Source: Leucoraja erinacea
Lineage: Eukaryota
Assembly (NCBI RefSeq): GCF_028641065.1
Contig: NW_026575913.1
Coordinates: 62,001 to 126,000 of the forward strand
Direction of reading: 5' to 3'
Length of the DNA stretch: 64,000 nt
The translations under genes were made by a program, and so were the position numbers. Each line of letters opens with the position of its first letter. The stretch's first letter is position 1. The notes below the pieces were generated by a model. The model searched no databases. It was given only the letters and a program-made list of their open reading frames with translations, and was not told the DNA's origin. This document shows positions 1 through 64,000 of this stretch, one piece after another.

Positions 1-12773: not shown

Positions 12774-12781
12774 TATATAAA
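12774..12781 (+). promoter_or_regulatory. Candidate TATA box of GPCR-2
   Basis: TATATAAA ~65 bp upstream of the exon 1 ATG at 12844. Confidence 0.4.
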
Positions 12782-12843
12782 TGGTGTTCATTGCAAAGAT
12801 CTCATCATATGTCATCATATCGTAAAGTTCAGCCCTAATCGAA

Positions 12844-12913
12844 ATGGAGCTACCTATAATCCCACAGATTGAAGATATTTACTATCCCATTCTCGCACTG
12901 ATTGGCATTCCAG
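12844..12913 (+). CDS. GPCR-2 exon 1 (MELPIIPQIEDIYYPILALIGIP)
   Basis: ATG at 12844, 23 codons plus G, then donor gtgagt at 12914. It is collinear with GPCR-1 exon 1 and absent from the ORF track because it is short. Confidence 0.9.
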
Positions 12914-13446
12914 GTGAGTTAGAAACTGATATTCGTTGATTTCGTCCTTTTACCAAAGAGAATGCAAATGGAAACAAGGAACTTGCCATCTAGGAGCTAA
13001 CAATCTCGCGAGGTTTGCGATGCGAGTGGAACGATCAGAAATATTGAAATCCTGGAATGATCGATTTGAAGTGCAGGAAGGAAATGCAGTTGTTGAAACC
13101 GAAGATAGACACAACAAGCTGGTGTTATTCCGCGAATTAGATGTTGCCTGACTCGCTTAGTTACTCCAGCTTGTGTCTATGATAGCTTTGAAGTTTCATT
13201 GTAAAATACGTTTCAAGTATGCACGAAGAAGAAATATGATTTCCTCTATGAGAATGTTTTATAAGATGCTTTTCTTATTAAATCGCTCCAGCACCGGAAC
13301 GATGAGATGCAGGCAAAACGGATATACAAATATTGGCGATTTGTATTTATTAAGAAAAATTAGGTTAGTGCAGAAAACAAGAATAAAATTCAGGCATGAT
13401 CATTGAAAAACGTGTCAGGTGCAAGTGACAACATGGTGAACGCTGT

Positions 13447-14262
13447 TTTTATTCACAAAGTCATAAGGTTATGGATGATTGAAGTAGAATTAGTCCATTC
13501 GGCCCATCAATCCATTCAGCCATTCAATTATGTCTGATCCATCTCTCCCTCCTACCCCATTCGCCTGCCTTCTCCCTATAACCTCTGCAACGTGTACTAA
13601 TCATATATCTATATACAGTATCTCTGCCTTAAAAATGTCCACTGACTTGGCCTCTCCAGCCTTCTGTGGCACATATTCCACAGATTTACCACCCTCTGAC
13701 AAAATGCATTTCTCATTACCTTCATAAAAGAACGTCATTCAATTCTGGGGCTATAACCTCTAGTCCCAGGGTCTCCCACTCGTGGAAACATCCTCTATAT
13801 CCAAGCCTTTCACTATTATGTATGTTTCAATTAAGCTCCCCTCATTCTTCTAAACTCCAGCGAGTACAGGCCCAGTGTTGTCAAACGCTCCTCATTGGTG
13901 AACCTGCTCATTCCTGGGTTCCTTCTCGTAAACCTCCTCTGGAGCCACTCCTGAGCCAGCACATCCTTCCTCAAATATGGTGCCCAAAATTGCTCACAAT
14001 ATTCCAAATGCGACCTCATCAGTGCCCTATAGGGCCTCAGCATTACATCCCTGTTTGTGTATACAAGTCCTCTTGAAATAAATGATAACATTGAACATGC
14101 TTTCTTTACTACCGATTCGACTTGCAGATTAACCTTTTGGGAATCCTGCAACAACACTCTCGTGTCCCTTTGCACCTCTGATTATTGGATCTCCCCCTTT
14201 CAGACAATAGTCTATGTCTTTATTCCTACTACCAAAAAACACGAAGCGACACTTTGTTACAC
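13447..14262 (-). mobile_element. CR1 fragment (CTATGTTT-like family) in the GPCR-2 intron
   Basis: ORF 13831-14175 gives RSHLEYCEQFWAPYLRKDV and LGLYSLEFRRMRG. Confidence 0.85.
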
Positions 14263-14314
14263 TTTTTGGCATGTGCTACTTTTCTGCCCACTCTCGCAAC
14301 CAAGTACGGACACT

Positions 14315-15921
14315 TTTGAAAATGGATAAGTCTCCAGGTCCTGACAGGATATTCCAAAGGACATTGAGGGAAGTTAGTGTGGAAATAGCAGGGGCTATGA
14401 CATAAATATTTCAAATGTCATTAGAAACGGGAATAGTGCCGGAGGATTGGCGTACTGCGCATGTTGTTCCATTGTGTAAAAAAGGGTTCTAAGTGTAAAC
14501 CTAGCAATTATAGACCTGTTAGTTTGACGTCCATGGTGGGCAAATTAATGGAAGGATACTTAGAGATAATATATAAAAGCACCTGGATAAACAGGGTCTG
14601 ATTGGGAACAGGCAACATGGATTTGTGCCTGGAAGGTCATGTTTGACTAATCTTCTTGAATTTTTTGAAGAGGTTACTCGGGAAATTGATGAGCGTAAAG
14701 TGGTGGATGTTGTGTATATGGACTTCAGTAAGGCCTTTGACAAGGTTCCTCATGGAAGGTTGGTTAAGAAGGTTCAATTGTTGCATATTAATGGTGGACT
14801 AGCAAGATGGATTCAACAGTGTCTGAATGGGAGATGCCACAGAGTAATGGTGGATGGCTGTTTGTCAGGTTGGAGGCCGGTGACTATTGGGGTGCCTTAG
14901 TGATCTGTGTTGGGTCCACTGTTGTTTGTCATGTACATGAATGATCTGGATGATGGTGTGGTAAATTGGATTAGTAAGTATGCAGATGAGACCAAGATAG
15001 GTGGGGTTGTGGATAATTGTTGTGGTTGTTGAAGTAGATTTTCAAAGTCTACAGAGAGGTTTAGGCCATTTGGAAGAGTGGGCTGAAAGATGGCAGATGG
15101 AGTTTAATGCTGATAAGTGTGAGGTGCTACATCTTGGCAGGGCAAATCAAAATAGGACTTACATGGTAAATGGTAGGGAATTGAAGAATGCAGTTGAACA
15201 GAGGGATCTAGGAATAACTGTGCATAGTTCCCTGAAGGTGGAATCTCGTGTAGATAGGGTGGTAAAGAAAGCTTGTGGTGTGCTGGCCTTTATAAATCAG
15301 AGCATTGAGTATAGAAGTTGAGATTTAATGTTAAAATTGTACAAGGCATTGGTGAGGCCTATTCTGGAGTATGGTGTACAATTTTGGTCGCCTAATTATA
15401 GGAAGGATGTTAACAAAATAGAATGAGTACAGAGGAGATTTACTAGAATGTTGCCTGGGTTTCAGCAACTTACAGAGAAAGATTGAACAAGTTAGGTCTT
15501 TATTCTTTAGAGCGCAGAAGGTTAAGGGGGGACTTGATAGAGGTCTTTAAAATGATGAGAGGGGTAGACAGAGTTGACGTTGATTAGCTTTTCCCATTGA
15601 CAGTACGGAAGATTCAAACAAGAGGACATGATCTGAGATTTAAGGGACATAAGTTTAGGGGTAACATGGGGGGGACGGACGTTTACTCAGAGAGTGGTAG
15701 CTGTGTGGAATGAGCTTCCAGTGGAAGTGGTGGAGGCAGGTTCGATTTTATTATTGATAAATAAATTGGATAGGTATATGGACGGGAAAGGACTGGAGGG
15801 TTATAGTCTGAGTGCAGGTAGATGGGACTAGGGGAACATAAGTGTTCGGCACGGACTTGAAGGGCCGAGATGGCCTGTTTCCGTGCTGTAATTTTTACAT
15901 GGTTATCTGGTTATATGGTTA
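14315..15921 (+). mobile_element. CR1 RT fragment with stops (ATATGGTT family) in the GPCR-2 intron
   Basis: GRSCLTNLLEFFEEVT, YMDFSKAFDKVPH, YAD, and a ggttatatggtt tail. Confidence 0.9.
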
Positions 15922-16593
15922 TCGGTCGGGCCGCTTCTTAAATCCGGAGAAGGGTTCTGACCCTCCGGTAATGTCGCAAATCCACAGCGGGCCGGGCCAG
16001 GCAGCAGCTCTCGAGAGAAGGAATAGGTGATGTTTTGGGTCGAGACCCTTCTTATCCTTTTCTCCAAAGATGCTGTCTGTTCCGCTGAGTTACTCCGGCT
16101 TTTTCTCTCTCCTCGTGGGTTTAAACCAGCATCTACAGTTCCTTCCCACACGCTTCAACACTACAGGAGAGCCCGGTGTGGGGACTCGACCCAGTCGAGG
16201 GACGGCCGCTTCTTGCTCAGGCTTCAGGAAGCCGGTACAATGTAGAGGTACAGGGCTGCCATGGTCCTTGGAGCTCTCGGGAATGCCATGGGCTATTATA
16301 ACGTTACGGGTCACGGGTGCAACAAAGCTGGATTCAAGCTGACCGAGTCTGATTTATCAGCAGATGGTTTTAAAACCATTTCAGTGGAGGGCTCCATTCG
16401 CTCATGCACATGGCGACCGCCGAAGCTTTGGTTAGTGGTGAGTTTTCTATTCTCGAATCCTATTCTTTATTGTTTATGTATGACTCCAGTTTGTCCCATG
16501 GTATTGTTATCCATCTTACACTCTGCCCGCCCACCAACACGCTTCATTCACACGAATACATGACACACGTAATCCTCGCATGTTGTGAACTTA

Positions 16594-16918
16594 ATGCTGC
16601 CTGCCCGCTGAGTTAAAGAGTTCCCACGGCAGATTCACGATACACTAAGTTAAACGTACGGGCCACTACGTTCTTACAACGAGTTAAAATGTTTCAATTC
16701 TTAACCACAAGAGTAAATTTGACGTGGAAAACTTTAAATATGTTTGATTTTTTTCAAGAGTTGACAAGTTTCGCGGGTACCTGCCGTTAGCGCCACGAGT
16801 CTCTAAGTTGCGTCCACGAATTCCGACTTACAGCTACGTTAATCGTACGTTATTACCACGAGTTTTAACTCGGGGTACCTCGTGTGTCAACTCGCACCGT
16901 AGGTAAGACAGGGGTTTT
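16594..16918. mobile_element. Degenerate PIF/Harbinger-like MITE
   Basis: The right end taagacaggggtttta resembles the TIR of the intact MITE at 40522-40747. The left end is degenerate. Confidence 0.35.
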
Positions 16919-17030
16919 ATTTACTCCAACGCGCTGTGTTTTATTTATGAAAGATTTGGAGTTAATCGCCAAGTGACGATTTGTCCAAAGCGGTTAATCT
17001 TTGTGACTGCGCATCTTTTTATTGTTGCAG

Positions 17031-17956
17031 GTAATCTTATGGCGATTCTGGTTCTATCTCGTGGGAACTGTGGTCTTTCCAAATGCATCACACGTTACAT
17101 GGTGGCCATGGCAGTTGCAGACCTACTGGTGATAATATTTGATGTGGTATTATATGAGATTAATGACATGTATTTTCCGCTTTCCTTCTTGCATTATACT
17201 CCCGTTTGCAGCCTCATCATTGCCCTGGTGTTCGCAGCCATTGATTATTCGGTCTGGCTAACCGTTGCCTTCACATTTGACCGATACATCGCCATTTGTT
17301 GTCAGAAGCTGAGATTAAAATATTGCACCGAAAGAACTGCCGTCACAGTTATTGTGGCAGTTGGTGGATTAAGCTTTGTAGAAAATATCCCAATTTATTT
17401 TGAAAACGAGCACCTGGAGATCATTGACAACGTGCCATGGTTCCGCAAAGTGAAGTCAAGCCTCTCCAGTTTACCAATATGGGTTGCATACTTCTTCGAC
17501 GACATTAACTTAACACAGTTTGCACCTTTCCTTTTGATTGTGCTGCTTAATGCCCTGATTTTACACGCAAATCGGATAAGGAAGGGACTCCGGGTGGACG
17601 GGAAAAGCGATGATTGCACTGGTCCGGAGATAGTAAACCGCAGAAAATCGATCATTTTACGGCTCTCCATCTCAAGCTGTTTTATAATGCTATGGATGGT
17701 AACCTTTGTACATTACATATGCACACAATTTGCAGGCGTTGAGTTCATGCTCACAGATTACAACGATCCTTTCGCCATAATGGAGCACACTGGGTATATG
17801 CTGCAGTGCCTGAGTTCGTTCACCAACACATTTATTTATGCAGTGGCTCAGGCAAAGTTCAGAGAATCATTGACGAATACGCTGAAATATCCTTTTACTT
17901 TATTGAATAAATTAGTTCTAACCTCGGACCAGAGCTCACGTAGCGTTTTTAAATAA
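17031..17956 (+). CDS. GPCR-2 exon 2, class A 7TM receptor, GPR139-like family (possibly decaying)
   Basis: Acceptor ttgttgcag|GT AAT CTT ATG gives IGIP-G-NLMAIL. It contains MAVADL, TFDRYIAI, NRRKSIIL and TNTFIY; the spliced product is 331 aa. AATAAA lies at 17991. Confidence 0.88.
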
Positions 17957-18124
17957 TCCATTATCAAAATCAAATTACCTGTTGTCCCATAATAAAAAAA
18001 TGTTTCAACGTAGATGGCATGCCGTTTGTGTTTGGAACATGAGCAACTCCACGAAAGCATCTCTGAAGTATTTATCAACTAACTTGAAATAGCCAAGACA
18101 CGTAAAACAACCAATCTTCATAAG

Positions 18125-18455
18125 TTCATAAAATGACAAATTGCAAAGACACGATTAGGCCCTTCTGCCCATCATGACTACGCTCCCGTTCAATTATGAC
18201 AGATCCATCTATCATTCTTTACCCCCATTCTCCTGCCTTCTCCCCTTAATCACTGACACCCGTACTAATCAAGAATCTATCCATCTACACCTGAAAAAAT
18301 ATCAATCGGCTTGGCCTCCACAGCCTTCTGTGGCAACTAATTCCACATAATCACCACCCTCCAACTGGCCTGAGGTTGTGGCCTCTGGTCCTAGACTTTC
18401 CTAATAGTGGAAACATTTCTTCCACATACATTCTATCCAGGCCTTTCATTATTCA
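18125..18455 (-). mobile_element. CR1 3' tail fragment
   Basis: Reverse complement of the CR1 3' end (ggcctcaaccacagccttctgtgg-like, cccattctcctgccttctcccc). Confidence 0.7.
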
Positions 18456-19260
18456 ATATGTCTTGCAAATGGAGACACGATGTGGCATTAGCTTGAATCT
18501 TGAGCAAAAAAAAAACACATTTCTGAAGGAAGCCAAGGGGAAACATTATCTGTCCCTCCCCACCACAGATGCTGCCTGATCCACAGAGATCCTCCGATAG
18601 ATTGTTCTTTGTTCATATCTTGTAATTCTATTCGTCATTTTCATTGCGACGTCTCCATGGAACAGCTTTAAATATTCTCCATTACTATCCGTATTTCTTT
18701 GTGATGTCACAAAATCGAAATTTTCTCATCCCGAAGTATCACAGAAACTCACTAAAACGCACAAAACTTCTCACCACACAGCTCCCTCTCAGTCCCATTA
18801 TGAATTCATGCAGCGCATTCCTATATCCGCTTCATGCAACCGCGGGAAAATCATCTTTAATAGAAGCCTTTTATGCACCGTTGCAAATGGCCGAGCGTCT
18901 ACGTTAGGCAATGTACACTTGTACATGTATTTCATCTGCACAGCGGTAAGCGCAGCGTCAGAACGCTGTAACACTATATTCTGCACGCTGATTTTAAAAA
19001 AAATCTTTACATTACTTATGTATGGCTTAATTTTATTCATGTATTGTATGATTTAGCTGAATACCACGTAAAGGGGTTTTCACTGTATCTCGTTACCCGT
19101 GTCAATAATAAACCAATACGTTGTATCTATCGATTGCAGCACACCTAGTGTTTATTTTAAGCAGGTAACAAAGTTTTATTAAATGGTCCTTTTTGCCTTT
19201 GACTTCGTAGTGAAGAGCCATCCTTTTTTTCCACCGCTGAAGACCTCTATGCACTAGTAC

Positions 19261-20008
19261 AATAACCATATAACCATATAACCATATAACAATTAGAGCA
19301 CGGAAACAGACCATCTCGGCCCTACAATTCCGTGCGGAACAATTATTTTCCTCTAGTCTCATCTACCTGCACTCAGACCATAACCCTCCATTCCTTTCCC
19401 ATCCATATACCTATCCAATTTATTTTTAAATGATAAAATCGAATCTGCCTCCACCACTTCCACTGGAAGCTCATTCCACACAGCTACCACTCTCAGAGTA
19501 AAGAAGTTCCTCCTCATGTTACCCCTAAACTTTTGTCCCTTTATTCTGAAGTCATGTCCTCTTGTTTGAATCTTCCCTACTCTCAATGGGAAAAGCTTGT
19601 CCACGTCAACTCTGTCTATCCCTCTCATCATTTTAAAGACCTCTATCAGGTCCCCCCTTAACCTTCTGCACTCCAGAGAATAAAGACCTAACTTATTCAA
19701 CCTTTCTCTGTAACTTAGTTGCTGAAACCCAGGCAACATTCTAGTAAATCTCCTCTGTACTCTCTCTCTCTTTTGTTGACATCCTTCCTATAATTGGGCG
19801 ACCAAAATTGTACATCATACTCCAGAATTGGTCTCACCAATGCCTTGTACAATTTTAACATTACATGCCAACTTCTATACTCAATGCTCTGATTTATAAA
19901 GGCTAGCATACCAAAAGCTTTCTTTACCACCCTATCTACATGAGATTCCACCTTCAGGGAACTATGCACAGTTATTCCTACATCCCTCTGTTCAACTGCA
20001 TTCCTCAA
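19261..20008 (-). mobile_element. CR1 3' fragment (copy 1 of tandem array)
   Basis: ORFs 19359-19739 and 19715-20008 encode the RT C-terminus; (aaccatat)n tail at 19261. Confidence 0.92.
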
Positions 20009-20010
20009 TT

Positions 20011-23000
20011 AACCATATAATATAACCATATAACAATTACAGCACGGAAACAGGCCATCTCGACCCTTCTAGTCCGTGCCGAACACATAATCTCCCCTAG
20101 TCCCATATACCTGCGCTCAGACCATAACCCTCCATTCCCTTCCCATCCATATGACTATCCAATTTATTTTTAAATGATAAAAACGAACCTGCCTCCACCA
20201 CCTTCACTGGAAGCTCATTCCACACAGCTACCACTCTCTGAGTAAAGAAGTTCCCCCTCATGTTACCCCTAAACTTCAGTCCCTTAATTCTCAAGTCATG
20301 TCCCCTTGTTTGAATCTTCCTACTCTCAGTGGGAAAAGCTTTTCCACGTCAACTCTGTCTATCCCTCTCATCATTTTAAAAAGTCCCCCCTTAACCTTCT
20401 GCGCTCCAAAGAATAAAGCCCTAACTTGTTCAACCTTTCTCTGTAACTTAGATGCTGAAACCCAGGCAACATTCTAGTAAATCTCCTCTGTACTCTCTCT
20501 ATTTTGTTGACATCCTTCCTATAATTAGGCAACCAAAATTGTACACCATACTCCAGAATTGGCCTCACCAATGCCTTGTACAATTTCAACATTACATCCC
20601 AACTTCTATACTCAATGCTCTGATTTATAAAGGCCAGCACACCAAAAGCTTTCTTTACCACCCTATCTACATGAGATTCCACTTTCAGGGAACTGTGCAC
20701 AGTTATTCCCAGATCCCTCTGTTCACCTACATTCTTCAATTCCCTACCATTTACCATGTACGTCCTATTTTGATTTGTCCTGCCAAGATGTAGCACCTCA
20801 CACTTATCAGCATTAAACTCCATCTGCCATCTTTCAGCCCACTCTTCCAACTGGCATAAATCTCTCTGTAGACTTTGAAACTCTACTTCATTACCCGCAA
20901 CCCCACCTATCTTAGTATCATCTGCATACTTACTAATCCAATTTACCACACCATCATCCAGATCATTGATGTACATGGCAAACAACAGTGGACCCAACAC
21001 AGATCCCTGTGGCACCTCACTCGTCACTGGCCTCCAACCTGACAAACAACCATCCACCATTACTCTCTGGCATCTCCCATTCAGCCACTGTTGAATCCAT
21101 CTTGCTACTCCACCATTAATACCCAACCATTGATCCTTCTTAACCAACCTTCCATGAGGAACCTTGTCAAAGGCCTTACTGAAGTCCATATACACAACAT
21201 CCACTGCTTTACCCTCATCAATTTCCCGAGTAACATCTTCAAAAAATTCAAGAAGATTAGTCAAACATGACCTTCCAGGCACAAATCCATGTTGACTGTT
21301 CCTAATCAGACCCTGTTTATCCAGATGCTTATATATATTATCTCTAAGTATTCTTTCCATTAATTTGCCCACCACTGACGTCAAACTAACAGGTCTATAA
21401 TTGCTAGGTTTACTCTCAGACCCCTTTTTAAACAATGGAACGACATGCGCAGTACGCCAATCCTCCGGCACTATTCCCGTTTCTAATGACATTTGAAATA
21501 TTTCTGTCATAGCCCCTGCTATTTCTACACTAACTTCCCTCAATGTCCTAGGGAATATCCTGTCCAGACCTGGAGACTTATCCACTTTTATATTTCTCAA
21601 AAGTGTCAGTATTTCCTCTTCTTTGATCCTCATAGTTTCCATAGCTACTCTACTTGTTTCCCTTACCTCACATAATTCAATATCCTTCTCCTTGGTGAAT
21701 ACCGAAGAAAAGAAACTGTTCAATATCTCCCCCATCTCTTTTGGCTCTGCAGACAGTTGTCCACTCTGACTCTCTAATGGACCAATTTTATCCCTCGTTA
21801 TCCTTTTTCTATTAATATAGCGGTAGAAACCCTTCGGATTTACTTTTACCTTACTTGCCAAAGCAACCTCATATCTTCTTTTAGCTTTTCCAATTTCTTT
21901 CTTAAGATTCTTTTTACATTCTTTATACTCATCAAGCACCTCATTTACTCTTTTTCACCCTCTTTTTCCGAACCAAGTGTCCAATTTCCCTTGAAAACCA
22001 TGGCTCTTTACAATTTTTACGATTTCCTTTCAACCGAACAGGGACATAAAGATTCTGTACTCTTAAAATTTCACCTTTAAATGTACTCCATTTCTCTTCC
22101 ACATCTTTCCCATAAAACAAACTGTCCCAATTTACTCCTTTTAAATCCTTTCGCATCTCCTCAAAGTTAGCCTTTCTCCAATCAAAAATCTCAACCCTAG
22201 GTCCAGTTTTGTCCCTCTCCATAATTATATTGAAACTAATGGTATTGTGATCACTGGACCCGAACTGTTCCCCAACGCATACCTCTGCCACCTGACCCAT
22301 CTCATTTCCTAACAGGAGGTCCAGTACTGCCCGTTCTCTAGTAGGTACTTCTATGTATTGTTGCAAAAAACTATCCTGCACACATTTTACAAACTCCAAA
22401 CCATCCAGCCCATTTACAGAATGTGTTTCCCAGTCTATGTGTGGAAAATTGAAATCTCCCACAATCACTACCTTGTGCTTACTACTAATATCTGCAATCT
22501 CCTTACATATTTGCTCTTCCAATTCTCGCTCCCCATTTAGCGGTCTATAAACACACCCCTATAAGTGTTGCTGCCCCTTTCCCATTTCTCAGTTCCACTC
22601 AAATAGCCTCCCTAGACGAGCCCTCTAATCTATCCTGTCAAAGCACTGCAGTAATATTTTCCCTGATAAGCAATGCAACACCTCCACCTCTTTCCCCTCC
22701 AATTCTATCACACCTGAAGCAACGAAATCCTGGAATATTTAGTTTCCAATCACAGCCGTCCTGCAACCATGTTTCACTGATCGCCACAACATCATGCTTC
22801 CAGGTGTCAATCCAGGCTCTAAGTTCATCCACTTTTCTTACAATGCTCCTAGCATTAAAATATACTCATGTAAGAAACCCACCCTCTTTTATTCTCTGAT
22901 TATTTTCTTTTTCTTCTCTCTCCCCTACATTTTGGGTCAGAGTGCTACCATTCTCTGCCCCCTGCTTCACACACTGACTGCTAGCTTTCCCAATTTGAAT

Positions 23001-24235
23001 CCTCCCCCCAACCATACTAGTTTAAATTCTCCCCAGTAGCCTTTGCAAATCTCCCCGCCAGGATATTGGTCCCCCTCGGGTTCAAGTGCAACCCGTCCTT
23101 TCTGTACAGGTCGCACCTTCCCCAAAAGAGGTCCTAATGATCCAGAAACTTGAATCCATACCCACTGCACCAGTCCCTCATCCACACATTTATCCTCCAC
23201 CTCGCTCCATTCCTACTCTCACTGTCGCGTGACACAGGCAGTAATCCTGAGATTGTTACCTTTCCAGTCCTTCTCCTTAACTCTCTACCTAACTCCCTAA
23301 ATTCTTCTTTCAGGACCTCTTCTCTTTTTTTACCTATGTCGTTGGTACCTATATGCACCACAACCTCAGGCTCCTCTCCCTCCCATTTCAGGATTTCTTG
23401 GACAAGTTCAGACACATCCCTGACCCTGGCACCAGGGAGGCAAACTACCATCCGGGACTCCTGTCTGCGTCCACAGAATCGCCTATTCGACCCCCTGACT
23501 ATAGAGTCCCCTATTACAATTGCCCTCCTCTTCTTTTCATTACCCTTCTGAGCAACCGGACCGGTCTTTGTGCCAGAGGCCTGGCCGCTGTCGCTGCCCC
23601 CAGGTAGGCTGTCCCCCCCACCCTTACTCAAGCATGAGTACTTATTTTCAAGGTGTACAGCCACCGGGGTACTCACCAGTCCCTGCCTCTGCCCGTTGCC
23701 CTTCCTAACTGTGACCCAGTTTTCTGTCTCCCGTGGTCTTGGTGTGACCACCTCCCTGTAACTCCTTTCTATGACCACCTCGCTCTCCCTGAGCAGACAG
23801 AGGTCATCGAGTTGCTGTTCCAGGTTCCTGACACGGTCCCTTAGGAGCCCCATCTCGACGCACCTTGCGCAGATGTGGACGTATGGAGGGCACTCAGACT
23901 CTATGACCTCCCACATCTGACATCCAGAACAGTAAACTGCCCTGGCCTTCATTGCCCCCCTTATCCAAATACAATTACAATACAAATACAATACAAGCCA
24001 ATCAGCTGCTTCCGCTGGTCCTCTTCCACCAATCAGAGGCTTCCACCAGAATCAGAATCCTTCTCTGGAAGTGAGATGGAACGTTGCAGATTTGGGTAAC
24101 TCACAGCTCCAGGTAAGTCCTCCTCTCACCAACGGCTCCCCGGGCCTCTGTAGAAGCAAACCCCGCGCTGTTTTTATACTCACAGCTCCAGGTAAGTCCT
24201 CCTCTCGCTACCATTTACTACCATTTACTCCTCTC
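20011..24235 (-). mobile_element. Near full-length CR1 LINE: ORF1 (zinc finger plus SGNH esterase), APE endonuclease, RT; frameshifted
   Basis: ORF 23134-23991 has CxxC..CxxC, GDSIVRG, CLPGA and VHIGTND. ORFs 21941-22832 have AISETW, VGDFNFPHIDW and SDH. ORF 20371-21939 is a 522-aa RT with YADD. 5' UTR subrepeats lie at ~24100-24210. Confidence 0.95.
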
Positions 24236-24239
24236 GCTA

Positions 24240-26428
24240 CCATTTACCATGTACGTCCTATTTTGATTTGTCCTGCCAAGATGTAGCACCTCACACTTAT
24301 CAGCAATAAACTCCATCTGCCATCTTTCAGCCCATTCTTCCAAATGGCCTAAATCTCTCTGTTGACTTTGGAAATCTACTTCATTATCCACAACACCGCC
24401 TATCTTAGTATAATCTGCATATTTACTAATCCACACCTTCATCCAGATCATTGATGTACATGACAAACAACAGTGGACGCAACACAGATCCCTGAGGCAC
24501 CCCACTAGTCACTGGCCTCCAACCCGACAAACAGTCATCCACCATTACTCTCTGGCATCTCCCATTCAGCCACAGTTGAATCCATCTTGCTACTCCTGCT
24601 TTTATACCCAACAATTGAACCTTCTTAACCAACCTTCCACGAGGAACGTTGTCAAAGGCCTAACTAAAGTTCATATAGACAACATCCACTGCTTTACCCT
24701 CATCAATTTCCCTAGTACTTTCTTCAAAAAATTCAAGAAGATTAGTCAAACATGACCTTCCAGGCACAAATCCATGTTGACTGTTCCTAATCAGACCCTG
24801 TTTATCCAGATGCTTATACATAGTATCTCTAAGTATCTTGTTAGGTTTACTCTTAGAACCTTTTTAAACAATGGAACAACATGCGCAGTACGCCAATCCT
24901 CAGGGACTATTCCCATTCCTAATGACATTTGAAATGTTTCTGTCATAGCCCCTGCTATTTCTACACTAACATCCCTCAATATCCTAGGGAATATCATGTA
25001 CGGACCTGGAGACTTATCCACTTTTATATTTTTCAAAAGTATCAGTACTTCTTTTTCATTGAATCTCATAGTATCCAAGGCTATTCTACTTGTTTCCCTC
25101 ACCTCACATAATTCAATATCCTTCTCCTTGGTGAATACCGAAGAAAATAAATTGTTCAATATCTCCCCCATCTCTTTTGGCTCTGCAGATAGCTGTCCAC
25201 TCTGGCTCCCTAATGGACACATTTTATCCCTCGTTATCCTTTTGCTGTTAATATAGTTGTAAAACCCCATTGGATTTATTTTCCCCTTACTTGCCAAAAC
25301 AACCTCATATCTTCTTTTAGCTTTTCTAATTTCTTTCTTAAGATTCTTTTTACATTCTTTATACTCTTCCAGTACATCATTCACTCTATGCTGCCTATAA
25401 TTATTGTAGATCTCCCTCTTTTTCCGAACCAAGTGTCCAATTTCCCTTGAAAACCACGGCTCTTTCCAACTTTTACTATTTCCTTTCAACCGAACAGGGA
25501 CATAAAGATTCTGTACTATTAAAATTTCCCCTTTAAATGTCCTCCATTTCTCTTCTACATCCTTCCCATAAAACAAAATGTCCCAGTTCACTCCTTTTAA
25601 ATCCTTTCGCATCTCATCAAAGTTAGCCTTTCTCCAATCAAAAATCTCAACCCTAGGTCCAGTTCTGACCCTCTCCATAATTATATTGAAACTAATGGTA
25701 TAGTGATCACTGGACCCGAAGTGCTCCCCAACGCATACCTCTGCCACCTGACCCGTCTCATTTCCTAACACGATGACCAGCACTGCCCCTTCTCTAGTAG
25801 GCACCTCTATGTATTGTTGCAAAAAACTATCCTGCACACATTTTGCATACTCCAAACCATCCAGCCCATTTACAGAATGTGTTTCCCAGTCTATGTGGGG
25901 AAATTTGAAATCTTCCACAATCACTACCTTGTGCTTACTATTAATATCTGCTAGCTCCTTACATATTTGCTGTTCCAATTCTCGCTCCCCATTTGGCGTA
26001 TACTACACCCCTATAAGTGTTGCTACACCTTTCCCACTCCACAGTTCCACCCAAATAGCCCCCCTAGACGAGCCCTCTAATCTATCCTGCCAAAGCACTG
26101 CTGTAATATCTTCCCTGACAAGCAATGCAACACCTCCACCTCTTGCTCCTCCAACTCTATCACACCTGAAGCAACGAAATCTTGGAATATTTAGTTTCCA
26201 ATCACAGCCCTCCTGCAACCATGTTTCACTGATCGCCACAACATCATACTTCCAGGTGTCAATCCAAGCTCATCCACCTTTCTTACAATGCTCCTAGCAT
26301 TAAAATATGCACATTTAAGAAACCCACCGCCTCTTATTCTTTATTTTCTTTTTCTTCTTTCTCCCCTAAATTTTGGGTCCGAGTGCTTCCTTCCCTGCCT
26401 CCTGCCTCACACTCTGTCTACTGGCTTT
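24240..26428 (-). mobile_element. CR1 copy 3 (APE to mid-RT, 3'-truncated)
   Basis: ORFs 26003-26239 and 24791-25978 encode APE and linker; RT fragments end at NRTYMVNG, fused to the 5' UTR of copy 2. Confidence 0.9.
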
Positions 26429-27029
26429 AGAGAATACGATATTCTGTCGGCTTGGGGCGTTTCGGCCTTTGCAATGCTGAGGACCGTTTGCTATGTCGCT
26501 CTTCAAGGGAGATGCTAAATGCATTTCGTTGTCTCTGTGCTGTACACTGACAATGACAATTAAAATTGAATCTGAATCTGAATCTGATCAGCGACATATT
26601 TCCAAATCAGAATGATGGTCAATTTGGATCTTGATCGGCAGGTGCTATTTTTACACCGCAGATTTCTAAGGGAGAATAACACTAATTGCCCGCTTGGAAA
26701 GCGAAAACGGTTGATTCCACCGGCCAGAGGAAAATTATTATAATCTTCCATTCAGTGGTCAAAAGTAATACCAGTCTAAATGAGTCGTTTTTTCCCCAGG
26801 ACATAAGGACTTGAAGCTTCCAAGTTCGCGCCAGTCCCACTGTCTGGTTAAAACGATGGTGATTCAATTATTATGTGCACAGAGATTGATGGCGGAGGAG
26901 TTAGCTGGAATGTCAAGGCAGTTTACCTCTTGCCTGATACTACACCTGCAAACAACATTGCTGCCATTCACACATTTCCTAAACATGGAACTCATATCTA
27001 TACCAAAATCAGAACTTAAAAACAAAAAC

Positions 27030-27290
27030 TAAGTGCAGCTTCGCAGCAGTCGAACGGATGGCTCTCAGCGTCGGAGACCTGGGTTTGATTCCGACTACGG
27101 AAGCTGTCAACGTCGTACGTTCAACATTGACTGCGTGGGTTTTATCCCGGTGCTTGTCTCCATCCACAATCCAAACTCGTATAAACATAGGTTAATTGCC
27201 CCCTGTAAATTGCTCCTAGTAAGATGTGTAAGGTGCCAAAGTGGGATTGCGTCATCACACTGCGTTGAAACGGGCTTTTCGGCACAGCAT
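27030..27290 (+). mobile_element. tRNA-derived SINE (HE1-like), degenerate
   Basis: B-box-like gggtttgattccgact followed by the conserved SINE core shared with other copies in the window. Confidence 0.6.
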
Positions 27291-27553
27291 GCCCTATATA
27301 TATTAGTCCCAACTCCCCACGCTTGACTCATAACCCTCTGAACCTATCCTATGCATGTACCTGTTCGATTGTCTGTTTATTGTTATGATAGTACCGGTCT
27401 CAACCTCCTCCTCTGGCAGCTCGTTCCATATACCCACCATTCTTTGTGTAAAAATGATACCCCTCCAGGTTTCTATTAAATCTCCCCATTCACCCACTCT
27501 TTCCGTAAATCTATATCCTCGGTTAAAGAAGGAACTGCAGATGCTGGAAAATC

Positions 27554-27731
27554 AAAGGTAGACAAAAGTGCTGGAGAAATTCAGCGGGTGCAGCAGCATC
27601 TATGGAGCGAAGGAAATAGGCAACGTTTCGGTCTGAAACCTTTCTTCCGTTTTGGCCCGAAACGTTTCCTATTTCCTTCACTCCATAGATGCTGCCGCAC
27701 CCGCTAAGTTTCTCCAGCACTTTTGTCTACC
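27554..27731. repeat. Inverted repeat of Penelope-type terminal sequence (~76-bp arms)
   Basis: ggtagacaaaagtgctggagaaa...aacgtttcgg is near-perfectly reverse-complemented by ccgaaacgtt...tttctccagcacttttgtctacc. Confidence 0.85.
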
Positions 27732-29784
27732 ATCTCTATCCCCTGGTTCTCGAGTCCCCCATTATGGCAAAAATACTCATGCGCATTTACGTGATTGATT
27801 GCTCTCATAATTTTGTAAACCTCTTTCAAATCTTCCCATCCTCCTGCACTCTAAGGAATGAAATCAGAGCCTTCTCACCCTCACCTTCCCTGAACATAAA
27901 CTCACTGACTTGCAGAACAGTTCAGCGTAGGAACAGGCCCTTTGGTCCACACCACGTGTTCCGAACGTGATGCCAAGTTGAACTAATCTCCCCTACCAAC
28001 ACATGTTCCATATCCCACCTTTCCCTGCATATCTATGCCGTTCTAAATAATTCAAATGCCACTATCAAGTCTCCTTGTAAATCTTCTCTGGACACTTTCC
28101 AGCTGGTGTGTCACCTCTCTACTGGAGAAGAGCACTTGTTCAACCCCAGCCCTTCGACTGTAGTTTTGCATGTTTTTGTTCACAATAAGTTTATCCAATT
28201 CTCTCTTTGTAATGAAACATAAATAGGATTCGGATCAATGAACGGAGAAAGAAATTTCAGTGGTACAAATGACTATCTTTATTACATCAAATTACAAGAC
28301 AAAGCATTAAAAAAGCAACAAATCTCATGGCTTTCAGCTCAATGTGTTAAATGATAGAAGCAGCGGCAAATACCATCAAATCTCACAGTCTTCTGCCCAT
28401 TGGAGATTCCTATTTATGATGGCTGGTATAGAGATCTTGCGGGACTGTCCTTCAAAGGTTCTGCATTAAATCAAGCGCCAAGCTATTCTTGCATGTCTCA
28501 GATAAAAAAAAGGTTTAACTTATCCTTTAGCTACACTGTAAATATCCTTGTAGGCTGCTCCATAATTTCCCAGTTATTCTAAGCGAGCCCTCAATCATCT
28601 AATTGTTTCCCAAGGCCAGCCTACTTCCTTACCATAAATTGCTGTTTGCAGAAAATGTCATCTTAGGTGAAAACCCTGTTTACCTTTTCCACTGCATTAA
28701 GGGCATAATGGACTCAACTACACATCATCCACGTGCCATACACTTGAAATTCCAAACGCACGTTGCATATAATTCCTTGTCCTCTCTCAAACCCTTCAGC
28801 AAAATGAACACCTTCTCCATCCATTCTTCCCATCAAAGATTGATAATTTTCCAGAGCTCCAAGAACTTAATATGTGACTCACCACCCTCTGACAGAAGAG
28901 ATTCCTCCTCATCCCTTTCTAAAGATACATCATGTTATTCTGAGAAATGTACTTGCCAAGACCACGGCATCTGCAGTTTTAGTCTCCTGATCTTAGGAAG
29001 AATGTTCTTGTTATGGAGGGAGTGCTGTGAAAGTTCATCAGATTTCATGGATGGGAGGACTAATGTATGAAGGGCTATTAGGGCAATTATTATTACATCT
29101 CTGATTAGGACCATTCAAAATCAACTACAAAATTCTTATGGGTCTGTCCAGATCCAAGAGAGTCAAGAGTGTTTTTGTTATTGTCATATGTCCGAGATAG
29201 TCGAATGAAATTCTTACTAGCGGCAGCACAACGGAATATGTAAACATAGTACACGGTAAACAATATGAAAAACAAGAGAAAAAAAATCAGTGTGCATATA
29301 TATATATACGCACATACTCGCAGGTATACACACATATATGCGAATATATATTTACATATCCATATATTCAAGAGGGAAATCAGGTCAGTTCAGGACCCAG
29401 TGGTCACAATCTGAAGATCAGGCATCAGATCTGATGAATGTGTGGAATGTTATACCACTGGAAGCAGTTGAACACAGATCATTAAATGTATTCAAGGAGT
29501 TATATGTTATTCGTATAGTCAAAGAATCAGATGTGTTGGGGAGAAATAAAAGGATCAAGGTACATAATTTAGGTCACAATTGATCACATTGAATAATAGT
29601 TAAGGCTAAACTTTAATATTCTGCATTTCAACATGTTTGTATTTATCCTGGCCACATTTCCTCTGCATCGAAGAACATAATAACTGGATGCTTAAAAGGA
29701 ACAGAGATCCTGGTGCCTATGCCTTTCTTGCAGATAAGACAGATGCTTACATTGGTTTGGTGTTCACAAAGAGAGGACATAGAA

Positions 29785-31085
29785 ACATAGAAATTAGATG
29801 CATGAGTAGGCCATTCGGCCCTTCGAGCCTGCACCACCATTCAATATGATCATGGCTGATCATCCAACTCAGTATCCCGTACCTGCCTTCTCTCCATAAC
29901 CTCTGATCCCCTTAGCCACAAGGGCCACATCAAACTCCCTCTTAAATATAGCCAATGAACTGGCCTCAACTACCCTCTGTGGCAGAGAGTTCCAGAGATT
30001 CACCACTCTGTGTGAAAAAAGTTCTTCTCATCTCGGTTTTAAAGGATTTCCCCCTTATCCTTAAGCTGTGATCCCTTGTCCTGGACTTCCCCAACATCGG
30101 GAACAATCTTCCTGCATCTAGCCTGTCCAACCCCTTAAGAATTTTGTAAGTTTCTAAAAGATCCCCTCTCAATCTCCCTAAATTCTAGAGAGTATAAACC
30201 AAGTCTATCCAGTCTTTCTTCATAAAACAGTCCTGACATCCCAGGAATCAGTCTGGTGAACCTTCTCTGTACTCCCTCTATGGCAAGAATGTCTTTCCTC
30301 AGATTAGGAGACCAAAACTGTACGCAATACTCCAGGTGTGGTCTCACCAAGACCCTGTACAACTGCAGTAGAACCTCCCTGCTCCTATACTCAAATCCTT
30401 TTGCTATGAAAGCTAATATACCATTCGCTTTCTTCACTGCCTGCTGCACCTGCATGCCTACTTTCAATCACTGGTGTACCATGACACCCAGGTCTCGCTG
30501 CATCTCCCCTTTTCCTAATCGGCCACCATTTACATAATAATGCTTTCCTGTTTTTGCCACCAAAATGGATAACCTCACATTTATCCACATTATACTGCAT
30601 CTGCCAAACATTTGCCCACTCACCCAGCCTATCCAAGTCACCTTGCAGTCTCTTAGCATCCTCCTCGCAGCTAACACTGCCCCCCAGCTTCGTGTCATCC
30701 GCAAACTTAGAGATATTGCCTTCAATTCTCTCATCCAGATCATTAATATATATTGTAAATAGCTGGGGTCCCAGCACGGAGCCTTGCTGTACCCCACTAG
30801 TCACTGCCCGCCATTGTGAAAAGGACCCGTTTACTCCTACTCTTTGCTTCCTGTTTGCCAGCCAGTTCTCTATCCACATCAATACTGAACCCCCAATGCC
30901 TTGTGCTTTAAGTTTGTATACTAATCTCTTATGTGGGACCTTGTCGAAAGCCTTCTGGAAGTCCAGATACACCACATCCACTGGTTCTCCCCTATCCACG
31001 CTTCTAGTTACATCCTAGAAAAATTCTATAAGATTCGTCAGACATGATTTACCTTTCGTAAATCCATGCTGACTTTGTCCAATGT
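29785..31085 (-). mobile_element. CR1 RT-to-3' fragment (CTATGTTT family)
   Basis: ORFs 30391-30999, 30135-30467 and 29966-30172 give YLDFQKAFDKVPH, FADD and [13 protein letters not shown]. The tail is catagaaacatagaa. Confidence 0.93.
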
Positions 31086-31247
31086 CAAATCAAATCAGGA
31101 CAAATCAGAAATAATTTTCTGAGCACACCATCCAATGCTATTTCAATGTTTACTCAAGATGCAAAAAACGAACACTACTGTGTTGATAAGCACTGCTTAT
31201 ACTAAGTACTATATATGCAAGTACTAACCTATATTAAAAAAATGTTT

Positions 31248-32731
31248 GGATGTCGGGAATAGTCCCCGAGGATTGGCGTACTGCGCATGTTGTTCCATTG
31301 TTTAAAAAGGGTTCTAAGAGTAAACCTAGCAATTATAGACCTGTTAGTTTGACTTCAGTGGTGGGCAAATTAATGGAAAAGATACTTAGAGATAATATAT
31401 ATAAGCATCTAGATAAACAGGGTCTGATTAGGAACAGTCAACATGGATTTGTGCCTGGAAGGTCATGTTTGACTAATCTTCTTGAATTTTTTGAAGAGGT
31501 TACTAGGGAAATTGACGAGGGTAAAGCAGTGGATGTTGTCTATATGGACTTTAGTAAGGCCTTTGACAAGGTTCCTCATGGAAGGTTGGTTAAGAAGGTT
31601 CAACTGTTGGGTATAAATGCAGGAATAGCAAGATGGATTCAACAGTGGCTGAATGGGAGAAGCCAGAGGGTAATGGTGGATGGCTGTTTATCGGGTTGGA
31701 GGCAGGTGACTAGTGGGGTGCCTCAGGGATCTGTGTTGGGTCCTTTGTTGTTTGTCATGTACATCAATGATCTGGATGAAGGTGTGGTAAATTGGATTAG
31801 TAAGTATGCAGATGATACCAAGATAGGGGGTGTTGTGGATAATGAAGAGGATTTCCAAAGTCTACAGAGTGATTTAGGCCATTCGGAAAAATGGGCTGAA
31901 AGATGGCAGATGGAGTTTAATGCTGATAAATGTGAGGTGCTACACCTTGGCAGGACAAATCAAAATAGGACGTACATGGTAAATGGTAGGGAATTGAAGA
32001 ATACAGTTGAACAGAGGGATCTGGGTATAACCGTGCATAGTTCCTTGAAGGTGGAATCTCATATAGATAGGGTGGTAAAGAAAGCTTTTGGTATGCTAGC
32101 CTTTATAAATCAGAGCATTGAGTATAGAAGCTGGGATGTAATGTTAAAATTGTACAAGGCATTGGTGAGACCAAATCTAGAGTATGGTGTACAATTTTGG
32201 TCGCCCAATTATAGGAAGGATGTCAACAAAATAGAGAGAGTACAGAGGAGATTTACTAGAATGTTGCCTGGGTTTCAACAACTAAGTTACAGAGATAGGT
32301 TGAATAAGTTAGGTCTTTATTCTCTGGAGCGCAGAAGGTTAAGGGGGGGACCTGATAGAGGTCTTTAAAATGATGAGAGGGATAGACAGAGTTGATGTGG
32401 ACAAGCTTTTCCCTTTGAGAATAGGGAAGATTCAAACAAGAGGACATGACTTCAGAATTAAGGGACAGAAGTTTAGGGGTAATATGAGGGGGAACTTCTT
32501 TACGCAGAGAGTGGTGGCGGTGTGGAATGAGCTCCCAGTGGAAGTGGTGGAGGCAGGTTCATTGGTATCATTTAAAAATAAATTGGATAGGCATATGGAT
32601 GAGAAGGGAATGGAGGGTTATGGTACGAGTGCAGGTAGGTGGGACTAAGGGGAAAAAAATTTGTTCGGCATGGACTTGTAGGGCCGAGATGGCCTGTTTC
32701 CGTGCTGTAATTGTTATATGGTTATATGGTT
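31248..32731 (+). mobile_element. Young CR1 RT-to-3' fragment (ATATGGTT family)
   Basis: An uninterrupted 372-aa RT ORF (31250-32368), then one frameshift, then the tail. Confidence 0.95.
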
Positions 32732-33351
32732 AATATAAACAAAACATGGTCATTGAATCTCCCTGTGCAAGTCCTGCACCCCTTTGAGAAGTGGCTGAAG
32801 GGTGATATTAAAATACATAAATGTTTTAAATGAATCACTATGGTGAAACCATTTCCACCCTAAAATCCAGCAGGGAATTCTACAGATAATGCTCCCTCTC
32901 CTCCCCTCCCACCCAACACTGGTGAGAATGAGGATCCAGATCAATGAAATGCATTTAGGGGAAGGCTGGGCAAACACAAAAGAGAATCCAGCATGGACTT
33001 GCCAACCATGTTGCAGATCACGTAAGGTGGAAAGAGGCTGATGATTATGCACCAGTATTGGCAGGATAGGCAGAGTGGCCTGTTCCTACACACTTGTCTC
33101 CACTACAACCTTGTATCACTTTGACTGCCAATTCATTTTTGATCATTTTGTTCCATTCTTTCTTCAGAAAATACAAAATCAACTTTGACGGATTAAAACT
33201 GTGATTGATGCTCCTGCAAATAAATGGAGCCATTACATTTTTTAACAACAATGTAATGTTGTGCCTTGCATATTAATTGGCGATATGTCTTGGCTTTACT
33301 TTACAAAATGAAGCCACTATCATACAAGGTGCAATCCAATGTGTATACTTG

Positions 33352-34295
33352 GATTTAATCCAATCCAACTTTATTTGTTAAGCACTTTAAGACAACCAAT
33401 GTTGACCAAAGTGCTGTACAGAAGAATAAACAAGACATCATAAACAGACAACATAACAGCTCACATAAAGCGCAAAAATTACATGTGAAATACAACAATA
33501 AATTAAAAGACATAAAACATGAGTAAAAATAATAACCACGCAATAAAGCAATCAAAAAAGAAATTAAATCAAGTAAATAAAGTCGACATCTTACTGGGTA
33601 TCAAAGGCCACGGAGAAGAGATGGGTTTTAAGAAGTGATTTAAAAATAGACAGAGAAGAGGCCTGTTTAATGTGGAGAGGCGGATCGTTCCATAATTTGG
33701 GTGCCGACACAGCAAAGGCACGGTCCCCTCTGAGCTTCTACTTAGTTTTAGGCCCACTCAGGAGCAGCTGATTATCTGACCTGAGAGAGCGGGCGGGTGT
33801 ATAAGGGTGTAGAAGCTCAGATAGGTTGGGCGGGGCAAGACCATTCAGGGATTTAAAAGCAAATAAAATAATTTTAAAATGGATCCTAAACTGAATAGGC
33901 AACCAGTGGAGTGAGGCTAAAATGTGCGAAATGTGCTCATGTTTACGTGTGCCAGTTAAAAGACGTACAGCTGCATTCTGTACCATCTGGAGACGGGCGA
34001 TGGAGGACCCACTAACCCCCACATACAGTGCATTGCAGTAATCCAGCCGAGTGGTAACAAAGGCGTGGATTGCCGTCTCAAAGTTCTGCCTTGACAGATT
34101 TGGCTTTATTTTGGCCAGCTGCCTCAAATGGAAAAAGCTTGATTGAACAACAGCCTTGATCTGACTGTCAAATTTTAGCTCAGGGTCCACTTTAACCCCT
34201 AGGTTTGTGATGCTTGGTTTAATATACTGGGCCAGGGAGCCCAGATCTACAGGGGGGGCCCCAGTGGTGCCACCAAAAACCATTACTTCCATCTT
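33352..34295 (-). mobile_element. L2 LINE 3' fragment
   Basis: ORF 33738-34292 has FVTTRLDYCNAL, LQMVQNAAVRLLTG and LHWLPI.FRI.FK, typical of the L2 ORF2 C-terminus, with a 3' tail nearby. Confidence 0.88.
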
Positions 34296-34799
34296 TTATT
34301 GCCCATTTATTTCCAAAAATCTTATACTCAATAATCTATTCATCAAGCACATTCTTCAGGGAACTATAATCAGGCAAAATCTCAAGAGCAGCACTTGTAC
34401 CAAACCAGCCACATAAAATGAACTTGATCTCTGTGCCACCAGTCACCGTGGATAATTTTATATACTTATGGATGATAAATTCTTTGCATTTAGATTAGAA
34501 ATGTACAAAGTACAAACAATCAAGACTTTTTGACATCATCAAATAACCAAGCATTATGTAACAACATTTATTGGTGCTGAGTCTCAAACTAAATGCAGTG
34601 TTAAATCAAAATATATTCTATCCAATAATGACTATAGCTACTGTAATCCGCAACTAAAAACAGAAGACTTAAATCATTAGGTACACCAAAATGCTGGAGA
34701 AACTCAGCGGGTTTCATTGAAAGCATTCAATGGCTCAAGAAAAATTATTGGGACAAATTGTTTATGTCACAAATAGGGACAAGAACCTGCACCTGGCCT

Positions 34800-35400
34800 G
34801 TTAGGGAAGAGGATGGATTGCCAATATATAGCAATCAGGGAGGGATAGGACAGAGGCTGGTAGATCAAACATAGAACCAGGTGGGGAGAGGATCATGGAT
34901 AGATGGAAACAGGTAGGAGAGGAGGAGGAGAGGTGAACAAAAGGAGAATAAACTTGCACCTCTTTCAACTTTCTCTACTGCATTCAGTATTCACATTGTT
35001 GTCTTCTCTACTTTGGAGAAACTAGCTTAGACGTCGACCATTTTGTAGAGCACAAACACTTTGAAGCAAAGATCATACTGAGATCTGTTGTATGGTATTT
35101 TAACACCCCGTCCCACTCTCACATTGACCCGTCTGTCGTTAACCTTGTGCACTGTAAATTGTAAGCAAAATACCTGATACTCCACCTGGGTATCTTCATG
35201 GGATATTAACTTGTCATATTTCAGCTTATCGACACCACTGGTGTTCATCTGCCCATCATCCCCCCACCACCAGATTTGACTTGCCACTTACCAGCCTCTG
35301 ACCCATTCCTCCTTCAAACTGGTAGAACCTTCCCATCCTCTTTCAATTCTAATGTAGTGCCTTGACTTGAAATGCTGGTTATTGCCGTTTGCCTCCACAG
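34800..35400 (+). mobile_element. Degenerate Penelope-like remnant
   Basis: The plus strand near 34970-35060 reads LYCIQYSHCCLLYFGET..DHFVEH (GIY-YIG-like). Confidence 0.5.
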
Positions 35401-37289
35401 ATTCTGTTTGACCAAGTACCTCTACTGGCCTTTCTTTAGTCTATAATTCGATGGAAATAACCACAAAATCTCACTCTATCTATAATTGAAACCTTTTAAT
35501 TGGTGATCTTATAGCGCTATCTAAAACCATGAGGGCGATTGATCAGGGGAATGCACTGATGCATTTACCCAGGGTAGGGTAATCAAGAACCAGCAAAAAC
35601 AGGTTTAAGGTGAAGAGGAAGATTTAGTAGGAACCTGAGAGGGAACCTTTTCCACTCAGAGATTACTGGGTGTATGAAATGATTATGAAATGAGCTGACA
35701 GAGAAGGTAGAATAACAACATTGAAAAGACACTTGGACAGGTACATCGATAGAACATGCTGAGAGAAATGTTGGCCAAACGCTAGCAAATGCGACTAACA
35801 GATGTAGTATCTAGTTCAGCTTGGAGCATTAGGCTGAAGTACCTGTTTTATTGCTATATGGCTCCATGACTCTTTGTTAGGAGAACATAAAACTGGCAAA
35901 TAGAGTTTAATAATGGAAATTATGTGCTCACATACTTTGGTAAGAGCAATTCAAAGGAAGCTATTATCTAAATGGAGCGAGATTGCAAATGAGTGGAGTA
36001 CAAGAGATTCAAATGCTTAAGGTGAAAAAACAAAAGCCAACAGGTAGATGCAGCACACAATGCAGAAGGTGATTAGCATATTGCCGTTTAAAGTAGGTTA
36101 CAATTGTAATTATGGTACATGACGTTGTTAAGGACATATCAGGAGCACTGTGTACAGTTTCGTTCTCAGATTTAAGAAAGGACATATTAATATTGGATAT
36201 CAGCTAGAAGAGATTCTTGGAATAAGCAAGTGTTGCCTTACCATGAATGGCTGAAATCATTGGCTCCGTATTCCTTGGAGTTAACAAAAATCAAAGTTAA
36301 CCTTATGAAGGTATTAAAGAGGCATGATGGGGTGGTGAATTGGTGGATAATGTGTGGTGGAAAATGGAAACAAAGGGAGAAGACAGTTCCATGTAAAACA
36401 GATATTCAGCTGCACCGCGTCCAACCATATCCACTGCATTCAGTGTACACAATGTGGCCTCTTCTACATTGGAGAACATAGCATAGACAAGTCAATCATT
36501 TTGCAGAAAAGCTGCATTTTGACACATAGGAGGTTAGAACATTGGAGATATTTAAAGAGAAATAGGTTATATTATAAAATTACAGGGGATTGTATCCTAT
36601 GTGGAAGTACAGTAAAGGACTTGAGGCCTAAGTCAGATCAGCTGTGATCAGCAAAAATTGCAACATAGCGCTCGCTATCTTGTACAAATGCAGGATAGTT
36701 TATTAAGAAATACTGTCATGTTTAGTAAATTTAATTTAACTCTTTCCATATAGTTCTGATCCTGCATTTCAATCACATCAATGAAATCTTCTATTCAGCG
36801 ATAGGTTAGCAGGGAACGTTCTGGTTTGGTTGAATATTTTGATAATCTGAGGAGGGAAATTAAATATTAGACAACCGTGAAATAGACAATGGACAAAAGA
36901 TGCAGGAATAGGCCATTCGCAGAGCCGAAGACAGAGCTTAAAATGATGCTTCAACTGTTGATTCATCCCACATAACATCTTCCTTCCAGATATAATGGTA
37001 CAGCACCAGACATCTGGGTTGATCCTGTCTACGGATGCTGTCTCTGCGGAGTTTGTACCTTCTCCCTGTGACTGCACAGGTTTTCTCCAGGTACTCCAGT
37101 TTCCTCCCACATTCCAAAAAGAGACATGCAGGTTTGTAGGTGAATTGTCTTGTGTCCCTAGCATGTGTGAGTGATTGGTGGTTGGTGCGCACTCAATGGG
37201 TTGAAGTGTCTGTTTCAATGCTATGTCTCTGAACTAAACTAAGCAAAAAACATAATATTCTTCCAATTAGTTTAGTTCATACAAGTTCT

Positions 37290-37510
37290 GTGTTATCCAA
37301 CTTTCGCATCCACACTAGGGTTAAATTACAGAGACCAATTAACCCATAAACCCTGGCATCTTTGGCATGTGTGTGGAAACTGGAGCACAGTGGAAACACA
37401 TGCGGTCACAGGGAAAATATGCAAACTTTACACAGCCAAAAACCGAGATTAGGATTAAACCCATGTCTCTGACGGTCTGAGGCAGCAGCTCTCTCTGCTG
37501 CACCACTCTG
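37290..37510 (-). mobile_element. tRNA-derived SINE (HE1-like)
   Basis: Reverse complement of the SINE head and core (ggcagcagctct, ggtcacaggga, tggaaactggag). Confidence 0.65.
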
Positions 37511-39304
37511 CCTTAATATGCATCATGTTCAGCACAAACATTGGTGGCTCAGCATAATATTGTCACTGGAAGTACTCCATGCCTCACCATCAGAGCCCAT
37601 TCAAATTCCTCCCAATCAGTCGGACAGACACCAGTTAGGCAGCACCTGCCTGCAAATGATTCATGTCCCTCCAGCCCCTGCATCCACAAAGCTGTACCCC
37701 AAACGCCACCATCCCTGGCAGTCCATTCCAGGCACACACCACACAGTGTGTAATAAAAACTGCAGCTACTACCCTGCACAGAAAATTATCCTACTTAACT
37801 AAATGCCTAATGTGGCATTTAACATATAGGCATTTAATATAGGCATTTAACATATAGGCATTTAGGATAATTGAGTCAATTGGGAGGTGTGATTACAAAT
37901 CTTGTACAATATCATACACAAAGTAAAATGGGGCAAAGTCAAAATGGCCAGGCACAAAGAACGGAATAATCAGGAACATCAATAACATGAAATGTCCTCC
38001 TCACAGCACAACCTTCTCTGGCCGTCAAGGTACTGGATACAAAAGTTGTGATGTTCTGCTACAGTTGTACAAGATGTTGGTGAGGCCACATTTGGAGTAT
38101 TGTGTTAAGTTTTGGTCACTCCACTATGGGAAGGATGTCATTAACAGGGCCTGCGATTCAGGGAGAGGATGATAATGCCTGGACTTTATTCCTTGGCATC
38201 CAAGAGGCTGAGGGGTGATCTTATAGAGGTTTATAAAATCAAGGAGCATAGATAGATTGAATGCACAGAATCTTTTAACCAGCCGTGTAATCAATATCCA
38301 GAGGACTTAGGTTTAAGGTGAAGGGAAATGAGTTACTCAAAACCAGAGGAAGTGGAAATATGGAACAACATTTGAGGGGAAGTAGTTGAGGCAGGGACTT
38401 AAAAATATTTAGAACACACTTGGCCAGGTACATACGGTAGATAGAAAAGGTTCAGGGAGATATGGGTCAATTGCAGGTAAAGGGGTCTAGTTTAAACTTG
38501 GCATCTTGGTTGGCATGGCCAAGTTGAGGCAAAGGACTTGTTTCCACGCCGTATGACTCTGGCTCCGTGGGCTTGTAAAGCCAATTATTTCCCGTTTCAC
38601 TGCTAAATGTTAGTTAATCACCCTCACTAATAGTGACCACAATGGCAGACCTCTATAACCATGGCTGGTTTACAGTGATAATAAGCTCAAACCTTTGCCT
38701 CTATTCAAATGTGCATGTTGTTGGTGTTCAATGACTAAATTGGTGCTGCATTCTTCGTTTTGGCAAAGTGAGAAATGGCTTGGTTCTGATCAGCGTGCTG
38801 GAGCTGCTAGACATCTTGATACCATGAAAGCAGCACCTCAGTTTCAGGAAATATACTTGCTGAGTGGTGTCTCAGACCTGCAGTGGCTGGGAACATTGTA
38901 TTTTGAAGAGGAAATATTACACAACCAAGGCCAAGTGCTCGAGAAAGCTGCATGTCTGTTATTTCAATGAAAACTCTGCTCTTCAGCCATCTTGTCATTT
39001 TGATCACCCAGTTTTGTTTATAATATTGTATCACATTTGCAATCAATTCTCACAATTTATGACATTTACAGCTGGCTTGAAGATGCATCAGGCAATACCT
39101 TCTGACTTCCAATTTAGTTTATTTAATAGAAAGATAGAAACATAAAAAATAGGTGCAGGAATAGGCTATTCGGCCCTTCGAGCCAGCACCGCCATTCAAC
39201 ACAATCATGGCTGATCGTCCAAAATCAGTACTCCATTCCGGCTTTTTCCCCATATCCCTTGATTCCCTTAGCCCTAAGAGCTAAATCTAACTCTCTCTTG
39301 AAAA

Positions 39305-39590
39305 CAGTGATACAGTGTGTAAACAGGCCATTTGTGCCACCAAATCCATACTAACCAGCGATCGCCTATTCATAATAGATTCCCACCCACTCCATACACT
39401 GCCTGGCTGATTACCTACACACCTGCTCATCTTTGGGATATGGGAGGAAACCGGAGCTCCCTGAGGATGCCAACATAGTCACAAGGAGAACGTGCAAACT
39501 CTACGTAGACAGTACCCGAGGTCCAGATTGAACCTGGGTCTCTGGCGTTGTGAGGCAGCAGTTCTACCAGCTGCACTACCATGCTGCATT
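39305..39590 (-). mobile_element. tRNA-derived SINE (HE1-like)
   Basis: Reverse complement with B-box-like attgaacctgggtc and the SINE core. Confidence 0.7.
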
Positions 39591-40489
39591 ACGTACAAAC
39601 TCTAAATCCTACACTGACTTTCTCTTCCACTTGTTATATTCAACACAATAACTTCTTTACACAAGGGGAAAGTGAACTGCAATTCATCTCCAGAATAATT
39701 CTTACAACAGTGTGATCACAGGCAAGAAACCAGTGATATAGATTACTGAATTTACACTAAATCCCTGATCATCCAGCTATCTTGGGATTTGGGAAATGGT
39801 ACATTTTAAGGACTGCTGCATGTTACTCCAAACATACTTTAATTCAACTCGTTGGGGCATTTGTAGAGCAAGTCAGTGGTTGAGGTGCATCTGTACACTA
39901 CTATCAGGCTTAAGCGGAGATTACCCATTGTAATTTGCCTGGAGAGTCTCGAACCAGATTGTCACCTATCCATGGTCTCCAGGGATGTTGCCTGACCTGC
40001 TGAGCTACTCAAGCACCGTTCCTCACAGTCTTTTCCAATCTTATAATTCAAAAATAGTCAGCATCTTTCTACATCATAAAGAATCATGGAAATATACAAA
40101 CATGGCCTTTGTCCCACTGACTTTGCACCAACCATTCATGTACACTAATCCTACATTTGCCCCACATTCTCATCAGCTATCCCCACATTGTATCATGCAC
40201 AATCTAGGGGACAACTAACCTACCAAATCATGTTTTGGGGATGTGGGAGGAAACCAGAGCACCTGGGGAAACCCACTTGGTCACAGGAACAACATGCATA
40301 CTCTACAGATACAACAGCCAATGTCGGTATTTAATTCTGGTCTCTGTCTCGGTGCTGCCCTGTTTCACATTGTTGTCCACCTGTCACGTTGTTGCTCATT
40401 CATTCGGCTTTCCACCTTGAACAATTACTCCCACTACTCACATTCCCACGTCATTTTGAGTCTTCCAGCAACAGGAGCCACAGAGGCGG

Positions 40490-41028
40490 CTTCTGTGCAC
40501 TGCGGTAGAGTTGCTGCCTTATGCCCCTGTCCCACTTAGCAAACCTGAACGGAAACCTCTGGAGACTTTGCGCCCCACCCAATGTTTCCGTGCGGTTCCA
40601 GGAGGTTTTTGTCAGTCTCCCTTCCTGCTTCCACTACCTGCAACCTCCGGCAATCACCTGCAACCTCCGGGAACCGCACGGAAACCTTGGGTGGGGCGCA
40701 AAGTTTCCAGAGGTTTCCGTTCAGGTTTCCTAAGTCGGACAGGGGCATTACAGTGCTTGCAGCACCGGAGACCTAGGTTCGATCCCGACTACTGATGCTG
40801 TCTGTACAGAGTTTGTACGTTCTCCCCGTGACCGCGTGTGTTTTCTCGAAGATCTAAGGTTTCCTCCCACACTCCAAAGACGTACAGGTATGTAGGTTAA
40901 TTGGCATGGTGTGTGTGTGTGTGTGTGTGTAGGATAGTGTTAATATGCGGGGATCGCTGGTCAGCGCAGACTCGATGGGCCAAAGGGCCTATTTCGTCAC
41001 TGTATCTCTAAATTAAACTAAACAAAAC
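40490..41028 (+). mobile_element. tRNA-derived SINE (HE1-like) interrupted by a MITE
   Basis: Head gcggtagagttgctgcctta|..|cag, B box ggttcgatccc, core, (TG)n and a ctaaattaaactaa tail. Confidence 0.8.
40522..40747. mobile_element. PIF/Harbinger-type MITE, 226 bp, long TIRs, TTA target-site duplication
   Basis: tta|tgcccctgtcccactta ... taagtcggacaggggca|tta. Most of the element is an inverted repeat. Confidence 0.88.
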
Positions 41029-41455
41029 TAGTAAATGTAAAACTGCAACCAATCTGCCTCGTAGCTGACTTTGATTATGAACAGTGCGAGCCCCCAACAG
41101 AGCAGCACAGTGTCACAACTCGGCTTCAATTTTGACCTCGAGTGCCATCTATGTGGAGTTTGCACGTTCTCCGTGTAACCGCATTGGATCGCTCCAGGGG
41201 CTCCGGCTTCCTCATACATCCCAAGACGTGTCAGTTGATAGTTTAATTGGCCATTGTAAATTGCCCCTCGTGGGTGTGTGACTGGATGAGAAGGTGCAAT
41301 GAGATAGAATTCATGAAAGCAGGTGGTTGGTGGTTGGCATGGACTCGGTGGGCCGAATGGACTGCTTGCATGCTGTACTTTTCAATGATATCTCTAGGAT
41401 TTGGTGCAGTGAATCCATAATGTCTACCTATTTATTTTACACTGAATTCACAATT

Positions 41456-41463
41456 TCAAATAT
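41456..41463 (-). CDS. Candidate terminal coding exon of the MHC class I-like gene (adds D-I-stop)
   Basis: Pyrimidine-rich acceptor tttttgctgttgctaaatgtttctgatattcag|AT ATT TGA, with AATAAA 20 bp downstream (41431-41436). Other downstream acceptors cannot be excluded. Confidence 0.35.
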
Positions 41464-41625
41464 CTGAATATCAGAAACATTTAGCAACAGCAAAAAGGCT
41501 AGTTGACAGTGGTGACAATTGTGGCATTTCATGTGTAGCTGCTGCCTTATCCTACTTGAGATTGATCATTTCTTCAATTCCAATACCTTTACTAGCAACA
41601 GTTTGTCACAATGTTTCCATCTTAC

Positions 41626-41733
41626 CTCTCCTGTTTTTTCTCCACCAAACAATTACTGCCAAGCCAATAGCCAGCGATATCAGCACACACACGGCAATAA
41701 GGCCAATGTGCCTGTCTTTCTTCCCATTTCCTT
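41626..41733 (-). CDS. MHC class I-like gene: connecting peptide/transmembrane exon (EGNGKKDRHIGLIAVCVLISLAIGLAVIVWWRKNRR)
   Basis: Acceptor ttttcag at 41734 and donor G|gtaaga at 41625; 108 nt, phase 1-1. About 22 hydrophobic residues are followed by a basic stop-transfer stretch. It joins alpha3 in frame (IIW-E-GNG). Confidence 0.8.
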
Positions 41734-43077
41734 CTGAAAAATAAGAATGCATAATTTTACAAATCAATTGTTAAGCTGTGCAGCTAAATAGATTGGCACT
41801 GTCTGAAGACTTCAGGGTGAAGAAGGGTCTCGACCCAAAATGCCACCTATTCCTTTTCTCCAGAGATGCTACCTGACCAATGAGTTACTCCAGCATTTTG
41901 TGTCTATCTTTGGCGCATTTCAAGGTATATAAAATGATATGGTGTTTTGAATGACAGAGTTCTGCAGCATAGCAAAGGGACAATATATGTTCTGTACAAC
42001 TCTATGATCTATGGCACCATCACAGCCACATCTTAATTCAAGAAAGAAGGCGAATTGAAAGCAGATAGATACTGGCTTTAGCCCTATATAATCTAACATC
42101 TGTTTTGGGGAAAATGCTGGATTTCTTTCAATAATGGCAGAACATTTAAGTAATAACAAAACAATAAAGTGCATTAACAGGAAAATTGTAGAACAAGATG
42201 CAGGTACTGATTTACACAAAAGGTTTAGTTTAGTTTATTGTCACGTGTACTGAGGTACAGTGAAACGCTTTTGTTACGTGCCAACCAGTCAGTAGAAAGA
42301 CAATACATGATAGATACAAAATGCTGGAATAATTCAGCGGCACAGGCAGCATCTCTGGCGAACATGGACTCAGTCAGAAGGAGCGTGACCCGAAACATCA
42401 CGTATTCCTTTTCTCCAGAGATGCTGCCTGACCAGCTGAGTTATTCCAGAAATTTGTGTCCATCTTCGGTGTAAACCAGCATTTGCAGTTTCTTTTTACA
42501 TATGGACAGGTTACGTTTCGTTTTGGGGCCCTTCTTCAAACTTTGTTTATGAAATTGATTATGAACTTTATGCAACAGGAACCTGTAGACAATGTATATT
42601 CAAGCAGCAGTAGTTTGCAGGTGTGCACAGCCTAAAATTCAAAAACAAAATGATGGAAAAGCAGAATAGATAACAAAATTGGAATGAGAAACAACAGAAA
42701 TACAATATATTGTAGAGATCCAAACGTCATGAACAAATCAATTTTTTTTAAAGAAATATAGTTTTGGCACACGCGTGTTTAGTAAGGACTTGAGCAAAGT
42801 TCCTGCCGTTGTAATCGGGCACACCAGTTGACTGACGACTGACTCATCACCAACTCCCACCAAAACCCTGTCATGTGATAGTCCCAGCTCCCCTGACGAG
42901 GATTCTACCAATAAGTGACCTGACCACCAGATATCGCCACAATATCAGGATTTTCATAAGATATCTGATCAAGTGATGCAAAGGCTTTTGACATTTGGGG
43001 TAATAATTAGCATGAAAGGAAAAAACAATTCAGAGCAAGCAGAGAGTTGTCTTAATGTTGGCCTTCATAACAATAGT

Positions 43078-43615
43078 ATTTCAGTATAGGAGTAAAGAGG
43101 TTCTTCTGCAGTTGTATAGTGCTCTGGTGAGACCACATCTGGAGTAGTGTGTGCAGTTTTGGTCTCCTAATTTGAGGAAGGACATCCTTGCGATTGAAGC
43201 AGTGCAGCGTAGGTTCACGAGATTGATCCCTGGAATGGCAGGACTGTCATATGAGGAAAGATTAAAAAGACTATGCTTGTATTCACTGGAGTTTAGAAGG
43301 ATGAGGGGGATCTTATAGAAACATATAAAATTATAAAAAGGACTGGACAAGCTAGATGCAGGAAAAATGTTCCCAATGTTGGGCGAATCCAGAACCAGGG
43401 GTCACAGTCTTGGAATAAAGGGGAGGTCATTTAAGACTGAGGTGAGAAAAAACTTTTTCACCCAGAGAGTTGTGAATTTGTGGAATTCCCTGCCACAGAG
43501 GGCAGTGGAGGCCAAGTCACTGGATGGTTTTAAGAGTGAGTTAGATAGAGCTCTAGGGGCTAGTGGAGTCAAGGGATATGGGGAGAAGGCAGGCACGGGT
43601 TATTGATAGCCATGA
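43078..43615 (+). mobile_element. CR1 3' fragment (CTATGTTT family)
   Basis: RPHLE.CVQFWSP and FFTQRVVNLWNSLP, followed by the 3' UTR. Confidence 0.85.
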
Positions 43616-43694
43616 TCACTATGAATGAGAAACAAAAGAAATACAATATATTGTAGAGACCCAAACGTCATGAACAATCATGAACAAATCATAT

Positions 43695-43930
43695 ATTTAA
43701 GAGGGAGTTAGATGTGGCCCTTGCGGCTAAAGGGATCAGGGGATATGGAGAGAAGGCAGGTACGGGATACTGAGTTGGTTGATCAGCCATGATCATATTG
43801 AATGGCGGTGCAGGCTCAAAGGGCCGAATGGCCTACTCCTGCACCTATTTTCTATGTATCTATGAATGGTGGTGCTGGCTCGAAGGGCCGAATGGCCTCC
43901 TCCTCAACCTATTTTCTATGTCTCTATATT
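43695..43930 (+). mobile_element. CR1 3' UTR fragment with duplicated end
   Basis: gagagaaggcaggtacggg...gggccgaatggcctactcctgcacctattttctatg, with the final segment repeated. Confidence 0.75.
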
Positions 43931-45861
43931 TCTAAAAGAGTGTTCAGGTTGGGAAACTGTAACTGCAGGTTGGGAATCAATGCAACTACTTATTGTTGGT
44001 ATTAAGAGCAGATGAAGGGACAGATGGCGCTGTAGCCTAGATTGCTCATAATACATAGATAGGTTGGAAATTAAGTTCTGGAGTATGTCAACAGTCTTCA
44101 GAGTGAAACATCAGATTCCTTAGTTGTGCATTGTTCGAGGGGATCTTCAAAAGTGAGCATTTGTGTAGGTTAGTGCAGCATACCTGGAATCAAACTAGTA
44201 CAGTCGCTGTTTGTCAGGCAGTTATATTTTTCGTTGCAGAAACTGTAACTTGCGTCACAGAACTTACTTTCTTAGGTTTTGTTTTATTAATGCCAGATGT
44301 TTCAAGATACAGTGTAAAGGTTTGTTTTAAATGCTGTCCAAACTAATTAGATAATACTATACATTAATACAAACTCAAAAACAATAGAGCAAAGAGGAGG
44401 ATACAGAGTACAGAATATAGTTCTCAACATTGTAACATATCAGTCCCATAGACAATGTTTGATGTGCAATGAGGTTGAGGTGAATTAAACTAAATTTTAC
44501 TTCGGAGTCACGTGAGTGACTACGTGAAGAACCCCGCCAGGACGCATGCGTGTCATATCGCTACACGTATTGCAACGAGTCACAGCAGGGGGAACGACGT
44601 TCCCTTAGCGGCAAAATTTGAAAACCGGGAACAGCAGGTGAGAAGACTCTGCGTTCCTTCCACTTACCTTTCAGGTGGAGACATGGACCAGATCCACGAC
44701 GGCTGCGGAAAAGCTGGCGGGGGAGAATCATGGAGTTGCGGGCAGCCAGCGGCAGCAGCCAAAGGCACGCCAATCTCCCGTAATGGGAACAGCTGTGCCC
44801 GACTTTGCTCCCAACTTCACTCCCACACCGGCCAAGCCGGGCGGGAGAGCGAAGCAAAAACTAACAGGGTCGTTGACTCCGAGGAGTCCGACTCTGAATA
44901 GCCGCGAGCGGCCAGTGCCCGTGAGCATTGGAACAGTTGGAGCGGCTGCAGGAACTGGAGCAGGAGCAGCCTCAGGAGTAGCGGCTTCAGGAGCAGCACC
45001 GACAGCCAGTGACCATGTGCATTGGAGCCGGTTGGGTGCCCAAGAGCATCGGAGCCAGCTGGAGCAGCTGTGGGAGCAGGTAAGTGGCAGGCTCCAGGAG
45101 ATGGAGACTAGTCACAGGGGGCAGCTAGTAAGTCCTACAGCAGTACCTCTTGTAGGGCTGCACAGTGTCTCCCTCATCAGAGGGGAGTATAGGGGGTGAA
45201 TTCTGGGCTGAACCTGAACAGGGGTGCAGAACATACCCCTAGTGCACATGGGGTGCAGAAAACCTATTGGAAGACACTTACCATCAGGGAACTGCAAAAC
45301 ACTGAATGTTCCCAGTATAAACCAGTGTATTTGAAAACATGGCAGGGCAGGTACTTGAAATGAAAGAAAGTTCCAAAAGTCCTAACAGCGGGTATTACGG
45401 GTTTCGCCCGCACAATAAACAAAAAAGACATGACACTGGATCACGAGGATGCACTGGCCTTATTTTGCAAATTACCAATACGGGTAAACAGCATTAGGAA
45501 GAAGTACCATCCAACCGGCTTTAGACCCTAATTTGCAGGCCTATGCAAACCTGGAACCTCCATACCACCAATATTAAAATTTGGAGGCAACTTATCTAAA
45601 CAGGTAAAGAACTTGACATAGAGGGAAACCCTGGGGCTCATTAAAGCAACGTCTAAAAACTACTTCCTGGGGAATGCGCTAACCCTCAACACAGACCCAA
45701 CTACAGAAACCTACTTATAGTAACCATGGAGGAAGAAGTATAGGGTTATACCATAGAATTATTCAAAACATAACCTTCCAGTTCAGCATGTACCGAACTG
45801 AATGTTCATGCTTACAGGCAAAGAAATAATCAAAAGCGTTTACTGAACTACAGTGCCCAAA

Positions 45862-46295
45862 TATAACCATATAATAACCATATAACAATTACAGCACGGA
45901 AACAGGCCATCTCGACGCTTCTAGTCCGTGCCGAACACATAATCTCCCCTAGTCCCATATACCTGCGCTCAGACCATAACCCTCCATTCCCTTCCCATCC
46001 ATATAACTATCCAATTTATTTTTAAATGATAAAAACGAACCTGCCTCCACCACCTTCACTGGAAGCTCATTCCACACAGCTACCACTCTCTGAGTAAAGA
46101 AGTTCCCCCTCATGTTACCCCTAAACTTCAGTCCCTTAATTCTCATGTCATGTCCCCTTGTTTGCATCTTCCCTACTCTCAGTGGGAAAAGCTTTTCCAC
46201 GTCAACTCTGTCTATCCCTCTCATCATTTTAAAAACCTCTATCAAGTCCCCCCTTAACCTTCTGCGCTCCAAAGAATAAAGCCCTAACTTGTTCG
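45862..46295 (-). mobile_element. CR1 3' fragment nested in the DIRS RT region
   Basis: ORF 45949-46272 and an (aaccatat)n tail; nearly identical to the 3' end at ~20011-20440. Confidence 0.92.
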
Positions 46296-48556
46296 AATAA
46301 AAGGACTAATGCAGGACATCCAACACGAATCACAGGATTTGTGTCCAAAATCTTTATCATAAAATAGATGGTGGTTGCCACATCATCATAGAGTTGACTA
46401 ATTTGAATACTTTCGTACTTTATATTCATTACTAGATGGGAACCTTTGTTACTGCAAAGGTATTGATCCTAGGTTACTACATGGCAAGCATCGTATTAAA
46501 AAATGCTTACTATACAGTACCCATTAGAGGTGACCACAGATGTATTTAACACAATGGATCATCTGCGGTTTCACTCTTAACTCAGCTCACATGTCAGTGA
46601 CTTTGCCGTAAGAAAAGGTTACAGCCTTAATGAAGGCTTGCAGTAAACTAAACCATCCATCAGACTGGTAGTAGAATGATTGGCATTATAGTGGCTGTGT
46701 TCCAGCCACATAAATCGGACCTTTACATTATCAAATTACTGAGCGCAAACATGCGTGCACTCAAAAATTATGGGGGTCATTCTGACAGACCAAAGAAGCT
46801 ACCAACAGAGGCCACCATGGTACTAAAATGGTGGAAACATAACATTAGGCATTGTTCCAATCCAAACATTAACAGCTACCCGTCTATGGAACTACATACT
46901 GATGGGCACTTGGATGGGATGCTACCAATTCCATCTCCAGCTGTGGGGAAGATGGAATGCACAGGAGGCATCATCACAAAAGTTGGGCATAACTCCCTGG
47001 GAAAGTTGAGTGCATTCCATGGCTTTAAGTCATATTGTTCTGGGTTATATCACCAGTATGTTAGACTACTAATTGACTACACCACCGTGGTAGCATATGT
47101 CAACCATATGGGTGGAAACATATCGACATCATGTGACTATCAGGTCAACACAATTTGGCAATAATATATCCAGAAAGATATTTGGATATCAGCTACCAAA
47201 TTACCAGGTAAACTGAATTTAGTGGCAGACAACAGGTCACGCTAAGTCTATGAAAACACTGTATGGATGTTGGGGAAAGTATTGCTGGAATTACAGCATG
47301 GTATGGAACACCAGATAACGACCTATTCACATCCATGCTCACACCAGTTATCAAATTAGGTTCTTGGGAACCAGAACCTGGGGCAGTGGCTACTGATGCA
47401 TTTTCGCTGAATTGGGGGATTATTTATGCATTCCCTCCTTTTTGCCTCATCAGTCGGGTATTTAGGAATAAACAGTAGACTGGTATTTTGATAGTACCCG
47501 ATTGACCTACTCAACCATGGGTCCCGGTGATATCGACATGGTTTTAGAACCATGCATCACCATCCATCATAGACCTAATTTACTGGTTCTTCCCACAACA
47601 AGGGGAGTTACCCATATCACAATTATATAAACATATTAATTTATAGAGTTGAAAGCACCTCTACTACACCTGGGACTGACGGACCAAACAGTGGGATTTC
47701 AACGGGCCACAGACAGTCCACCAAAACAAACAATACTTGGTGTCATCAAGAAATGGGAAGTACTGTCACAACAATAAACATCACCCACAGATCTATGAAC
47801 ATCCCGTCTCTTCTGGAATTCCTGGCAAGCCTCCATTACGATGAGAGGCTCAGTCATAGTGCCATCAACTGCGCCAGAAGTGCTCTGTCAACATACCCGT
47901 GGCAAGGAACAGAGCGGCATTCTGTTGGGACACACCCTGGTAACCAAACACATGAGGGGCATTTTAATATTAATCCCCCAAGAACCAGGTACTCCCAAAT
48001 ATGGGATGTGAGCATTGTACTGACCATGTTAAGAAACTGGTCTCCAGCTACAGCTCTGTCCCTACAGAAAATGACTATGAAAGCAGTCATGCTGATGGCC
48101 TTGGCCACGGCACAAAGGGTCCGGTCACTACAGAAACAAAGGTTGGACAACATGATTATTTCATCTGGAAATTTAACTTTTCACATTAATGAAATAGTCA
48201 AACAGAACAGACAGGGGTCAGCAGGCCTAAAATCAGAATTCAGGTCCTACCCGACAGATGGTCGTCTCTGTATTGTAACACACTTGCTATTATATATGGA
48301 ATATACTAAGATCATCAGAGGGAAGAAATGTCACTTTAATCAGCTACAAACAGCCACTCAAAACAGTGACAATCCAGACCATCTCTAGATGGCTAAAACA
48401 GGTCCTAATAAAGGCTGGAGTAGACACTAGCATTTTTAAATCTCACTCCACCAGGGCTGCAGCTACATTGGCAGCTATGACGTTGGGCGTTCCTATGGAC
48501 CAAATCCACAAGACAGCAGGATGGTCAACGGAGGAAACTTTCCAATGACTTGGAAT

Positions 48557-49214
48557 TGGAATCTCATGTAGATAGGGTGGTAAAGAAAGCTTTTGGTGTG
48601 CTGCCCTTTATAAATCAGAGCATTGAGTATAGAAGTTGGGATGTAATGTTAAAATAGTACAAGGCATTGGTGAGGCCAATTTTGGAGTATGGTGTACAAT
48701 TTTGGTCGCCTAGTTATAGGAAGGATGTCAACAAAATAGAGAGTACAGAGGAGATTTACTAGAATGTTGCCTGGGTTTCAGCAACTAAGTTACAGAGAAA
48801 GGTTGAACAAGTTAGGGCTTTATTCTTTGGAGCGCAGAAGGTTAAGGGGGGACTTGATAGAGGTATTTAAAATGATGAGAGGGATAGACAGAGTTGAGTA
48901 GGGAAGATTCAAACAAGGGGACATGACTTGTGAATTAAGGGATAGAAGGTTAGGGGTAACATGAGGGGGAACTTCTTTACTCAGAGAGTGGTGGCTGTGT
49001 GGAATGAGCTTCCAGTGAAAGTGGTGGAGGCAGGTTCGTTTTTATCATTTAAAAATAAATTGGATAGTTATATGGACGGGAAAGGTATGGAGGGTTATGG
49101 TCTGAACGCAGGTGTATGGGACTAGGGGAGAATACATGTTCGGCACAGACTTGAAGGGTCGAGATGGCCTGTTTCCGTGCTGTAAATGTTATATGGTTGT
49201 ATGGTTATATGGTT
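48557..49214 (+). mobile_element. CR1 3' fragment nested at the end of the DIRS recombinase
   Basis: RT C-terminus and atatggtt tail, inserted between ...ETFQ and YNNPVI. Confidence 0.92.
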
Positions 49215-49764
49215 TATAACAATCCAGTCATTGAACCTGGAATATTTGCAGAAACAAATTTAAGTTCTGTAATATAATTTACCCCATAAATAGGGGCAAT
49301 AATTGGTGTTAATATTTTTATCGTTGGGTTTCAATATCGTATTGATGTCTAATGATGTTAACTCTATTCTCCCCATAATCAAGGCAGATGTGATGCTTGG
49401 ACTCGTTTCCACGGCATGAAATCACAGAGCTTTAAAATCTTCACGTAGTCACTCACGTGACTCCGAAGTAAAATAATAAGATTAAATGAGAACTTACCAG
49501 TGTGAAGTTTGATCGTTATTTTATGAGGAGTAAAGTTGAGGGAATACGTGCCCTCCGCTCCCACCCTTGATCATATACTCAACTGGTATCTCTTCTCTAA
49601 TCTTACTATGTTTAGTCATTACAGTTATCTGTGATTTCACACCGCTGCTTTGAAGAATGACATGCATGCGTCCTGGCGGGGTTCTTCACGTATTCCCTCA
49701 ACGTTACTCCTCATAAAAAACGATTAAACTTCAAACTGGTAAGTTCTTGTTTAATCTTACTATT

Positions 49765-50245
49765 AAACCTACATTATGGAAGGACCCTTCCGAAGCCTGA
49801 TAACAGAAGGGTGTCCCCGAGTCTGGCAGTGCGTATTTTCAACTTTCTGTACCTATTGCCTGATGGGAGCAGGAAGGAGGAATGACCAGGGTGGGATAAG
49901 TCTTGTTTTCCAAGGCAACCTGGTGTAGATTGAGTCAATAGTAGGAAGTCTGGGCTGTGTGATGATCCTTAACTCTTCGTTTATTCTTGCAGTCTTGGGC
50001 AGTGCAGTTCCTAAATCAAGATATGATGCAACCCAACAACATGCATTCTCTAGCGGCATCTATAGATGTTTGCAAGAGTCATGATGAATATTCTCAGTCT
50101 CCTGAGGAAGTAGAGGTGTTGGTGTGCCTCCTTGTCTATGTGGTCAGTCCATGACAGTATATTGGATATATTCATGCCAAGGAACACAAATCTCTCAACC
50201 ATTTCCACTTTGGACCATTGATTCGGATTGGGGCATTGGGGCAAT
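49765..50245 (-). mobile_element. Rex1/Babar-like LINE remnant; its 3' tail continues at ~44340-44490 on the other side of the DIRS element
   Basis: FVFLGMNISNILSWTDHI..AHQHLYFLRRLR motif, and the two flanks of the DIRS element read as one continuous repeat. Confidence 0.6.
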
Positions 50246-50890
50246 AAAACATTCCTCCACTTTGATGACCTCGAAAAGATCATCCACATTTATCTCCTCC
50301 CGCCTAGATTACTGCAACTCTTACACTGGCATCAGCCAATCTTCCCTGTCCCGCCTGCAACTGGTCCAAAACGCTGCAGCGAGACTCCTGACGGGCACCC
50401 GAAAAAGGGACCACATCACCCCGATCTGGCCTCTCTCCACTGGCTCCCTGTGTGGTTCTGTATACATTTCAAGACCCTCCTCTATGTCAACAAAGCTATC
50501 AATGGGCTTGCCCCCTCCTACATTAAAAGTCTTCTCACCCACCACTCCACCTCCAGGTCCCTCAGATCAGCCGACTTGGGCTGCTGAATATCCCGCGGTC
50601 TAGGCATAAGCTCAGGGGCGACCGCGCCTTTGTGGTTGCAGCTCCTAGACTGTGGAACAGCATCCCTCTTCCCATTAGAACTGCCCCCTCCATCGACTCC
50701 TTTAAGTCAAGACTAAAAACCTATCTATACTACCAAGCCTTTCCTGACGTCCACTAAGCGAGGGCTATATGTATATTTGTATGTAGTTTGTTTTTGTTTA
50801 TACTATTCTTATAACAAATGTAAAGCACTTTGGCCAACGAGATTTGTTTTTTAAATGTGCCAAATAAATAAATGTGACTTGATTTGACAC
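50245..50890 (+). mobile_element. L2 LINE 3' fragment
   Basis: FISSRLDYCNS, LQLVQNAAARLLTG and LHWLPV, with a 3' tail aataaataaatgtgacttgatttgac. Confidence 0.9.
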
Positions 50891-51233
50891 TTGACATGTA
50901 CTCCCCCAGTGCCTTGCTGTTAATCACATCATGAGGAAAGATTCATTTTTTTTATTTAAACATACCTTTCATGGATTTCAGTTTCACCACTGAGAACCCC
51001 AAATACTCCTTCCTTGTATATTAGTTATTTATTTATTTACTTTTGATACATTTTCTGTTGACAAAGTCTTCTGCTCATGTGGAGAGTGGGAGTCTGATTA
51101 CGTGATTGCTTAGAGCAACACCACGAAACAAAGACAGTTTACGCATCTTGGAACATGGGATGTAGTCACAATTATTAAAATGGAAACAACAGAAGATAAT
51201 GATTATCTATGAAAGAATATTTAACATTCTCAC

Positions 51234-51500
51234 CCCAGATGATAGTCTTCCCACCGGGCAGGCTGCTGTGATCAACATGACAGGAATACTGTTTCCCATC
51301 ATACGGATCATACACAAGGACAGACTTGAGATGATATGTTCCATCGTTGTTGGGTATGACCCCAGAAGATTTGGTCTCAAAGACATGGTGACCATTCTGC
51401 AACCAGCTGACATTGATGGCCGGTGGGTAAAATGCAAACACAGTGCAGTACAGGGTTGAATGATCATCAGTGCGGGCAGCGAGTGTGACCTCAGGTGAAA
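51234..51500 (-). CDS. MHC class I-like gene: alpha3 (Ig C1-set) exon
   Basis: Acceptor tcttgcag|TT TCA CCT GAG and donor TGG G|gtgaga; 267 nt, phase 1-1. Translation VSPEVTL...LYCTVFAFYPPAINVSWLQNG...PNNDGTYH...YSCHVDHSSL...IIW has the C1 hallmarks (C, FYP, W, DGTY, YxC, HSSL). Confidence 0.93.
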
Positions 51501-51539
51501 CTGCAAGACAGTGAGATGGTTATTTTCACCTTCAGTAAA

Positions 51540-52015
51540 ACTTGCACAGTCACCCACCTCAAACTATTCTTCAGTCTACTACAACAACCAGGTTACTGTC
51601 TACATCTGCCCCATTTTGTCTCTTTCGTCACCATCAACTAACCACGTGGTTTAAAAGGGATCGCACGCTCCCTGTTAAGATAGTACACAAGAGTTTGAAA
51701 GCTCGTACCATTAAATTCAGGAACAGCTTCTTCCCCACTTTATTTGGACTACTGAATGATTCTCATGTAAGATAAGGTGTTGTCCTGATCTTCCAACCAA
51801 TCTCATTGTGATCCTTGCAACTCATTTTGATCTGCACTATCTCTGTAACTGTAATGCTATGATATTGTAATTCTGCTCTCTGAATAGTTTTCTCTTTGCC
51901 CTGTTCTACTTGTGGATTGCTTGATTGCACATGTGTAGTATGATCTGATTGGATAACACAGACAAACTTTAGACTATATCTCAGTTCACGTAACAATAAT
52001 ATACTAATACCAACG
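51540..52015 (+). mobile_element. Rex1-like LINE 3' remnant
   Basis: KARTIKFRNSFFP motif followed by the family 3' UTR. Confidence 0.55.
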
Positions 52016-52769
52016 GCAAATCTTTTCACATCGGGCAAATAATTGACAAGTTACGAAATGAGGGTCAATTGGGGAGGGGACAAGCATAAAATTGACAATA
52101 TTTCACTCCTCGTCAATAAGAGATAAAAGGGGCCAGTCATTTGTTTACAAAATCTATTTTTGCAGAGTGTGGTCATTCTCTGGCACTCTTGACCCCAGAG
52201 ATTTGTGAAGACAAAATCATTGGAAGTATTTAATGTGGCAGTAGTTAAACTTTTGAAAGATTTGAGAATTTAGTTCAATGAGGAACTGACACCGAACAGG
52301 AGTTGATGCCTGAGGAACATCAGCCATGGTCATACTGAATGGTGGGCAGGTTTGAGGACCAAATGGCTTACTCGGAAACTTGATAATCAAGGAGAAAATC
52401 AGGCTTCTGAATGATCATTCCATAAGCTAGGGTTCTGTCCAATTGACCACTACCCCATTGCAGACAGTGGACTTTGTTTATGGAACTATGTAGGAAGTAA
52501 CTGTAGATGCTGGTTTAAACCGCAGATAGACACAACATGCTAGAGTAACTCAACGTGTCAGGCAGCATCTCTGGAGAGAAGGAATGTGTCACGTTTCATG
52601 TCAAAACCCTTCTCTAATGGGCTGCATTGCTGAGAACTATATGCTGCACTCTGTAACTTCCCTTTTGCTCTACCTACAGTACCTGAGTTTGACTTGATTA
52701 TATATATGTATGTTGTTATCTCATCCAATTGGATAGCATGCAAAACAAAGTGTTACACTGTAGCTCAGT

Positions 52770-53062
52770 ACATGGGCAGCACAGTAGCGCAGCGGGAAAG
52801 TTGCTGCCTTACAGTACCACAGACCCAAGTTCAATCTTGACAATGGGTGCTGTCTATATTGAGTTCACACATTCTACCTGTGACCATGTGAGTTATCTCC
52901 GGCTGCTCCACTTCCGTCACATTCAAAGACGCCCAGGTTTGTACATTTTTTGGCTTCATTGTCCCTAGTGTGTAGGATAGAACTAATGTTTGGGTGGTCG
53001 TTAGTCAGCACAGATTCAGTGGGCCAAAAGGCCTGTTTCCATGCTGTACCTCTAAACTAAAG
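52770..53062 (+). mobile_element. tRNA-derived SINE (HE1-like)
   Basis: Head ggcagcacagtagcgcagcgg..ttgctgccttacag, core, and tail ggcctgtttccatgctgtacctctaaactaa. Confidence 0.8.
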
Positions 53063-53987
53063 GTGACAATAATAAATCTACACTTTACCCTGTGCCTATC
53101 TGTAGATTAGTGTCACTCATACTGTGGTTCCGCCCACATGCTTATTAGAGCGCTCTCTCTCTCTCTCTGTCTCTCTCTCTCTGGTAGACTGAGAAGAAAG
53201 CACCTTGTGTTTCTCTGCATAGTTACTAATAATAGACTATGGATTCTACCCACTATGTGTGAGTTTGGTCATTCTTCCAACACTATCTCTTGTGTTGTTA
53301 TGTCTCTGGAACTAAGTGGTAGCTGCGCTTAACTGTTGTAGCATAACTGTTTATGTTGAACAATTCATGAAAAAAGTCTAAAAAGGATAAAAAAACAAGT
53401 GATTCCAGAATGTTGTAAGATAATTGGGGCTGATACGTAATGGGGTGGCACTGCGGCACAGTTCCAGTGACGAGGGTTTGATCGCAATCTTGAAAGAAAA
53501 ACTTAAACTGAGGCAGGCTCCTCTACTTCATCAATCCAGTTATGACACTCAAGTCAAGTCAAATCACATTTATTTATATAGCACATATAAAACCAACTCT
53601 TGTTGGCCAAAGTGCTTCACATTTGTTATAAGAATAGTATAAACAAACAAACTACATACATCTTATATATTACTAAAAGTCTGATCTTGACCGCTTTTGA
53701 CCCACTGTGCTGCGATTCTCTGAGAGAACGCCGCAACCTACGCCCGTCATTTATGGCCACCTCGCCTTCTAGGAGCAGAGGATTTTTCCCATCGATGAAA
53801 AATGGGAGAGATATTAATGTTTTTACAAAATTCTCCATTCTCTCTGCTGCCCCTGCTGGCGGCAGGTGGAGGGACTATAAAACCCGGAAGTGTCGCACCT
53901 CACTCTGTGTCTGCCACACCCAGGATGGCAGAGGGTCACGGCTCTCTGAGCTGCGAATCTACCCCACGGTGAGTCCCCACGATGTGC

Positions 53988-54775
53988 TTTTCAGCAAACG
54001 GATGTGTTTTTAGCGGCTTGCTTGCTTGCTCAGTGTTTTTTTTACCTAATTGCTGGGCATTTTTTATATTGCTTTTCAGCCAACGGATGTGTTATTTGTC
54101 GGCTTGCTTGCTTGCTCAGTCTTTTTTTTCCCCAATTGCTTGGCATTTTTTAAATTGCTCTTCAGCGAACGGATGTGTTTTTTGTCGGCTTGCTTGCTTG
54201 CTCAGTCTTTTTTGCCCCCAATTGCTTGGATTTTTTAAAATTACTTTTCAGCGAGGGGATGTGTTTTTGGTCGGGTTGCTTGCTTGCTTGCTCAGTGTAT
54301 TTTTTCACCAATTGCCTGGCATTTTATAAATTGCTTTTCAGCGAACGGATGTGTTTTTTGTCGATTTGCTTGCTTGCTCAGTGTTTTTTTTCCCCAATTC
54401 CTTCGCATTTTTTTAATTGCTTTTCAGCGACGGATGAGTTTTTTGTTGGCTTGCCTGTTTGCTCAGTTTTTTTTTCCGTGGGGGGAGGGACTATAAAACC
54501 TGGAAGTGCCGTGCCTCACTCAGTCTCTGCCAGACATAGGAAGCGAGAGGGTCACGGCTCTCTGAGCTGCGAAGCACATCTACACGGTGAGTCCCCTCGA
54601 TGTACTTTTCAGCGAACGGATGTGTTTTTGTCGTCTTGCTTGCTTGCTCAGTGTTTTTTTTCCCGCAATTGCTTGGCATTTTTTAAATTGCTTTTCAGCG
54701 AGTGGATGTGGTCTTTGTCGGCTTGCCTGATTGCTCAGTGTTTTTTTCCCCCAATTGCTTGGCTTTTTAAAGGGC
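53988..54775 (+). repeat. ~86-bp minisatellite (about 6 + 2 units) inside the Helitron-like element
   Basis: Unit ttttcagcgaacggatgtg..gtcggcttgcttgcttgctcagt..cccaattgcttggcatttt..aaattgc; the cagc anchor falls at 53992, 54077, 54163, 54249, 54339, 54425, 54610 and 54696. Confidence 0.92.
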
Positions 54776-55175
54776 TTGCGTACAACAGTTTTCGGATGGA
54801 TAAAGTGAATAAACATTGTATTAGATCAGAACTGTGTTTAATTTCAAAATTGGCACGTATTCTTTGATTTTCGCTAGGTTGCAAGATGGCATAATTTCCA
54901 GTTAGCGGCATGTTGGCGATTAGTGCATAATTTCCGCTTCGTGGCGAGCAGCGAGAGTGTGACGTCAAGATGGCGGCAAGTGCAGGTGCTGTTAAATAAT
55001 TCATTAATTTACTGCTCTGTCTATGGTGAGTGTGTTTGTTTGACGCTATTAAAAGCATGATTTTGCTTCAGCAGCAGCCTCCACAGCAGGCTTTAAAGAT
55101 TTGTTTTACACACTGTATATTCAACACGTTCTGAATGTACTTGTCATTTTAGAATTGGAGTTTGTGTGTATTAAT

Positions 55176-55439
55176 NNNNNNNNNNNNNNNNNNNNNNNNN
55201 NNNNNNNNNNNNNNNNNNNNNNNNNNNNNNNNNNNNNNNNNNNNNNNNNNNNNNNNNNNNNNNNNNNNNNNNNNNNNNNNNNNNNNNNNNNNNNNNNNNN
55301 NNNNNNNNNNNNNNNNNNNNNNNNNNNNNNNNNNNNNNNNNNNNNNNNNNNNNNNNNNNNNNNNNNNNNNNNNNNNNNNNNNNNNNNNNNNNNNNNNNNN
55401 NNNNNNNNNNNNNNNNNNNNNNNNNNNNNNNNNNNNNNN
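55176..55439. other. Assembly gap (264 N) adjacent to TG-rich repeats
   Basis: Run of N. Confidence 1.
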
Positions 55440-56129
55440 ATGTGTGTGTGAATGAGTCTGTGTGTGTGTGTGAATGAGTCTGTGTGTGCGTGTGATCAAC
55501 AAATAGCACAGATAATATAGTCTTTCATAGTTCAGAGCTTATTTGTTATGTTCAATAGCTTGATGGCTGTCAGGAAGAAGCTTTTCTTCAATGTAGATGT
55601 TACAGTTTTCAGTTTACAAAAGTCAGTCGTGACTCCAGAAGTCGGGCATCAGTCAGTCCACAAGCCGTGAGAGTCAGTCAGTCCAAAGGCCATGAGTTCA
55701 TCCCAAGGCAGTGAGTGAGTCCAGAGGTCATGAGTAAGTCGTTCACTGCCCACCCCCCCCCCCCTCTCCACTGACACCCCCCACCTCAAGACTCTGCCCT
55801 CCGCCTGGCTATAGGATGCGCACTCCCCTGCACCCTACTGAAGCCGCCCACATCCCCTGCTGGGTCACCTAGCTGTACTGCCAGGCCTCAGTGACTGAGC
55901 TGCCAGCCCAAGAATCCATCCGGCCCACAATGTCAATACTAGCCCTCTGGTAACCAGTCACATCAGCGCACCACCCCCATAATTGTGCTTCAGAAAGCCC
56001 CACCCCCCACTGACACTGGCGAGCAATATTGGAATTGGTGGAGAGGTGGAATATTGCATTGGGTGACCAGCCCTCCCGTGTGATGCTGGGACCCAATGAG
56101 TCCCACTTAGTCTAGTATATGCATATAGC

Positions 56130-57330
56130 CCTCGCCTAGTGGACGTCAGGAAAGGCTTGGGAGTATAGATAAGATTTTAGTCTTGACTTAAAGGAGTCGA
56201 TGGAGGGGGCAGTTCTGATGGGAAGGGGGATGCTGTTCCACAGCTAGGAGCTGCAACCGCAAAGGTGCGGTCGCCCCTAAGCTTATGCCAAGACCCGGGG
56301 CAGGGCCTTACATCGCCCGACGTGGCTTTAAATGGTTGCAGACTTGCTAGCGCCCACTGGAGGCTTTGACCTTGGGAGAGGAATGGAGAGCAGGAGAGAG
56401 ACAAGACTTTGCCTTCCATCACATTGAGGAGGAGATTCACTGTGACGGATTTTGTGTAAATTGTGTTGGTGTGTGCCTTGGTTCTTTTCTTGTATGGCTG
56501 CAGAAACCAAATTTCATTTGAACTTCATGTGAGGTTCAAATGACAAATAAACGGTATTGTATTGTGTTGTATTGTATTGTATATTCAGCAGTCCCAAGTC
56601 GGCCGATCTGACGGACCTGGAGGTGGAGTGGTGAGCGAGAAGACTTTTAATGTAGGAGGGAGCAAGCCCATTGCGGGCTTTGTAGACATAGAGGAGGGTC
56701 TTGAAATGTATACGGAACCGCACAGGGAGCCAGTGGAGAGAGGCCAGGATCGGGGTGATGTGGTCCCTTTTTCGGAGGCGGGACAGGGAAGATTGGCTGA
56801 TGCCAGTGTAAAGAGAGTTGCAGTAATCTAGGCGGGAGGAGATAAATGTGTGGATGATCTTTTCGAGGTCATCAAAGTGGAGGAATTGTTTTATTTTAGC
56901 TATCGTCCGAAGCTGGAATAAGCTAGCTTTTACCACGGCATTGACTTGTTTGTCAAATTTCAATGCGGAGTCAAATATCACGCCAAGGTTTTTGACGTGA
57001 GGTTAGAGTAGTGGGGTAAGGCTTCCAAGGCTACCTACTATCATTTTGATTTAGTCCGAGGGGCCGAGAAGGATGACCTCAGACTTACTCTCATTTAGTT
57101 GGAGGAAGTTCTGGGCCACCCAGCACTTTTTATCCTCGAGGCAGCGGGTAAGGTTAAGCAGATTTGATTGGTTTTTGGCTTCAGGGGGAGATAGAGTTGT
57201 GTATCGTCTGCGTAGCAATGGAAGGAAATGCCGTGCCTTTGAATAACTTGGCCTAAGGGGAGAATATACAGGGAAAAGAGAATGGGGCCAAGGATGAAAC
57301 CTTGTAGAACCCCACAGCAGAAACTAGCTG
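56130..57330 (-). mobile_element. L2 LINE fragment (same family as 50245-50890, inverted), with a ~280-bp LINE-tail insertion at ~56301-56580
   Basis: ORFs 57095-57439 and 56514-56981 give [21 protein letters not shown] and FISSRLDYCNS. Confidence 0.9.
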
Positions 57331-58544
57331 GGCCTGAACATGAGAAAATGAGAAATTGGGTATTTCCTTGGGGCAAAATCAGACTTTTCAGAGACTTGGA
57401 AGCTGCAAGACAGTCCTGGAATATGGTGGATCTCTGCAAGCTGTTCCAGAAGAGGATGTATTGTACTTATGTACAGTGTGACTTGACTGGAGAGAATGCA
57501 GAACAACCATTTCACTGCAGATAGACACAAAAAGCTGAAGTGACACAGCGGGACGGGCAGCATCTCTGGAGAGAAGGGATGGGGTGTCCAGTATCTGCTG
57601 TTACATCCAAACCATTTCACTGCGTCTCTGCATGCACAAAACAGTTATATAAAATGCAGCACATACTGCAGTACTCATGTATGTCAGGCTGTCGTGATTT
57701 TGCAGGTGGATAACTTAACTGTAATTTTTTTTTAAAACACAAAAAATCATGTAGGTGTAACTCAGTGGCTTTGGCAGCATCTGGAAGACATGGTTACGTA
57801 ATGTTTCAGCTTGGGATCCTGCTTCATACTTCTTGCATCTGTTCTTTCTGACTTAACACTTGAAATGACCAGTTCATTTATCGACCGGGAATGCAACTTG
57901 TTGAATGTGAAATTGAGTTTGAAAGGCTGCAACATGTCCAGACAGAAGCTGATTTGTTGCTCCTCAAGGTTACTTTCACCCTTGTTATTATAGTGTAAGA
58001 GATACAGATGGATGGATCATGGTGGGGGTCGAATTGAGAATTAAAGTGGCAGGAATTAGGAATTTTAGAAATTCCCATGGATTGAATGCAGGTTCTCCAG
58101 AAAACAGCCACTCACTTTGTTTCATTGATGCAATGTGGAAGATTACATCATGAAAACCAAGTGCAGTAGATTTGAATGGAAGTGCAAGTGTTTCACGCTG
58201 TTTAGCTTTGAAGAAGTACCTGGGTCTATGGACAGTGGGAAGGGAAGAGGTAAATGGATAGATGTTGCATGCACCAAGACAGGAAAGTAGAGGAAAGTAG
58301 TGGGGATAGTAGACAGACCAGGGAGTGAAAAGGGAATGACTAGTTCAAAATATAGAATGGGGAGCAGAGCAGGAGGGGAGGGAGAAATGGATTGACTAAT
58401 TGAATCAGATTTAAACTGGGATGAAGTACTCAACATGGAGGCTGGAAGAGTGGAAAAACGTATCCCTGCCCGGTCCAATGAGAATATATAGAACATAGAC
58501 CAGTACAGCACAAGAACAGGACTTTCAGCCAGGTTAAACTAAGG

Positions 58545-58838
58545 CAACACATTGGCACAGTGATAGAGTGGATGTCTAACAGCATTATAGATCCGGGTAC
58601 GATCCTGACTAGAGTGCTGTCTGGACGGAGTTTTTACGTTCTCTCTCTGTCACTCTGTGGGTTTTCTCTGGGGGCTCCGGTTTCCTCCCAAATACAAAAG
58701 ACATGCAGGTTAATTGGCTTCTGTAAATTGTCCCTAGCTTGTAGGACGGAAATAGTGAATGGGCAATTGCTGGTCAGTGCAGACTCAGTGGCCCAAAGGT
58801 CCTGTTTCCATACTCTATCTCTAAACTAAACCAAAACT
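58545..58838 (+). mobile_element. tRNA-derived SINE (HE1-like)
   Basis: Head cacattggcacagtgatagag, B-box-like ggtacgatcc, and tail tctctaaactaaac. Confidence 0.7.
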
Positions 58839-59164
58839 AATCTCCACAGCCTGCATGTGGTCCATATCATTGTATTTGCTGCATATCCACAAGCCTGTCC
58901 AAAACTTTCTTAAGCACCAGTATCATGTCCCTCTCTACCACCACTCCTGGTTGCACATTCTAAGTATCAAGCACACTGTGCAAAAAAACACTTGATGCGC
59001 ACATCTCGTGTAAATGTTGCCCTTCGAAGCTTAACGCAGTGCTCTATAGATCTGTGTGATAGACATGCAATCCCATTAGGGGCTGTCAACTGTGGTCAAG
59101 TAAGTCCATGGTTAACTAATATGAAAGACATCAATGACACTTTCTCCCTGTCAGACAGGGATGA

Positions 59165-59735
59165 GGTGCCGGTCAAGCCACATTTGGAGCATTGTGAGCA
59201 ATTGTGGGCACCATATCTGAGGAAGGATGTGCTGGCCCTGGAGAGGGTCCAGAGGAGGTGTACAAGAATGATCCCAGGAATGAGTGGGTTAACATATGAT
59301 GAGCATTTGATGGTAGTGGACATGTACTCGCTGGAGTTTAGAAGAATAAGGGTGAACCTCATTGAATCATACCAAATGGTGAAAAGGTTTGGATAGAGTG
59401 GATGTGGAGAGGATGTTTCCAATGGTGGGATAGTCTACGACTAGACGTCACAGTCTCAATATTAAAGGACAATCCTTGAGGAAGGAGTTAATGAGGAATT
59501 AATTTTGTTTGAGGGTGGTGAGTCTGTGGAATTATTTGCCACAGAAGGCTTTATAGTCTATCAATGGATATTTCTAAGGCATAGAAAGATTCTTGATTAG
59601 TATGCACGTCAGGGGTTATGGGGAGAAGGCAAGAGAATGGGGTTAGGAGGGAGAGATAGATCAGCCACGATTGAATGGCGAAGTAGACTTGATGGGCCGA
59701 ATGTTCTAATACTGCACCCATCACTAGTGACCTTA
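59165..59735 (+). mobile_element. CR1 3' fragment, older
   Basis: KPHLEHCEQLWAPYLRKDV...LEFRR followed by the 3' UTR. Confidence 0.8.
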
Positions 59736-60048
59736 TGACTCAGTTGGCTTCCTCCATGTGCTCCAGTTTCATCCCATATACCAAAGACGTGCCAGTGAAT
59801 TAGTTGGACATTGCAAATTATCCGTAGTGGAGCTGAATGAAAGGAGAATCCGAGGGAGCAGAGTGCAAGGTGTGAGAGAGAGCTGTGGAGCAGTTTGTCG
59901 ACATTTCATTGAAAATTAGCATCGACTCAATGGGCCGAATTACCTTTCACTCTGTCATGATTGGGTCAGAGATAATATTACTCATTGCCTCAGAGTGATA
60001 TATTACTCATTGCTTACCATCGCAAAACAACACTTTTTCAGAACTCAC

Positions 60049-60324
60049 CTTTTCTGGTCAGGTATGTCTTTCCAATTGCATAGTATGTACGCCAATAATC
60101 CACACAGTCATGTTCTAACAAGCTCTTGAAATAACGGTTCATTTTTTCATTCTTGTCCCATTTCTCTTTGAAGGGTTCAGCTATTGGATCATGCACCGTC
60201 CACTTTAGTTTGTCCTTGTCGAAACTAAATGCATATCTTCCGTCAAAAGCCAACTTCAATATCCCTACATTGGGACTGTGATCGTTCACCTGACAACCAA
60301 ACTGACCTTGAGTATAGTGATATT
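60049..60324 (-). CDS. MHC class I-like gene: alpha2 domain exon
   Basis: Acceptor ttctttcag|AA TAT CAC and donor AAA G|gtgagt; 276 nt (the canonical class I alpha2 exon size), phase 1-1. It has HxxQxxFGC, AFDG, W133, KW147, C101-C164 pair, Y171 and G175, and joins alpha3 as LTRK-V-SPEV. Confidence 0.93.
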
Positions 60325-60479
60325 CTGAAAGAAAAACAAAATCATTATTTGATTTATTGTTAAGACTGGGTAATTTCTGATCTCCAGGGTCCAAGTCATT
60401 TCTATATGTCACAAGTAGCAAGGGTCACAGCACAGGTCCCTGCAGAACTCTACTTGTCACTGAACTACAGCCTGAATAT

Positions 60480-61002
60480 TTGACCTTCCGTGCAACTGTA
60501 GAGACCATATTATTGTACGGGTGTGAGGCATGGACTCTCACTCCAGCACTGTCCAAGTCTCTCGATGGTACCTACACCCGAATGCTCAGAAAAACTCAAA
60601 TTGACAGTTGCAGGCACGGCAAGGCAAGGCAAGTTTATTTGTATAGCACCTTTCAACAAGGTAATTCAAAGTGCTTTACATAAAACATTAAAACCACATC
60701 ATCAACTCTATGGCGAGACTCCACCTCTGACCGAGAAGATCACGTTGAGAAGGATGATGTGGTTCCGCCACCTTGAAATGGCAGTAAAAAAGGTTGTGCT
60801 GTGGGAACCCACCCATGGAAGACTTGACCCAGGACGGCCAATCAAGATGATGTTTGATGGAAGACGCATGTGTATAGTAGATAAGAGGAGCTTGCCAGCT
60901 GCATGGAGGACAGAGGAGGGATGTGACCTTCACCATGCCGGTTGTAAACCAGCACCACTGCCTCACTAATGTTTTCAACAATTATTATTATTATTATTAT
61001 TA
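60480..61002 (+). mobile_element. RTE-clade LINE fragment with (ATT)n tail, interrupted by a short L2-type tail (~60610-60690)
   Basis: FRATVETILLYGCEAWTL..LDGTYTRMLR and LWEPTHG...GRP are RTE ORF C-terminal motifs. Confidence 0.7.
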
Positions 61003-61419
61003 TCTACTACATCCCTCCGTCCTGGGATTTATCCACCTTAATGCTCATCAAGTGACCCATCATTTCCTTCTTATTTACCTTCAAAGAGCCCCTGCATGTT
61101 CGTATTCTCCACACTGATCTTACTATTCTCCAAGGAGTAAGACATTTAGAACGGAGACGAGGAAGCACTTTTTCTCACAGAGAGTGGTGTCTGTGGTATT
61201 ATCCGCCTCAGGAAGGGCAGTGAGGGCCAGTTCTCTGGATACTTTCAAGAGAGAGCTAGATAGGGCTTGTAAAGATAGTGGAGTCAGGGGATATGCAGAG
61301 AAGGCAGGAACGGGGTACTGATTGTGGATGATCAGCCATGATCACATTGAATGGCGGTGCTGGCTCGAAGGGCCAAATGACCTACTCCTGCACCTATTGT
61401 CTATTCTCTTGGTTAAAAC

Positions 61420-62205
61420 CGAAGGTAGACACAAAATGCTGCAGGACAAGCAGCATCTCTGGAGAGAAGGAATGTGCGACGTTTCTGGTCGAGACACTTT
61501 CTCAGATTGATGTCAAGGGAGAGACAAAGATAGAATATAGGCAGAGACAGTAAGACTGGTGGGAGAACTGGGAAGGGGAGGGGATGGAAAGAGAAAGCAA
61601 GGGCTATCGAATGTTAGAGAAGTCAATGTTCATACTGCTGGAGGGTATACTAAATTGTTCATAACTATGGACTATAAACTAAACCAAGCAAAATATGAGG
61701 TGCTGTTCCTCCAATTTGCACTGGGCCTCACTCACACAATGGAGGAAGCCCAGGACAGAAAGTTCATATTGGGAATCGGAGGGGAAGTTGAAGTGCTGAG
61801 CCACCGGGAGATCAGGTAGGTTAAGACGGACTGAGCGGACGTGTTCAGTGAAATGATCGCCGAGCCTGCGCTTGGTCTCGCCGATGCAGAGAAGTTGACA
61901 ACTGGAACAGTGGATACAGTAGATGAGGTTGGGGGAGGAGCAAGTGAACCTCTGCTTCACCTGGAAAGACTTTGGGGCCTTGGATGGAGTAGAGCGGGAA
62001 GGTGAAGGCGGAGGTAAAGGGACAGGCGTTGCATCTCCTGCAGTTGCAGGGGAAAGTACCCGGGGTGGGGGTGGTTTGTGTGTGAAGGGATGAGTTGACC
62101 AGGGAGTTTTCCTTGGGAACGGTCTCTGCACAAAGCAGAAAGTGGTGAGATGGGAAGTGGCTAGTAATGGGATCCTGCTGGAGGTGGCGATAATGATGGA
62201 GGGTT
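61420..62205 (-). mobile_element. Penelope-like element 3' part with GIY-YIG endonuclease and terminal repeat
   Basis: ORF 61679-62131 reads QRFTCSSPNLIYCIHCSSCQLLCIGETKRRLGDHFTEH..VAQHFN..EEQHLIF. Confidence 0.88.
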
Positions 62206-62238
62206 ATATGCTGTACTTACTAATAATCTATCTATCTA

Positions 62239-62808
62239 TCTATACATATGTACAACTCTCATCTTGTTATATTCCGGTTTGGCGGTCTTTTTATTTGTGC
62301 AAAAATGGATTGCGATAGTGCAACGATATTTCACCAGTTCACTCACCGTTCTCCTGTGCTGCGAGTGCACCAAGTTTCGTTCCGATCGGTTGAATGCCGT
62401 AAATGTTAGCGAGGTTTCAAAATCTTTAAAAACGCGCATGCGCAGATCGATCTCTTCTCCTGCCAGTCGGCGTCGCGCAGATTAGTCTCATCCCCATCAC
62501 TCCCCGGAACGGTCTACCCCTTCCTGCGCCATCGCGTCTTTACAGGAGCTGAAGGTGGCCGGCGTAGGTTTCCAACCAGTCTTTCAGAGAGATCCGACCC
62601 AGCCCAGCCCCTCCCCAAGCAGCAGCCCAGCGTCGGAGACCTGACCCAGCCCAGTCCAACGTGGGAGACCCAGCCCGGAGTCGGTGACCCAGCCCAGTCG
62701 GAGATGTCGCCGATGTCTCCACAAGCCCCTCCCCACCACAAGCCCCCCTGCCCACACCCAGTCCCCCACGCACACCCAGCCCCCCACGCACAACCCCCAC
62801 CCCCCATT
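62239..62808 (+). mobile_element. Helitron-like 5' fragment with GC-rich cccagccc repeats
   Basis: The 5' end a|tctatacatatgtacaactctcatcttg resembles the 5' end at 53661. No 3' end is visible before the adjacent SINE. Confidence 0.45.
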
Positions 62809-63159
62809 ATCCCACACACACTAGGGGCAATTTACATTTATACAAAGCCAATTAGCCGACAAACCTGTATGTCTTTGGAGTGTGGGAGGAAACCAAGATC
62901 TCTGAGAAAACTCAAGCGGTCACGGGGAAAACGTACAAACTCCATACAGACAGCAGTCTTGTACCTTGGTCTATGGCACTGTGAGGCAGCAATATGTTTG
63001 GAGAAGTTGGAAGAATTCTGCCTTTGGCAGAAACATCACTACAGAATGCCGACCTGATCCTATATTAACGATGGCTCTTCCTTTGAGCGGAATTAAGATG
63101 AAAGGAAAGAAACCCTGGATATATGCCCCAGGTGTGAAATAAGCTCATATTTGTTACAA

Positions 63160-63475
63160 TTACTTTAGTTTAGGTTAGAGATAAAGCATGAAAACAGGCC
63201 CTTCAGCCCACTGTGCCCTCATCGCCCAGCAATATCTGTACATCAGTACTATCCCACATACGAGGTACAATCTACAATTTTTACCGAAGCCAATTAACCT
63301 ACAAACATGTGAGTCTTTGGATTGTTGGATGAAACTGGAACAATTAGAGAAAACCCTCACAGTCACGAGGTCAATGTACAAACTACGTACCGACAACACC
63401 CGGAGTCAGGATCGAACCCAGGTCTCTGTAGCTGTGAGGCAGCAACTCTACCGCTGTGCCACCATGCTACCCTGT
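63160..63475 (-). mobile_element. tRNA-derived SINE (HE1-like)
   Basis: Reverse complement with tail tttagtttagg, core, and head ggatcgaacccagg..ggcagcaactctaccgctg. Confidence 0.8.
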
Positions 63476-63639
63476 GTCATTAGTATTGTGTGTTGAAATG
63501 TTTCCATCAGTGATTATAGCAACTCTCTCTCTAAACCTCTGTACTTTTTCAGTTGACCAAGCAGTTCCTCCTTCCACCTTATGAGGCTAAGTTATTGGAT
63601 GGCTGAACTTTTGGGGGAAACTCCTCACTGCAAGCTTGG

Positions 63640-63955
63640 TTTAGTTTATTTTAGTTTAGAGATACAGTGCAGAAACAGGCCATTCGGCCCACCGAGTCCA
63701 CACCAAGCAGTGATCCCCACACATTAACACTATTTTACACGCACTAGGCACATTTATACCGAGCCAATTAACCTACAAACCTGTACGTCTTTGGAGTGTG
63801 GATGGAAACCGAAGATAATGGAGAAAACCCACACAGGTCACGGTGAGAACGTACAAACTCTGTACAGACACCACTCGTAGTCAGGATCAAACCCACGTCT
63901 CTGGCGCTGCAAGTGCTGTAAGGCAGCAACTCTACCACCGTGCCACTGTGCCGCA
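63640..63955 (-). mobile_element. tRNA-derived SINE (HE1-like)
   Basis: Reverse complement with tail tttagtttagagatacag and head ggcagcaactctaccaccgtgcc. Confidence 0.85.
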
Positions 63956-64000
63956 TGATCTATTGGCTTTGCTGATAATTATGATCATTTTTTATCTTAT

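Follow-up and report, generated by a model that had tools for sequence, protein, structure and literature searches.

A probable little skate orthologue of the nonclassical MHC class I gene UGA: transcript-backed exon map and comparison with related systems

Gene structure and transcripts

The DNA analyzed here (the window, 64,000 nt) belongs to Leucoraja erinacea scaffold JAMYXN010000161.1 (GCA_028641065.1) and is identical to it at every base except in N runs. Its minus strand carries the last four of the six exons of an MHC class I heavy-chain gene: 5' UTR plus leader, alpha1, alpha2, alpha3, connecting peptide/transmembrane (TM), and tail plus 3' UTR (Table 1). Every coding junction is phase 1, with the codon split after its first base. 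The introns are 21.9, 18.4, 8.5, 9.5, and 4.8 kb long, for a transcription unit of at least 66 kb. The unplaced scaffold is just 250 kb long, and the neighbors within the window are GPR139-like genes. Queries with sister-lineage and classical-type sequences (both discussed below) found no other class I gene either in the window or across the 118.6 kb locus, which holds one gene of this type (UGA, as named below).

Table 1. Features of the skate gene within the window, in order of transcription.
Feature	Position	Strand	Remarks
Intron 2 (alpha1-alpha2), 3' part	60325..64000	-	18.4 kb in total, remainder right of the window
alpha2 exon, 276 nt, phase 1	60324-60049	-	acceptor ...TTTTTCTTTCAG, donor GTGAGT
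Intron 3, 8,548 nt as written	51501..60048	-	holds N run, tandem array, and dispersed repeats; transcripts join 60049 to 51500
alpha3 exon, 267 nt, phase 1, Ig C1-set	51500-51234	-	acceptor ...CTGTCTTGCAG, donor GTGAGA
Intron 4, 9,500 nt	41734..51233	-	transcript junctions; LINE 3'-end copies and other repeats
Connecting-peptide/TM exon, 108 nt, phase 1	41733-41626	-	acceptor ...TTATTTTTCAG, donor GTAAGA
Intron 5, 4,779 nt	36847..41625	-	transcript junctions
Last coding segment: G/AT = D, then YQNIQPNQNVPC, TAA	36846-36806	-	acceptor ...TTTCCCTCCTCAG; in transcripts L001, L003, and L004
3' UTR of last exon, at least 2 kb (transcript extent implies ~350 nt more)	34806..36805	-	L003 alignment

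A sequence-only reading of the window had recognized the alpha2, alpha3, and TM exons as phase-1 minus-strand exons of a class I gene with one domain per exon, and their positions are borne out both by AG/GT splice sites and by three transcript contigs. They join in frame as ...LTRK-V-SPEV... and ...IIW-E-GNGKK...WWRKNRR. One residue needs correcting: alpha2 opens with the split codon A/AA, encoding K, whose first base is supplied by the alpha1 exon; an E is seen there when the ORF is read through the acceptor. The span originally proposed, 41626-60324, is right as to its exons, but its left end is not that of the gene, since a coding exon with the stop codon and the 3' UTR beyond it had been missed. 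Much of this UTR is contained in transcript L003, of which nt 1064-3106 form an unbroken alignment with 36848-34806 (99.7%); minus-strand AATAAA/ATTAAA signals follow at 34572 and 34311.

The alpha1 and leader exons had been expected to the right of 64000. Transcript mapping places them there, on the same scaffold, alpha1 ~14.7 kb (L001 maps to L002 31960-32220) and exon 1, with the leader, ~36.8 kb beyond the window edge (L002 9751-10073). In agreement with that reading, searching 60325-64000 by tblastn with the full-length sequences of three lineage proteins detected neither, and residues 1-110 of P0001 had no tblastn match anywhere in the window. Scanning for promoter motifs upstream of exon 1 detected no ISRE or NF-kB sites; ATTGG and TATATA are present, but uninformative.

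Three independent transcript contigs (from SRA runs SRR13269316, SRR11241640, and SRR13269358) have all five junctions in common, joining the exons exactly as proposed. Their identity to the alpha2, alpha3, and TM exons is 98-100%, with one contig at 100% throughout, and the matches switch exactly at the exon boundaries; L001, for example, matches alpha2 (L001 585-860), alpha3, and TM (L001 1127-1235) at 100%. The coding sequence spliced from the genome is the L001 ORF, without interruption, and each of the three contigs codes for an intact protein of 334 aa. The gene is transcribed and correctly spliced. Nor is it hidden, as the sequence-only reading had it: it is annotated in RefSeq as LOC129716032, of which isoform X6 (XP_055521885.1, 341 aa) has exactly the same junctions, and the alpha2 exon is 100% identical to XP_055521884.1 and XP_055521885.1. 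Of the six RefSeq isoforms, the other five are probably chimeras that read through into the neighboring downstream GPCR gene.

The introns are rich in repeats. Intron 3 includes an 86-nt tandem array (53985-54768) and a 22-nt tandem repeat (55441-55495) that adjoins an N run; multi-copy blocks are found in intron 4 at 43055-43938, 45860-46298, and 48545-49214. Of the part of the gene that lies in the window, at least 27% recurs elsewhere in the 118.6 kb locus. Several short intronic ORFs have no Pfam match, and are considered repeats because of their copy number and similarity to a LINE with RVT_1.

Very large repeat-rich introns, an N run, a short unplaced scaffold, and a truncated second copy on another scaffold might together suggest a gene fragment or pseudogene, or an assembly in which different loci were misjoined at the N run. 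This is extremely improbable. The N run (55176-55439) falls within the intron between alpha2 and alpha3, and all three transcripts, each with an intact ORF, splice directly across it; both sides must therefore be parts of a single transcription unit, ordered and oriented as they stand, with no exon hidden between them and no bearing on the reading frame. In the public scaffold the flanks of the run are colinear, with the same 264-base spacing. Exon order over this intron is the same in the second copy, in which the flanks are colinear but more widely separated, and intact orthologues are found in more than 15 species.

This second, divergent copy, on scaffold 384, has introns 96-98% identical to those described here; it is truncated, and could be either allelic or paralogous. 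Eight of the 13 codons that vary between the two copies differ nonsynonymously, several of them in the alpha2 helix, and the little skate transcripts are mosaics of the two. In another skate, Rhinoraja longicauda, there are at least seven near-identical 334-aa products not labeled as isoforms.

Lineage assignment

The encoded product (341 aa, or 334 aa from the second Met) is a type I membrane glycoprotein with a conserved N-glycosylation site and both domain disulphides. Residues 26-199 of the skate protein (P0170) match Pfam MHC_I over the alpha1-alpha2 superdomain (E 4.5e-21), as does the alpha2 exon alone (E 7.4e-13, profile positions 93-178 of 179), and the alpha3 exon matches C1-set (E 6.1e-18); all are far beyond chance. 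The alpha2 exon encodes the two cysteines of its domain disulphide (C101-C164 equivalents), and C122, C185, C222, and C277 are invariant in 18/18 lineage sequences. The TM exon ends in the basic anchor RKNRR.

In a PDB search, the top match to the skate protein was 9ch4_A (E 1.3e-114), without gaps across 266 residues (27-292, alpha1-alpha3). Taken singly, the alpha2 exon matches 9ch4_A residues 90-179 (E 1.3e-34), and the alpha3 exon residues 182-268 (E 2e-33). The entry is titled "Crystal structure of shark nonclassical MHC CLASS I, UGA", and the name UGA is used here solely on the strength of that title, database sequence names never being of the UAA-UGA type. A literature search for "9CH4" returned unrelated matches only, and in the supplement to PMC10751288 the genes are labeled merely "MHC-Ib". 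Further down the PDB results are bovine MR1 (3.5e-48) and nurse shark classical UAA (6LUP, 9e-42), the latter ranking below both chicken BF2 and MR1.

Profile searches showed a sharply bounded family: its members, all elasmobranch, have E values of 1e-160 or less, and the next match is at 5e-71. They come from skates, sawfish, stingrays, mantas, and eight shark orders or families; the search found none in chimaeras. The orthogroup of the skate protein is likewise confined to elasmobranchs among the sequences searched, and the gene tree agrees with the species tree, with 100% support for batoids and for skates. The gapless match to 9CH4, the elasmobranch-only orthogroup, and the species-like gene tree therefore point to orthology with UGA. 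From these sequence comparisons, the exons probably represent the little skate member (we would say at roughly 85%) of the UGA lineage of nonclassical (class Ib) genes in sharks and rays. The gene is thus already known: it is annotated in RefSeq, and belongs to a lineage that has a solved shark structure and is covered in recent reviews. The sequence-only reading had implied novelty, adding that nesting inside a known lineage would remove it; UGA was absent from the lineages it named, and the novelty is accordingly gone. Its assignment to a nonclassical elasmobranch gene was sound.

NCBI names for these proteins are generic (e.g., "F10 alpha chain-like"), so that another named class Ib lineage (UFA, UDA, or UBA) might be considered. 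It is a very improbable source, however: the gapless match is to a chain deposited as UGA, the one other close lineage has just 36% identity, and chimaeras yielded no member. UDA is reported in chimaeras; UEA is not known from rays. A classical, peptide-presenting class Ia gene (UAA) would account for the full set of class I domains and for some allelic or paralogous variation in the alpha2 helix, but nurse shark UAA is no closer to the skate protein than are bird and mammal class I chains, and three class Ia residues (T143, Y159, and Y123) are missing. Classical-type ray sequences (P0215, P0216), just 31-33% identical to the skate protein, do retain T143 and Y159, and their tail is long and Ser-rich. 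The class Ia reading can be set aside with near certainty, leaving UGA as the preferred assignment.

All elasmobranch class Ib genes are placed in the MHC by the literature. In Mobula and Hemitrygon, the UGA orthologue and classical-type class I genes are on one chromosome.

Groove, tail, and possible ligand

When positions are assigned from the BF2 alignment, the UGA lineage retains five to six of the nine peptide-end residues: Y7, Y59, K146, W147, and Y171, with R84 as the sixth in skates. The position of T143 is F, L, or M in 17/18 sequences, that of Y159 is L in all 18, and that of Y123 is A, I, or V; position 84 varies (R/Q/K/E), with R84 in skates only. In the skate protein, the changes T143 to F, Y159 to L, and Y123 to A, together with the unconserved position 84, suggest that the groove has lost part of the peptide-end clamp. 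Mapped by hand from alignments rather than from coordinates, it also appears to be lined with more hydrophobic side chains. Conservation between skate and shark proteins is 58% in alpha1, 65% in alpha2, and 58% in alpha3; the groove domains are thus as conserved as alpha3, which is what a fixed ligand would predict. AlphaFold gave a poor model (mean pLDDT 67, with the alpha1 helix below 50), so that the structural ranking drawn from it (matches to MHC-I, ZAG, and MR1) says nothing about likeness to CD1.

The cytoplasmic tail, D-YQNI-QPNQNVPC, has a YxxPhi motif (YQNI, window 36843-36832) directly after the membrane anchor, and a Y-x-x-[IV] tail motif is present in 13/18 lineage sequences. The same motif occurs in human CD1b (YQNI), with related ones in CD1c (YQDI) and CD1d (YQGV) (PMC5002281). 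UFA and UGA have been described as a pair of MHC-linked, CD1-like lineages, single or low copy, and their crystal structure and mass spectrometry, cited as a personal communication, suggest lipids like those of CD1d (PMC12562908).

By analogy with these systems, the heavy chain would pair with beta2-microglobulin, as class I chains generally do and as its fold suggests. The YQNI motif should drive adaptor-mediated internalization and endosomal recycling, as in CD1b, CD1c, and CD1d; in endosomes the protein might then load a conserved non-peptide ligand (a lipid, following the review's personal communication) and subsequently display it to T cells. A UGA-lineage molecule could instead hold a specialized conserved peptide or a small metabolite, in the manner of MR1. 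The best PDB matches outside the lineage, MR1 and chicken BF2, and the lineage-wide retention of Y7, Y59, K146, W147, and Y171 are in keeping with this, but K43, by which MR1 captures its ligands, is replaced in 18/18 members (A/T/L/I; A in the skate gene), hydrophobic residues take the place of T143, Y159, and Y123, the tail motif is CD1-like, and lipids are what the review reports for UFA/UGA. Such a ligand is improbable, and a lipid remains the preferred reading.

UFA and UGA bear on the age of lipid presentation in vertebrates, and clean batoid gene models are therefore useful. What is provided here is a transcript-backed exon map for skate UGA, including the CD1b-type YQNI tail exon beyond the span first reported. 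By itself the finding adds little; it may also hint at growth in UGA copy number in skates. That UGA in skates (Rajiformes) is perhaps no longer "single-copy, monomorphic", and that a CD1-like presenter might be diversifying there, is a speculative and rather unlikely extension.

Comparison with known class I systems

The nearest known system is shark UGA itself (PDB 9CH4, released 2026-03-18), whose similarity to the skate protein is at the level of orthologues. Both have F at 143, L at 159, an extra alpha1 cysteine, the N-glycosylation site, and both disulphides. The 9CH4 chain is from a shark, ~88% identical to that of the zebra shark, whereas the gene described here is from a batoid, with very long introns, and skates show signs of extra copies in place of the single- or low-copy UGA of the review.

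CD1 is likewise class I-like, and pairs with beta2-microglobulin; a hydrophobic groove and lipid ligands are reported for UGA as well; the tail motif of CD1b is letter for letter that of skate UGA, in a similarly short cytoplasmic tail. CD1 lacks several class Ia groove residues that skate UGA keeps, and orthology is not demonstrable here. CD1 chains match the skate protein only through alpha3, and in sequence it more closely resembles MR1 and classical class I chains. Membership in CD1 was rejected, although the tail motif is CD1-like: alpha2 scores just 12.8 bits (E 0.089) with the CD1-type profile MHC_I_3, whose cut-off is 35, and scanning the full-length protein gave no match to it. That the shared YQNI is a trace of common ancestry rather than convergence is a speculative and rather unlikely reading.

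MR1 is the best PDB match outside the lineage, and several of the orthologues are named "MR1-like" by NCBI. Identity is only about 30%, however, and the K43 that forms a Schiff base with MR1 ligands has no equivalent in the UGA lineage, on which ground MR1 membership was rejected.

A sister lineage (little skate XP_055486430.1, P0022), 36% identical, is found in the same sharks and rays as UGA and on the same contigs or chromosomes. Its top PDB match is again 9CH4 (3e-60), and the alpha1 motif LNHG..LPEYS...VPRQ.WMA is common to both. It differs from UGA in that 12 residues are inserted ahead of alpha3, the tail is longer and lacks a membrane-proximal YxxPhi motif, and Pfam MHC_I_3 (CD1-type) matches are regular. 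The sister lineage is putatively UFA, which would fit the pairing of UFA with UGA described in PMC12562908.

Exon structure and transcripts

From the sequence alone, three minus-strand exons of the window (alpha2, alpha3 and TM) had been proposed to splice in frame into a nonclassical MHC class I gene, an arrangement that the splice sites, Pfam matches and transcripts confirm. Each of the three open segments has a pyrimidine-rich tract and AG at one edge and GT at the other, and each splits its codons in the same way, with two completing bases at the start and one opening base at the end. The first codon of alpha2 is A/AA (K), not E, and the Pfam match of this exon is to the alpha2 half of MHC_I. 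The spliced reading is ...TYLTRK-V-SPEV...TIIW-E-GNGKKDRH...WWRKNRR.

Features of the class I locus (window positions unless stated otherwise)
Feature	Position	Strand	Details
Exon 1, 5'UTR + leader	36.8 kb right of window end		ends GCAG/GTAAGT
Alpha1 exon	14.7 kb right of window end		261 nt; AG acceptor, A/GTTAGT donor
Alpha2 exon	60324-60049	minus	276 nt; MHC_I E 7.4e-13, profile positions 93-178 of 179
Alpha3 exon	51500-51234	minus	267 nt; C1-set E 6.1e-18
TM exon	41733-41626	minus	108 nt; hydrophobic stretch, then basic anchor
Last exon	starts 36846	minus	acceptor ...CCTCCTCAG
RefSeq exon of X1-X5	~8131-8001	minus	AG acceptor, GTAAGT donor
N runs	10306-10463; 55176-55439
7TM ORFs, intronless, rhodopsin-type	2296-3171; 16973-17956	minus; plus	7tm_1 E 3e-16, 3e-13
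LINE copies, near full-length	20371-25978; 31250-32368	minus; plus	RVT_1 E 1e-32 to 1e-34; ORF1 with GDSL-esterase domain
86-nt tandem array	53985-54768		~6 + 2 copies, 85-87% matches
Cys-rich ORFs	36354-36647; 61679-62131	plus; minus	'FSC...IHC..C...YIGE' motif
Second little skate copy	10022-10073, 28186-28446, 54475-54750, 64492-64758		exons on scaffold JAMYXN010000384.1

A little skate transcript contig (L001) maps to the scaffold as six exons in all, with the alpha1 and leader exons lying beyond 64000, as the sequence-only reading had inferred. The last exon encodes D-YQNIQPNQNVPC, followed by a TAA ending at 36806 and a 3'UTR of at least 2 kb (the transcript aligned down to 34806). Spliced in silico, the six genomic exons reproduce the L001 ORF exactly. 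With introns of 21.9, 18.4, 8.5, 9.5 and 4.8 kb, the transcription unit spans at least 66 kb for a coding sequence of 1,026 nt; a promoter motif scan upstream of exon 1 was uninformative.

The introns were fairly described as transposon-filled: of the gene sequence inside the window, at least 27% recurs even when only the 118.6-kb locus is counted, whereas the exons do not recur. The repeats dispersed across the class I introns include 3' ends of a LINE whose RVT_1 and GDSL-type ORF1 are found in its fuller, near full-length copies in the window. The 86-nt array in the alpha2-alpha3 intron produces long spurious plus-strand ORFs. Two further ORFs share a Cys-rich motif that we take to be that of the GIY-YIG domains of Penelope-like elements; the minus-strand one had no match in a Pfam scan, and the plus-strand one is antisense within the 3'UTR of the class I gene.

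The longer N run falls between the alpha2 and alpha3 exons and is therefore intronic. In all three transcript contigs, from three different sequencing runs (SRR13269316, SRR11241640, SRR13269358), 60049 is spliced straight to 51500. The flanks of the run are thus parts of a single transcription unit, ordered and oriented as in the window; the transcripts draw no exon from within the run, and it has no bearing on the reading frame. Its right flank is a 22-nt tandem repeat. In the public scaffold the flanks are colinear at the same 264-base spacing, with letters in place of N; in the second genomic copy they are colinear but wider apart. Both N runs of the window are non-N in the public scaffold stretch (L002), which has no N at all, so that they represent masks or a between-copy difference rather than gaps of the public record.

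Annotation and probable read-through models

The gene had been called hidden, and its novelty implied; neither stands. Outside the N runs the window is identical to JAMYXN010000161.1 (GCA_028641065.1). A search of a 1.8-billion-protein library with the alpha2 exon found a 398-aa Leucoraja erinacea protein identical over all 91 residues, XP_055521884.1; this is isoform X5 of the gene LOC129716032, which is on an unplaced scaffold of 249,698 bp. Isoform X6 (XP_055521885.1, 341 aa, "class I histocompatibility antigen, F10 alpha chain-like") includes these three exons, joined precisely as proposed. The gene is thus already known, as an exact protein in RefSeq and as a member of the UGA lineage, which has a PDB structure and is treated in PMC10751288 and PMC12562908.

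Isoforms X1-X5 instead splice the TM exon to the exon at ~8131-8001, which X1-X4 join to the GPR139-like coding exon (3171-2296) immediately upstream of the start codon. The three transcript contigs all lack this exon and have the tail exon at 36846 in its place. It is probably the 5'UTR exon of the GPCR, which would make X1-X5 chimeric read-through models. The two 7TM ORFs are 57% identical to each other, one (2296-3171) being XP_055521888.1, "probable G-protein coupled receptor 139", and form a small GPR139-like cluster adjoining the class Ib gene. MHC linkage in little skate was judged from this unplaced scaffold, on which the GPR139-like genes are the neighbours in the window.

The UGA lineage and its sister

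Sequence similarity, distribution and tree all make this gene the UGA orthologue of little skate. In a PDB search, the best match to the full protein is 9ch4_A (E 1.3e-114, gapless over residues 27-292), followed by bovine MR1 (3.5e-48) and chicken BF2; 6LUP, the nurse shark classical Gici-UAA*01 (PMC8236899), reaches only 9e-42. A structure search gives the 9CH4 title as "Crystal structure of shark nonclassical MHC CLASS I, UGA" (released 2026-03-18), and a zebra shark orthologue is ~88% identical to its chain. With a mean pLDDT of 67, the AlphaFold model was too weak for the order of structural matches to be used beyond this entry title. A profile search built on 18 relatives has a sharp family edge, with members at E≤1e-160 and the next protein at 5e-71; members come exclusively from sharks, skates, rays or sawfish, with none from chimaeras. 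The maximum-likelihood tree tracks the species tree (batoids 100%, skates 100% support), with the window's protein beside Amblyraja. Literature searches for PDB code 9CH4 and for a primary UFA/UGA paper found none, and the supplement tables of PMC10751288 are without lineage names.

A sister lineage, represented in little skate by XP_055486430.1 (36% identical; best PDB match also 9CH4), occurs in sharks and rays on contigs or chromosomes shared with UGA; in Heptranchias both are on one 530-kb contig. Its members (P0022, the little skate protein, and relatives P0218-P0229) regularly match Pfam MHC_I_3 (CD1-type). The two lineages agree with the "UFA and UGA" described by a 2025 review (PMC12562908), and the sister lineage is probably UFA. 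From consecutive accession numbers, we take XP_055486430.1 to be the neighbour of a second little skate UGA copy.

This second copy is colinear with the first, its introns 96-98% identical with several indels. From leader to alpha3 there are 13 variable codons, eight of them nonsynonymous (e.g., Y188L and R190H in the alpha2 helix). The scaffold stops short of the TM exon, which is why RefSeq XP_055486429.1 reads through the alpha3 donor. Transcript contigs L003 and L004 are each a mosaic of both copies. The second copy could be either an allele or a paralogue. In Rhinoraja longicauda, at least seven different 334-aa UGA-type proteins (≥90% identity, no isoform label) are encoded on one 41.5-Mb chromosome, which looks like an expansion in a lineage said to be single or low copy.

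Groove, tail and comparison with CD1

The protein has an intact leader, an N-glycosylation site equivalent to N86, both disulphides, and a 22-residue hydrophobic anchor followed by RKNRR and a 13-residue tail. An extra alpha1 Cys (residue 54 of the full-length protein, "LDGCEI", in an exon outside the window) is present in 16 of 18 lineage members and in the 9CH4 chain.

Groove residues were mapped through a chicken BF2 alignment and tabulated over the 18 lineage members. Y7, Y59, K146, W147 and Y171 are retained; the T143 position is F, L or M in 17, the Y159 position L in all, and the Y123 position A, I or V, while position 84 varies. With three to four of nine peptide-end residues lost and no special closeness to shark UAA, classical UAA was rejected. 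MR1 was likewise rejected, for want of K43: its Schiff-base lysine position is A, T, L or I. By this hand mapping, F, I, L or W would occupy several floor and helix sites where classical molecules have polar or aromatic residues. Between skate and shark, alpha1 (58%) and alpha2 (65%) are as conserved as alpha3 (58%), which suggests a fixed ligand.

Y-x-x-[IV] directly follows the anchor in 13 of the 18 tails. The product is most likely a beta2m-associated class Ib presenter that would recycle through endosomes via its tyrosine motif, be loaded there with a conserved hydrophobic ligand, and show it to T cells.

Functionally, the protein would resemble CD1. The skate tail motif, YQNI, has the same four letters as that of human CD1b (CD1c has YQDI and CD1d YQGV; PMC5002281), and for UFA and UGA a crystal structure and mass spectrometry suggest CD1d-like lipids (personal communication in PMC12562908). 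Skate UGA is like CD1 in tail motif and reported ligand class but is no CD1 in sequence: its score with the CD1-type Pfam model is subthreshold and only alpha3 aligns with CD1 chains, and membership in CD1 itself was rejected on these grounds.

Follow-up and report, generated by a model that had tools for sequence, protein, structure and literature searches.

The alpha2 exon at positions 60049–60324 of the window, by which we mean the whole 64,000-nt stretch of Leucoraja erinacea DNA analyzed here, belongs to LOC129716032, a gene of six exons spread over about 64.5 kb, four of them inside the window. From its sequence, we take this gene to be the little-skate ortholog of elasmobranch UGA: its product is closest to the deposited UGA protein, and it falls in the same clade. 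UGA is an already known family, to which the little-skate gene adds a member. We consider it likely that LOC129716032 encodes a UGA heavy chain that displays lipids in a CD1-like manner via endosomes, where "CD1-like" describes a likely mode of working and not a family assignment.

Exons and transcript of LOC129716032

The alpha2 domain is encoded by exon 3, which is 276 nt long, lies on the minus strand with phase 1 at both ends, and carries C101, C164, K146/W147, F143, and L159. It is bounded by a pyrimidine-rich acceptor (tttcag|AA at 60325/60324) and by a donor (G|gtgagt at 60049/60048), and its in-frame translation (60050–60322) contains no stop codon. This translation matched positions 93–178 of the Pfam MHC_I model (E = 7.4e-13, 48.9 bits) and the PDB chain 9ch4_A (E = 1.3e-34), similarities that lie far beyond chance. 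Used as the query of an exhaustive HMMER search, the exon hit one identical protein (P0001, 100%), and besides it just two representatives scored below E = 1e-30. P0001 bears the NCBI name [quoted passage not shown].

Three further exons follow on the minus strand. Exon 4 (51234–51500, 267 nt; acceptor tcttgcag, donor G|gtgaga) encodes the alpha3 domain, an Ig C1-set domain that matched residues 182–268 of 9ch4_A at E = 2e-33. Exon 5 (41626–41733; acceptor ttttcag, donor G|gtaaga) encodes the connecting peptide, the transmembrane (TM) helix, and a basic stop-transfer run, WWRKNRR. The coding part of exon 6 (36806–36846; acceptor cctcag), found by a phase-aware pattern search and then read directly, supplies the cytoplasmic tail DYQNIQPNQNVPC and the stop codon.

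All six exons are joined in a public Logan cDNA contig of 1,435 nt (L001, run SRR13269316). Positions 582–860 of L001 cover the alpha2 exon (60327–60049) at 99.6%, and the next block (859–1127) matches the alpha3 exon (51502–51234) at 100%. Because L001 goes directly from alpha2 to alpha3, we conclude that the alpha2 exon boundaries are used in vivo. The remaining blocks match the TM exon (1127–1235 to 41734–41626, 100%) and the tail exon (1234–1435 to 36848–36643), and the 3′ UTR reaches at least 36643. When L001 was aligned to the parent contig JAMYXN010000161.1, the leader exon mapped ~36.8 kb and the alpha1 exon ~14.7 kb beyond the window end; consistently, tblastn detected no alpha1 exon in the window. 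As a spliced cDNA joins its six exons, LOC129716032 is expressed. A pseudogene, or a dead or orphan exon, was excluded on account of this full-length spliced cDNA.

Most NCBI isoforms of LOC129716032 are read-through fusions with a GPCR gene, and the six-exon model is the correct one. Isoforms X1–X4 join UGA exons to a GPR139-like GPCR exon at 3180–2299; these four, and X5 as well, look like read-through gene models. The DYQNIQPNQNVPC tail is identical to the C-terminal end of isoform X6 (P0178, 341 aa) and of three products of short Logan contigs. Two exons present in X5 only (8001–8132 and 3467–3595, both minus strand) give an alternative tail of 70 residues that replaces the conserved one with DYQNI, and they are perhaps repeat-derived, because a similar piece occurs at 12844–12918 on the plus strand.

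Several minor features of the locus were also recorded. The frame stays open for 18 codons beyond the alpha3 donor (51178–51233, minus strand; GENVKYSFIDNHYLLLFPF, then a stop), and a read-through end of the same kind closes two gene models, P0179 of the little skate and P0188 of Rhinoraja; it might reflect a soluble isoform or else an artifact of annotation. An AATAAA lies at 36699–36704 (minus strand), ~100 nt past the stop codon of the tail exon; it is perhaps not the functional signal, because L001 extends ~55 nt beyond it. The first ~54 nt of the cDNA 5′ UTR are ~81% similar to intronic sequence at 42414–42467, 52525–52575, 57520–57570, and 41859–41908, and since the start of the 5′ UTR matches several such places, the transcript seems to begin within a dispersed repeat. 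The introns of the gene, more than 60 kb in all, are repeat-filled. LOC129716032 sits on an unplaced contig of 249.7 kb (the JAMYXN010000161.1 mentioned above), and its neighbors in the window are GPR139-like GPCR genes, two single-exon genes at 2299–3180 (minus strand) and 17024–17902 (plus strand) that are 57% identical to one another. Runs of N occupy 10306–10463 and 55176–55439, the latter within the alpha2-alpha3 intron.

Placement in the elasmobranch UGA family

Among PDB sequences, the full product matched 9ch4_A best (E = 2.1e-114, 266 residues, gapless), and the next matches were MR1 (E about 6e-48) and bird class I chains (~1e-46 to 1e-48). The 9CH4 entry, released 2026-03-18, is titled "Crystal structure of shark nonclassical MHC CLASS I, UGA", and its closest database relative is a zebra-shark (Stegostoma) protein, P0159 (E = 7e-170). 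Homologs of the skate product at E < 1e-100 were found in sharks and rays only, with the next match, from Xenopus, at 28% identity. These close homologs come from batoids (Rhinoraja, Amblyraja, Pristis, Mobula, and Hemitrygon) and sharks (Heptranchias, Pristiophorus, Heterodontus, Stegostoma, Rhincodon, and Mustelus).

In a quick tree built from 66 ectodomains by maximum likelihood, the skate gene grouped with Rhinoraja (support 99), all batoids grouped together (100), and a UGA clade of 13 members that includes P0159 was recovered (99). Outside this clade, a second little-skate gene, P0022 (XP_055486430), is sister at 98, and a Callorhinchus group comes next (91). Because the tree broadly matches the species tree, LOC129716032 is best read as the batoid ortholog of shark UGA. 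The original prediction had pointed to a reported CD1-like shark lineage for comparison, and the skate gene turned out to be a member of that very lineage, with 9CH4 UGA as its nearest solved structure. The likeness to 9CH4 extends to the groove, where 27 of 37 pocket positions carry the same residue (F99, L114, F143, K146, W147, F156, L159, and L160 among them) and where the ten differences, at positions 24, 25, 34, 45, 63, 84, 95, 116, 123, and 167, are mostly conservative. P0159, in the same clade as the skate gene, ends in a tail with GYNVI. The skate gene is a batoid ortholog, and it differs from the shark protein in having R84 rather than K, Y167 rather than L (an allele-specific difference), F24/V25 rather than I/L, and A45 rather than T.

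We also compared folds. An AlphaFold model built with a 67-sequence alignment reached a pLDDT of 93 (a version with 14 sequences, at 60.6, was discarded). VIA-align placed 9ch4_A first (Z = 30.0, rmsd 1.8 Å, 268 residues, 58% identity), followed at Z = 25–26.5 by the chicken molecules BF2, YF1*7.1, and CD1-1, by class I of duck and shark, and by ZAG, HFE, and MR1. Since these other class I-like folds tie within this range, the fold is uninformative on the ligand. Among predicted structures of reviewed proteins, BF2, MR1, ZAG, and HFE ranked ahead of CD1c.

By its sequence, LOC129716032 is assigned to the class I lineage and is not a CD1 gene. The full product P0178 scored 75.7 bits against MHC_I (PF00129, cut-off 28.3) and 62.9 bits against the C1-set model PF07654 (cut-off 21), and the CD1-type Pfam model MHC_I_3 gave 14.1 bits against a cut-off of 35. 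All 67 sequences share the cysteines of the alpha2 disulfide (C101-C164, which in mature numbering are C98 and C161), and alpha1 ends with N-E-T, which keeps N86 as a glycosylation site. Identity is 35% to chicken BF2 versus 23–24% to CD1c and chicken CD1-1. The skate gene also has Y7, Y59, K146, W147, Y171, and the N86 glycan site, class I hallmarks that CD1 is not known to have. What it shares with CD1 (CD1b, CD1c, CD1d, and chicken CD1-1) is an apolar groove and a short tail with a membrane-proximal tyrosine motif; with chicken CD1-1 the skate model also shares the overall fold (Z = 25.7).

An apolar groove and a tyrosine-motif tail

The original prediction, made from the alpha2 exon, held that this domain had lost peptide anchors and formed a hydrophobic, possibly lipid-binding groove. 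To assess it, HLA-A2 numbering was rebuilt from the landmarks C101, D119/G120, W133, K146/W147, and C164 and from a HMMER alignment to chicken BF2, with the HLA-A2 sequence entering as we presume it to be and not through direct tool alignment. Relative to HLA-A2, the exon lacks one residue between 101 and 119 and gains one between 147 and 156, two indels that offset each other. With this re-derived numbering, all of the listed residues were found again, which confirms the observation (F99, L114, K115, L116, Y122, A123, F124, F143, K146, W147, F156, L159, L160, Y167, W168, and Y171), among them the replacement of the peptide anchors T143 by F and Y159 by L and the retention of K146, W147, and Y171. 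Two entries carry a caveat. The assignment of M152 is ambiguous: because of the two indels it is uncertain by one residue, and position 152 may equally be K. The change of W167 to Y is correct for the window allele but allele-specific, this residue being L in other little-skate sequences and in all other family members.

To describe the groove, we mapped 37 positions onto the alignment, which we take to be the pocket positions of HLA-A2, together with an inner subset of 25 that presumably form the floor and the inward walls. In the window allele, none of the 25 inner positions is polar or charged and 20 are aliphatic or aromatic. The UGA clade as a whole has no D, E, K, R, H, N, or Q at these 25 positions, save for a single exception in one sawfish paralog, and 19–21 of them are aliphatic or aromatic. 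Averages for the same positions across 48 further class I sequences are 3.4 polar or charged and 14.8 aliphatic or aromatic residues (Mann-Whitney p = 3e-8, a value that ignores the kinship of the UGA-clade sequences and hence overstates their independence). By this sequence proxy, the claim of a mostly hydrophobic groove is borne out for the inner positions. Over all 37 pocket positions, mean hydropathy is 0.5–1.4 in the UGA clade and roughly −0.5 to 0.9 in the others; the window allele, at 0.49, is no outlier and lies within the upper range of ordinary class I; it separates cleanly only with the 25 inner positions and not with the full 37. Its polar residues are confined to the rim (positions 34, 63, 67, 77, 80, 84, and 163). 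An apolar interior with a polar rim would suit an amphipathic ligand.

Among eight residues that hold peptide termini, the window allele keeps six (Y7, Y59, R84, K146, W147, and Y171) and loses T143 (F) and Y159 (L), so the full set of MHC-Ia terminus residues (Y7, Y59, Y/R84, T143, K146, W147, Y159, and Y171) is not present together. An alpha1 domain with intact Y7, Y59, and R84 combined with a polar groove had been named as evidence that would speak against a lipid-binding groove; the three residues are indeed kept in the window allele, yet the groove is not polar. Across the UGA clade, position 159 is always L, whereas 143 is F, L, or S, 84 is R, Q, K, or E, and 7 is Y or F. Because positions 7, 84, and 143 vary and 159 is invariantly L, these clamps do not look selected as clamps.

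Within the UGA clade, substitutions in the groove are hydrophobic for hydrophobic. The groove is no better conserved than the rest of alpha1-alpha2 (mean pairwise identity 0.662 versus 0.640, equaled by 32% of random sets; p about 0.3), and its positions are also not hypervariable, unlike those of a classical gene. Four little-skate products (P0178, P0182, P0183, and P0179), which are alleles or paralogs, are 97–100% identical with few variable sites. The classical type of high groove polymorphism was not seen in this small sample, in which two groove positions vary. These pocket positions are 45 (A/T) and 167 (Y/L), and the window has the rarer A45 and Y167.

The cytoplasmic tail of the skate protein is 18 residues long and consists of the basic stop-transfer run followed by DYQNI, directly after WWRKNRR. 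Ten tails of the UGA clade, from nine species, have a YxxΦ motif 5–7 residues past the TM helix: YQNI and YQTI in skates, YENI in sawfish and in manta ray, YESI in stingray, YNAV in horn shark and in a houndshark, and YNVI in zebra shark. Of the roughly 30 other class I tails that were readable, none had it at that place. YQNI is, as we take it, also the tetrapeptide of human CD1b. CD1b–d are internalized via an AP-2-binding tyrosine motif in the tail (PMC10545705), and by analogy the skate YQNI may act in sorting like the CD1b–d motif.

Proposed lipid presentation and its alternatives

UFA and UGA have been described as CD1-like, MHC-linked, and lipid-binding (PMC12562908; PMC10751288). UFA was named as a CD1-like elasmobranch lineage in 2023 from unpublished data (PMC10751288), and a 2025 review, citing personal communication, states that crystal and mass-spectrometry data on UFA and UGA suggest CD1d-like lipid binding (PMC12562908). 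Within the literature library searched, no primary paper on UFA/UGA or on 9CH4 was found. The reading of the alpha2 exon as part of a CD1-like, non-peptide groove, which the original prediction had proposed, is supported by homology to 9CH4/UGA, by two independent sequence features (the apolar inner groove and the YxxΦ tail), and by this secondary report (PMC12562908); for lipid binding by skate UGA, homology and the secondary source are what we infer it from.

We propose the following route. The skate UGA heavy chain would pair with beta2-microglobulin and reach the cell surface, from which the tyrosine motif, probably via AP-2, would carry it into endosomes. There, UGA would exchange cargo and take up amphipathic lipids, with acyl chains filling the apolar groove and the head group at the polar rim (D63, E67, Q77, E80, R84, and D163). 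The lipid would then be shown to T cells, as by CD1b–d. Points against a lipid ligand include the six kept peptide-terminus residues, which make the window allele more class I-like than CD1, the overlap of its full-pocket hydropathy with that of ordinary class I, the background-level conservation of the groove, and the low MHC_I_3 score. With several of these anchors retained, UGA might occupy an intermediate place, presenting in part like a peptide-binding and in part like a lipid-binding molecule.

The same six residues (Y7, Y59, R84, K146, W147, and Y171) speak for a different ligand, acylated or very hydrophobic short peptides of the kind presented by chicken YF1*7.1 and macaque Mamu-B*098, with the acyl chain in the apolar groove and the kept class I anchors gripping a short peptide part. 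This would agree with a gene that is class I and not CD1 by sequence, and YF1*7.1, with N-myristoylated or N-palmitoylated ligands, is among the tied best structural matches (Z = 25.8–26.3). YF1*7.1, a lipid- and lipopeptide-binding MHC-Ib molecule, resembles the skate gene in class I lineage, hydrophobic groove, and fold (Z about 26) but is only 32% identical to it and of another lineage, with no sign of kinship beyond class I. The anchors on which a peptide part would depend are also those that vary across the clade (84, 7, and 143 as given above) or are replaced in it (159, always L), and we regard such peptide ligands as rather unlikely. Small metabolites of the kind that MR1 presents are a very improbable, disfavored cargo. 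MR1 is the second-best sequence relative of the skate gene among solved structures, its chains being the next-best PDB matches after 9CH4, and it holds ranks 2–8 among the reviewed predicted structures. However, the skate gene has neither an equivalent of K43 nor a polar pocket: the column of the MR1 Schiff-base lysine holds K in P0093 and P0118, which are MR1-type sequences, but A in the window gene and, across the clade, nearly always A or T, with I and L also seen; nothing polar in the inner groove could hold a ribityl-type ligand.

UGA might instead be no antigen presenter at all and serve another role, like ZAG (a fatty-acid carrier), HFE, or FcRn, with a groove that is structural or holds a housekeeping lipid. 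ZAG and HFE are among the best fold matches, ZAG is also among the sequence matches of alpha2, groove conservation does not exceed background, and a soluble form might be represented by the gene models in which the frame runs on past the alpha3 donor for a short tail. Yet the product of the expressed cDNA has a TM helix and a sorting tail together with an intact C1-set alpha3 domain and intact class I disulfides, and the review (PMC12562908) reports CD1d-like lipid cargo, all of which leave a non-presenting role distinctly improbable. Two last readings are a class I gene of the classical kind that presents peptides and an exon that is dead or orphaned. In their favor stand the NCBI name of the product and the burial of the gene in its long repeat-filled introns, but T143F, Y159L, the apolar groove, and the very low variation among little-skate sequences contradict a classical gene, and the full-length spliced cDNA contradicts a dead exon. 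We hold this pair of explanations to be scarcely credible.

CD1 is, to our knowledge, absent from bony fish and amphibians, and for this reason when and how lipid presentation originated is an open question, for which UFA and UGA of cartilaginous fish are the present candidates for an ancient lipid-presenting arm. If UGA unites an apolar groove with a sorting tail kept since sharks and rays diverged, presentation of lipids sampled from endosomes would have existed within the class I lineage already in the elasmobranch ancestor, and the UGA pathway would be either truly homologous to CD1 or an old convergence. The skate gene does not alter the specialists' view of UGA. It links the alpha2 exon to the UGA lineage in the little skate, which is a tractable model species, and adds two testable points, the clade-wide YxxΦ tail and the multi-copy expansion in skates with an unchanged groove. 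That UGA combines a fully apolar groove with a CD1b/c/d-type YxxΦ tail for endosomal sorting, the tail being kept since the shark-ray split, and with an expansion of near-identical skate genes that left the groove unchanged, is a statement that we advance tentatively, as possible but short of probable.

The expansion is most evident in Rhinoraja longicauda, where ten separate UGA-like gene models (P0151 and P0186–P0194) lie on one 41.5-Mb chromosome and are 95–100% identical, with nearly identical pocket residues across all ten. From these ten models we conclude that UGA is multi-copy in at least this species, which differs from the description of UGA as "single- or low-copy". In the little skate, a second UGA-like copy (P0179, 97% identical) occurs together with P0022 on contig JAMYXN010000384.1 (127 kb, partly covered by L002). 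P0022 is 38% identical to LOC129716032 and has no YxxΦ tail, and its inner groove, hydrophobic at 22 of 25 positions, is the most apolar of all 67 sequences. UFA is grouped with UGA in two published accounts (PMC10751288; PMC12562908), and P0022, sister to the UGA clade, is a candidate for it; that P0022 is UFA is our guess.
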